From Phyllobates terribilis (taxonomy: Eukaryota), in assembly GCF_046119375.1 (NCBI RefSeq), contig NW_027365766.1, forward strand, positions 1-64,000: a stretch of 64,000 bases of DNA, in the 5' to 3' direction. The notes under the pieces were generated by a model that searched no databases, was not told where the DNA came from, and worked only from the letters and a program-made list of their open reading frames with translations. Both the position numbers and the translations under genes were made by a program. This document shows, piece by piece, positions 1-64,000 of the stretch (within the stretch, counting starts at the first letter, position 1; each line of letters begins with the position of its first letter).

Positions 1-149
1 AATGAACGATTTATCTAAAATAAATTGAAGCTAAATATTTTCCATACAACTTTAGGAGAAGATATCCATCTTCTATTCCGACAATATGTGATTTCTTCTT
101 GTCTAGGTGAGTCATACTCATAATTACTAAAGCTTACTCAATCATAACC

Positions 150-152
<3 letters not shown>

Positions 153-196
<44 letters not shown>
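153..196. repeat. (AT)22 microsatellite
   Basis: Uninterrupted AT dinucleotide run read directly. Confidence 0.95.
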
Positions 197-199
<3 letters not shown>

Positions 200-1363
200 T
201 GAAACCATCTATAGTCGAACATACTTCAACAAATTAATATGACAATCTTAAGATGCAAGAAGGTAGGGATTGTACGGAATGACCAATATATTATCCAATG
301 TACCACCTCTAGTAAATAACAGAATCTCCATTTTGTATTCTTGAATATATTAGGTATACGAATCATTATCACATATTGTAAGTTCTGCATAGTCTTTTGG
401 GTAACTGGATTTGCATATGCGTCGATGATTTTTTTTCTTTCATACAGGCACAATCTGGATTGAGAATACCGCTACGGACCACTGATCATATGGTTTATTA
501 CAAGTGCTCTTAAGGATTGATTTTTCAACAGATAGTAGTTTTTCATGTACATATATTTGTCAAAATCTTATGGATCAAAATGGTCAATAATCTATAAGAT
601 ATATGTGCGATAAGCCTCATTTATGGAATTCAATAACTTAAACTCTTGTGGTAGCTGAGCTGTAAATGCCGTCTTCCAAATGTTTTTTTGTAGTAGCATA
701 AGCTTTGAGTTCAAGATTCTTGCTTTTAGATCTGCTCTATCCTGCACATTATGTGTGCTTAGTCCAACACCTCCTTCTCCCTCAGTTAAGCCTTGGCTTG
801 AATCCTTCTTTTATGGCTTCCCAAATTGTCATTCTGGTTCTTCAATGGGCTTAACAATGATGCTTCCTTCTTTCTACCACTCACTCACATTGACATTACA
901 TTGGAAATAGAACACATTCTTTCCATCTCTCGTTGTTGATGCTTACTGAAGACGTGTCTTACTACAAGAGATTAGAAATGGAAGGCTAGTGGCATTATGG
1001 CCATTTTGATCCTTTTTATTACTTTTTTTTACATCTAGTTTGTTTTGACGTGTTTTTAGGTCTATCATAAAACATCTTCTCGTACTACTACGTAATCCGC
1101 AAATCCAGAATTAACGAAAATATACTTGGAAGATTGTTGTTGTTGAGAAACTGATTTTGTTTAACATCACTTGAAATGAACTAGCTAAATCCATACATAG
1201 TTACATAAATCAAAACTTTATTACACATAAATTCCAAACGATGACAACAAACACTGAAACATTATAAAAAAAACTTCTACCAAATAGATGCTAAACACAT
1301 TCTCTTATACCATATCCTCACTTACTGAGTGGCAAAAGAAGTCTTCAGCCATGAACAATTGGT

Positions 1364-4300
1364 TTAAATTTGGCTTGTTGGATAGGCCACAGGTAGTGCA
1401 TTGCTGAAAATAACTTCTTGAGGTAGAAGATGGTATTTAATTTCAAGATCCTCAAATATTTTCTTCAGTTCTAAAAGAAATCCAGATCTCCTCTTACTTT
1501 TTTCTCCATAGTCTTGGAAGTTAATCGTGTGGTTAACATAAACAGCAATCTTGATCGTGCTGACATTCTCAATCTCTTTCACCACTACACTGTGATCCGG
1601 ATTCCAAATGGTGGGATTCTCTAATAAAAACCTGTATGGACACATAGCAACCAGACACATAATGCTAATCACTTTTTCGAATCCGATTACAGTCGTTATA
1701 ATGAATGCTACAACGCTAGGGTGATTCTTGTATGGAAAAAAAAACTCAATGCAGTAAGAATTATCATTTGTCTCATTGAATGATTTCCCATTACTTTAAT
1801 CTAGTATGTCCACATTTCTTTCTGCACTGTAACTTGATGATTACCACGATTAGCATCTTTAGCATATAAGACAAGCTTACTACGTCATCAGCTGAAACAT
1901 AGCATATTTTGCATGATATACTAATATAACCCAAACCCATATTTTATCAAGATGAGAGAGAAAGGCACTTACATCTTTATTCTGTCTTTAAGCTCTCCAA
2001 TCTTTGCTAATGGAGTCATAAAATCAATACAAAACTCCACCGTATCACCTTGACTTTCTGGGCTCCTATAAAAGTTACTGATTGGCTTCGTAGCCAAAAC
2101 AGAATTAGGATAGTAAACTTTCTCCTTGTCAGGTTTCAACATGACGGTAGTCAAGATGTTCATTTCCTCAACCACAAACTGCAGAAAACAGTAAATTTCT
2201 ACAGTTGACTTATGAAGACAAGACAAGAGAAGCTGTAAATAAAATCTTAAGGGAGATTAGTACCATGTTTCCATCAATCACACAACGATCCCCGACATCA
2301 AACGGATGTGTCACGAACACGAATATGATGGCTTCAAATATAGTCTTGCACGTGTTACCGAATATGAAAGCAGCTACAACAAGTTGCGATGAGAAGAAGA
2401 GAAGTAGCTTTGTTGATGCTAGCTCTGTGAGAAGAAGCCATAGTATGAAGAGTATAACAAGAAGGATTGCTGTGACAATCTTGTTCAACTGCTTAACAGC
2501 CGTCTTATTGTCATTCAAAGCATGTTGTAACTGTTGTCGGTCTTTGAATACCTTCACCTGTGGAAAAGAATATAACTACAATGTCAGAATTCCTGCTGAG
2601 TAACCACTCCAAGACGACAAAACATATACTCTCTCCGATTTATTTTTTCCTGCCAAAATAATATATAAATTTTCCCACGAAACTTGCAAGAAAGATTTTC
2701 AGAAATTAGTTTCGAAAAGTCAATCTTTAGGACACCAAATGAACCTCGCCGATAATGGACATGGTAATCCAATGGTTTCGAGATGAGCATTGAATGTTTT
2801 CTAAATTAACATGAATCTTGACAAATAAACCTACTAATTAGCAAATGAAGCCTCCATAAAAATGTGTGGACACATGCAACTGAAGACTCGAAACTCATCA
2901 TAAGTGGGAGTAGGTTGGCTTCTTCGTACAAAATAGAACATAAATAAGAAATGAAGCTATTTTTTTTTATAAAATATTAATAAAAACGTATAATTTTTGA
3001 AAGGGTCTTTTGCCTAAAACCACCCCTCCAAATAGCCATATTCCCCTAAACCACCCCCATATTATATATTTGTCAAAAACCACTCTTTTAATGCCTTCCG
3101 TTACTAAAGTCACACCTCTCACTATAATCTGTTAAAAAAATCATTAGTGTGGGTGTGTGTGAGTACTACAATATTATTCCCCACATTAATTCCTCCTCCG
3201 TTGGGATTTCGAAGCCATTCCTGCACAAAATCCAACTCACCTCCTTTTGCTTTAGACCGAGTCCAACCCATCATGGTGAAGAAATTGAAAGAGAAAGTAC
3301 TCGCCGCCGGCGGAGGAGAAAAGAAGCTTTAGTAGGCCTCGCCCGGAATTGCGCCGCCGAGCTCAAGCTCCTCGTCACTGCTCTCTTCCTCCTCTGCTCT
3401 CTCGCCACTCTCCTTCAGCTCCTCCCTTCTCGCTTCTCTTCCGACATCCGTCTCTGCCTCTCCTCCACCACCGCCGTCGCTGATAATGTTACCACTAACA
3501 CTTCCTCCTCCAGTACTCCTCCCTTCAGATCCGCCGAACTCCTCCCTTCCGGCGTCATTAAACGCTCCTTTAACCCCGTCGGAGCCGCCGCATACTCTTT
3601 CATCCTAATGTCCGCCTACCGTGGCGCCCCAAACTCTTTTTCTGTCATTTCCTTATCCTCCAAGCCACTCCATGTCTACGGCCGCCCTTCCTACCTCTGC
3701 GAGTACCAAACCCACAACTCCTCCGCATCTGTTTCCGTCACCGGAACACAGATCCTTCCCGACTGGGGCTACGGACGAGTCTACACCGTCGTTGTCGTCA
3801 ACTGCACCTTTTCCTCCCATGTCGGAGTTCCCTCCGGCGGCCGACTTCTCATCCACGCTACTTCAAATGGCGTCGCCGACCGCGATTTCAACACTACCGA
3901 CTCAATCGAAGCCCTAATTGAGCCCTAATTCAACACTACCGGGTAATTGTACATGCCATGAACTCAATTTATTGCACTCTTTTGAAAACCCCCAAATCAA
4001 TTGCCCACAAACCCTAACGAAATCACCCTGTGAAATAACGAACTCATGGCATGTACAATTAAATAAGTTAAAGTGAATTAAACAGGCGCGTGACACCCAC
4101 ACACGCACACTAACGATTTTGTTAACAAAACATAGGAAGAGGTGTGATTTTAGTAAAAGAAGACATTAAAAATTAATTTTTCACAAATATATAATATGAC
4201 AGTGGTTTAGGAAATATAGTTATTTGGAGGGGTGATTTTTAACAAAGACCCTTTTTGAAAAGTCAATTAACTTCTTGGCTTTCTTAGTAATAAGGAAGTG

Positions 4301-6520
4301 TAATCTGGTCCCAAAATCAATTTTCTTAATTTTGTTTCAATCAAATTATGTTTTTTTTTAGTTTTGTTGTGAACCCTAGAATGACCTGTTATATCAATGG
4401 AGGGAGTATCAAGTTTACATTTTACGGAGGAATAAAAGCAAGCTCTTTAATTTGGACTTGCAAAAAATAAAAATAAAACTTTTTTAATAAAACTATTTTA
4501 CATTCAAACAAATTAATTTTAATCTTTTTTCACATACTCTACCTTTTTAAAACAAGTAACTAATATTAAAGTAACTAATCTATTTGAATTTAGTTTTTAA
4601 TAAATACATAAACTTTTACACTATTAGACTAGTACTAGTCTCAGACTTGTGTCGATCATGGGAGCGATAATTTTAAATATTAATGTAGATGCATAAATAA
4701 AAAGTTAATAAAGACTATTATACAATTCTCATTATAGAAAATAATAACATAATTTATCACATATTTTTTTATTTCAAATGAAAAGAAAATCATATAAATC
4801 TGTAAGAAATTGAGGATTCAACGTTTAGTAGTATATAATCTTAATTTTTTCATAGATTTGAAATTCATGTTTTTAAAGATTAATTTTAAGTGAGTTTTAA
4901 AAAAATTTAAATGTATTATTGATGTGATACCAAATAATATATGTTAATAATTTTTTTAAATACATTGTTAACGTTGATCAATGAATGGTTGATATATGAT
5001 AGAGCAAAACTCAACTTTAATAATTAGATATAGATACATGAATTTTTCAAAATATTTTTTAATCAAAGATAATTCCAAATAAAAATTTCTTATAAATAAT
5101 AAAATCATTATAAAAACACACGCACCAAATAAACTCCAAATTGATCATGAGAGATAGTTCTTACCACCCACTTTCTGAAAGCTGTTATACTTATTTCCCC
5201 TTTCTCATTTGGCTCAAAATTCGGGAACAGAAGATCCACTTCCTGCTCCAACATGAACTTCTGGAAGTCCCTCCTCTCTATAAAGCTGGAAAAACAGATG
5301 TTTAAAACTGTTAACTAAGTGATCGTAGAGAAGAAGGAGGAGGAAGAGAAGGAGGAAAATTAAGCAAATTACTCTTTGTTTTCATCTTTATAAAAGGTGA
5401 TATTCTCGAATATTCTAACAGCAGTGACAAAAGCTTGCTCCTCACTGGTGATCTCATCATCATCAAGCTCAACACCGCCCTCCACATGATCCTCTTCAAG
5501 CATACCCGACATGGTAGACAGGCCCGAATTGGAGACTACGTCAACCAAAAGCTGCATGGTGTAAGATGGAACCTTGTTCTTCTTCATTTGATGAAGCTTC
5601 CCAACATCAATCACTTTCTTCTCTTTTGAAGACTTGGCATTTTCAGAAGTAGTAGGCTGTGGCGGCACAGTAAACGCCATTACAGGCCTACCAGAGAGGA
5701 CCTGGAGAGCATAATGATGGAAAACCGAGTCCTGAATCCGGCCAAAGAACCGGTTCAAGTGGAATGAGGCTGAGAGGATCTTTAACAGAGTGGTCTTCAT
5801 CAACCACGCAAAAGAGCCAATAAGCAAGGATGCAAGTGACCATGTCACAAAATCAAGAACATTCTTGGCTTTGGAAGATGAATGATGGACGTCAGACTTG
5901 AATAACGCAACCCAAGTGGCTAAAACCACAGCAATCCAGATGAAAACCTCAACACTTTTCTTCAAAGCATGGGTGTAATAGACCAAATTCTTCCTCAGAA
6001 TGAACTTCCACTCAATGAAAAAGACAGCCAAGTGAACAACCCATTGGGTGATCAACAACCCGGAGAAGATCACCATCAAAAGCACAAACCATTTCCATAG
6101 CCTAAGCCCATAAAACTTAACCCCGCGCATACCCTCAACAGTGAAGCTACAAACCAAACAAGTCAAAATGGTGAAGAAGATAACGAACTGAACCAGAAAC
6201 TTAACTGTCATTCTCATCTGATTGCGGGCGTTCAACTGAGCAGTCACCCTCCTGTAAACCTCTCTTTCATCAGGACCATCTTTTCCCTCTCCTTTCCTTC
6301 CTGAACCGCTAATGCGTTGAGAGCCAGTTGCAGAAGGAACATTGGTCTCGGCATCGCCAACTCTAGATTTGGATCTATTGAAAGTATTTCGGCGGCTCAA
6401 ACCCGGACCTGATTCAGTGGGGATTTTATTAAGGTTTTGGTCTGGAGGAATCGAAATAGCACAGTCGTGCTGTTGGGGTTTGGAGGTGAGGTTTATCTCA
6501 CCTCCTCCAATGGCTGCCAT
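1364..6520 (-). CDS. MSL10: MscS-like mechanosensitive ion channel, plasma-membrane MSL9/MSL10 group; exons 6520-5373, 5285-5165, 2557-2264, 2178-1973, 1631-1364; 678 aa, apparently intact
   Basis: Spliced GT-AG exons join in phase (1148+121+294+206+268=2037 nt, ending TAA). MSL motifs include ALNDNKTAVKQLNK, FIFGNTCKTIFEAIIFVFVTHPFDVGDRCVIDG, VEEMNILTTV, YYPNSVLATKPISNFYRSP and HLLPQEV. The ORF-track start at 6550 is a GTG; the first ATG is at 6520. Orthology to MSL10 versus a paralogue is not resolved. Confidence 0.9.
3003..4251. mobile_element. Pack-MULE (non-autonomous Mutator-like element) in MSL intron 2
   Basis: About 160-bp imperfect TIRs (gggtcttttgcctaaaaccacccctccaaata... versus ...tatttggaggggtgatttttaacaaagaccc), a perfect 9-bp TSD tttttgaaa at 2994-3002 and 4252-4260, and an internal host gene fragment. 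Confidence 0.92.
3273..3928 (+). pseudogene. GALS: Captured 5' fragment of a galactan beta-1,4-galactosyltransferase (GT92/DUF23, GALS2/3-like): TM anchor plus N-terminal module, no catalytic domain, frameshift near codon 19
   Basis: Motifs NCAAELKLL, GVIKRSFNPVGAAAYSFILMSAYRG, SSKPLHVYGRP and ILPDWGYGRVYTVVVVNCTF match the GALS family. The ATG frame (3273) stops at 3330-3332, and restoring one T in aagctttagta reconnects it to the 3149..3928 frame. Confidence 0.88.
4300..4406. mobile_element. Partial Stowaway-like MITE end
   Basis: Ends in atggagggag followed by TA (Stowaway-type terminus); no left TIR found. Confidence 0.3.
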
Positions 6521-7049
6521 GGGTGGGGGACCCTGTGGAGTGAATAACACGGGAATGGAAATGAAGAATAAGAAGGTTTTGGAAAGATGGTTGTCTGATG
6601 GTTTTATGCAGCTAACGGAGAATGCAATGCAAGGGTTTTATAGAAGTAGAAGAAGAGAGGACAAACGAGAGAGGGGAGGGAGTGGCGGTAACATAGGAAA
6701 AAGGAAACATTTTTTAATCATTGATATATGATTATTTACAATCGACAGATTGACAGCGATTTTGTTATATAAGAAAAGACTGAGAGACCGAGAATCACTC
6801 GGCAAGTGACAAAATCGTTAAACACAGCATTATCAAGTTAAAAAACTACCAAACCAGCTAAGAAGATATCCCAACATAATGGAGCTCAAAACTTGTCTGT
6901 CTAACTCTAATCTCTATTCTATTCGGATGATTAGGTACGCCATGTTTGTAACACTCAGCAACAACAAAAACAGCTTCTTCCATTTTTAGAAAGAAGAGCG
7001 TTGCTCTCACAATATATATTAATATTAAAAATATTGAACTGTAAAAGGA

Positions 7050-9240
7050 TTAAACGTGACGTAGCTTGTCACCTTAAATCCTCATCCAGAATTTCCATAA
7101 ACACCCTCTGTAGCAGACGATAGACGAAATAACAAGTGGAAACCAAAATCAGGGGAAGGCAATGAGTCCGCCACTAGATTGGTCTCCCGGAAGACATGCC
7201 GGACCTGGGAAACCCATTCCCTACAAATTCAGCCTTTCATTGTAGCAATGAGACTCATGATGGGATGACAACGATCCATAGATTTGTTTAGAAGCAAAAG
7301 CGCTTAATTCGAATCTGTTTCGGAACAAACCCTCTTGAAGACAAGATTCTAGGCAATGGTCATGCCTAAGACGATCCCTGACATCTCGGCCATTGGAAGT
7401 GATAAAATGCCAATATTATGGGAAAAAAACCACCAATCCACTTACCTTGAGTGTTTCCGAGGACTCCAATTGCGCTTGCTCTTCCTTGACGTATGGATCG
7501 CCCCATCAGTATTAATCTTGATGCAACCATTCAGAGGAGTATACGAAGAGATCATAGAAACTTGTCTCACCATGCCAACCGCATTGTCCTCCCTGGCAGC
7601 TTCACAAGGCTTGAATACAGTCCCCATTGTCGCCACAAATTCTTCTCAGTCATAGACCCATCTATTCCTCCACTTCTAGATATGCCAAATGACGGTAGTA
7701 AAAGTATTCGGTCTCGGAAACCCATTAGGTGTGACAGTAAGGTACTCTCTCATCCAAACCGCAAAATCTAGGTTGAAGAAGTCCGAGAGGACAAGGCTCA
7801 GTTGAAGAGCTCCCACAAATCTCTAGCCGCGAAACAGTCTCTCAATGCATGGGAAAAAGATCATGGTGTCCCCGAGCACCGAGGACAATCGGCCATGCTA
7901 GCAAAGTGACTTCTCAATCTCTCTGCATTGGTACCCTTGATGGTTAACCATGTGAAAAATCGTGCTCGTTCCCGTACTCTCAATCTCCAAATATGGTTAA
8001 AAGTAGAAAAGTTAATTGAAGCCTCGTTACCTTTGTCATGAACGGTGTCATAGGCCAAGGCAACACTAAAGTTACCATTTGGGTAATGCGTTCAAGAGAG
8101 ACAATCATGAGCAGCACTCACCTCTCAAACACTGTGAGCGGCAATCTGGACCATTACCTCCAAGGGAAATACGTTCTTAAAGAGGAAATATTTACAGCTC
8201 GTAGCATGTTTCTGATAAGTTCTCACCATAGTCTCGACACACTGCTCATCAATATGAGAAAGATCCCACTGCGCAAGCCATCTTTTAGTGACCCACAAGT
8301 GGAGCCGCAAACTTGGCTAGTTGGTTGTTGCCAAGCATCCTCCACGAGCCCTTGTTGATGACAACTCCCAGGCTACACTTCATAGCTCTCCAAATGATCC
8401 ACGAGTGACTTCTTTTCACAAAAGTCGAGCGTCTCCTAATATTTTCACATAAGTTCTCACCATAGAGCTCTTTTGTCATTCTTCCTCAAACAGGTAAGTA
8501 CTTGTAACTCTAAGATTTTTGCGTCTCCTAATATTTTCAGTCAAGTTAATTGATCAAATTAGGAGTGCAAGTGGGATGCAAGTCACCGAGGACCTTCACA
8601 TCTACCTTGGGACCTTCACAAGTCTATCAGGAAATGACGTTCGAGCCTCTTTTACGAAACATCAACGCTCGACTTAGTGGTTGGAGAGTGACTTCTTTTC
8701 ACTCTCCAACCACGAAAGATCATCACTGCCATGTAAAATTCTCCAAGCGGTTTCACCATTGAGAGCAAGATTAAGTTCAACCATTCTATTAATACAAAGC
8801 CCACCAAGATTTATCAGCTTGCTAATCTCATTCCAAGTCACCATGTGCATCTTCCTCACTCACTCACAATCTCCCCAAATGAAGGATCTAGTGACCATGC
8901 CGATCTTGTCACACGTGGAAATGGGCACTGGAATTGCCGCCATTGTGTACACCGGTAGAGAATTGAGCATTGACTTGGCAAGGTCCACACGACCCCCAAG
9001 GCTAAGGTGTCGACTTCTCCAACCACTAAGTCGAGCGTTGATGTTTCGTAAAAGAGGCTCGAACGTCATTTCCTGATAGACTTGTGAAGGTCCCAAGGTA
9101 GATGTGAAGGTCCTCGGTGACTTGCATCCCACTTGCACTCCTAATTTGATCAATTAACTTGACTGAAAATATTAGGAGACGCAAAAATCTTAGAGTTACA
9201 AGTACTTACCTGCTTGAGGAAGAATGACAAAAGAGCTCTA
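7050..9240 (-). mobile_element. 5'-truncated degenerate L1 LINE fragment (RT C-terminal part, zf-RVT, RNase H) with internal rearrangement
   Basis: Minus-strand remnants LSLGGRVDLAKSMLNSLPVYTM, MHMVTWNEISKLINLGGL, IWRLRVRERARFFTW..CPRC and HVFRETNLVADSL; many stops and frameshifts; ends approximate. Confidence 0.82.
8463..9240. repeat. Long near-perfect inverted repeat: arms 8463-8688 and about 9016-9240, loop about 330 bp
   Basis: The left arm is the reverse complement of the right arm, with one mismatch seen (aaa/aag). The ORF track shows the same peptide on both strands (8550+ and 8860-). Confidence 0.93.
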
Positions 9241-9262
9241 AGCACCAATTGATCTATTCTAC

Positions 9263-9500
9263 TTGAACAATCAATGCTTCCTTGTAAGAAGGATGTCATT
9301 CACAAACATGATATGTGAGATTAACGGGCCTCCAAAGGAGGTTAAAACGGACTTCCACATGTTTGTCATCAAGCTTCAACATGCAAAGTGTACTGCTAAT
9401 GCCATTGCGGATGCACATGCTTGCTTAGCCGTCCAATCAGATTCTATTTTTCTGAATTTTTGTGTTGTCCTACTTCCATTTCTAGCTCTTCTAAGGCACC
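9263..9500 (+). pseudogene. Possible degenerate LINE RNase H C-terminal remnant
   Basis: KLQHAKCTANAIADAHA resembles the HxxREANxxADxLA motif; weak. Confidence 0.35.
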
Positions 9501-9734
9501 TTTTGCTTCTTCTTAACATAATTAATATTCTAAAAAAACCCTAGGTTAAGAGAGAGTTCGTCGTCGTGCACCTTTGTGTGTCTCATCTTTTTCATCCCTT
9601 CCATTCTCAGTGAAGGGGCTGGGTTGTCCTCGCCAATTTGTGCGAGTTTCTCAGATCAAGTCACGTGGATTGAGGTTTGACAAGGTTGGTTTGAGTAGTT
9701 GCTCCCGTAAGGGGGTCGGTTGCAGAGGGACACA

Positions 9735-11149
9735 ATGGAATCGAGGCTGAGGATGGATGAAGTGGGTAATAGCAGGAATCTACATCTAACTGCTGAATAA
9801 TGTATTACGGTGGTGGAGGACCCAAATGAACAAGTCGCGGAGCGTCCGACGAATACGACAATACTGGTGGGTTCCCTGATTACCTCAAGGCCTTTTAACA
9901 CTTTTGCCCTTAGATCCACAATGAAGGGAGAATGGAAATTGAAGAAGGGATTTGCATTCCGGGAAATAAGGAATAACCTATTCCTGTTTCAGTTCGCATA
10001 CGGGTTGGAGAAGGACAGAGTTCTGAAAGGGGGGTCGTGGGCATTCGAAAAATCGCTTCTAATGCTGAAAGAACCAGGTAACGATCAACCCTCCCAGATG
10101 AAATTTGTTTCTGCTGTGTTCTGGGTTTGTTTTTATGACATTCGATGCCGATGCATAATCTGGAGATGGCAAAGAAATTGGGGGCATCAATGGGGAAAGT
10201 TGTTGAAGTCGATGAAAAGGATTTACTGCTCTGCGGGAGGTTCATTAGGGTAAGGGTGTCAATTGACATTACTAAACCTCTGGGAAGAGGTGTGGTCATT
10301 CAGTGTGGGGTGGGGGGGGAGAAAATGTGGATTGAGGTGAAGTACGAAAGATTACCGAATTTCTGTTATGCGTGTGGAAGGTTGGGACACGTTGATATCG
10401 ATTGTGAGGATGAAAGTGCTAGAAATTTTCAGAATGAATATGGGGAATGGATGAGAGCTTCTTCGATGAAGATGATGGAGAGAACATCACAGGAGTGGTC
10501 GAGAGACAAAGAAGTGCATCTTGCCATGAAGGAAATCAAAGGGGGAACAAGCACATCTTCGTCTTCTAATTCAGTCAGAAAATCCCTTCAAAGTTTGCCG
10601 GAGGAGTTCGATTGGCATGAGGAAAATGAGGATTGGTGCCAGGGTGCGAAGGGTGTAGAAGTGATTGAGGAAGCTGCACAAGAGGTGGAACGGTTGATGC
10701 TGAGGAAGGAAACTGAAAGTGTTACCGATAGTGAGAAAGTTGATGGAGGAACTAAAGGGGCTGATGTGAGGAAACAGGGAAATGGGAGGTCTGGCAAGGA
10801 GATTAATGCAAAGTTGTTGGCGATTACAAACGATAAGAAGAAAGGAAAGTCCGTGGAGAACGGAAGAGGAACCAGGGAGTTTGACACATACCCGAGTGAG
10901 TCAGAGGAGACTGAAAAGAAGGAAAAGAAGTGGAAGAGGAGGGCACGACAGGAAGCTGCAACCAAGAGTAATGAGGAAAAAGCGGGGCAAAAGAGGAAAG
11001 AGAAAACAATCGGGGACCCAATGGAGATAGCTGCGGCGGTGGAGGTGGAGGAGAGTATAGGAGGCACGAAGAAAAGGAGGAGAATGGAGTTGGACAACAC
11101 TGGATTGGCATCGGCGCGGGAGGAGAGTTTCCTCCCCCGTCGGGAATAA
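9735..11149 (+). pseudogene. LINE ORF1 (DUF4283-type domain plus CCHC zinc knuckle), interrupted
   Basis: NLFLFQFA, VLKGGSWAF, FIRVRVSIDITKPL and YERLPNFCYACGRLGHVDIDC; early stop and a frameshift near 10140. Confidence 0.85.
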
Positions 11150-14100
11150 TGAGTATCATTAGCTACAACTGCTGTGGGATGGGGAAGGCCTTGACGGTTA
11201 CTAGGCTCACTAATTTAGTGAGAGCGAATGCCCCAAAGTTGTTGTTTCTTATGGAGAATAATTGTAACAGTAAGAATATGGAGAAAATTAAGATGAGACT
11301 GGGTTTTAAGTATGGTTTTCATGTTGAATGTATGGGAAGGTCAGGTAGTTTAAGTTTAATGTGGGAAGAATGTGTTGATGTGAAGTTGGTGTCCTATACG
11401 GCACATCATATCGACGCCCTTGTGTCGATCAACGTCGAGAGGAAGGTTTGGCGTTTGACAGGGATGTATGGATGGGCAAATCATGGGAAAAAGCAGTGCA
11501 CCCTTGATCTGATTTCGAGGCTCAGTGTAGACCCGCATGAGGGTTGGTTATGCCTTGGGGATTTCAACCTACTTTTCAATATGGAGTATAAACGTGGAGG
11601 ATTACAAGTGGATGTGAGGGAGGTGTTGAATTCTAGAACGGTGATGGAGGAATGCGGACTACGAGAATTGGGTTTTCATGGTCATAGGTTCACGTGGGAC
11701 AATGGTAGGGGAGGGGAGGGGAGGAGTTCATCCAAGAGAGGATTGACCTGGCTTTTGCCAACGAAGAATGGTGTAGTAGTTTCCCAAATGCATCCGTAGT
11801 TCATCTGGAGCGATGTGGCTCTGACCATGTTCCGAACAAGTGTATTTTGGAGGAAATGGATTCAATCGAGGGTCCGAAGGTTCCGAGACCATTCCGTTTT
11901 GAAACAATTTGGTTGGACGATGATATGTGCGGGGAGGTGATTTGAAACGCTTGGCAGGGCTCTACGGACGAAATAGGCTAGGGGAGTGTGGGAGTTAAGA
12001 TCGCTAGGTGTGCTAGGGACCTCAAGGAGTGGGATTACAAATGTTTTGGGAATGTTAATATACAACTGTGGTTAATCAGAGAAGAGTTATGGGCTATGAA
12101 CAAGAAGGGGATGAATGGTAATCTGATTCGCAGGAGGAAAGAACTTGAAGGGAAGGAAAGAGAGCTAATGGGGAGGGAGGAGGCAATGTGGCTACAAAGA
12201 TCTAAAGCGAATGAATTCAAATGGGGAGATAGTAACACGTCGTACTTTCATAGGAAAGCCACGGGGAGAAAGTGAATGAACCACCTTAAAAAATTAATCG
12301 CTGAGGAGGGGATGGAACGGAGAACTTATGGGGGAATGGAGGATGTCGCACGAAAGTATTTTTCTAGCTTGTTTGAATCTACGTTCAAACCTGAATCCAT
12401 GTGTGCTTGTGATGGTATTGCACCAATTGTGTCAGATGAGAATAACAAGGAGCTCCTAGCCCCATTCATGCAAGAAGAGGTTAAAGATACTTTCTTTTCT
12501 ATTCATCCAACTAAACTCTGGGTCGTGGTGGCAGGTCGGGACTCTTTTTTCAAAGATTCTGGCATGTGATTGGGAACGAGGTTACTAAGTTCATCCTCTC
12601 TGTTCTTAATGGTGCTGAATTTCCCACTTTCTTAAATGATACTTACATTGCCTTGATTCCAAAAGTAGACGAGCCTTGCAGGATGACGGAGTTGACCTAT
12701 TAGCTTGTGTAATGTTCTGTACAAAGTAATATCTAAGATCTTGGCGAACAGGCTGAAAGTTTGTCTTCACAAGATTGTTTCCGAATCTCAGAGTGCCTTT
12801 GTCCCGGGGAGACTCATAACCGACAATGTGCTGGTTGCTCTCGAGTTATTCCACCATATGAAGACAAAGCGAAAGGGGAAGAAGAGTTATATGGCTCTTA
12901 AGCTCGATATAGCAAAGGTGTAAGATAGGGTGGAATAGACATTCATGGAGCACTCTTTGAGGACCTTGGGTGACTTCCCCATTTTGGTTTGTTCTATGCG
13001 CTAAATCCCTCTCGAGAATGATCAAGAGGAGCGAAGTGGCTGGTAGACTCCATGGCATCCGAATTGTGCAGGATGAACCTTCGGTTTCGCACATTTTCTT
13101 TGTAGTGGATACCTGTCAACAAAGTGCTGAATTTGTTAGCATCCTCCAAGCATTTGGAGAAGCGTCCGATCAACAGGTGAATTACCAGAAATCGGAGCTT
13201 TCATTTAGCAAGAATGTGCAGCTGGATAGGCGGATGGAAATTCAATCACGATTGGGAGTGAGAGAGGTGGAGAAACACGAAAAATATTTGGGGTTGCCAA
13301 CCATGGTGGTTAGATCGAAGAAATTATTTTTGGTCACTCAAAGAAAGGATACTAAAGAAGGTGTGCGGGTGGAACACCAGAATGCTCTTTAAAGCCGGAA
13401 AAGAGTTCCTCATCAAGTCCATCGCCCAGGCGATTCCGAATTTTACGATGTCGTGCTTTCTCCTCCCGGACAACCTTTGTTTGGATATTGAGCAGATTTT
13501 ATGTGATTATTGGTGGGGCAATGCTAGCAACTCCAAGAAGACGCACTGGTTGAGATGGAAGAGAATGTGCAAGCCAAAATACTTGGATGGTATCGGTTTT
13601 AGAGATCTTGGTATGTTTAACTTCGGTCATCTTGCAAAACAAGGGTGGAGAATCTTGAAAGACCCTTCCTCTTTGGTAGCCCGGCTCTTAAAGGCAAAGT
13701 ACTTTCCTCGTGGGGAGTTCATTGATGCCCCGGATGGTAAATCCCCAAGCTATACATGGAGAAGCATCTGCGCTGGTAGAGAAGTGTTGAAACAAGGCTT
13801 ACGATGGAGGTGGGTAATGGAAACAATATCATGACATGGGAAGATAGGTGGCTCCCTAGACCAAGTTCATTCAAACCTGTCAGTAGAACGGGATGTCCAC
13901 CGCTGGTAAAGCTCATCGAATATATAGATTAGGATAGAGAGTGCGGAATGAGGAAAAGATATGGCCGAGTTTGCAGCTTCTGATGTTGATACGGTCCTCG
14001 GTATTACACTCTTGGACCCAACATGTAGTGATGAACTAGTTTGGCACTACGCGAAGGATGGCCACCTTAACGTGAGGTCTGCTTACAAACTCTTAATCAA

Positions 14101-15115
14101 AGGTCAATTAAGAAAAGTGGAGAGTGAGTCTTCGACCTCGGATTCAGGTAATGAGAAAATGTGGAGGAAGCTTTGGGACCTATGTGTGCCGCCGAGGGTC
14201 AAATCTTTCCTTTGGAGGGCATGTAAGGAGATCCTTCCGATGAAAGCTAATCTGGAGCGGAGAAACATTACCCCAGATGCTAAATGTGAGTGGTGTGGTG
14301 GCGTGGAATCGACTATCCATGCAATTTTCAAGTGCCGGGAACAAACTGCATTATGGAAAGTATGCCCAAAGCTGAGCAAATGGGGAAGAAGGGGGGACTC
14401 AATGTGGGAAGTGGTTTGTAATGCACAACACTATCTGAGGGGCGAGGACTTTGAACTGTGGGTTCTGATCTGCTGGCGGGCTCGGAGGGCTCGAAATTAG
14501 AAACTATTTTAAGGGAAGGATTTGGAGGTATAGTGTTGTTCAAGAGTGTAACCAGATGCTGCAGAATTTTCAGAGAAGCAGGTTGCACGTTAACATGGGT
14601 GGAACAAAACCGGTGTGAATTGAAAAGTGGCAACTTCCAACTACTGGTTGGATAAAAGCGAATTGCGATGCTGTAGTTTCTAAGAAAGATGGGATGGATA
14701 TCGGATTTTGTCGCCAGAAATTCGACAGGGAGAGTGGTGTTTTTGGGGTCTAGACGGGCGACGTTTTTGAGGATCCAGAGATTGCTGAAGCTGAGGTGGT
14801 GCGATGGACCCTTCAATGCTGCATGGAACGAGGATTCCGGAAAATATGTATCGAATCGGATGCGTACGCTGTTATTAATAAGATTCGAAAGAAGAAAAGG
14901 TGGGGAGGCGCGCTGTGATGGAACTGCAGAAGATTGGGGTTATGGCTAGGAGCTGTGGCGAGTGCGCTTGGACGCATGTTCGTAGGGATGGTAATAGACC
15001 GGCACATTTCTTAGCTAGTTTGAAGCCGCCGACAATGATGTATTGTGATTTCGATCCTGGATTTTCACATGTTTTCAACGAACTCTGTAATTCTGATTGT
15101 GTTGGAATGTATTAG
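11149..15115 (+). pseudogene. LINE ORF2 (endonuclease, reverse transcriptase, zf-RVT, RNase H), multiple stops and frameshifts
   Basis: [64 protein letters not shown] and HVRRDGNRPAHFLA; starts in a TAATG overlap with the ORF1 stop. Confidence 0.88.
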
Positions 15116-15339
15116 TGGAAGTTTGGTTGCTAAAAAAACATAATTAATAGCAAAAGCAATGATCCTCATTCTTGACAAAAAGGATACGAAAGATTGTTTT
15201 ATTAAGAAAATCTTATCATTTTAAAAAAGTTTTCTTTTTCAGGATCTTACCATTCAAATCAGGTGGAATGTATTTAGAAATTCTCTCTTACTAAGACTAA
15301 GTAGAGTAGATATGTTTAAATATATCTTCTTTAATAAGT

Positions 15340-16000
15340 GTGTAAAAATATATTTGTACATGGATAGGTTTGGGATGAATATAGGCCAGGTCAAATTTTT
15401 AATTTTATCCATTTATACTAGCCTAGCTATATCCGCCCATATAAAATGGGATAATTTCTATATCCATACCTGTGTACTGTGTTTTTGACGGCAGATTGAC
15501 CAACATGATACCCGTTTTTCCTATTTTATTAAATCTTCTCATATATAAATATACAAATTAACAACCTAAAAACCTATGAAATAGCGTATTAGAATTTTAC
15601 AAAATCTAAAAATACGGTTGGAAAGTCGATTTTTTATGTGTTTGCTGGAAAGAATCAATATAGATTGTTAGAGTTCAATCATCAAATCTTATTATGTGGT
15701 TTATATACGTGAGACATATCCTAATTTTTGACGATATACTTACTTTACTTATTTTAATAACAATAATATGGGTGATATTCTTACTCTACTTCACCACTTA
15801 TTGTTAGTCATAAGTAAGTATATATTTTATAAAAATTTATGGGCATGTCGGGCCTGTCCGCTTGGACTTTTTTCTAAAATTATGTCCATTTCATTTTAAT
15901 ATGGACATTTCATGTCCAACTCGGATAAGAAAAAATCGGTGTTCAAACCCGACCGTATTCTATGACGGGCCGGACATGCCTATCCGTCTTTGAACGGGTC
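15340..16000. mobile_element. Probable hAT-like non-autonomous remnant
   Basis: Subterminal acggg/cccg-rich patches and a terminal-like tttgaacgggtct; no TSD identified. Confidence 0.35.
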
Positions 16001-16263
16001 TGTGTATAATCCTAGGATAATAAATCATTAGTTTTAGGAAAAAATACATTAAAATGATTATAGCTTATTTCATCATCATTTCAAAGTATAAGTATTTAAT
16101 TAACTTTTCAAAATCTGGTAATTTTCGCTAGTCCTATCTAAAGTTAATTTAATTTATGTTAGTGCTGATAAAAAGGTAATGATAGTTTTATTAATTAGAT
16201 CTTAGCGGATATGAAAATTAATGTAATTATCAATTGGTATATAAATAGATATAATATTACTCC

Positions 16264-17400
16264 TGTCATAAATGAAGAGAATAGAGAAAAATATTAGTGA
16301 AGAGAGTCTTGTGTTATTAGGCTTCTAATGAGAACCTTTTATAGGAGTTACAAAGCTTGATTCATTAGCTAACTATAGGATTTACATAAGCATGCCTAAT
16401 ATACATTCAATATAATAATATTATAACACTACCCCTTGGATGTATATTACTAATTACCTCATTAAAAAATTTGTCTTATAAAACTCAGTGGAATAAAAAA
16501 AGACTAAGAAAAAAAAGTGCAGTTGTATTTCTCCCTCTCATTTGAAAATTCCATAAAGGCAAACCAATATAGATAAGCATATAATGAAATTAAGTATTTA
16601 TACATACATTTGGTCAAAACATATACTATGATTTGAGTATGCGTGAGTTGAATATTCTCAACTTTACCAATCAACATCATTAACTTTTATCGTTTTCCAA
16701 GAAACATCAATACATATTACTTCTATTATAAGTGTTTATATATATAAGGATATTGTTAAAGAATATCTCAATTTCGATTCCTTTCAAAATGGATTGTAAC
16801 CAACAACCCTTACTTGTACTTTAAGTCATTTCATGTAACTTTGGATACGAGATTTCTTGATCATTATATCTCAATCTCGTTGGATATCATTCGTAAATAT
16901 ATTAACAACAACTTAACTCTGCTAATTAATTTTGAAGGACATCAAACTACAGTCTTCTACACTTCAAGTTTATTTAAGTATTTTCTTGTGAATGATTGAT
17001 TTGTAGTTACTACAAGAACATCAAAAAAATGAGCTAGCATTTTAGTTAGTGAATGCAACCAATAATATGTTGTACCTTTAGTGCATGATTTGTTTGAACT
17101 TCGAGTTCTTCTTCACTAATCCAATGAATCTAGTCATATCGAAGATTTGCATTTCCCTACAACGCCTTATACTTATAGCCGTCTTCTCCACTTCCTCCAA
17201 AATTAGGATTTTATCTCAATAAAATGATTATCTTGATACCAAGCGATCACCCAAAATAAGCTCTAGGTATACAATAATCCACAAAGCTCATGCCCCTTGT
17301 ACAATCCCACTTTTCCTTTGATGCATTACTTTAGTTTGTTTAGGGATGAATAGGACGTACATCGAATATATTTATCAATCTTGTAGAGATAAGCTTCAAT
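16264..17400 (-). mobile_element. Highly decayed Copia-like remnant (short LTR 16264-16428 with adjacent PPT)
   Basis: TGTCATAAAT...ATTATAACA termini followed by ctaccccttgga (minus-strand purine tract); internal coding similarity is only faint. Confidence 0.4.
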
Positions 17401-18582
17401 GGGGAGAATGTATCATTGTCAATCGAATCAAATTTAATTATGGAATGAAATTTTGCCTAATCCATATGCAATGGAGGAGCCACATTGAGACGAGGAGGGG
17501 CCTAATCCCCTCTTGACCTCCAACGGAACGATTATATGTAGTAGTTATACTGCCTGATTATAGTCGTTATTGAAGGAAATTAAACTTGTTAAATATCGTT
17601 GAATATAGGGAAGATGACAAGGTGCTTGCTCAATTTTCTATTAAATGATCAAACGATTCGGCGGGTCTGTCACGTGACTGGTCATGTATAAATTTCATTT
17701 AAAAATTGTTGTAATTTATGTAAGCATGCATTTATTCTATTTATTCTAATTTTTGTAAGTATAAACTATATATTTAAATTTAGTTTGTGCCCTCCAAACA
17801 AACATCTCTAGCTTCGCAATTGGATTTTAAGTTGATGAGTTCACTTATTATTAGATTTGATATGTTAATTTAAATTAAATTTTGAATAAATTAGATTGAT
17901 GAATTTGTTTATGTTCTTGTGTGTTCGAGCTTTAGTTATGAGCTTTCAAACAATTTATTCTGTAACAAAAATTCGGTATGTCTAATAGTGTTATGCATAT
18001 TTTTGCTACAAAATTCTTTAGAAAAAAATCGCTCGATTTCGTTGGAAATAAATCTTGATTAGTCATTTGGCCTCCCGCGAAAGGTGATCCTGGCTAAGCC
18101 CCTATCGATATGGTCGACAACTCCATAAAATCGTTCTAGTATACAATTTGAGCTACCTCATGCTCAACCAATAGACTACTTTATTGATTTTATTCTCCCA
18201 CTTTATATATCATATGACCAAATAAAATTTATCTATGATATGTGAAAAATCATATACTGGTATATGATGGTGTTAAGTCCTCATTTGAATCCTTGAACCA
18301 CCCAAGGAATATGAAGACTCTAATTTACTCTTAAATAATTGACTATATTGATATTAAAAATTAAGTCCAATGTTTCGATCACCCCTACATGAGTTTAGTA
18401 TCCTTGAAACTTATGGTCATATTATATATGTCTAAATAAAAATTGATCTTGCATATCATCTTTTCACTTGGAAGATCGAACTAATTTACATTCACAAGTG
18501 ATTAATAACGTTCACCTAACTTTAAGTTAGAATATATAATTCAATGGGTTGCCATCGACAAATAGTGTTTAAAGTTCCTTAT

Positions 18583-19767
18583 TGTTAGTTGAGCTTTGGT
18601 AGGAATATTAAAGCTCAATGTATTTCTCTGTGTTTTGATGATAACAAACTAATATGTTTAATTTCTTAGTGTTTTTAAGCCTTCCAGGTCATTGCCATAT
18701 TTGTAAGGATGCGCTTAAGTCACTTAGAGATGCGCTTGACTGGTAACAGTCGCGCTTAACACCAAGCGGAGAAAGTTAGTTTCGCAAACGGTGTTTAAAT
18801 AAATCCATTCAAGACCAAGAAGTAAGAGTGATCGAGCTTCGAGGGCATAGGGATGCGCTTGAATGTAGTTGAAGAAAGTTGATCACGAAGTTCCACTGAA
18901 GCTTAGGGTGTGCCAGAGCACAGGAGAACAAATCTAGACGCTTCGAAGGCTGGTAAGGCGGGAGAGTGCAAGTTGCGTGCACAGGAAGGTGCGAGAAGAA
19001 CTTCACACTCTTTGGGACGCTACTCCAGGGATCGCCAGCGTGGCAAGAGTTTGTTAGAGCTAAAAGCACACGGATTGCTTATGTGGCGTGGATCAACACA
19101 TGGAGAACAAAACCAAATCACTCCAAGCCGTTGATTAATTCTGGTGAAGTGATCAAGGCACACGGATTGATGAGGTGGCATTTTATATAGTCTCAGTTTG
19201 TTACACGGTTAAGCTATAGGGTTAGCTTAGGACTTGTGTATAAATAGAGTACTATTTCATTCATTTCAAGGGTTGCAAACGTTGAGGATATAGGAAGCTA
19301 GAGAGAGCTTGAGATATAATTCGTTTGTAATCAGAGAGTGTTGAGAGTGCCTTTGTTCTCCAGAGCTGAATTGAGAGTATTGTAGAGAGAGTGCTTACGA
19401 GTGAGCTTCTCGTGTTGAAGCAAGAGATTGTAATCACTTCTTAATCAATACAAGTGTAGTGGTGAGTTTTATCCCGAGTCAGCTAGTGGCTTAGGGTTCT
19501 CACCTTTGGAAATTCTTGTGTGTGCAAATATAGGTGCGCTCTAACAACTTAAAGCGCGCTTTATTGTCGTCTGACCACTTCCGCACTTAAAGGACATTAG
19601 TAAATTCATTACTAAGTGTTCTACATTGGTCAAGCGCATCTCAAGTATCGAAAGCGCAATTCAATACTAGTGAAGCGCATCTAAGGCTTAATGAACCTTA
19701 GAGACAAAAGACAATAGCTGATCAAAAAACGTATTTTATACTTTGTTAACGTGTTTCAAAACCAACA
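18583..19767 (+). repeat. 5' LTR of SIRE element
   Basis: Starts tgttagttgagc, ends aaaccaaca; TATA (tataaatag) at about 19240; nearly identical to 28425-29609. Confidence 0.97.
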
Positions 19768-19769
19768 AT

Positions 19770-19781
19770 TGGTATCAGAGC
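19770..19781 (+). promoter_or_regulatory. Primer binding site, initiator tRNA-Met
   Basis: tggtatcagagc two bases after the LTR end. Confidence 0.95.
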
Positions 19782-19844
19782 TACAGGTTAGCTATTTGCA
19801 CTAATCCTTTTGCAGGTTCAAAAAGGGTTCTCAAGTCTAGAACG

Positions 19845-21812
19845 ATGGCCAGCTTCAACCTCGGTATTTCTCTCGCCAAGCCCCATGTCCTTGTCGAAGG
19901 CGAACTTGAATGGTGGCTCACTATGACGAGGAATTACATCCAGCAGACCGACTACCAGTGCTGGAAGATTATCGAAAAAGGTGATGAGAAAATTTCCGAA
20001 GCGGATGACTCGAAATGGGAAGCAAAAGAGTACCAGCTTATGGAGAAGAATGCTAAAGCGCGACAGCTCATTCTTAATGCCCTTTCACGAAAAGATATAG
20101 ACAAGGTAATGTCCCTTCCCACTGCTCAAGATATGTGGAAGGCTATCATAAACATGCACTCTGGCAGTGATGATATGAAGGACAACCGTATCTTTGAGCT
20201 TAATCGCGAGTTTTGTTCCATTCGAATGGGGGAAACTGAACTCGTCTCTGATTATCATTCCCGGTGCCAAATCTTGTATGACAAGATGCTTTCTGCTGGA
20301 ATGGAGAAGAAAGCTTGGGAGTATTCTATGGCGTTCATTCATGGAGTGAACTCAAAGTATACAACCCTCAAGCAAATCCTTCTTCAGTCCAAGGAAACTA
20401 GGAATTTGCCTATCTCTGTGCTTGCAGGTAAATTTAAAGTGCAGGAAATCAAGAACAACGAGGAAAAACAATCAGAACGAGAGAACAGAGGGATGGCGCT
20501 CAAGTTGTCTCGTGTTCTTCAAAAACTTGAAAATGATGAAGAAGGAGAAGACGACGATGATAGGGACGTTGCTATGATGACCAAAGTTGTGAAAAAGTTT
20601 TTCAACAAACAAAAGCGCGACTCTACATATAAGCAGCGCGACCTCAGGGACTTCACCTGTTTCAACTGCAATGAGAAAGGTCACCTCGCCAAAGCGTGCC
20701 CTCATCCTAAGGTGAATCCAGGATCCAGCTCAAAACAGCCCCCCAAGCAAGCCTTCGTCACTCTTTGGGGAGAATCTGATGATGATTCGGACGATGGAGC
20801 GCAACCTGATATGTGCTTAATGGCTGGCGCCGCATCTGACTCAGACTCTGGATCTGAGATTGAGGTAAATGACCTGAACCTTGACATTCTTCCCAAGCGC
20901 AATCTTGTCCATCTTCTAAAAGAGCTTATGGTTCAACATAAGTCTCTAGTAACTGATGCTAGAGCACGGCATGTTGAACTAGATAATGCTAAGGAAGAAC
21001 TGGTTGAGCTTTCTAAACATTTACATGACAAAAACACACTCCCTTCTAAATCTTGTGAACTTTGTCATGGTAAAGGGTTAGAAGGTAACTCTGTCTCAAC
21101 CAAAGACGTTAAGTTTGATCAGATCATATCAAAGCTTGATGTTCTTACAAAGTTAGTTGAAACAAAATCTGTTTCTCAAACAGGTTTCGTTAAAGCTAGA
21201 CCTGGATTGGGTTATGACCCCCAGGAATCTTCCTCCTCCTCCATTCCTCCTCAAGCAAGTGAAATATCTTCTAAGATCAAATCACTTGAACAAGACCTTA
21301 CTGCTTACAAGAGTGAAAACTCTCATTTAAAGAGCAGGATTAAGGTACTTGAGGAACAACCTTCAGAAACCAAAGAATGGTTTCGTGGGGGAAAAGCGCA
21401 TCATCTGTATAAGAAACAAGCGCTTACCCCAACTCAGCCTCCCGTCTTGCAGAAGAAACAACCATTTAGACCGGGAAAGGGAAAGTATGGTTATGTAAGA
21501 GGTAACCATTACTGTACCTTTTGTGGTCAAAATGGACATGACAAACGAGAGTGCAGAGACTTTAAGGTTCTTAAGAGTAAGCCTTATAAGCAAATGGCTA
21601 AAAATAAAGGCAAGCGCACACGTATTCAACAGTCCTCAGTTGAGCACGGATGCGCTTCAGGACACAGAGGTGCGCTTCGTCCAGAGCGACCTCACATTGT
21701 GTTAGATCTGAACGATCCTAGCTATTATAAGCCAGTCCAAAAGACTAGCTCAGAAATAGCTATGTCTAATGTTCCCACGGAGCGCAAGCTTCGATGGGAG
21801 ATCAAAGCTTGA
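19845..21812 (+). CDS. gag: SIRE Gag with long C-terminal extension (655 aa), two CCHC knuckles
   Basis: Open frame from ATG 19845. UBN2-type core (QTDYQCWKIIEKG, EKNAKARQLILNAL), knuckles CFNCNEKGHLAKAC and CTFCGQNGHDKREC. Confidence 0.92.
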   Translation: MASFNLGISLAKPHVLVEGELEWWLTMTRNYIQQTDYQCWKIIEKGDEKISEADDSKWEAKEYQLMEKNAKARQLILNALSRKDIDKVMSLPTAQDMWKAIINMHSGSDDMKDNRIFELNREFCSIRMGETELVSDYHSRCQILYDKMLSAGMEKKAWEYSMAFIHGVNSKYTTLKQILLQSKETRNLPISVLAGKFKVQEIKNNEEKQSERENRGMALKLSRVLQKLENDEEGEDDDDRDVAMMTKVVKKFFNKQKRDSTYKQRDLRDFTCFNCNEKGHLAKACPHPKVNPGSSSKQPPKQAFVTLWGESDDDSDDGAQPDMCLMAGAASDSDSGSEIEVNDLNLDILPKRNLVHLLKELMVQHKSLVTDARARHVELDNAKEELVELSKHLHDKNTLPSKSCELCHGKGLEGNSVSTKDVKFDQIISKLDVLTKLVETKSVSQTGFVKARPGLGYDPQESSSSSIPPQASEISSKIKSLEQDLTAYKSENSHLKSRIKVLEEQPSETKEWFRGGKAHHLYKKQALTPTQPPVLQKKQPFRPGKGKYGYVRGNHYCTFCGQNGHDKRECRDFKVLKSKPYKQMAKNKGKRTRIQQSSVEHGCASGHRGALRPERPHIVLDLNDPSYYKPVQKTSSEIAMSNVPTERKLRWEIKA

Positions 21813-21827
21813 TCTCTATTATTGCAG

Positions 21828-24800
21828 GTTGGGATGAAATGTAGGTGGTATATCGACAGCGGTTGCTCGTGCCATATGACGGGTGATCCACAGTTACTAC
21901 GTTCATTCCAAGCTAAGGAAGGAGGCAACGTCTCCTTCGGTGACAAAAAACAAGGTAAGATCATTGCTAAAGGACGAGCGCATCTCAACAACGCTATTCA
22001 GATAGGAGATGTAAACTTAGTAGAGAACCTCAGGTTCAATCTACTGAGTGTAGCACAACTATGCGACCAAGGAGGTAATAAGGTATGGTTTAGCACAACT
22101 GAGTGTGCAGTGGTCAACCCTGAACAAGAGGTGCTTCTCAAGGGCAAGCGCATAGATAACACCTACCTCTTCGACCACTCCTTCTCTCCTAAGCGCAACC
22201 TTTGTCTAGCTACACTCACTGAGACAACAAATCTTTGGCACAAGAGAATGGGACACGCAAGTCTACATCTACTCAACAAGCTTCAGTCCAAAGATCTTGT
22301 TCGTGGTCTTCCTCGCATCAAGGTAGAATCCATGACTTCATGCTCAGACTGCTCAAAGGCTAAAGCGACTCGTAGCTCCTTTCCCTCTATCAAGGTAGTG
22401 CAGACTAAAGCTCCCCTTGAGCTTCTCCACATGGACTTATGTGGACCACTACGAACGCAGAGTAAGGGAGGTAATCGCTATATTTTTGTAATAGTTGATG
22501 ACTATTCTCGCTATACCTGGACTCTTTTCTTGAAGCACAAGAGCGAAACCCTTGCAAAGTTTCAAGCTCTTGCGCTTTTACTGGAAAAGAAGCTAGGGCT
22601 CCCCATTTGTTCAATTCGTTCTGACAATGGAACTGAATTCAAAAATGGTGAGTTCCTATCATTTTGTGAGGATAGGGGTATTGATCATAATTTCTCCACC
22701 CCTAGAACCCCTGAGCAAAATGGTGTGGTTGAGCGCAAGAATAGGACACTTCAAGAGATGGCACGCACAATGCTACTCTCTAGTGGTGTCGCTTCACACT
22801 ATTGGGCTCAAGCTGTGAGCACTGCATGTTATATAACTAACCGTGCCTTCTTAAGGCCTATTCTTGAGAAAACTCCCTATGAACTGCTTAAAGGGCGTAC
22901 ACCAAATATCTCTCACCTAAGGGTGTTTGGTTGCAAGTGTTACGTCCATAACAATGGGAGAGATCTTTTGGGTAAATTTGATGCTAGGAATGACGAAGCT
23001 ATCTTCCTTGGATATGCACCTACAAGTCAAGGATATAGAGTACTCAATCTGAGAACTCAGATGGAAGAAGATAGCATCCACGTGAAATTCAATGAAGGAG
23101 AGCTTGAAAGTGTTCCAGAATTCAACGATGATCCATTCTCCAGTCATGATCCACTTCCAGCTTCTCTTTCCAATCCTCAAGCGCAACCTTCTGTCCCTTC
23201 TTCAGGTATGGAAAGTGACGACGATGATAGTGGAAGATGCGCTTCTCTGCCTTTGGTCACAGAAGCTTGCATTCCCAGAGAAGAAGCAACTCAAAAGAAC
23301 AACACTCAGAATGAAGATCATGAAAGTGGACCATCCATTAATGTTCTTGCTCCCTCTTCACCTCTTTCTCCAGGTCAGGTAACTCCCTCTGTTACTTCTT
23401 CTACCCCTTCTAGCTCTCAAGCGGGACCTAGTATTGGTGAAGCGCAACCTGGAAGTTCTCAAGCGAGTCCCAGTGGACTTTCTAGTGGTAGTGAAAGCCT
23501 GTCCAAAACTACAACGATGAAGCTACCAGACAACACAGAGGTCACCGTGCGCGATTATCAACAGTTGAACTCTCATCCAGTTTCTGCGATCATATCTCAG
23601 TATGAAAAAGGTACCCAGACTCGCTCTAACGTTCATAACATGCTTGCTTGTAGTGCTTTTGTTTCTTTACAGGAACCCAAGTCCATAAAAGTTGCGCTTC
23701 AAGATCCAGATTGGATAATAGCCATGCAAGAAGAGTTGGAGGAGTTCCAGCGCAACCAAGTTTGGCGTCTAGTACCCCGGCCAGGTGATAGAAGCATAAT
23801 TGGAACGCGCTGGGTATACAGAAACAAGCTGGATGATAGTGGAGCGGTGGTACGAAACAAAGCGCGTCTTGTTGCACAAGGTTACAATCAACAAGAGGGC
23901 ATTGACTACGATGAAACGTACGCACCAGTAGCTCGTCTAGAGGCAATTCGACTGTTGATAGCCTACGCAGCGCACAAAGGATTCAAGCTATTTCAAATGG
24001 ATGTGAAGACAGCCTTTCTCAATGGTAAGCTTAATGAGGAGGTCTATGTCAAGCAACCACCAGGATTTGAAGATCCAGCTTATCCAGACCACGTGTACTT
24101 TCTTGACAAAGCGCTATATGGCCTAAAACAAGCCCCTCGCGCTTGGTATGACTGTCTATCTAAGTACTTGTTGGCAAATGACTACAAGAGAGGTTTGGTG
24201 GACAAAACCCTCTTCATAAGGGAAGTGAAAGGTGATATTCTCATTGTTCAAATTTATGTTGATGATATTATATTTGGTTCTACTAACTTGCAGCTAGTAG
24301 AAGACTTTAAGAACACCATGAGCCTCAAGTTCAGCATGAGCATGATTGGTGAGCTTAAGTACTTTCTAGGGCTTCAAGTCAACCAAATGGATGAAGGCAT
24401 TGAGATTCACCAGCAGAAATACATCAAAGAGTTGCTTAAGAAGTATCAAATGGAAAACTCTAAACCTTGCCCTACTCCTCTCTCCACTACTACAAAACTG
24501 GACACAGATCTTATGGCTGAGAAGATAGATGAAACCTTGTATCGAGGTATGATAGGTTCTCTAATGTATTTGACTGCTTCACGTCCCGATATTGTTTTTG
24601 CTGTTAGTGTATGCGCTCGATCCCAGTCAGACCCTCGCGCTTCTCACCTTGCTCATGTAAAGCGCATCTTCAGGTATTTAAAAGGGTCTGACGATCTTTG
24701 CCTTTGGTACTCCAAAGGGGGCGGTCTTTCTCTTGTTGGCTATACCGATGCAGATTATGCAGGTTATTTGGCTGATAGAAAGAGCACTAGTGGCATGGCA

Positions 24801-25199
24801 CAGTTCCTTGGTCCCTGCTTAGTCTCCTGGGGATCCAAGAAACAAAATTGCATAGCGCTCTCAACGACTGAGGCTGAATACATAGCGGCAGCGCAATGTT
24901 GCGCACAAGTTTTGTGGATAAAGCAACAGCTCGTTGACTATGGTATTACTCTTGACACTATATCTATATTTTGTGATAATACTAGCGCTATATGTGTTTC
25001 GAAGAATCCTGTCCATCATACAAGAACGAAGCACATCGACGTAAGACATCATTTTCTGAGAGACCATGTGGAGCGCAAGAATATTGAGCTTATTCACGTA
25101 TCTTCAGAAGGGCAATTGGCCGATATCTTCACTAAGGCGCTTAATCGTCAGGTATTCTTAAACCTCAGGGTTCAGCTTGGTCTCATTCAGCTCCATTAG
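21828..25199 (+). CDS. pol: SIRE Pol (protease, integrase, RT, RNase H), uninterrupted
   Basis: [91 protein letters not shown]. Confidence 0.97.
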
Positions 25200-25909
25200 C
25201 TTCGAGGCAATCGCCCTGTAAGTATTCCTCTATTTGACTAGAACTAGCGAGCTTAGTATCAAGGTACGAACTATGGTCGCTTGCGCTTGATAGCTTTGCG
25301 TCTGCATGCTTTTGATTGATTCTTGAAATGAATAAGTATTGAACTAGTCTGACTTGTTTGGCTCGATTTGATATAATCATAATCCATGCATGCTCTCATT
25401 TGCCAAAACTTGACAATGGTGATCGTCTTCTACCCATATTATATGCCTCAGAAATGATCCATTGCATTGGTGTCCCTAGCCTGACTAGATGTAACGCTTC
25501 TCTCGTCCTTATTGAGCTCTACATAAGAGAAGTATTCATTTAGTGACATAAAGCCTCAATTACCATACTACATGTATATGCACATACGTCCACATCAACT
25601 TGAGTGATTGAATGCTCTAATGTCCCCTATATGAAATGTGCATCTTCCATTCATTAATTGCTTTACATTGTGGTTTGAAAAAATTGAACTGGACATCACA
25701 CTCTCATGACTACTCATCTCATTCAGTGTTTTGCTTCTTCAGTTCTTGCTATCAGTGATGTTTAGGCATGCGCTTCAGTGTTCAGCGCATTTGGGACAGT
25801 CAGTACATTGCGCTTTGTAGCGCATCAGGGTGGTTTCCTTCGTGGTTGGGTTTGCTTAACAATTAAGCAAGGCTTTTCTCGTAATTAAAGCGCGCCGCTC
25901 GTGTGTGAT

Positions 25910-26053
25910 GTAACGGCTATTTACAGTGCAACGGTCGAAAATCTAGCCGTTAGTGATCTACGCCGCGTTTTTATTGGACCATTGGTGGTAACGGCTCTAT
26001 TTTGTGATTGGTTCGTTGAAGCGGTTCCGAGTTGATGTAAAGAGCTATAAATA
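25910..26053 (+). promoter_or_regulatory. Putative internal promoter for the env-like ORF (4 AACGG cores, 3 reverse CCAAT, TATAAATA)
   Basis: AACGG at 25912, 25930 and 25990, CCGTT at 25947; ATTGG near 25973, 25981 and 26008; TATAAATA at 26046-26053, followed by a CT-rich leader and accATGg at 26154. Confidence 0.55.
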
Positions 26054-26153
26054 CGAGGTATTTGCCCTACAATTCTACCTTCCCATCGTTACTCCTTTAC
26101 ACTTACTCTCCTCTTCTACTCTCCCTTCTCCAATTTTCTTTCTACTTGCTACC

Positions 26154-27884
26154 ATGGACAAAATCCTGAGCGCCCTCACCGAGCTTGACCCAGAAACTCG
26201 TGCGAAGTTTCAATCACTTGTCCAAGCTACATCTTCTTCACCGCCTCCATCCAAGCAGGTGTCCCATGAGGTAACATCTCCCACTAAAACGGCCTCCCCT
26301 AAACAACCACCTCCTACAACCACCCCTGTTCCTAAATCTCCAAAAGGTCCATCTTCTCATATTGACCTTACTACTGAACCCTCTCCCTCCTCAAAAAGCC
26401 TTTCCAAAACACCTTCTAAGCCTAAATTCGCCCATATGCCTCCAGTTGATTTGGACTTGTTGGCCCAAGACCTAGAGCTCGCTGGCTACGATCCAGTTCA
26501 AGAGCTTGGCCGCATTCAGGCAGAGACCTCACACACAACCCCAGCTAAAGGTAAAGGGGTTCTTTCAGTTGATACACCCTCTCGCCCGGGGTCAAAAACA
26601 AGATCTCCAGGGCATGCGCTTCTCTCTCCACAAGACGAGCACTTCCAGTTCCTAGCGTCAATTCCTTCAGATTCAGACGCAGATGAGGATATCCAGCCTC
26701 TGCCCAGTTCAAGCGCACCAACTCCTCTGCCGCTTCCATCCCAGAAGCCTGATAGGCTGAGTGACGCGCTTCGCCGCAAAGGTAAAAAGCGCAAGGCTGC
26801 TGCTCCTCCTCCTCCAATCTCTGAGCACGAGTCGTCTGATGGCTCGGAACATGACTCCCCACCGCCTACTACTAAGCCAGTCGGCACTTCTACTCGTTCA
26901 AAGCGCACCAAGGTATCAACTTTATCTGACTTCCCTTCTGTCCCTCAAGGTGTACAGAAACGCTCCCTCCTCTTCCCAGAAATCGTCACTCAGGATCTAC
27001 TCACGGGTCTCCAAGACTCGTCCCACGTTGCCCGCTTTGCCACTTGGCTAAGCTTTCAGGGCTGGGACACGCTGGAAACTGAACCAGCGCGCTGCAACAA
27101 CTCCATGGTATACCAATTTTATGCAGCGTTGGAGTATCCACCACCGAATCCAGAGTATAGCTCAGTCACGTTTACCTGGAGAGGAAATACAAAGGAAAGT
27201 TTCAGGGTAAAGGATTTGGCTAAAGCGATTGGGCTAACGGAGCAATCCAGTGGTTTTGGCAGGCTATACAAGAAGAATTGGCCGGCAGGGGCGTCTGCAC
27301 TGAAGAAGGTAGTGTTTGGTCAGAATGTTCCAAAAGGTACGCTTTCAGTTGACCTTCTTCGACCCTCTAAGCGCCTTCTTCATCATTTCATCATCACCAA
27401 TATCACGCCAAGGGACTATGACCGTGATAAGGTGACCATAGCTGACTGCTGCATCATGGCTGCCGTAATCTCCAATCAGGTAGTCAATACAGCTCAGCTC
27501 ATGATGAGCCACCTGGTGCTATGCCGCGCTGCAACTTCAGGCCCTCTACCATTCCCTCACCTAATCTGCAAGATGCTCCGCACAGATGGATTGTATGATA
27601 ACTCTCTTCCTGATTATGCTTGCTCTACTTTCCTTACAACTGACGCTATTGTTGCACTCCTTCTACCCAAGAATGAGGAAAAACTTCCCTCCAGCTCGCG
27701 CTCTGAGTTGAGTCCTCGAGCTCGGGTCTCCTCCAGTTCCAGTGACATATCTGCTATAGTCGCTTCTATGGAAGCGCATCAGGAACGGGTAGAGAAGCGT
27801 CTTGAAGAAATGGTAGAGATAATGTCGTCAATACTAAAGCTTGTTCAGGAGAAGTTCAGTGAAGAGCGGGGTGGTAGCCCTTGA
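26154..27884 (+). CDS. SIRE env-like/accessory ORF (576 aa): Pro/Ser-rich N-terminus, basic NLS-like patch, C-terminal region resembling the putative plant transposon protein domain, terminal coiled coil
   Basis: Open frame from ATG 26154; RRKGKKRK; VYQFYAALEY...LLHHFIITNITPR...VNTAQLMMSHL...LPFPHLICKML; domain assignment is from motif memory, not a search. Confidence 0.8.
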   Translation: MDKILSALTELDPETRAKFQSLVQATSSSPPPSKQVSHEVTSPTKTASPKQPPPTTTPVPKSPKGPSSHIDLTTEPSPSSKSLSKTPSKPKFAHMPPVDLDLLAQDLELAGYDPVQELGRIQAETSHTTPAKGKGVLSVDTPSRPGSKTRSPGHALLSPQDEHFQFLASIPSDSDADEDIQPLPSSSAPTPLPLPSQKPDRLSDALRRKGKKRKAAAPPPPISEHESSDGSEHDSPPPTTKPVGTSTRSKRTKVSTLSDFPSVPQGVQKRSLLFPEIVTQDLLTGLQDSSHVARFATWLSFQGWDTLETEPARCNNSMVYQFYAALEYPPPNPEYSSVTFTWRGNTKESFRVKDLAKAIGLTEQSSGFGRLYKKNWPAGASALKKVVFGQNVPKGTLSVDLLRPSKRLLHHFIITNITPRDYDRDKVTIADCCIMAAVISNQVVNTAQLMMSHLVLCRAATSGPLPFPHLICKMLRTDGLYDNSLPDYACSTFLTTDAIVALLLPKNEEKLPSSSRSELSPRARVSSSSSDISAIVASMEAHQERVEKRLEEMVEIMSSILKLVQEKFSEERGGSP

Positions 27885-28184
27885 GCAGTTGTGATGGTTG
27901 CGCTTTTTAAAGCGCATTTGCTGATTCTCTTTTTTTTTCTCTCTGCTATGTTTTTGTGATTTATTGAATTAGCTCGCTAGGACTCCACCTTCTTTTGTGC
28001 AGTTTGTACTTGAAATAACAATATAGTATGCTTCTGATTTTTATATCTCTGAGAGCCTTACTAACTTGACTTGTCTTTACTTGAGTTGCTCACTTTTCTT
28101 TCTTAAGATTTGTTGACGTCTTAGCTAGCAAGCGCACTCTACTATCTTTCTTACCGTATGACTTTGCTTTGAATTTTTCGATGA

Positions 28185-28424
28185 TGTCAAAAGGGGGAAA
28201 AACACAGGTAAATTTCTCTTTGATTAAGGGGGAAGTATGAGATCGTGCTTGAATTCAGGGGGAATTGAAAACTGGTATGGTTAAGTACCTTGGTAAGTTA
28301 CTTTGATCCAATTCTGAATCTGAATACTTGATTAAATTGATATTATTGATTTCATTTTGGTCACTTAAGAAAGTATTCATGAGCTTACCTGTTTACAGTT
28401 TGTCATCATCAAAAAGGGGGAAAT
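28185..28424 (+). promoter_or_regulatory. Multiple polypurine tracts (Sirevirus signature)
   Basis: aaagggggaaaaa, aagggggaag, agggggaa and aaaaagggggaaat directly before the 3' LTR. Confidence 0.9.
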
Positions 28425-29609
28425 TGTTAGTTGAGCTTTGGTAGGAATATTAAAGCTCAATGTATTTCTCTGTGTTTTGATGATAACAAACTAATATGTT
28501 TAATTTCTTAGTGTTTTTAAGCCTTCCAGGTCATTGCCATATTTGTAAGGATGCGCTTAAGTCACTTAGAGATGCGCTTGACTGGTAACAGTCGCGCTTA
28601 ACACCAAGCGGAGAAAGTTAGTTTCGCAAACGGTGTTTAAATAAATCCATTCAAGACCAAGAAGTAAGAGTGATCGAGCTTCGAGGGCATAGGGATGCGC
28701 TTGAATGTAGTTGAAGAAAGTTGATCACGAAGTTCCACTGAAGCTTAGGGTGTGCCAGAGCACAGGAGAACAAATCTAGACGCTTCGAAGGCTGGTAAGG
28801 CGGGAGAGTGCAAGTTGCGTGCACAGGAAGGTGCGAGAAGAACTTCACACTCTTTGGGACGCTACTCCAGGGATCGCCAGCGTGGCAAGAGTTTGTTAGA
28901 GCTAAAAGCACACGGATTGCTTATGTGGCGTGGGTCAACACATGGAGAACAAAACCAAATCACTCCAAGCCGTTGATTAATTCTGGTGAAGTGATCAAGG
29001 CACACGGATTGATGAGGTGGCATTTTATATAGTCTCAGTTTGTTACACGGTTAAGCTATAGGGTTAGCTTAGGACTTGTGTATAAATAGAGTACTATTTC
29101 ATTCATTTTAAGAGTCGCAAACGTTGAGGATATAGGAAGCTAGAGAGAGCTTGAGATATAATTCGTTTGTAATCAGAGAGTGTTGAGAGTGCCTTTGTTC
29201 TCCAGAGCTGAATTGAGAGTATTGTAGAGAGAGTGCTTACGAGTGAGCTTCTCGTGTTGAAGCAAGAGATTGTAATCACTTCTTAATCAATACAAGTGTA
29301 GTGGTGAGTTTTATCCCGAGTCAGCTAGTGGCTTAGGGTTCTCACCTTTGGAAATTCTTGTGTGTGCAAATATAGGTGCGCTCTAACAACTTAAAGCGCG
29401 CTTTATTGTCGTCTGACCACTTCCGCACTTAAAGGACATTAGTAAATTCATTACTAAGTGTTCTACATTGGTCAAGCGCATCTCAAGTATCGAAAGCGCA
29501 ATTCAATACTAGTGAAGCGCATCTAAGGCTTAATGAACCTTAGAGACAAAAGACAATAGCTGATCAAAACACGTATTTTATACTTTGTTAACGTGTTTCA
29601 AAACCAACA
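28425..29609 (+). repeat. 3' LTR of SIRE element
   Basis: Same length and sequence as the 5' LTR at offset 9842. Confidence 0.97.
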
Positions 29610-31210
29610 GATATCATAGTTGGTTCTGCAGATACGGGTAACTCCATTTTCTTCACAAAAGGCATTACTTAAGCAACGTTCAAAAGTAATGAACTTTACA
29701 AAAATATGTATGACCCTCACATACAATTACAACACATGACAATAATATCAACACATGTATAATCGTTGGAAAATTGAATATCGTAATCTTCAGAGAATCA
29801 AAAAAATTTAAAGTCATCGACGATGTCCACATATGTAGCCACATTGTTGAGGATATTTATAGAGACGACGTTCAAGAATGTTCCGCTATTTTGGACAAGG
29901 ATCACATGCATTTGGGAAATAGAATCAATATCGCTTCTAAGCATTTCATCGAACACCTTGTGTGTGATATTTAACTCATACACCATAAACACATACTATC
30001 AAAATCAATTCTGAAATTGAACCTCATAATTGTGTCACTATCAAATCAATTGTGGTAGTCTTATCAACACTCTCATTAGCATCAAATTGACATATTAGTT
30101 TTAGAAATCGTGTAATGTCCATAAGTCGTGGAACAATGTTCATAATTTGCATGCTAGTGTTCATAAACTGAAATTGGTTGTTCATAAACTTATACAAATA
30201 CATGAATAAGACAACAGAAAAACAATGTTCATCAAAAGACAAAGACATAAATATTCACAAAACAGTACCAACAAATCCGAAGCAGCTAAATACAACTTCG
30301 TCCAATGTCTATTGAGGAAAACAACAATAACAATGAATTCAAGGAAAAAACATCAATTCAACTAAAAACGCAACAACCAAGCAAATTTTGGTTAGAATAC
30401 ATACTTGGATCCATGAGATTGATGAAGCACAAGTAAACTCCAATTTTTTCAAGGCACTGATGATTAAGAAATTGAAACGAAAATTGAAAATTTGGCCAAG
30501 AGATCTATTTCAAGAGTAGAAAAACGAAATTGAAGATAGAAGTGACATGGCTTCAATGGAGGAGAAAAATGGTGGATCATTAAAATGAAATTAGGTTTTT
30601 GGAGGAAGATCTAATTTTCAGCTAAAAGTACAATTATGTCCTTAGGTAGGTGGATTCATTAAAACAAGGAGTGTGCATCTGAACCATTGATCAAGTTTGA
30701 TCCAATGGATGAGACATATTTGCATATTTTAGGATAAAAATGTTTCTCAATTGATATTCTCTCAACACTAGTACCCCTTCTACCATTGCAGGTGGTCCCA
30801 TCCACCTTTATTGTAAACTATGTTGGAAGATGTTGCCGAGGAGGGTCGATTCATGGACCGAGCGGTACATGGGCAACTTTTGTACCACTCGGGTACCACT
30901 CAATATTTACAACTACATTGCTCATGATTTGCTTTGCATATAGAAAAATTGAAAATCGTAAAAAAAATTCAAAAAAATGTTATCCCATAATAATTGAAAC
31001 CAAAATTTATAAAAACTAGAAAATAAGAAATATTGTCTTAATGACTAATGATTAAAAATTTACAAAGGTTGAGGATCATATTGAAATATTTTAAAGATTA
31101 TGGACTATTATTAAACATTGAGAAAAAGGTTTTGGATTAGGATAGAGTGTTTTAAAGGTTAAGGACTATAACCGAACATTGAGAAAAAGGTTAGGGATTA
31201 AAATCTAGAG
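29610..31210. mobile_element. Degenerate Mutator-like remnants
   Basis: TIR-like stretch near 30600-30765 and subterminal aaaggtt/ggact repeats at 31060-31210; no paired ends found. Confidence 0.3.
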
Positions 31211-31616
31211 TATCTTTACATATAAGAACGTGTAGTTTTGGATCGTTGCTCCAACTTAATTAACTTTTCGAAGACATGGGACAAGGAGAAAAGTTTAACG
31301 ATGACTTTGGTCAATTCATATTGTAATTTATATTTAGACCATTTTCTAAAATATTGTTTTTCTAGCCCAATATATACGAGATATGATTAGGAAAATTTAA
31401 TGGTTATGTTTTTTACAAGTCCAAACTGATGCACACAACATTGACACATCACTTGGGTGTAAATTTAACATCCTAATTAAAATGGTATGCTAGGAATTTT
31501 TTATTGTATAATAGATGCTTTTTAGGAAGCATATAACCCAACCGTTATTTAAGGATGACAACGGAAAGGGTGGAGGGGAGAGTAATATCTTCCCATCCCC
31601 GTTTAAGAACACAGTC

Positions 31617-34600
31617 TGTTAGAATCCATAGAGGAGGAGAATGATTGAGTAGAGAAGATGATTCATTGAAATCTTAGAATGAGATTACACGGGTTTATAT
31701 AGAAGTGGAGACATCTATTAGTTGAGCTTTGATAGTCAAATATGAAAGCTCGATGTATTTCTCTTTGTTTTGATGATAACAAACTTATCTATCTAATCTC
31801 TTTGTGTTCTAAGCTACCCAGGTAATCATAAGACTTGTTGGGTTGCGCTTTCATCACTAAGAGATCGCGCTTCGACTGTTCCAGTCACGCTTAACACCAA
31901 GCGGAGAATCTAGTTTCGCAAGCGGTGTTTGAATAACTCCAATCAAGTCCAGAAGCAAGAGGAATCGAGCTTCTCAAGCCAAGAGGGCGCTTGAATAAAG
32001 CAGAGTTGTATTGTTGATCAACGAGAGTCCACAGAAGCAAGGGTGCACGCACTTGCAGAATAGAGCTTCCAAGATGCTTGTAAAGGTTGGTGAGCGGGAA
32101 ATCGAAAACTGAGTGCACGTGGGGTGCAAGAAGGGTTTTGGGATTTCTTGAAGCAACTCCAAGGACTGCCAGCGTGGAAGGAAGACGGTTAGCTCGTGAA
32201 GGCACGGATTGCATACGTGGCAAAGATCAACAATAGAAGAACAAAACCAAATCAATTCCGTTCATTTGATTATTTCTAACAACTTGGTTAAGCACACAGA
32301 TTGATGAGGTGGCAAGCTAGCTTAGTTTCTGATTTGTTATCACAAGTTAAGTGTGTTGTATCTTAGCTTTGATGTATAAATAGGGAACTGTAGCTATCAC
32401 TCTAGTGTGACGAGTATTGACGAGCTTATTGTAATCAGAGTGAATTGCCTTGTTCTTAGAGCTAGAACGTAGTGTATTGTAAGAAGTGAGAGTACGAGAG
32501 TGAGCTTCTTAAGAGTGCAGAAGGTTGACATGTGCTCTTGTTGAAGCTAAGGTTGTAATCTCTTTCTTTCAATATAGTAGAGTGAGTTTTATCCCGAGCC
32601 AAGTAGTGGCTTAGGGTTATCACTGTTTAAGAACTCTTCCGTGCAAGTTGTAGTGCACTTTAATAGCTTAAAGTGCGCTTTATTGTTGTCTGACCCGTTT
32701 CCGTATAAGAGGACATTAGTAAATTCATTACTAAGTGTTCTAATTAGGTCAAGCGCAATTCTAAGTACAAAAACGCATCTTGTACTTATAATTGTGCATC
32801 TGTAGCTTCATGAACTATAGAGACATCGATCAATAACTGCTAAAACATGATCCTACAACATCTGTCCACGTCTATTATCAACAGATTTAATAGTGAATGT
32901 AATTATGTTGTAACATAATGAGGAAAAGTGAATGCTAACACCCCCTCAAGTTGGAGGTTGGTGATCTAAGACAAGACCCAACTTGGGTAAGACATTCATG
33001 TTCATAGGGCCAGATAAAGGTTTTCTATATATGTCAGCAAGCTGGCAAGTCGTAGGTATGTGAGTCAAAGAAATGAGGCCTTCAACAAGTTTGCTGCGAA
33101 CGAAGTGACAATCCAGTTATATGTGTTTCATCCGTTCATGATAAACAGGATTCTTCACAACTTACATAGCCGCTTGGCTATCACAATGAACTGGAATGGG
33201 TATAATATCATGAATTCCCAGTTCATGAAGAAGTCGACTTAGCCAAGTTAATTCTGTAGTGACTCTCCGAATGGCTCGATATTCAACTTAGGCGGATGAT
33301 AAACTGATGGGAACTTGTTTCTTGCTTTTCCATGATAAAGGAGCACCACCAAGAGTGATATGAAAACCACTAACATATCGCCTAGTGGATGGACAGGAAG
33401 CCCAATACGAGTCACAAAAAGCCTGAAGCTAGAAATCAGTTGAATTATTCAGTAAGAGTCCCAAGGAAGATGTATGATGAACATACTGTAGAGTGCAAAG
33501 AGCAGCATTCCAATGAGTGATCGTGGGAGAGTGCATGAATTGACATAAATGTTGCACAGTGAAGGCTAGATCAGGGCGGTTGTTGATCAAGAAATTCAGT
33601 TTGCCCACAAGATTTCTATATGTAGTTGGATCAGTTAATAGAGAACTATAATCAGGATGTAGTTTATTGCTAGGTTCCAAGGGGCTTTTCACACAAGCGA
33701 GTGAAGGTTTGAAGTCTGCAACAAGTTCCTTGATGAATTTTTGTTGAGTCATGAGAATGCCATCAGAAGTATGTAAAAATTCGATCCCCAATAAGTAGTT
33801 CAAAGAACCCAAATCCTTGATGCTGGTATGGAGAAACTTGAGAGATTGAATTGCATCAGTATCATCATCAGTGCTCAAAATGTCATCAACATAAATCACC
33901 AAGTACACAACACTAGTAGAAGAATGCTTGTGAAAGAGAGAATAATCATTAAGAGATTGTAGAAAGCCTTGAGAAATTAGTACCTCAGAAAGTTTGTTGT
34001 ACCATTGTTTAGAGGACTGCTTAAGTCCATACAAAAATTTAGAAAGTTTGCAAACCTTCTTTGGATACAAATGAGAGAGGCCAAGAGGGATCTTCATGTA
34101 CACCTCTACATTAATATCTCCATGAAGAAAAACATTATTAATATCTAGCTGGATGAGAGACCATCCTTTCTTTATGGCTGAAATGATCAAGGCCCTGATG
34201 GTTGTCATCTTCACAACTGGTGAAAAATTCTCAGTGTAATCCATCCCTGCTTTCTATGTGCAGCCTTTGATGACCAACCTAGCTTTATGTCTCTCAAGAG
34301 TACCATCAGCCTTAAGTTTCAATTTGTATACCCATTTGGAGCTAATGGGTCTTTTACCCTTAGGAAGATCAACTATCTCCCAAGTTTTATTAGCATCCAA
34401 AGCCTCTAGTTCAAGCTTCATAGCTTGAATCCATTATGGGGATTTAACAACATCCTCATAACAATATGGTTATGTCAAGGATTGAAGTGTAGTAAGGCTG
34501 GACTGGCTGTGAGTATTGAGGGCATGAAATGATATGGAAGTCGATGGAAATTTAGTGAAGTCAGAACAGACATTGTTACAATAGTAATCCTGAAGGTAGG

Positions 34601-37368
34601 AAGGAGGACGTGTGTTTCGGATTGGCCTAGAATTGGGAGGCTTATTTAGTGGAGCTGAAGGAGAAGGAACATGTAAGGGTGAAGGATGTGATGGAGAGTT
34701 ATTATGTGGTGATGGAGGTAAAGAGGATGGTTTAGAGTCATAATGGTCCGTGTCAATGAAAGGAGGTGGATTTGGTGAAAGGGAAATGGGCAAGGTACTG
34801 TGAAACGGATATATTTGCTCATGGAAAGAAACATCCATGGATACGAATATAGAGTGATCATGAGAAGAGTGTAACCCTTAATGCCAAAGGGATAACCAAG
34901 AAAAACAACTTTGATAGCACGAGGCATGAGTTTCTGGTGACCAACAGTGGATGATGAAGCATACACAAGGCAGTCGAAATTCCTCAAATGAGAGTATGTA
35001 GGTTGTTTCAGAAAGACCCTCTCATATGGAGACAAATTGCCCAAGACTCTAGTAGGAAAACGATTGATGAGATATGTGGTGTTAGCAAGCAATGACCCCA
35101 GTACCTCAAAGGTAATTGTGACTGAAATAACAAGGCCCATGCAATTTTAAGAAGATTCCTTTGTTTTCTTTCAACCATGCCGTTTTGCTGAGGAGTATGG
35201 ACACAACCGAGCTGGTGTATAATCCCTTTAGTAGAGAAATAAGACCGGCCTGAGTGACTAAGACCAAGTTCCAAAGCACTATATGATCTCACAATCTTCA
35301 CAGATGTGTTAAACTGAGTTTCAACAAGAGATATAAAGATTTGAAGAAGAGAAAGAGCATTACTCTTAGACTTCATTAGATGAGTACAAGTAAGACGACT
35401 ATAATCATCAACAATGGGAATGAAATATTTTGTGTCCATCACGAGTCAATGTATTATAAGGCCCCCAAGTATCTACATGAAGTAATTCAAAGCAACATGT
35501 AGATAGAACTAGAAGGAAAAGAGCTTATATGGTGTTGAGCCTTAGCATAAATTTCACATGCTGAGCAAGAATGATTATTAACATCACATTTTAGTAAGGA
35601 ACTCAATTTATACAATGGTAAATGACCTAATTTGTATGCCAAAGAGACACATCAATAGGATTAGTAGATGATTGTGAAGTGTAGGATGAATGTAGCTCAT
35701 GATCATCCAAGTTAACATTATTCTTTGAGGCAATATACTACCTGTTTTGCACCTTACCAAGCACCAGAGGCTTTCTCAGAGAAGGGCTTTGCAACCAGCA
35801 TAATTCAGTAGAGAAACAAGCAGTACAGTGTAACTGGCTAGCAAGCTTGTGTACTGAGATTAAATTGAACTTAAATGCAGGAACATATAAGACATTAGCA
35901 AGGAAAACATCCTTTGATAGACAAACACTTCCAAAGTGAGTCACATTCATAGTATGTCCATTAGGCATGGACACCGTAACTGAATTAGGCAACTTCTTCA
36001 TGTCAATAAAAAGATCCAGATTAAAGGACATGTGATCACTTGCGCCAGAATCAATAATCCAAGCAGAAGATGATTTAGAAGAGCCTAAATTATTTAGAGA
36101 AGTAAACGAGCAGGAAATACCAGCAAAGTGGGCATTAGAAGTGTTGGATTCTTGACTATTCTTGGATAGTAACTGAAGTAGCTGAGAGTATTGATCATAT
36201 GTCAAGCCTTGGATAGAATCAACAACAGAATGAGCAGTAGAGGTTGATTATTCGGATAGCCTATGATCTTGAAGCACTTGTCAATAGAATGACCGAGATT
36301 CTTGCAATTAGTGCAGTATGGACGTTTTCCTTTAGAAGGAGCAGGAGGCAAGACAATAGGAGTAGAAGCATTTAGAGAAGAAGAATAAAGACTTAGAGTA
36401 GGAGTAGAATGAACCTCTCTTTGGCTTTCTTCATGAAGCAGAAGCGAATAAGCTTGATCCACAGAAGGAGCTGGCTTCATCATTAGAATGCTTCCTCGAA
36501 TATTGGCAAACGATTCATTCAATCCCATGAGGAATTGAAGAAGTCGACGATCCTCATCATGAGCAAGTAAATCATCAGCAAGGCCACATGTACAAGCTGG
36601 AAAATTACGCATAGAGTCTTGTTCATCCCATAAGCGCTTGATATGTGTGAAGTAATCAGAAACATCTTTTCAAGGGAATATCTCTGTGCGTTGTTGACAT
36701 GAGAGAAGCGAGCGTTGACATCAAGCCAAATCTTGCGCGCATCTCCACACATGAGGAAAGTATCTGCAATTAGCTTTGCCATGGATGTAAGAAGCCATGA
36801 GACAATCATATGACTGCACCTCTGCCATCGACAGAAAGAAGGATGAGTTGGTGCAGGCTTCTGGATCTCTCCATCGATAAATCCAAGCTTATTCTTGGCA
36901 GATAAGGAGAGAATAACCAAGTGTTTCCAACTGAAGAATCCATGGTCGTCGAACTTGTGAGATCCGATCTCGGTTTTGGGAGAATGGGAAGGATGAGGAT
37001 AGAAAGCATCATTAGGATCTGGAGGAGTGTTCCATGGATTCGTAGGATTGAGTGGAGGAAAATCTCAATCACGATTGTGATTCGCAGGATTGCGATTTGG
37101 AGGATTGTGATTTGGAGATACCATTGATGGATGAATGAAGCGGAAGGAAGGTGAATCAGAAGGATCGATTACTCATCTGATACCATGTTAGAATCCATAG
37201 AGGAAGAGAATGAATTAGTAGAGAAGATGATTCATTGAAATCTTAGAATGAGATTACATGGGTTTATATAGAAATGGAGACATTTGTCCACGTCTATTAT
37301 CAACAGAAATAGCAGAATAACATAATGCAATTCTATTGTAACATAATGAGGAAAAGTGAATGCTAAAA
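31617..37368 (-). mobile_element. Degenerate short-LTR Copia element (Ale/Retrofit-like); 5' LTR 37186-37368, 3' LTR 31617-32940 (interrupted)
   Basis: LTRs of about 180 bp, PBS tggtatcaga on minus at about 37176-37185, PPT ccccctcaag at 32941-32950, TSD cagtc/caatc. Fragmented gag (SAKNKLGFIDG), PR (WIIDSGASDHM), INT (QQNGMVERK) and RT (QLDINNVFLHG, IYVDDIL). Confidence 0.92.
31716..32857 (+). mobile_element. SIRE solo LTR (1142 bp), related to but diverged from the 18.6-29.6 kb element, nested in the Copia 3' LTR
   Basis: Collinear with the SIRE LTR (tattagttgagcttt..., gagttttatcccgag, gacattagtaaattcattactaagtg); perfect 5-bp TSD acatc on both sides. Confidence 0.93.
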
Positions 37369-37425
37369 CAATCTTCCCATGCGAGGATTAGAATCCTCCC
37401 TCATTCATATGGGATATATCATACA

Positions 37426-37821
37426 GAAAATGTTTCGGGTGCGGACTGATTTTCGGTGCGAACTGTGTGGACTGTGCACTTTTCAGCATATTATTGGTGC
37501 ACTTCAAGTACATTATCAAGTGTACTACTGGTGCACTCTTTCAGTACACTACTGGTGCACTTCTTGGTGTACTAAGGTGCACTCCCCATTAGTACACTGG
37601 TGCACTACTGGGTGTACTGAGGTGCACTCCTCAGTGTACTAAGGTACACCCCCAATTGTGCTCTGGTACACTCCTCGGTAGTGCACTACCAGGTGCACTC
37701 TACGGTAGTACACTGGTGCACTTTGTAGTAGTGCACTGGTGCACTATCCAGTAATATACTGGTGCACTATGACAGTCCGCACAATCCGCAACGAAAATAA
37801 GTTCCCACCCGATCAGCCCTC
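37426..37821. mobile_element. Mutator-type MITE with GTGCAC-rich internal repeats, copy 1
   Basis: 10-bp TSD atatcataca; GA...TC termini with cgggtgcggact/agttcccacccg subterminal IR; second copy at 49812. Confidence 0.85.
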
Positions 37822-38498
37822 ATATCATACAAATTAATTGAACATTATTTTTATAAATACACATGATAAAAGGTTTATGATATAAAAAACTTAAAATTAG
37901 AACGTACAATTTCATAGAAATAACAAGTTTCAGATTAAAACTACATTAAACTTAATATGTGTACATAAACCCTCAAAAAACCATTTTATGGGACCTGCTA
38001 GATGCAGACAAATGGAGACCTCTACTCCTATAAATGTCCAATTAACGGACTTTTAATTTGTTATAGAATCACCCCTAACATTAATGAAACTTAAGATAGT
38101 CTAACAAATTTACTTATCTATTTTTAACACTAATTAATATTAACTATACAAATTATTATATTAATTATACTTTTTAATAACTTTGTCATGTTTATTTAGT
38201 ATTTTAATCTATTATACCGAATAACCAACTAACTTTTTATGAAAATTGATTTTATAATATATAATTCCAACAACTAAATCAACTTCAACCTCAACTACTA
38301 ATTCAGCCCTTCAAATATTGATTCAGTAACTCTTCAACAGTTTATTAAGATACACAAATATGTAATTTTTTAAAGGTAGACAAATTAGTTAAAGTATATG
38401 TATAAATCAATATACCAATTCAATTTTCCATGTCAATTAGCAAAAAAACTGAAGACATTATCATTACAAACCCTACGTTCCTTCACTTAAGCACAAAA

Positions 38499-39148
38499 CT
38501 AAGTTCCACGACGGTACTCCAACTGCTTCGTATTCTCCAACAGAACCTGTAATCAGAAGTTAAAATTAAGCTTCAATCTTAGTATAAAATGTCCAATTAC
38601 TGAATTTCCATGACCAAATGACCATGAAATCAAACTATAATAACGAATCTAGAACACATACTTCTCGAATGTAACTAGCCACTGCCTTGCAACCCTCTAT
38701 TGCTAGTTGCATAACCATCTCAAACGTATCCGCCTGTAACTTAGAATCCATCTTCATTTTTACAGAGAAACACGATCAATAACAGACGATTACTATGATT
38801 TCATAATCAGATAATAGCAGCAAAAATCAAATAAAATTCCAGCCAGACCTGAAGAAGGGTAACTTTTTCTAGCTTGGGTAAATATCCCACTACCACATCC
38901 GGGCCTTTCGCACTATCTTCCTCATAGGTTAGATCTGTATAGTAAAGCCAATTTATAGTCAAATGAATATTTTGGTTTTAAAAGATTGCATTTTTATCAA
39001 ATATGTGAAAGTACCAAGAAGTGGAGTGGTGTTCAGGTATCCAGCGCTACAACACGTAACAAGATCATTCATTGGAATACCGGCATCAGCTAGAGCGATT
39101 GTTGCAGCATTTATGCATGCCGCTCTAGTTCCTGAAGATACCAACAGT

Positions 39149-39179
<31 letters not shown>

Positions 39180-40700
39180 ACCAGGAATTAAGTTCCACTG
39201 AAATTAGTCCTTGGAATGCGAACATAGAGTGATACACTATGAACGATAGAATATGAATTTGTAGACCTACTAAAAATGAATGGGAAAAAGAAATTCTGAT
39301 TTATTTACAAAATTGTCACTGCGTCACTTTTTTTTGTTTTTTTAGTAGGTTCACGACTTCATACTCTATGTTCACAACTTAATACTTTATGTTCATAATT
39401 TAAATAGTGATATTCGGCTGTCCTAATTTCAGTAGAAACTTCCTCATATGATCAGTAAGAAATTTTAATGACTTACCCCCATCTGCTTGGAGAACTTGGA
39501 CATAAATGTCAATCTGAGAACGAGGCATGAGTTGTGTCATAATACAAGCTTCCATAGTTTCACGGATGACCATTGATATCTCTGTTGAACGCCTACCACG
39601 ACATAAACACATTTATTACTTATTTGAGAAAAACAATTAAGGAAAGTCAAGCTGAAAAGGAATTGGTAAAAACCTGTCCCCCTTCCCCTTTCTCCTGCGA
39701 TCACCAGTACTAAAATTAGCCATGCTGTACTCACATCTGACCTGAAAGAAACAACTCATGAATAAACACAGATGAATACGTAATGATCAAGTAGTTGCAA
39801 CTTTGATAATAACACCAACAACAGATTACCAGTGCGCGGTCACTGATTGTTTGCCCCTTATTTTCAACCTGAAATGGTATAATATTACTTCAATCAAAAG
39901 CACACATAAGAAAGTCTGTATAGCCATTTAAGAGAAAATCATGTTACATGGTTTCTCAAGAAAACACACAGATACAAGAGAAATTCATTTAAGCAAAACA
40001 TATCAAAGGAACCAAAGAGATTATTTAGTTAGCAAACTGCCAAAAAAATCACTGAAATACTACCTTCGTTCATCAAACATTGTCATTTTAAGCATTTGCA
40101 GAAGAACTGAGGAATGCAACAATTAGCCTATATTCTTATTACTTTTTTCTAGAATTCATGACTCACCTCATTTTTAACTAATCAACAAAGAAATTTGCAT
40201 AGAAAGAGTAAAAAAATTACAATTTATAATAAAAAAATCTCATAACTCACTACCTAAACATGTAAGATTAAAATCTTTTCTAAACAAAAATGAGAGTAGT
40301 AAAGTAGAAGTAGTACCTCTCTGGGTCCATAGACAGCTGCTATAACTTTGGTATTTCCCATCTCGAAAACAGCTGAGCTGCATAGTTAGAATCCACAAAA
40401 CACAAAAGCTGTCAAAACTTTGTAACTCAGCTGCACAAACCAACCAAAACAATAGGTGTTCTATTGCAATATTTTGAGTAGAAAATTGAGTGTAAATGTT
40501 AAATTACCCATCTGCATTTGACATGGTGCCAATCTCAGCCCTAAGTTGCCGCATCTAATCATAGAATGGAACAAATTGGAATGAGAAAATGAAGTTGAAG
40601 CAACAAAATAATGAGAGAGATAAGAAGGAGAGGGAGAGGGAGAGACCTCCATTGGACGGCGACCATCACGGCGAAGACCTTCAGGGCTCACGAACTCCAT
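38499..40700 (-). CDS. RRP41: Exosome complex subunit RRP41 (RNase PH family); exons 40700-40647, 40554-40508, 40377-40317, 39868-39830, 39741-39674, 39592-39477, 39131-39015, 38934-38849, 38751-38662, 38546-38499; 241 aa
   Basis: Ten exons join in phase to 726 nt; [78 protein letters not shown]. Confidence 0.96.
39151..39178. repeat. (AT)14 microsatellite in RRP41 intron 6
   Basis: Read directly. Confidence 0.9.
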
Positions 40701-42959
40701 TTCTGCAGAAATCAGCCTGGTTAGGGATATTTACATATAGTAGCTTCATTTTCAAAAACAAGATATCAAAACAAAACACAAGACAAACATATACACGTTA
40801 TTGTTACACAAGATACATTATACTCATATTACACAACTCACACTTCTCAACAGTCAACACAAATACATACATTCCAGTAACAAAGCACAATTGAATCATT
40901 AAACTGTGGAGGCTGAGAATACAAGTAATCAAAGAGCTACAAGAGTGTATGCAATCCAAGCGAGTTTGAACCTGCAAGCCATTACTTAAAAGAAAAAACA
41001 AAATTGAATAAAAAATGATGCAACAAGAGCCAATCACAAAAACGAAGATTAAGGCAGAAGATTTTCTTTTTAACTGTCGTTTTAAGGATTCTCAACTATT
41101 TTCAAGTTAACTGTCATTTAGCTAGTAATCAATTATACTACACTTCTCTATTTGCTTTTATCACTAATCAAATATTACTTGTTTTCTTCTCTCTCGTACT
41201 TTCTAATCTATCAGCCAATCAAACTCTTCATTCTCTAATATTTACTCTCCTCTTCAATGGAGTACTACTGTGTGTTAAAAGGAGAGCTATGCATTTTCTT
41301 AATTTGTGTGTTTTTCTCTAAACAACACTTAATTTGAATCGGATGGAGTATTATTTAAATCTAAAAAACTAGCTTTCCTTATGCTCTTATATTTTCATTT
41401 TCTCATATCCATGGAAAACTAACCAGTGCATATGCTTAGTAAATCATTTATAATAGCATTATGAGGACAATTGGCCAAACAAAATATCTAAAACAACTTC
41501 TGGTTCCCTTGTATTTATGCTACTTTGTTATCTAAACCAACTACCCTTTTCTACTCTTGAATTATCCAGCTTCGATGAGGATGCTGGTAGTTCAGCCACA
41601 TATGATCACAGCCAAAGAATGCATAGAACATAGTATAAAGTACACCATTGATTGTGGAGTTATTGATCAATGGATACTTGGAAGGCGAAGTGGTTACCCT
41701 TCATTTGAAGGTGTAGAAGATGAAGATGTAGAACCAGATGAACATGGCATTACCTCCTTAACAGAGAGAGAGTTTCGAACTGAGGCACGTGTTAGCTGAA
41801 CTACATAGTATTCTTTTTAGGACAAACACGGGGAAATTTTGTTATAGTTCTTCCTTTCCAAAGGTGTTTCGATTTACAATCTTGAGATCAATCTTTTCAA
41901 CTTTTTGTCTGCTTAACTGTAAATTTTGGTGTTCTGGGTTTTTTGTTCTATATAGCAGGGAGGCAAAGCTTACTGATGAGAACAAAAAAGGTCACTTAAG
42001 CAGATTTGAGCTTGTATATTCTTGTGCTTGCCTTTTTATTCAACTTGTTTCAGGTCATGAACACTGCAATTCCCATATTTTTATGCAGCATGTACATGAC
42101 TTCCCATCAATATGAAGCAAAATGTTAACATTTGTCAATTTAAATTGTCAGTGAAAAATGATTTAAGGGGCCGTTTGGTATCAATATACTAAGATACGAG
42201 ATATCTGATCGGTGATGTGGAGCATACAAGGTATGAAATACACCAAATATATGACATATGATGGAAAAGAGGATATAGGTAGTTTGTGTATTGATTTACT
42301 GATGATGAAACACTAGGTATAGATATAAACCATTTTGATACCAATAGTTTATATCAAAATATAATCAGTGTGTACTTTGTACCAGTTCTCTCCTTTACTG
42401 AATGTAGTTTCATAAATTTTCTTCACTCAAAAAGTCAAAAATCAAAATTGTATAGTAGAAGAATAAAAGATATCTTGATCTAAGTTGGTATACTTATGGT
42501 ATAATTCATTGGTCAAAAGCCAAGAGAAAATACTTTCTTGTGCTCTTCTTCTTTGTACACAACCAATCTTTACATTATTCTCTTCCCATCTTTATGATTT
42601 AAACAAGCCTCACAAGTGGAAAATTCTTTCACATATTTAAATTAAGTAATATTACATAGAATCATCAGTCTCAAACTTATCAGCCACAGAATTTTCGACT
42701 GATTGAGCTATTATGAACTCAAAAATACAAAGATATGATAGGAATGGTGTTATTTTTTTGAAGTAACACTTTCATATGGATTTTCAGTAACTGAAGATTC
42801 AAAGTGCATTACCAAATGATTCCAGAAACAGCCAGAGACCCATATATACACACTACATGATTACTGACTACAGGAGAAAGCAGCACAGCAAACAGCTATC
42901 AGTGAGAAATTTAACAAGCAATGCAATGAAAAGCCAGGAACTGTTCATTTTACCAGTAG

Positions 42960-43230
42960 CTACTTGCTCCTACTACTACCACCACCAAAGAGATAATCCA
43001 GTGAGGAATCACCACCTGGTGCAGCATGGACTTTATGCATATAATCGCCAGTTAATATAAAGCACGAGCATCGACATACCTGGACGAGTGCGAGAGAGAC
43101 GTGCGACGCCGGAAGCTAGCAGGAACGCCGGGAGAGAAGAACGGTCGGTGGGGAGAGGAGGATGCAGCTGCGCTCGAGTTTTTTTGGAAGAAAGTTGTGG
43201 AAGTTTCACAAATTCAATTTGGGCCAAAAT
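42960..43230 (-). pseudogene. SPR1: SPIRAL1-like gene remnant: UTR-like first exon with donor fused to the last coding exon; residual 26-aa ORF MHKVHAAPGGDSSLDYLFGGGSSRSK (43040-42960)
   Basis: KVHAAPGG.SSLDYLFG is the conserved SPR1/SP1L C-terminal repeat. CT/GC-rich segment ending in CAG|gtatgt at 43080/43079, 3'UTR-like sequence below 42960; the upstream end is approximate. Confidence 0.8.
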
Positions 43231-43303
43231 TTGAAGCTAGGACCCCAAGGTTTTTTAGGGCCTTACCTGTTAGTTTAACAAAAAACACACCTAGACTGAT
43301 GGT

Positions 43304-43672
43304 TAGGGTTGAGTGAAAAGCCGTCCAAATCGAAAAAATGGACCGGATGGTCTGGATGGAAATTTTAACAAGTATTAAATAATAATTTAAAATTTTAATT
43401 ATATAAGGTGATATATATACACACTATAGATATATTTAACATTTTAGTTTATTTTTATACTGATATAATATTATAAATGATATAAATAAGTTATAAACTA
43501 TAAAAGTTATCAATTTCTACCAATTTAAATGTTAAAGTAAGTTCGGTCCAGGCATGTACTAGACGACACCGAGACTGAGATCGGACCGATATTATTGATC
43601 CGGTCTTTGATTTATAGAATTTAGAGATTCGATCTTCAGTTTGGTCCAGGTTTGGATCGATGTTCATCCATA
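43304..43672. mobile_element. hAT-like MITE
   Basis: Termini tagggttgagtg... and ...tgttcatccata, subterminal accg/cggt repeats; TSD not convincing. Confidence 0.5.
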
Positions 43673-44429
43673 ATTGTTGGAGTATTTTTCCTAACAACTT
43701 ATAATCAAGTCTGAAGCAATAATTATTTTTCCAATCCTTTATGTGTCCAAATTTTGTCGGTCTAGTTGAGGGTGTTAAAACTTCAGGTGATATGGGGCTT
43801 CATAACATTCTTGTCAAGAGCGACAACTTTGTCTTATCAACAACACAAGAAGACGTAGAAAATCCCTTAGGAAATCTCAGTGATCATAAACAGCGACGGA
43901 CACATGCTGGGACCGTTGGGGTTGAGCCCTCATTGGGTCCAACATTTTGAGCAATTTTTTTTCCATTTATATTATTATATATGAATTTATAATTAATTTG
44001 GCTAAATTTTATAATTAAATGTTTTTTATATGTTAAATTTGATTCAGTAGTTTAATAAATTAGATATTAGAGATGATTTGATGAATTTGTGTGAACAATT
44101 TATACTGATTTATGGTCTACTTGATGATATTATAACTATTTCTACTAAAAATACAGTCTTCTAAAAATTCCAGACAAAGTCGGGAATAAATTTTTACCCC
44201 AGTATCTTAGCACCCAGTATTTCCTCCAAATGACATCCATGTTTTAGTTCAATCCAATTATAATGTTCAATTTTACCATGTGATCAAGAAAAAAAATCAT
44301 TAACTACCTTGCAATAAATGAATGGAGCAATGTTAAAAAAAACAAAATTATTAGCTCCCTTGCAATAAATTAATGGAGCAATTGCTTGACCAACATTGTT
44401 GTGGAATTTCTCAACCAGCAAGGCAATGC

Positions 44430-45507
44430 AATATTCATCCTTTCACTTCATTCACCACTTGTTATATAATATTATTTAATCTAAACCTATTTATTTTAAA
44501 CCACCCATTTATATCATTCTGTTAACAAATGACCACCGAACCTATTCTATTAGATTTTCTGTCAAAAGTGCGAAATTATCATTTTAACCCCAACGAAGAA
44601 CTCGTCCTCGTCACTCTTTGTTCCATTTAACCCAAACGAACGAACGAAAGCAAACCTTGGAGTCATCTCAACGAAGAATTCGTCCTCGCCACTCTCTGTT
44701 TCGGTGACAGAGACGTCGGGGGAGCCGAGGTCGGAGTTCAAACCGGTGGTGTTGATGTCGGTGAGGATGTCTTCTTCCGCCATGGCAACAGCTCAGTCCA
44801 GATACAAAAACAGAGCACGGAGACAAAAGGGGGTCGAAATGCTCCGTCGTGGCAACAGCTCGTCTCCTGCTTAGATTTGGGGTTTTTACGAACTTGGAAT
44901 TTGGGGGTTTTCATGAAATTAGGGTTTACAGACTTAGATTTTGGGATTTTCATGAATTTGGGTTAATTGATTAAAGAGAGGAGGATATTGCATTGGAAAT
45001 TGGAGGAGGGGGGTGCCGAAACGGGTTCAAAAGCAAAATTGGAGTGGGGAAGACGACTCTCGCTCAGTGGGGAAGATGACTTCGCTAAAGAGGATGTGAC
45101 AGGGTGCCGAAACTGGAGTGGGGAAGATGACTCTCTCTCAGTTGATCTTCGCTAAAGAGGAGGTGGCGAAGCCGTTTCGTCCTCGGATCGCCATAGCCAA
45201 TCACGAGCAGAGTGAGCTCGAGGAGAAGGAGAAGAAGCTAAAGAAGAAGGAGATGAACAGTATCTCATCAAAATATCATGAGAAAAATCAAGGGTAAAAT
45301 ATCAATTTAAAAAGACCCATTTACGGAAAAAATCAAGGGTAAAATAGTAGTTTCATAGATTTGGACGGAATCACTAACAGAATAGGATCGGGGGTGGTCA
45401 TTTGTTAACGAAAGGACACAAATGGGTGGTTCAACAATAAATAATTTGATAACAAGTGGTTTAAGTCAAATAGTGGTATATAACGGGTGGTTTATGTCAA
45501 TTTTCTC
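44430..45507. mobile_element. Pack-MULE-like element with unidentified GC-rich cargo
   Basis: Inverted arms share accacttgttat, accacccattt, gttaacaaatgaccacc and cctattct; the left terminus is eroded and no TSD was found. Confidence 0.7.
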
Positions 45508-46023
45508 TAAAAACTTTGCAAAGATCGTCTGCCCTAATATTCAATTCAGCTTACTATCGTGATTAATTCAGCCTTTGAGATGTTAAAAAAATTAGCCTTT
45601 GTTTTTGCTTCTTAAAAAAATACTATACAAGTCTCTCATCAACCGTATTTTTTGTTATAGCCCATTTGTTTTCATCAACCAAACGGACTACACCCCGTTT
45701 GATTTTGTTGTAGCCCATTTATTTATTTTTAATTAACGTGTAACTATGCTCCGATCCTCTTTCAACAAAAAAAATCAACCATATTTTATGTGCACTTTGT
45801 TTTATCAATTCTTTTGCATTAAATTTAATCTCAAATATAGTACATTATCTCTGAAAAATCATTAAATGACCTTGTTTGAAGTGTGTCTTCACGTCCGTCA
45901 TCTTTATTGAAAAACTTGTATTGATCCGACACATCCAAATTAGAAAGATTGTTGTAAATTTTAATAAGATTGTAAACATTCATAAATTAGTGAGTTGTAT
46001 AAAATTTCAATAAAGTAAAAGTA

Positions 46024-46709
46024 CGGATTTTTTGCCCGGTACCCCTGAGATATGTCGAAATTCACCGGTATACCAAAGTTTAGCATAATTCTCCGGGTAT
46101 CTCCGAGGTTCGATTTTTGTTTGCCGTATACCCCCATCCAAAATCTTCAACATTGGAATGGTTAGCTTATGCATAAACCCTCACTTTACGTTCTGTTGTT
46201 GATAATTTGTTTTTTTGTCCTCAAGCTAGATAACTAAGAAATGTATGAATAGTTGGAAATATATGTGTATAAGCAATTTTATGTACACTATACAAGTAAG
46301 GCACACAACACATGACATGAGGCTGCTATCAAGAATCGAGTTGTAGCTCGATCTAGGGTTTGGGTTGGGGCCCAGAGAAAGCATCGGGTTCTAACGATCT
46401 GGCGGACTCTTCACTATAAACTCCAGCGATCACTATCCCCCCTCCCACAACATCTGAGTCGTCGTACGTGTTATGGCTTCTCTCAAAATCAACATTGAGG
46501 AGGCCGCACATTAGTAAAGCCAAATTATCAACAACAGAATATAAAGTGAGGGTTTATGCATAAGTTTAACATTCCAATTCTGAAGATTTTTGATGGAGGG
46601 GTATAGGGCAAACAAAAATCGAACCTTGGAAATACCCAGGAAATTATGCTAAAATTTGGTATATCCGGCGAATTTCGCTATACCTCAGGAATACCGGGCA
46701 AAAAATCCG
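46024..46709. mobile_element. Non-autonomous Mutator-like element with about 185-bp TIRs
   Basis: cggattttttgcccggt...gttgataatttg versus caaattatcaac...accgggcaaaaaatccg; degenerate 9-bp TSD gtaaaagta/ataaaatta. Confidence 0.85.
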
Positions 46710-47874
46710 ATAAAATTATAGATACTTAATGGTACGAGGTCAAGAACTTTCTTTTTAGTTCGGTTTCAAGCTTTTGTAAGGCTTATTTAACAAAATTACC
46801 GTAACATTATTCTCATATAAGAAAGCAAAACCGTTTTCTCATGCATACAATTTCTTTCCATTGTCTACTCTCATACACTTGTTAAGAGCAACACAGATAT
46901 GAACTTCTTTGGGAGTTGCTATATGTCCCATGTAGTTTTTTTCCCAAGGTTAGATAGTTACGGTTTACTCTCCTATTAAACTGTTACAGTTCAAGATTTT
47001 TACCTGATTGAAGGCAAAAATTTGTGCACTACAACGAACCGTGATTGTTCGTGTATCATGAACCGTGATGGTTCCTAGTACCATGAATTGTGATGGTTTG
47101 TGGCACCGTGAAACGTGATGGACGTTTAATTAGGGAGGATTATGATTTATTTGACTTGATTCGTGAAATTTTTTGTTTGATACGCATATTTGAGTGTATT
47201 ACAATAAGAGATTGCATAAATTAGTCGTTTTATGTGAGATTAAGGTTCATTAGGCTTGAAAGGTAGTTGATTATGGTTAATTATGGTGTAATATGGTTAC
47301 CTGACTTGATTATTGTAATGTTTTGCTTGATTAACTTTTTTATGCCTATTTGAGTGTATTTTAATAAAAGATTAAATAAATTTATCTTGCTATGTGAGGT
47401 TAGGCTTGATTAGGGTAGAAATATCGTATATTAGGATTGACAATGACAGGTTTGGTCTTTGAAAAGTTGGAATTTGGGTGAAAAGAAGGAGGGGTAGAGA
47501 AGGGTAGATATTTTTATAATTTTTTGAATTAATTAAGGGTATTTTAGTCATTTTACGAATTTAACAGATTTTTTAAAAGATTCTGTCCGTGGGTGGCTCA
47601 TGGTAAAAAAAGTGTGAAATTTGGGTGGTTTGGAATAATTATCGATATAGAGGGTGGTTCCTTGCCAATTCGACCATATAAAGGTGATTCGGTGCAAAAA
47701 CGTCTAAATACTAACATTCTTTTGTAACTTCAGGTCAATGAACGAGTAAACATAAAAATATATATATCAATTATGTGAACTTTAAACATAGATTCGACTT
47801 TGCACAACAAATAATGAGATGGACGTTGTATAAACATTATTGAGCTTCGTCATGTTGTAAAGTAATGAACGTTA

Positions 47875-48699
47875 TGAAAAGTTTATAGCATGATATAAGC
47901 GTTCCAATGTTGTCATAGTTGGTGATATAACTGTTGTTTATCAATTGATGAAAAGAAGGGTTTATAACAACATGTTAATAACTTCGTAACAACGACATAC
48001 TCAAACAGTCATATAAAGATTAATCAATCAAAACTTTGCAATTCAAATAACCCTATTCCACCATAATTAACCATAATCAAATACCTCTCAAGCCTGATCA
48101 ACCATGATGAAAAGTTTATAATATGATATAAGTGTTCTGATATTGTTATAGTTGATGATATAACCGTTATTTATCAACTGAAGATAATAAGAGTTTACAG
48201 TAACATACTCATAACTTCATATATCAATAACATACTCAAATAGGTGTATAAAAACTAGTCAAGCAAAACATTCCGATAATGAACTCAATTAACCATATTC
48301 TACCATAATTCACCGTAATGAGCCCCAGTCTCACATAAAACAATTAATTTATATAATATCTTATGATAATACACTCAAATAAGCATATAAAAAGACTAAT
48401 TAAGCAAAAAATCACACTAATCAAACTGAATAAACCTAATCCACCTCAATAAAGAACTAACAACGTCTTATGGTCACCAGCCATGAACCATCATAGTCCA
48501 TTGTCCATGAACTCAACTAACCATATTCTACCATAATTCACCGTAATGAACCCTAATCTCACATAAAACAATTAATTTACATAATATCTTATTATAATAT
48601 ACTCAAATAAGCATATAAAAAGACTAATTAAGAAAAAAAAACTAATCAAATTGAATAAACCTAATTCACCTTAATTAAGAACTAACAACGTCTTATGGT
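47875..48699. repeat. Diverged tandem duplications with about 230-bp period inside a decayed DNA-transposon region
   Basis: 48279-48474 repeats at 48507-48699; a block starting near 47875 repeats near 48108. Confidence 0.75.
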
Positions 48700-48833
48700 G
48701 AACCATGATGGTTCACCAGCCATGAACCTTCACAATTCATTGTCCATGAACTTTCACAGTTTAATGTATGGTGAATCGTGATGGTTCATGGTATGGTAAA
48801 CCATAACGGTTCACTATGCGAAAAAAAGTACTG

Positions 48834-49086
48834 CTCCCTCCGTCTCTTTTTCTTCTTCTTACTTTTTTTCGATACTATTTATCGATTAAGGGAGTATTGT
48901 TAATATCTCCCAATATATAAGTAAAAATATAGCCGTGAGTGGTCTTGTTTGATTCGTGTAAATAATGCTTTAAAATAACAAAACTTTAAGACTTTTAGAT
49001 TAAAATATTTAGAAATATATAAAACAGAAAGCATATATCGACAAATGTGAAAAAAGAAACTAGAAGAATAAAAAAGGCGGAGAGAG
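48834..49086. mobile_element. Stowaway MITE
   Basis: ctccctccgtc ... ggcggagagag followed by TA. Confidence 0.75.
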
Positions 49087-49811
49087 TATTACCATGGATT
49101 GGAAAGAATTCTATTTTTTAAGGATAACCTGGGTGGAAAAGATATATTATGACATTTCGGGGATCAATAGAGTACTTTAAAAATTTTGGATTTGATTTGC
49201 GACTAGGAATGCCAATGTTTTGGGCTGAAATAAATTTCGCAAATTCAGCAATACTTAATCTAAAAAAACTAATAATCTAAATCAAAATTAGTAGATTCTT
49301 ATTTGTGTCATCCACCTAAACTCAATAAAAATAATAGACCCAATGGATAATTCAATAATCGGAATATTTGAGCCTCAAATATTTGAAACATCTAATTATT
49401 CACAGCTATCTCATACAAGATATATATATCACTTAAGAATAAGGATCCGGTGAAAACAATCCTTATGATGTGAAGTGCGAACTTTCTCGGGTACACATAT
49501 AACACACTAATGTTCACATATAACACGCTAATGTTCACATTTAAAGGGATACAAAAATCACCCAGAAAACATAAAAAAAATAAAAATAACAGTTCACCAT
49601 TAATTACAAAAATGCCACTGCATGGATTTATTAAAAAACCCATCTTTTAATCTCAGCCCTCCATTTTCTAATCTAATGACTCAACATGCTTCGCACTTCA
49701 CACCATAAGGTTGTTTTCACCGGAACTCACCTCATCACTTAATCATCTAATATGAGAGTATATTATATAATATAAATAGATGTTCGTGTATGCAATAAAT
49801 AAATGATTACA

Positions 49812-50181
49812 GAAGACGTTTCGGGTGCGAACTGTTTTTCGGTGCAGACTGTGCGGACTGTGCACTTTTCAGCATATTATTCGTGCACTTCAAGTACATT
49901 ATCAAGTGTACTGCTGGTGCACTCTTTCAGTGCACTACTGGTGCACTTCTTGGTGTACTAAGGTGTACTCCCCAGTAATGCACTGGTGCACTACTAGGTG
50001 TACTGAGGTGCACTCCTCAGTTTACTAAGGTACACCCCCAATTGTGCTCTGGTGCACTCCTCGGTAGTGCACTATCAGGTGCACTCTACGGTAGTACACT
50101 GGTGCACTTTGTAGTAGTGCACTGGTGCACTATCCAGTAATATACTGGTACACTATAACAGTCCGCACCCGATCAACCCTC
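49812..50181. mobile_element. Mutator-type MITE with GTGCAC-rich internal repeats, copy 2
   Basis: 9-bp TSD atgattaca; collinear with 37426-37821. Confidence 0.85.
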
Positions 50182-50704
50182 ATGATTACAATATTATAAT
50201 TAGACCCATTTAAAACTATATAAAATAATTTAGAATTAGACCTACGTGAATATATTTATAGTATTAATATTAGACCTATTTAACATTGTATGAAATAAAA
50301 TAGAATTATACCTAAGTAAAACATAAATTAAACTCATCACATAAGCTAAAATATTGACATGTATAAGGCGTTTCCTATTAATCAATCACCTCAAAATTGT
50401 TTAATTAATATCATCTTCCTAAAAAGTGATCACCACAGAAGGAAAAACTGTGCAGCATGTAACATACAAGGACGCTAAATTAAGTATATTGAATTTCAAG
50501 AGAACAGAATTTACATTTTTGTTCACAGAACCTAAACATCTGACATACATGACCCCAAAATAGAATCACCCATCTTGGATAGGCAAACGAATATACTTAC
50601 CACTATTAATTTTTTTCCTACCTTAGCAAAAGAATGTGAAAGAGAGAGAGAAAGCTATATGCAGAATTGATTAACCACATTCACCATTTTTTCTTCTTCT
50701 AGTT

Positions 50705-53700
50705 TTAGTCTTGTGATGTGGTTGAATACTCGAAAATAAGGCGTTTTGAAGGAGACGATTGTAAAAGCACCCGAAGACGGCTTGTTAGTTGATATATCAA
50801 TGTCCACTGCATTGCCATCTCTGAGTCCTTCATCTGCCTCACCATTGATGCCTAAGCAAAGAAAAATAAAACATTTAGCTTTGGCAGAAATTTGAATACC
50901 TTTTATTATAAGTTTCTCCGTTTCTTCGCCCATAGTAAAAAGTAGCTTATGAAACATTACTATGAAAGAAAATAATTCAAGCGCCACATATACCTCATAT
51001 TCACATTGCAAAACATGCTATAAAGGGCCACTAGAAAACAATAAGCTAGCTAGCGTTATTTGAATCATTGCAAAATTTAAAAAAGCTACTGCAACCGCTA
51101 CTTACCAAACATAATTACTTCTCATGAAATGTTAAACGCTACATCAAAAGCTAATTTTTTACTATTACCAATCACTCTCTTGAGTTTTTTTTAAGAAGTT
51201 AAAGAGAAGAAGGTTAAAAAGTGTAAATGGACAAACCTGAAGACGTTTCCCGAGCTGAACCTCAACTTCGGTGCCAAACGAAATGTTACTAGCAAGGGAT
51301 TTGAGAGGGTCAACCGTTGGGTCAACGGAGAGCAGGCTCGGGATTTGAGGAGCATAAACTAGTCTCCATCTAGCTTGCCCGATTTCTCCCTTTCCCTCTA
51401 TTCTTGGCATTAGAGTCTCCACCGTTGCAGTTGCAAGCTTTTTTAGCGCCAGCTGTCCGTCTCCTTCTAAGATTGACTCTGCCAGCTGGCTCTCGAAAAC
51501 TCTTGCCGCCTGAAAGATACTTCCAGCTTCAGAAACATCTTGAAAGCATATTATGATGTTTATACTTTTACATTGTTTTTTTTTACATTTGAGTGGTGGG
51601 TATGATTATGATAGCAAATCCCGTATACAATGAATGTAAAAAAGCTTTGCGGACTTGAAATACAAGGATTTTGATTAGTGCGGAGAAAACTCTCTTATTT
51701 GGAAGGTTATATGGAAAAGGTTAGATAGTGATCAGGTCTATGAGGAAGTTAACCATTTTGCAAATAAAAACATTTTGAAGTTAGAATTCGAGCAAATAAA
51801 TGTAACCAAATGAAATATGTATTGAGCAAAAGCTGGATAAAAAGTAGATTTACAGCCTAAAATCTTACCTCTGGTGAAAGAACATCCGGTTCAACTGAGC
51901 GTGTTGAGGTAACAACCAACTTTTCCTGCCAATTACTTGCCCGGCCTTGGATTCTGAACTGCCATTCTGACCCAACCAAAGCTAAATCTAGAGTTGGATC
52001 AATTCCATTATCCGTCTCAAACTTTGCTATGTTGAGATGGTCTCTTTTCAGCCGTATCTGAAATTCACGATGATTATCTCAGTTTATGTTTTCAAAATAA
52101 CTAGTACATGTACCTGTCCGCAGTGGCGGATTCAGGAGTTGTAGTCACTGGGGGCTAAGATATCGGCGGCCAAATTTTATTCTCGGCTTTCTTTTAAGAC
52201 ATAATTTTAGTGCAAATATTAATAATATCACCCAGTAGACCGTAGATCAGTATAAATTGTTATAACTAAAGCCGATATAGCATAAAAGAACAAATTCATC
52301 AAATCATCTCTAATTTATTAAATTATTGGATCAAATTTAACATATAGAAACATTTAATATGAAATTTAGCCAAATTAATTCTAAAATTTATATAATAATA
52401 TAAAAATGCCAAAAAAACGTGGGACCCAGTGGGCAACGTGCATTAGCCGTTGCCTGTGCGGCCGTGCCTTGCACAATATTGGAATATACAAAGATAAAGA
52501 TATAAAGTAAATGTCGTATGAAATATAGTATAATTATGAAATCTGATGAATATAGTTAAGGTAGGTAAAGCGTAGGATTAGGATATATGATACTTTTATT
52601 ACAATATTTAGGAAAGAGTAGTTTGGAATAAATTAGAAGGGTGTATAGGTAAATGAAACAAGCTAAATAGCGAAATCTGACCTGAGTTGCAACGAGATTC
52701 ACATCACCATTCTCAAATGTAAGGACTCCTTTAGGTTTGATCAACTTAGGATGAGCAGAACCGTTAAGCTCTACCTCCCCACTCACAGCAAAGTTGAGAA
52801 TAAGAGGATAAACTACCCTCAATTCAGGCCCAAGAACAAGCTTTAGGTCATCAAGCCGTACATCTATGCTTGGTTTGTTGTTTGTTTGTGCCATTTCCTT
52901 CTCAACCTGATCCTTTTTCCCTGCTCATAGCAGATTCAAATATTAGAGCTCAAACACTACACAAAGATTTTATCAAACCTTTCTAAGGGTAAACCACACA
53001 GAATTATGTGTAAACTTATGCCACTTTGTGCAGAACCACCAAAAATTATTCAACCACCAGTTATCCCAATCTTTCTTACCATTTCTACAAATATCATGAA
53101 AAGAGATAAAAAGTCAAAATTCTCTTACACATGTTTAATTTTATTCAAACGTATACTTTTAATCCCCTCGTTACTCGTTAGGATAAACTTATCCTTTCAC
53201 AAACTTTTGCTTTGATTTACCATATTTACCTTTAAGTAATTCTCTAGACATAACCTTTTCAATTTGCAAAACACTTTAATAGGGCATTTGGGGAAAAATA
53301 TTTCTCCTTAATTTGTGTGGAAACATCTACAAAGACAACTATCTGTCCTTTTTTGAAATTTAACACGCTTATATGAGTGTTGAATTGTAAACAAAATGGA
53401 TAACCAAACCTAGATTTAATTGTACATGCGAAATCAGTTCCGACTTTTTACCTGATGACGGTGAGAAAAGAGTTCTTGAAGCAGCCGGTTCTGAGCTAAA
53501 AAACCTTGATACATATCTTGCAGCAACTGCTCGATTGTAACCACCATCAGGTAAAGTTGACTGGTTTGATGCTAACTTATTGAATGGAGCAGCTCCACCG
53601 CCTTTATCATGAGGAAGATACGCTTCCCCGTGGCTCAATTTAATATTCCCTGATATGCATGGTTGCATGATAGATCCCCTTATTTGCATGTGGGTGTCCA

Positions 53701-56700
53701 CCTGGCCACTACACGAATAACAAGCACCAATTAAGAAAGGCATATATATAGGAAGCTGATAACAACTCTCAAACTCATATAATAAATCACATAAGATATA
53801 TGACGGAATTATCTAATAGAGACCACTTAGGCTTAGCCTAATGAAACCACCAGGAAAGTTGCAGGAACACCCACAAACTCTTATCAGCTGATAATGATAA
53901 TAAGCTCATTTACATACCCACTCTACTGGTGCTTATTTAGCACTAAGCCACTAACTACTTCAGTACTAGTAAGGGCCTCTAGCACTATAGTAAACCAACT
54001 GAAACAACTCCTAACTACTCACTCCACCCATCAAATATTAAGTGTCATTTAAAAGATTTTGACAAAATTAAGGTATGATGAGTCAAGGTTAAACTGCCCC
54101 TACATAATTGCTACAAAACTTAATTACTTTTGGTAATAATGAATCAATTGATAATTAACAGTAAAATAGGAGAAATATGGCCAAAACACCTTAAATGATA
54201 CTTATTAATGAGAATTACTGAATTTTAGATTAACTACTAATAAGATAAATTCTAAATGCGGGAATCCTATCATAACCCCTCAAATATATGGATTTTGTTT
54301 TCCACGAAACCTACCTTAATAGATTTTTAGCTTTGACTTCCAACACTTCACACTTTAAGTCAATCTTATCGCCAGGGAATGCTTCACGTGCTGTAAGTGG
54401 AAGATTTCCATTGACAAGAAGCTTCCCTCTTCTGCTGACTCTACCTTCCAGGGAGTTTATGCAAAGCCTGTTGGATTGTACAGCAACTCTTCCCCCAAAG
54501 TTGGTCATCGGTTTACGAAGAACAGGTGAAGATACAGATGCCCGGTGAAAGGTTGCAGATCCATCAAGCTCAGGCTGTTGTACAGTTCCTCTCACCTAAT
54601 AATATAAGATAACAAAATATGTCTAATTAGTAGTTATTTCAATCTTAATTCAGTAATTTATGTTAGAAGTCAATATGTGTGTCCTGAATTTAGGCTTGGT
54701 GAGTCAGCAGGTCACCACTAGTCAGTTATCGGTATTTCAATTCAGTATTAAAGCACTTGAGGGTCAGTCTGTAACCAGGTTATGATTAAATTGAATGCAG
54801 AAGAATAGGATTGTCCTCAATTTCCTAATTGTTAGATTATGGAAATTTGCAATAGTTGTTTCCTTGCCCTAAGTGGTTCCTTAAGGTTAGATTCTGACCT
54901 TAAGTGGGTACCCTCTACGAATCATCTAATTGGATTATTTTTCATTAACTTTTCCTTCAGGGACAATATTTTTTAGAAGAAAGACGGCCCTCGAGTTTCA
55001 TCATAAGTTTTTTAGATCATAAGGCAGTTGATGTGTAGAAACTGATATCGATCAATTAGACTTTCCATAACTTAATGACATAATTATGAAAAAGATAAGG
55101 ATAGAAAACGAAGACAAACTCACAAACCTGGAGCATAACTTCAGCATTACCACTAATCCAATCAGCATGAGGGGTTAAAGCTGTTAATAACATCATGCCA
55201 CCATCTTTGATATCCGCATCAATCCTAACTTCTCCTGCATCTAATAAATTCCAGTTAAGTCCTTTAAGACTTTCTGTAAGCTGAACATCCCACTTTTCTT
55301 CATTTTTATCTCTTGAAATCTTTTTCTCCGAATCAACTTCAATAGATTCTTTACCCCACGCCGGATTCCAACTCGCCTTTCCTTTCTCAATTTCCGTGTC
55401 CTCTTCTTGTTCATCATTATGCACAAAAGTCACCGGAACACTACCTTGAACATGAACTTGACCGTTCTGAAGAAAAGGCTCAAATTTGGCATTAAAAAGA
55501 AAACGACTGTTCGGGGTTAAAGAAGCAACAACCTCTGCACGTCCAAGATCAATTCCCCCAATAGCACCATCAAGAAGTCTTATCTGAACATCACACTCTG
55601 GTTTTAATAGATTCCCACGCAAATCTCCTTCCATGTGAAGAACACCTTTAAATGGTGCTAGTAATTGTCTTAATGAGTGAATAGCGTCCGTTGTTGAAGT
55701 TTCGATGACTTGTACGAGCATCGGTACAAGACTAACAGGGAAATTTAGAACGGCGAAATGGAGATTTGTTTTTGGGCCGAATAAAGTACCATCGGCGTGA
55801 ATGGTGGCGTTATCCTTTTGGATAAAAATCCTTTCGAGGCGTAAACCATCATCATTGCTATATGCACCAACTGCTTGAACCCGTTGTGTTTTGTACGCTC
55901 CCCATTCCCAGTCCTCCCCGTGAAAGTCAAACTCTGCCTGGAAGATAAACAGGTTTAATTATCATAATATACAATATAAAAGGAGAGTTATAGGGTGATA
56001 GTCAGGGGCATAGCCAGGAAAAACAGTCACAAGGAGCAAAATTTTCTGTTATAACGGAAATCGAATTTTTTTGGAGACATTTTTTAAAACAAAATATGCA
56101 TGATATTATCCCAAACTAGCACAAAAATATATTAATGTATCGAAATCTTAAACTATTTGTTACAGTAACATTCTTCGAGGCGCCATTTCCTGAAATCATT
56201 TGATAATGTCTTCAGTTTCAATACTCGCCAGATTTTTCTCAATATACGTGACTGAACAATCTTAAATTTTTTAAATCGTTTGATAATATCTTCAGTTTGG
56301 AATATGGTTTTTTTTCTTCTAAAAATCCATTGGGGGCTTTAACCATATAATTTTTTGTATGATTTAGAAAAACACTATATAATTGTTTAAAAAAAAAACC
56401 TCTGGCGGCTATAGCCTCCAGTAATCCTACCTATCAATGCCATTGGTGATATCTGATAGAGATCACTTAGAATCAGGATCTAACCGTAAGGAATCACTAA
56501 TTGTCAGAATCTAACGATTAGGAATTTGAGGGGAATTTCCATTTTTGATATTTCAACAAACAAATCTGACACAATGTGACTCTAACTACATCATATAAAG
56601 GGAAATAACAAGCAGTGCATGGAAACTAACTGACCAGTAACATTAACTAACTGGGAATCAGCGATTAGTCTGCCTACTAACAGCACTAACTGGGACATAA

Positions 56701-59700
56701 CTTGTATGATTCATTAACTAATCCACTATCTAACTAAATAAACTAAACTAATAATAATACTATAACTAATTAATCATTACAGATGTCGAACCATATCATA
56801 AGGTGACTAGAAAGCTTATGGAGACGTATCACCATAAGTTGAAGGAATATAAGCAGGAATCTATGAAAAGACTATAAACTCAAATATATCTTCAAACAAA
56901 CTTTAATTTCGTTAATACCAGAGGAGAATCTTTTTTACTCAAAGTCCCAGTCAAAGCCTGGGGAAAAAAGGATTAAGGGAATGTACCACAGTATCACCAT
57001 TGCCGCCACCACTTGCATCAAGAGAGCCATGCCATCGGCCTTCAAGTTCAGCCAAACCTGGAAGGCTCAGATCCTCTGAAGTAACTTCATCCATTGGAGT
57101 GTAATGCCCTTGTAATACCTGACAAATTTAATCTCTTTCACATCTTATTTCATACTTACAAAGACTTGAATCAGTATAAATAAGTTTTACCGTTACAGCT
57201 ATAGTCAGGGGCAGATTCAGTTTTTTCCTGCAGGAGCTAAAAATTTCCGAAAAGTTTGCATGTAGAATAGATACATGAAATTTTCCCGCTTACATGATAG
57301 TATTGACCTAACCTAGAACTACATTTGATTAGTAAAATATAGAATTTTGGCTTACAAAAATTGTTTACAATACAAAATCCACCAGTGATCCCGTACAATT
57401 AACCCTAATTTAAACGACAAACCCTATATATAACTAGTAGATTTTCTTTCATAGACAAAAAATTACATAATGTGAATCATATTTCTCGTTATTATGCTAT
57501 TTTCATCTAATATTTAAAACTTTAAAAATTCAGATACAAAATTAGAAAAAAAGGTGAATTTTTTTTATCGATGAGCTTGTGCAAATCAAAATATAATTTT
57601 ATATTTCTTTAGCATTTTTTATATCAATATATAGCACCCACCTATTTAAATAAATAGATAAATAAATTTATGAGCCAACACCATTAAAATACCTCACGAA
57701 GTTGCTGAGGACTTTCAGCTTGTATTCCAACCGATTGCAAACATTCCAAAAACAAATCCTGCAGAGAAATATTGAAGCAGATTTTTTTTATTATGGTATA
57801 AAGATTCAAAGAACAGGTCAAAGTACCTCCGTTGAAGCAGAAAACTAAGAAGGAATATAAATCAACTTGATTGTCTACAAACTAGTATGAAGATATAGTT
57901 ACAACCTTTGATCTAGAGTGAACAGCAGGATCAGTGCTTCTAGAAAGAAGGCGTGCAAGAGGAAGCATCTCAGCTGCCTCAGCTCGTGGAACTTCAAGTC
58001 TCATTCTCCATCTCCCCATTGAAGATATCACACTTCCTAGATGCCCAGCCATTGCTCTGCTGAATAACTTAGTAATTTCCTTGGGATTTGATTTTCTATC
58101 TCTGCTTCCAGGTAACACATATTCACCTTGAAGTTCGTATCTGCTGTAGCTTTGCTCCAACACTGTTTTCTCAACAGTTATCTACACAGAAATGGATCAT
58201 ATCTACATCAGTCAGAAGGACTAAAGAAGGAATAAAAGTTGAAAAAACAACTTCAGCACAATTAAAGAGTATGAATGGACCTTAGCATAAAAGGTATGTA
58301 CTTGAGAAGAGTTGTTCAATAACTATGCTGATATGATACTGATCCTATCTAAGTAGAGTCTATCTTATTTAATATTTAGATATTAGTAGATGTATATCTT
58401 CAGTTTATTTAATATTTTATAGTTAGTAGAATCTATCTTGCTAAGAGAAATAGCATATGTAGACATGTATTCCCTGTATTTTCAGCAAGCAGTTATAACC
58501 AATAAAGGTTCTTCCTTGGTAGTTTAATCTCTAATCAAAAGATAATCGGATGTTAGATCTCAAATCAAAAGATCAATTCTATCCCTTGAGACTTAAAGAA
58601 ACGAGTCTCATCATATGCACTCTCGCTTCTAAGCTTCTGGGAAATATAATGGTTATCATGTACAAGTAGTGTCATCATACGCACTCTCGCTTCTAAGCTT
58701 CTGGGAAATATAATGGTTATCATGTACAAGTAGCTTAGTTTAATTTCGCTACAGCATATCAAAACCAGATTAGCTTCTTTTACCAAAACACTATGTGACG
58801 TTCAATGTTTAGATTGATACAGCATATATCATGTATCGTACTAACTTTTATCACAATCCACAATTGCTGGAATGCGAGAGAAGAGACAGCAGCACACGGC
58901 TAGACATTCAGAGGCGATTTACAAAATGTGAAAAAAGCAGATCAAAGCAGAATTAATAACCTCAGCAACTTAGACTAAAAACTTCTAGAACTTCACATAA
59001 TTAATAAGGATACTGAGTTAATAATAATAGTTACTCTGAGTACAACAAAAGAGAAACGAAATGGGCACTCACCACATCCCCGCTCCATCTAACAGCAACA
59101 TCTAGAGCTTCACCCAGCACTCCACTGAACTTTGGCCGCAGAACTGACAATACACCAAACCCCCTCCTTTTTAGAAGATTGAGTTGAATTTCAGCCTGCA
59201 ACACGTAATCATATGCTTTAAGCACAAACCAAATATTCAGACACAGAAATCGCAGAAAGTTAGTACTATATGATGAAGCATTTGTAATAACTTTTGTGGT
59301 GGTTTTCTCAGGAAGCAATTTGATTTCTTATCCAAACAAAGATATGTAATTGACACTATTTTGAGTACTGTCAAAACGAAAAATATCAGTCTAATAAAAG
59401 CACAATTATAGTTGACATGGGAAGAATTAATATCAAAGCAATAGTATACTACAATGCCCCCTTTCCTAAACTATTTTCCTTGTACTTCCATCCTGGCAAA
59501 TCTATCACTTACATTGTTTGTTTCTTCTCAAGCCGTGATTTAGTATAATCTTAGCTTAAATGTCCTGTAAAAAATCAAATTCTTCAACACATAGTCCAAC
59601 TATTTCGATCCAAATTCCAATTCACAAATCCATCCAAATCTATATTCTATACATAAGTTCAATTTATCATGGGAATGAATTTAGACAAAAAGCGAGTAAG

Positions 59701-62700
59701 CAACAGTGGAATCATTATATAAGAAAACTTCTTACCCTCTGAACTGTTCCCCTGAGAGAACCGAGTTCCAACTCATCTAGTGGCAAATGGCGAATCTACA
59801 ACCACCAAACAACAGAATATAAGTTAACCTCTACATAGCTTCTTTTCTTTTCAGATAAAATTTCTCTTACACATAACATATGAAATGAGAAAAAGCTGGA
59901 TTCATACTACTTTCAAGTTTACTTCATAGAGATCACACTAAGATTATACCTCTAGGTTGGCAGATTGTGATGGTTCATAGTGCATGTTAGCTCTGAGTTG
60001 TCCCTTCTGAAGGGTGAAAGACAATGACTTTCCATGTTGGGAATTGTCATCAGCAGTAGGATCCAATAGCCCCATGATCTCAACTGCTAGACTTTCATCA
60101 GGTCTACCAACAGCATCCAACTACAACATAAGGACAAGTTGTCAAACTTTGAAGCTCAAAAAGCAATTTTAAGGACAAAGATAGATTATATAAACAAAAA
60201 TTGCTCTGCCACGGCCGCACACACCCAGATTGCGGACTATAATTTGCCATCTACTTTTGTATTTAGGATCATATTAATTTTTCATTACATATATCTATAA
60301 CTATTACTGAATACGGTTTTCTCTTTCCTACGTGTCATTTATCTAGATAGGCACATCATCATTTTTATTTCCAATTTACTTAATAACCCTTATATGTTTA
60401 TCTTAATTGCATTTTCTCTATTCAATGTACCATATACATGATTTCCATATATGATGACCTATTTTAATATTATTTTAGCTATTTCCTTATTTCTTACAAA
60501 AAATACCATATAGAATGTGTGAATATATATATATGAATATCATTTCATAATCTTTAATTTATTTAGAGACAAAACTTAAGACATACAAAATCATACGAAC
60601 AAATGATCTTTGGTTTTATTTACCATTTTTTGATAGAACTATATAATGTCTTCTGAATTAAATGATTGTATTATCAAAATATATAAATAAAAACATTTAA
60701 TTATATGTTTTGGTACATAGTTTTCTATGTAAATAATACTGACACCATAAAAGGAAAGTGTATTAGTTATATCCAGATTTTATCATTATTTTATATTTTA
60801 TTCATATTTGTTATTGTAATTGTTTTATAACTTCATAAGATTCCTTGCTAGTATAATCTATATATAGACAAAACCGAGCAAGGCACAGATTTTACATGCT
60901 AGTACAAAAGAAAGTTCATTAGGAATGACTCTACCTTCAGGGATTCTTGAGAAATGCTCAATTGTCCAGCCAACTGTGGTGCTATCATCAACTGATTGAG
61001 TTTGAGTCCTGAGATTGAAACATTGCCATTAAGGCAACGCCTTTCTTCATCAGTGCTGTTAGAAGGCTCTGTAACTTGCCCCTGGAATTTAACTCTTCCT
61101 GTTGCTTTTAGTTGCACAGGTCTCGGAGAATCAAAAGCGTAAGAGGAGATCACATTGAAAAACTCAAAACCACGCATCCGAAGATCCAGCTCAAGTCCCT
61201 CAATTGTTACAGGTTGAGCCCTTGTCACCACATATTCCTCCTCCGTGCTGGACAAATTTATTTCTGGATATGATGTCATAATCTTGCCATACAAATCAAA
61301 TGCAATTGATGAAGAGTTAATAGATATAAAATCATGGGAGATTATGACGTCTCCCCGAGCATCAGCCAATGACCCCTCAGCTTTTGGTGCATTCCATTTC
61401 ACATCAAACCTCCTACAGTGTACAACAGAGATTCTTAAAAGAAATGCTCCTTTAATGTGTAACAGGAGTGAATTATAGAACCCACTTAAGGTCAGAATCT
61501 AACCTTAAGGAACCACTAATCTCCATTTTTCTTTATTCAGTTCAATCATAACCTTACAGATTGGCTCTAGGAAGATTTAAATACTGCTGCAAACATATAT
61601 AACTAACTATCGACTCTTTTAACAACTAGCTTTGACTGACTAATGGCTAGAAATTTAAACAAACTAATCAAATATAGGAGATTAGTAATTAAAACTATTA
61701 GAATAGATATTTCAGGGTTGTATTAGTGAATGAGAAAGCTTACGGTCTTAGAAGGCTCCCAGAAACTTTTGTCTCTCCTTTTAATTCTCCCACGTTAAGG
61801 GGCATATGAAGATTTTTCGGCAAATAACGATGAGCAATTCTGTTGAAGGACAGATTGCCCGAGAAGTTCACATCCAATGCTGTCTCGTCCAATTCCGCCT
61901 AATCATTAGAATTTTGCAAACATGCAAGAAATATTCAAGGACAATAAATACAGTCTGTTATTAACTTAAAAACATGCCAATAAGTTGCAGATTTCTATAC
62001 CATTGTACAAGAGTAGAAATAATTTGTCTAGATCTTGTCAATAACACCATGTTTTTTGAGTAGAATTAACTAAGTAAAAGTGAAGAAATCTGCTTAGTGC
62101 TTGGTATACTAAATCTTGAGTATTTTCAATTTTTTATGACCATATAATAGGCACAAACCTCTTGTTAATACTACAGCCTTTTCGGTCGTCTATCGTAAGT
62201 CGTAAATAACACCCCAGATCTCATTTACTACTTGCTACTGAAAATTTTGGAGTACTAAGTCCTATAACAGCTAAAATGACAAATATACGTAACAAAAAAT
62301 AAAGATTAGAATGACAAACATTTTTTAGATTGGAGGTGTTACTATAAAACAAATCTTGGAAAACTGAGGACCAGAGTTCTAAAAAACATATCACTTTAGG
62401 ATACTAGAGAGTTATATACAAGCAAGGATGTCAATATAAACATAAAAACTACAAAAATAAAATCATCAATTTGCTACATATACCATATTGTGCTCTCATT
62501 ATAAGAAGACAAAGAGGAGAAATAGGATAAGAACACAAGATGATACAAATAAAACTAATATAAGAGTAATAAAAAATGGATAAACTTTGATTTAGCAAAA
62601 AAAATACCTCTGGACAAATCCAAGCATTTCCAGCTCCACGAATTTCTCCCCCATCAACAAGGCTGGCTCTGATTCCGTACAAGTCAGCAACCTGCAATAA

Positions 62701-63972
62701 GTACATAAACGCCTACATTTGTCATCAAAAAACACAATAGCTAGAGAAGCTATAACTTCCATTTTCATTGTTACAATGTCCTAAAATCAATATATGAAAA
62801 ATATAAAAGGAAATGATACATCTGAAGTGACAAAAATAAGTGTATCTGCAGTTTGCAGAAGACAATAAAATAAGTAGCAGCATTAGAGAGACATAGATAA
62901 CTAAGCTGACAATGTTACTGGTGTAAAGAGATTCTACCAATATAGTATATCCGTGTGAAGTTACTGACTGAAAACGTAAAAATGTTTAATCAGTTGAAAA
63001 GATAAAACTGCACTAATAAAAAATATACAAGCACAAGCAAATGACAAGATTGACATCAAACCTCAACTTACACAATTGTCTGTATTAAAAGTGAAGTTGG
63101 CTGACAGGTAGGAAATTGGAATTCGATCAAATGCTGCAACTGCGCCAGCATCTTTACTCTTGATTACAGCTTCAGATGCAGAGGATGCAGGAAGATCCGA
63201 AATTGTCTGCCCAATCTTCCTAGTAACCATCCCACTGCCTACAAATATAGGAGCATCCAGTGGGCCTTGGCAATTGAATACAGCAGTAATAGACCCAGCT
63301 AACTGCAATTAGGAAAAGTTTAACTCATCCAATCAAATGCTGCCAAAAGAGAATGCAAATATACTAATACAGATATTCAAATTGTGTCCATAAGACATTT
63401 TTTTAGCAGGTCCGTAAGACATTTTGATACGTGATATATATCAAAATCTATACGCGGGAAATTGGTGGAGAATCTCCAGCTTTTGCGATATATTCAAATC
63501 AAATAACTAGTCTGTTCACAAATGAGACTACTTACAACTTAAATAGGAAAAGAAATTGTTGAGCCTAACCACAGAACCAAGCAAGTACAGAAATGCACTG
63601 ACATTTAGTTTGTAGGTTAATTTCTGTAAGGAGGTTGAATTTAGATTATTGATTATTCCTTTCTACAGATTGGACATTTGGGGGTTTTCACAGCCCTTTT
63701 ATTCCTAGACATGCATTCTTCATCGTGTCCCTGATCAGTTCACTCTTCTATATCTCATTTCGTGCTAAGATCATTAACTCTCAAAATCATGAATCATAGA
63801 TTCATAATAGAGATAATAACAATTTATTATTTTGTTCTTTCTAAAATATCAATTACAGCTATAGAATGAAGGCAGCAGTCATGGGAAATAAAATCAAAGA
63901 CAAACATACCGGATAGGGTAATGGTTTCATCTTGAAACTTCTCATAAGGGCATTAACTTCAACAGAAGGAAC
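50705..63972 (-). CDS. TIC236: TIC236/EMB2410 (TamB-like chloroplast inner-envelope translocon bridge), last 18 exons (1344 aa), 5' part beyond the window: 63972-63910, 63302-63072, 62691-62608, 61898-61744, 61412-60935, 60120-59950, 59795-59736, 59195-59073, 58181-57906, 57758-57693, 57118-56987, 55937-55128, 54595-54315, 53708-53452, 52920-52682, 52057-51869, 51509-51237, 50851-50705
   Basis: All exons GT-AG and in phase (4035 nt to TAA); VFNCQGPLDAPIFVGSG, LVLGPELRVVYPLILNFAVSGE, FENGDVNLVATQ, EGKGEIGQARWRLVYAPQIP, QWTLIYQLTSRLRVLLQS. Confidence 0.93.
58608..58733. repeat. Near-perfect 62-bp tandem duplication (period 64) in a TIC236 intron
   Basis: tcatcata(t/c)gcactctcgcttctaagcttctgggaaatataatggttatcatgtacaagtag occurs twice. 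Confidence 0.9.
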
Positions 63973-64000
63973 CTGGCAATAAGAACACGATTCAATATCC

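Follow-up and report, generated by a model that had tools for sequence, protein, structure and literature searches.

A young Sirevirus (SIRE lineage, Ty1/copia) was located at positions 18583..29609 of the window, the whole 64-kb stretch of DNA that was analysed. Its pol has the copia domain order with RVT_2, an additional sense ORF lies between pol and the 3' LTR, and a TATA box is found in the middle of the LTR. Two further Sirevirus traits set out in the available text of PMC2829016 were also present: several polypurine tracts ahead of the 3' LTR, and an inverted repeat enclosing the last of them. The features of the element, in window coordinates, are:

18583..19767, + strand: 5' LTR of 1185 nt, with TATA at 19239, 10 AGCGC sites and 1 AACGG at most 200 nt from the TATA
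19770..19781, + strand: primer-binding site TGGTATCAGAGC, which we take to be of the initiator-Met type
19845..21812, + strand: gag, 655 aa, with Retrotran_gag_2 and zf-CCHC domains
21834..25199, + strand: pol, 1121 aa, with protease, integrase and RVT_2 domains; stop codon at 25197-25199
26154..27884, + strand: env-like ORF, 576 aa, with a disordered Pro/Ser/Thr N-terminal half, a basic patch, a predicted VANC-like domain and a helical C-terminal tail
28189..28421, + strand: three polypurine tracts, at 28189, 28226 and 28411
28398-28414 and 28475-28491: arms of a 17-nt inverted repeat, with the polypurine tract at 28411 inside
28425..29609, + strand: 3' LTR, with 5 differences from the 5' LTR in 1185 nt

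The window is plant DNA inside an apparently animal assembly. The chromosome-scale contigs of this assembly are non-plant, and the plant gene controls were taken from short-contig loci. The DNA evidence is all drawn from a single plant genome, in which the copy pairs and families compared are related and non-independent.

An additional gene downstream of pol

The first-pass annotation had placed the env-like ORF 955 bp after the pol stop, outside any readthrough context and with a good Kozak ATG, and had proposed an independent, possibly mitosis-timed gene for a nuclear protein rather than an envelope. The measured distance between the pol stop and the env-like start was 954 nt, and the ORF lies in the same frame as pol. 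From the pol stop through the linker, 20 stops interrupt this frame and rule out stop readthrough as a route of env-like expression, and leaky scanning to the env-like ATG is implausible because the linker carries 20 ATGs. The start codon stands in the favourable context GCTACCATGG. There is no AG, and hence no splice acceptor, between 26058 and the env-like ATG; neither of the marks of a retroviral envelope, readthrough or an acceptor adjoining the ATG, was thus found for this ORF, though an acceptor may lie farther upstream.

The PF20167 domain of the ORF is under purifying selection, with a pooled dN/dS against 29 copies of approximately 0.03, compared with 0.19 for the N-terminal half and 0.07 for the end of pol. 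Relatives lacking pol (L103-L106) retain gag and env, as do L107 and L109, in which a short pol remnant is left. Purifying selection, the lack of a membrane segment, a predicted VANC-like fold and the recurrence of TATA and AACGG, with MSA flanks, across diverged families lend indirect support to the proposal of an independent gene rather than an envelope, with the env-like ORF as a separate, conserved accessory gene.

The AACGG and TATA module upstream of the env-like ORF

The region immediately upstream of the ORF contains the following features:

25912..25994: four MSA-like cores (Y-AACGG-YY), at 25912, 25930 and 25990, and at 25947 on the minus strand
25973..26011, - strand: three CCAAT (ATTGG) boxes, at 25973, 25981 and 26007
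26046..26053, + strand: TATA box TATAAATA of the predicted internal promoter
26061..26153, + strand: predicted 5' leader, C/T-rich and AG-free, with a predicted start site at approximately 26070-26085

Four AACGG cores within about 85 bp, three reverse CCAAT boxes and the TATA element had all been noted beforehand. The cores were found to span 83 nt and form the densest 100-nt AACGG cluster of the window; four per 100 nt were reached in 0/5000 dinucleotide shuffles of the linker and in 3/5000 shuffles of 25880-26060. The TATA box is likewise present as described. The CCAAT boxes exist, and three were reached in 6/5000 local shuffles, but they do not belong to a conserved module: the middle box is intact in 3/29 close copies, no CCAAT recurs at the corresponding place in diverged env families, and the boxes were left out of the module because of this lack of conservation across families.

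Conservation of the AACGG and TATA module, in contrast, was shown by comparison of env-domain families. At least three cores lie 20-200 nt above a TATA-like box in some member of 5/11 families, against 2/573 control boxes; the cluster is absent from the other 6/11. Y-AACGG-YY flanks occur in 18/22 cores upstream of TATA versus 34/203 elsewhere (p 9e-10), and the orientation of the cores varies between families. The same kind of AACGG cluster is found at a cyclin gene from a short contig; among the cyclin controls, 1/12 loci had a cluster of at least three cores, with 9/12 loci lying on non-plant chromosomes. A metagenome scan returned one locus among 398 pattern matches, and this locus starts downstream of the promoter. 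A relation of the cores to the RM palindromes of Bousios was considered and rejected, as they include one inverted pair only, are non-palindromic, and in other families lie nearly all on one strand.

MSA promoters contain two to six AACGG cores in either orientation close to a TATA box (PMC10905365, PMC5405339), and the MSA consensus is given as (T/C)C(T/C)AACGG(T/C)(T/C)A in the available text of PMC5405339. The present cluster shares with such MYB3R-controlled G2/M promoters the number of cores, their occurrence in either orientation, the closeness to TATA and the Y...YY flanks, near a predicted start; all four cores fit Y-AACGG-YY, none of them matches YCYAACGGYY, and the full 11-mer consensus is unmatched in the window. 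It differs in lying inside a retrotransposon, where it is a putative control element. The env-like gene very probably has an internal start site of its own, and its control by MYB3R at G2/M is reasonably probable. An internal promoter for env-like genes is an older idea, cited in PMC2829016, whose available text reports that the promoter could not be identified.

The encoded protein and its predicted fold

Three parts of the protein bear on its likely location and activity:

26772..26795, + strand: RRKGKKRK, a predicted nuclear localisation signal (aa 207-214)
26946..27683, + strand: globular domain (aa 265-510) containing PF20167, with a predicted VANC21-like fold
27750..27857, + strand: C-terminal amphipathic helix, a possible coiled coil as judged by eye from the sequence

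The basic patch, the disordered Pro/Ser N-terminus (Pro/Ser/Thr make up 41% of aa 1-264) and the lack of a clear signal peptide were all present as first described. A basic patch lies N-terminal to the domain in 5/6 homologues tested, and the protein is predicted to be nuclear. The resemblance of the globular region to a putative plant transposon protein domain was confirmed by Pfam, in which PF20167 (Transposase_32) spans aa 302-479 (E 4.7e-12; 46.6 bits against a curated cut-off of 45) and is matched by 42/43 members of the alignment. Basic columns conserved in the domain are R270, K373, K374, R407, R420 and K473. The maximum 19-residue hydropathy is 1.43, within the folded domain; six homologues have maxima of 0.99-1.56. 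The window protein lacks a hydrophobic N-terminus, no signal peptide or transmembrane anchor was found by hydropathy scan, and the domain was modelled as soluble and globular. A homodimer prediction for aa 265-576 scored 0.02.

Structure prediction, which the first-pass annotation had suggested as a check, gave an AF2 (AlphaFold) model of aa 265-510 with pLDDT 93.3 and pTM 0.91. In a Foldseek search of 350,542 PDB chains the only match at E<=0.001 was the VANC21-DNA complex 9lnj (E 2.1e-4, prob 1.0, TM 0.46). VIA comparison with 48,161 representatives placed 9lnk first at Z 8.6 (rmsd 4.3, 195 residues aligned; runner-up Z 3.2), and Z against 9lnj was 8.9. A 20%-identical relative, modelled at pLDDT 89.7, again ranked VANC21 at the top, with a non-significant Foldseek E of 0.12 (prob 0.80) and a VIA Z of 8.0 (rmsd 4.3, 203 aligned; runner-up 3.6); the alignment behind this second model shares 18/22 of its rows with that of the first. 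The predicted models therefore match 9LNJ/9LNK at Z 8.0-8.9 over 192-203 aligned residues, a match of moderate strength at 7-10% identity and TM <0.5, for which VIA warns that unrelated best matches can reach Z 7-8. On this basis the env-like domain is predicted to have a VANC21-like fold.

At the sequence level, the 43 alignment members together matched 13 Pfam families at E<=5, with no VANC or PMD family, neither DUF1985 (VANC) nor PF10536 (PMD), among them. A PDB sequence search with the domain gave one match, at E 1.5; the viral structure library gave no match at E<=0.001, and 0/1886 candidates passed a word-based homologue search. PMD and VANC are structural homologues, and Gypsy retrotransposons encode PMDs, according to the available texts of PMC5418596, PMC13547354 and bioRxiv 10.1101/2024.09.27.615353; because of this homology and the known Gypsy PMDs, it is likely that the env-like domain and PMD share a fold family. 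The PMD carriers named there are Gypsy elements, MULEs and host genes (MAIN/MAIL1/MAIL2), whereas the present element is a copia element, and the word 'copia' does not occur in the available text of PMC5418596 or of bioRxiv 10.1101/2024.09.27.615353. A shared fold is no proof of function, and the host proteins MAIN/MAIL1, which have a VANC-like fold, act in silencing (PMC5418596, in its available text).

The dispersed AGCGC motif and a candidate mechanism

A short motif recurs throughout the element:

18583..29609: (A)AGCGC(A), 80 sites, candidate binding sites of the env-like protein, with same-orientation pairs 20-21 bp apart

AGCGC is overrepresented, is preserved at silent positions and occurs in pairs spaced 20-21 bp. 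Its density is 5.6-8.4 per kb in each part of the element versus 0.35-0.38 per kb outside, approximately 20 times background. Gag contains 13 AGCGC against 2.9 in synonymous shuffles and pol 26 against 5.9, where it is the top 5-mer. Between the env of this element and that of relative L117, fourfold sites are unchanged at 11/11 positions inside the motif versus 95/216 elsewhere (p 1.2e-4). Same-orientation pairs at 20-21 bp number 7 against 0.5 expected (p 5e-5); a tandem-repeat origin of these pairs was rejected, as no tandem array was found in the element and the spacers are unrelated. Related lineages are enriched for AGCGA in place of AGCGC, with the same 20-21 bp spacing in 17/83 pairs versus 3/74 for control words (p 0.003), and the three env domains of AGCGC type are found on a long branch (0.74). 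At 2.7-4.8 per kb and with identical spacing, AGCGC is also present in a copia family that has no env and is unrelated (RT 42%). In pol of the env-bearing loci L110, L112-L115 and L121, the top-ranking 5-mers include none of AGCG type, although L121 has weak AGCG 6-mers. Private C>T changes affected 4/30 motif CG sites and 12/89 other CG sites, so the copies show no lasting protection, because motif CGs mutate C>T as often as others.

The best overall explanation, whose standing we regard as evenly balanced, is that the env-like gene encodes a VANC-like, internally promoted, MYB3R-driven factor that binds AGCGC and counters silencing. In this account MYB3R would control the gene in dividing cells through a TATA promoter of its own, and the protein would occupy the AGCGC pairs across the element, thereby keeping the element from being silenced. 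Env-less elements carrying the word would likewise be kept from silencing. Binding of AGCGC by the protein is slightly favoured by the evidence, and anti-silencing as its result has about equal weight for and against. Among the functions listed in the first-pass annotation (chromatin access, integration targeting, anti-silencing), the last, acting with AGCGC, has gained the most support.

It is unlikely, at the same time conceivable on the same fold and motif evidence, that a VANC-fold protein binds the motif without countering silencing, as a coat on cDNA or integrated DNA (in nuclear entry, chromatin access or integration in mitosis) or as a plain activator. The even spread of the motif over the whole element is as for a coating signal, and its CGs show no protection against C>T. 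MSA control would point to G2/M, when the nuclear envelope disassembles. Anti-silencing is favoured over this reading by the closest solved relative being an anti-silencing factor, by a motif that contains CG and changes between lineages like VANC motifs, and by the pol-less relatives that keep the gene, in line with a factor that works in trans on integrated copies.

Slightly less likely still is a host factor that binds AGCGC and is used by several young retrotransposon families, the env-like protein having other targets and its co-occurrence with the motif in this element being no partnership. This would explain the unrelated env-less copia family with the same word and spacing equally well, and would suit the several env-bearing loci without a clear motif in pol; host PMD proteins, moreover, work with promoter motifs (bioRxiv 10.1101/2024.09.27.615353, available text). 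The word is, however, at background in plant gene loci (six short-contig loci totalling 33,492 nt contain 13 AGCGC, and four plant exons contain none), AGCGA switches to AGCGC where the env domain branch is long, a change that would not come from a fixed host factor, and there is precedent, in AT9TSD1, for carrying the motif of another element.

The gene and fold may be as described with AACGG read by other MYBs or by repressive MYB3R/DREAM, so that expression would not be mitosis-timed. AACGG serves as a core for MYBs in general, some MYB3Rs are repressive, and no core here matches the full YCYAACGGYY; this possibility is nevertheless improbable given flanks that fit the MSA consensus far above background, and a core number, variable orientation and TATA closeness as in MSA promoters. 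That the protein is an envelope or movement protein working at membranes, as the position of its gene between pol and the 3' LTR and the transmembrane and coiled-coil parts of some Sirevirus env-like genes (available text of PMC3414828) might suggest, is highly improbable in view of the low hydropathy maxima here and in six homologues, the absence of a signal-like N-terminus from the window protein, the soluble globular model, and a sole significant structural match that is a nuclear DNA-binding protein.

The preferred anti-silencing reading has its nearest parallel in VANC21 (PDB 9LNJ/9LNK) and VANC6 of VANDAL elements, which share the predicted domain fold, the form of a separate accessory transposon gene, and a short motif that accumulates in the cognate family, differs between families and occurs also in one unrelated element. 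VANC proteins recognise motifs that are specific to a family, and VANC6 motifs are also carried by AT9TSD1 elements, which are unrelated (available text of PMC5735166). VANC carriers are VANDAL (Mutator-like) DNA transposons, whereas the present element is a Ty1/copia LTR retrotransposon, and the proteins have no sequence-level match. VANC motifs are non-coding tandem repeats, whereas AGCGC is shorter (5-7 nt), CG-containing, dispersed, often coding and paired at 20-21 bp. The promoter with an MSA-like cluster is a further difference, and against the binding and demethylation of VANC the env-like protein stands as a candidate derived from sequence and model. In sunflower SIRE elements CG methylation is lost over the middle, as described in the available text of PMC12844716.

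The LTR retrotransposon Athila (sunflower Athila 14; PMC11728184) likewise has PF20167 in a sense aORF at the env position, with a predicted structure; Athila 14 belongs to the Gypsy lineage, and the available text of that paper gives neither a VANC link nor a cis motif. We infer that the VANC-like result extends to the Athila PF20167 family. More tentatively, and with somewhat less confidence than in the mechanism for this element, the PF20167 env-like genes of Sireviruses, and by extension of Athila, may be VANC-type sequence-specific anti-silencing factors. A captured MYB3R promoter would drive their expression in dividing cells, and each would coevolve with a CG word in the element's coding sequence at two-helical-turn spacing. 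Subfamilies would exchange the gene as a cassette, and env-less retrotransposons would exploit it by copying the word.

The function of Sirevirus env-like genes has been open since 1998 and is called unproven and controversial (PMC3414828, PMC2829016 and PMC7264820, in their available texts). In the literature covered, mainly the main texts of open-access papers, no paper was found that connects Sirevirus env-like/PF20167 proteins with VANC/PMD or their promoter with MSA sites. With a VANC-like fold and a candidate binding word the question becomes one of a direct binding test. If true, the proposal would move sequence-specific anti-silencing from a DNA transposon family into an LTR lineage that is among the most abundant in plants, give a use to the family-specific CG motifs of Sireviruses, and tie the activity of retrotransposons to cell division; a family of natural sequence-specific epigenetic factors whose target words can be read would also be of interest as a source of epigenome tools.

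The env-like genes described for Sireviruses in the available texts of PMC2829016 and PMC3414828 share with the present one the position after pol, multiple polypurine tracts and an inverted repeat at the junction of polypurine tract and LTR, and their RM boxes are likewise CG-containing, family-specific motifs. Palindromic CGG-CCG RM boxes cluster in the LTR and before env in 13 Sirevirus elements, not in all (available text of PMC2829016), whereas non-palindromic MSA-like cores before a conserved TATA are found here; 'AACGG' has 0 occurrences in the main text of that paper, as far as available. Scanning for CGG-N5-20-CCG (spacers 5-20) gave three sites in the present element, with 0 in the LTRs. 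AGCGC, which unlike RM boxes also covers gag and pol and accompanies an env-like protein without a membrane segment, may be the equivalent of RM boxes in this family.

The host element and the origin of the DNA

The env-like gene lies in a young Ty1/copia element, and the features of the window are listed below.

Features located in the window
5369-6520, minus strand: ORF, which we take to be MscS-like
8463-9240: perfect inverted repeat pair, 225 nt
10145-14500: LINE-like ORF set
18583-29609: young Ty1/copia element; LTRs of 1185 nt differing at 5 sites
19770: PBS
19845-21812: gag
21834-25199: pol
26154-27884: env-like ORF (576 aa)
31617-37283: second copia element, decayed
55056-55721, minus strand: TIC236 exon

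The element contains three polypurine tracts, the last surrounded by an inverted repeat, features reported as Sirevirus marks (PMC2829016), and the env-like gene it carries is of the Sirevirus type and belongs to PF20167. The LTR flanks (CTTAT at 18578-18582, GATAT at 29610-29614) form no clean target-site duplication despite the 5/1185 LTR differences, possibly reflecting a recombinant or an assembly join. gag and pol share one frame and are separated by a single TGA (21810-21834); the gap holds a pyrimidine tract ending in TGCAG|GT ahead of the pol ATG, resembling a splice acceptor.

Judged by its sequence, the window is plant DNA. The closest named proteins to the TIC236 exon are from Saponaria (75%) and Beta (73%), and all matches to the element were on short contigs (C2800-C9000), as opposed to the chromosome-scale contigs C1-C13, whose cyclin boxes we take to be vertebrate-type. 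The window is probably plant contamination inside an animal assembly. Since it is plant DNA and the matches are confined to short contigs, every DNA comparison made here concerns one plant.

The encoded protein and its history

The protein had been described as Pro/Ser-rich at its N-terminus, with a basic patch and a region like the putative plant transposon protein domain. All three were recovered: the N-half is 41% Pro/Ser/Thr, RRKGKKRK occupies aa 207-214, and a Pfam check matched PF20167 at aa 302-479 (E 4.7e-12).

A structure model of the domain (aa 265-510), built on a 43-sequence alignment, had a pLDDT of 93.3. The single match at E≤0.001 in a Foldseek search of 350,542 PDB chains was VANC21 with its target DNA (E 2.1e-4, TM 0.46), the DNA-binding anti-silencing factor of VANDAL transposons (PDB 9LNJ/9LNK). 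VIA, run against 48,161 representatives, also gave VANC21 (Z 8.6, rmsd 4.3, 195 residues), with the runner-up at Z 3.2; the second VANC21 crystal scored Z 8.9. VANC21 was again top for a model of the relative L086, 20% identical to the window domain and built on 22 alignment rows (18 common with the first alignment), by VIA at Z 8.0 (next 3.6) and by Foldseek at a non-significant E of 0.12. In these models the match spans most of the domain and is well clear of the next rows, yet distant, and sequence profiles gave no support for VANC likeness. Conserved basic columns of the domain are 270, 373, 374, 407, 420 and 473. A common fold has been reported for VANC and host MAIN (PMC13547354; bioRxiv 10.1101/2024.09.27.615353), and plant mobile domains (PMDs) are reported to be encoded by Gypsy elements (PMC5418596). 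We consider the protein probably a nuclear DNA binder with a VANC/PMD fold; a coating or integration role, set beside a best structural match to an anti-silencing factor, is a minor possibility.

The env-like gene differs from strict VANC members in carrier, sequence family and motif layout and is therefore not a strict VANC, but its protein may work like one. The function of env-like genes is regarded as unsettled (PMC7264820, PMC3414828), and PF20167 has been noted in an Athila ORF, in the accessible text without a VANC link (PMC11728184). We found no paper linking a Sirevirus env-like or PF20167 gene to VANC in a search that covered subscription journals and supplements thinly, so an earlier mention is possible. 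A long-open question becomes testable with a single binding assay.

For dN/dS, the window was paired with 29 copies (30 loci among the 40 matches listed, minus the window's own). Pooled values, from pairs that share ancestry and so are not independent tests, were 0.03 for aa 265-510, 0.19 for the N-half, 0.24 for the tail and 0.07 for the pol end. At L011-L030, dS was ~0.5 in the env domain versus mostly 0.03-0.1 in pol, and L011, L014 and L016 are 96-100% identical to the window in pol and linker and 80-92% from about the env start (26000-27800). The env history is therefore partly apart from that of pol, and these sequences suggest exchange of an env cassette between subfamilies. Several relatives have lost pol and retained gag and env. 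L103-L107 and L109 are non-autonomous SIRE-like loci with gag and the env-like gene, pol being absent or a short remnant; most retain the AACGG and TATA module treated below.

The AGCGC word

The element has 80 AGCGC sites, most of them AAGCGCA, at 5.6-8.4 per kb in each part, versus ~0.36 per kb outside it and 0.39 at six short-contig gene loci. AGCGC counts exceed those of synonymous shuffles in gag (13 vs 2.9) and pol (26 vs 6.1). Compared with the diverged env of L117, fourfold sites were unchanged inside the motif in 11/11 cases, at other sites in 95/216 and at non-motif CG in 5/21. VANC motifs, unlike these sites, are non-coding tandem repeats, which counts against the VANC-like mechanism proposed below. 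Same-orientation pairs 20-21 bp apart numbered 7 against 0.5 expected, the spacing having been spotted first and tested afterwards; their spacers are unrelated, so they are not tandem duplications. Such a distance equals two helical turns, the separation that a protein would require to contact a pair of sites from the same side of the DNA.

Related lineages carry AGCGA(C/G) as their word and keep the pair spacing (17/83 pairs vs 3/74 for control words), while only 1-4 of the 26 AGCGC sites in the window pol survive there; the AGCGC-type env domains are three, on a long branch. Two results speak against the proposed mechanism: private C>T changes were equally frequent, at low power, at motif CGs (4/30 sites) and other CGs (12/89), and no AGCG-type 5-mer ranked top in the pol of six env-bearing loci. 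At L062, L064, L072 and L074, the CG words CTCGAC, CCCGCC, CGCCTA and CGTCGC are strongly enriched, in the elements there or their neighbours.

AGCGC with the same spacing was also found in an unrelated, env-less copia family, which bears on whether a host factor binds the motif. Its loci (L153, L155, L158-L163, L166) are young and non-SIRE, with one 1372-aa ORF, an RT 42% identical to the window's, 2.7-4.8 AGCGC per kb and 19-22 bp pairs; the relative L165 lacks the word. The family possibly rides free on the SIRE factor, and AT9TSD1 is a VANC precedent for motif sharing (PMC5735166). Its word is equally compatible with a host factor, a reading we consider unlikely.

Promoter and proposed mechanism

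The first-pass annotation had described the ORF as starting well after the pol stop, behind an AACGG cluster, and this was borne out. The linker from the pol stop to the env-like ATG is 954 nt long, with 20 in-frame stops and 20 ATGs. Four AACGG cores lie within 83 nt, the densest such cluster in the window, matched by 0/5000 shuffles of the linker; TATAAATA (TATA) follows at 26046, then a C/T-rich leader without AG. The CCAAT boxes are present upstream, but they lack conservation in relatives.

We surveyed 40 loci among 150 PF20167 matches (the top 30 and 10 picked for other match lengths), which with the window formed 11 env families at 65% domain identity. At least three cores 20-200 nt upstream of a TATA-like box were found in 5/11 families (best member counted) versus 2/573 other TATA boxes of the same loci and window, a comparison slightly favouring the families because it took the best box per 800-nt window, two looser spellings and the best member. 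The anticipated conservation of AACGG thus holds, within this plant genome, for five families and fails in six. The module is limited to one large env-tree branch; it was not found in a 10-row distant env group, and the LTR promoter lacks it. In most module families (A)GGTA(T) stands close behind the TATA box (window 26054-26061).

In agreement with the MSA consensus (PMC5405339), Y-AACGG-YY flanks surround 18/22 cores near TATA versus 34/203 elsewhere. Core orientation varies among families, which suits factor binding sites and has been reported for MSA promoters (PMC10905365). One short contig bears a cyclin gene with a similar cluster, including two full consensus matches. MYB control of a non-mitotic kind is improbable. 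Identity of the cores with the CGG-CCG palindromes of PMC2829016 was rejected. The authors of that paper back an internal promoter but were unable to identify it. A separate, internal promoter for the env-like gene is very probable, and an internal start site with G2/M timing is predicted.

MYB3R would bind the cluster in dividing cells, a short transcript would start from the internal TATA, and the protein would enter the nucleus via its basic patch. There, its VANC-like domain would occupy paired AGCGC sites and, by analogy with VANC, act in trans against the silencing of cognate copies. This chain is our preferred reading, and as a whole about as likely as not. A strong mid-element drop in CG methylation reported for sunflower SIRE elements (PMC12844716) is compatible with it, but indirect. 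Hydropathy revealed no membrane segment and no signal-like one, the latter as had been noted, and an envelope protein is very improbable. One contig of the read run X1 fuses 25655 to 28035, removing promoter and env, a weak sign of env-less derivatives.
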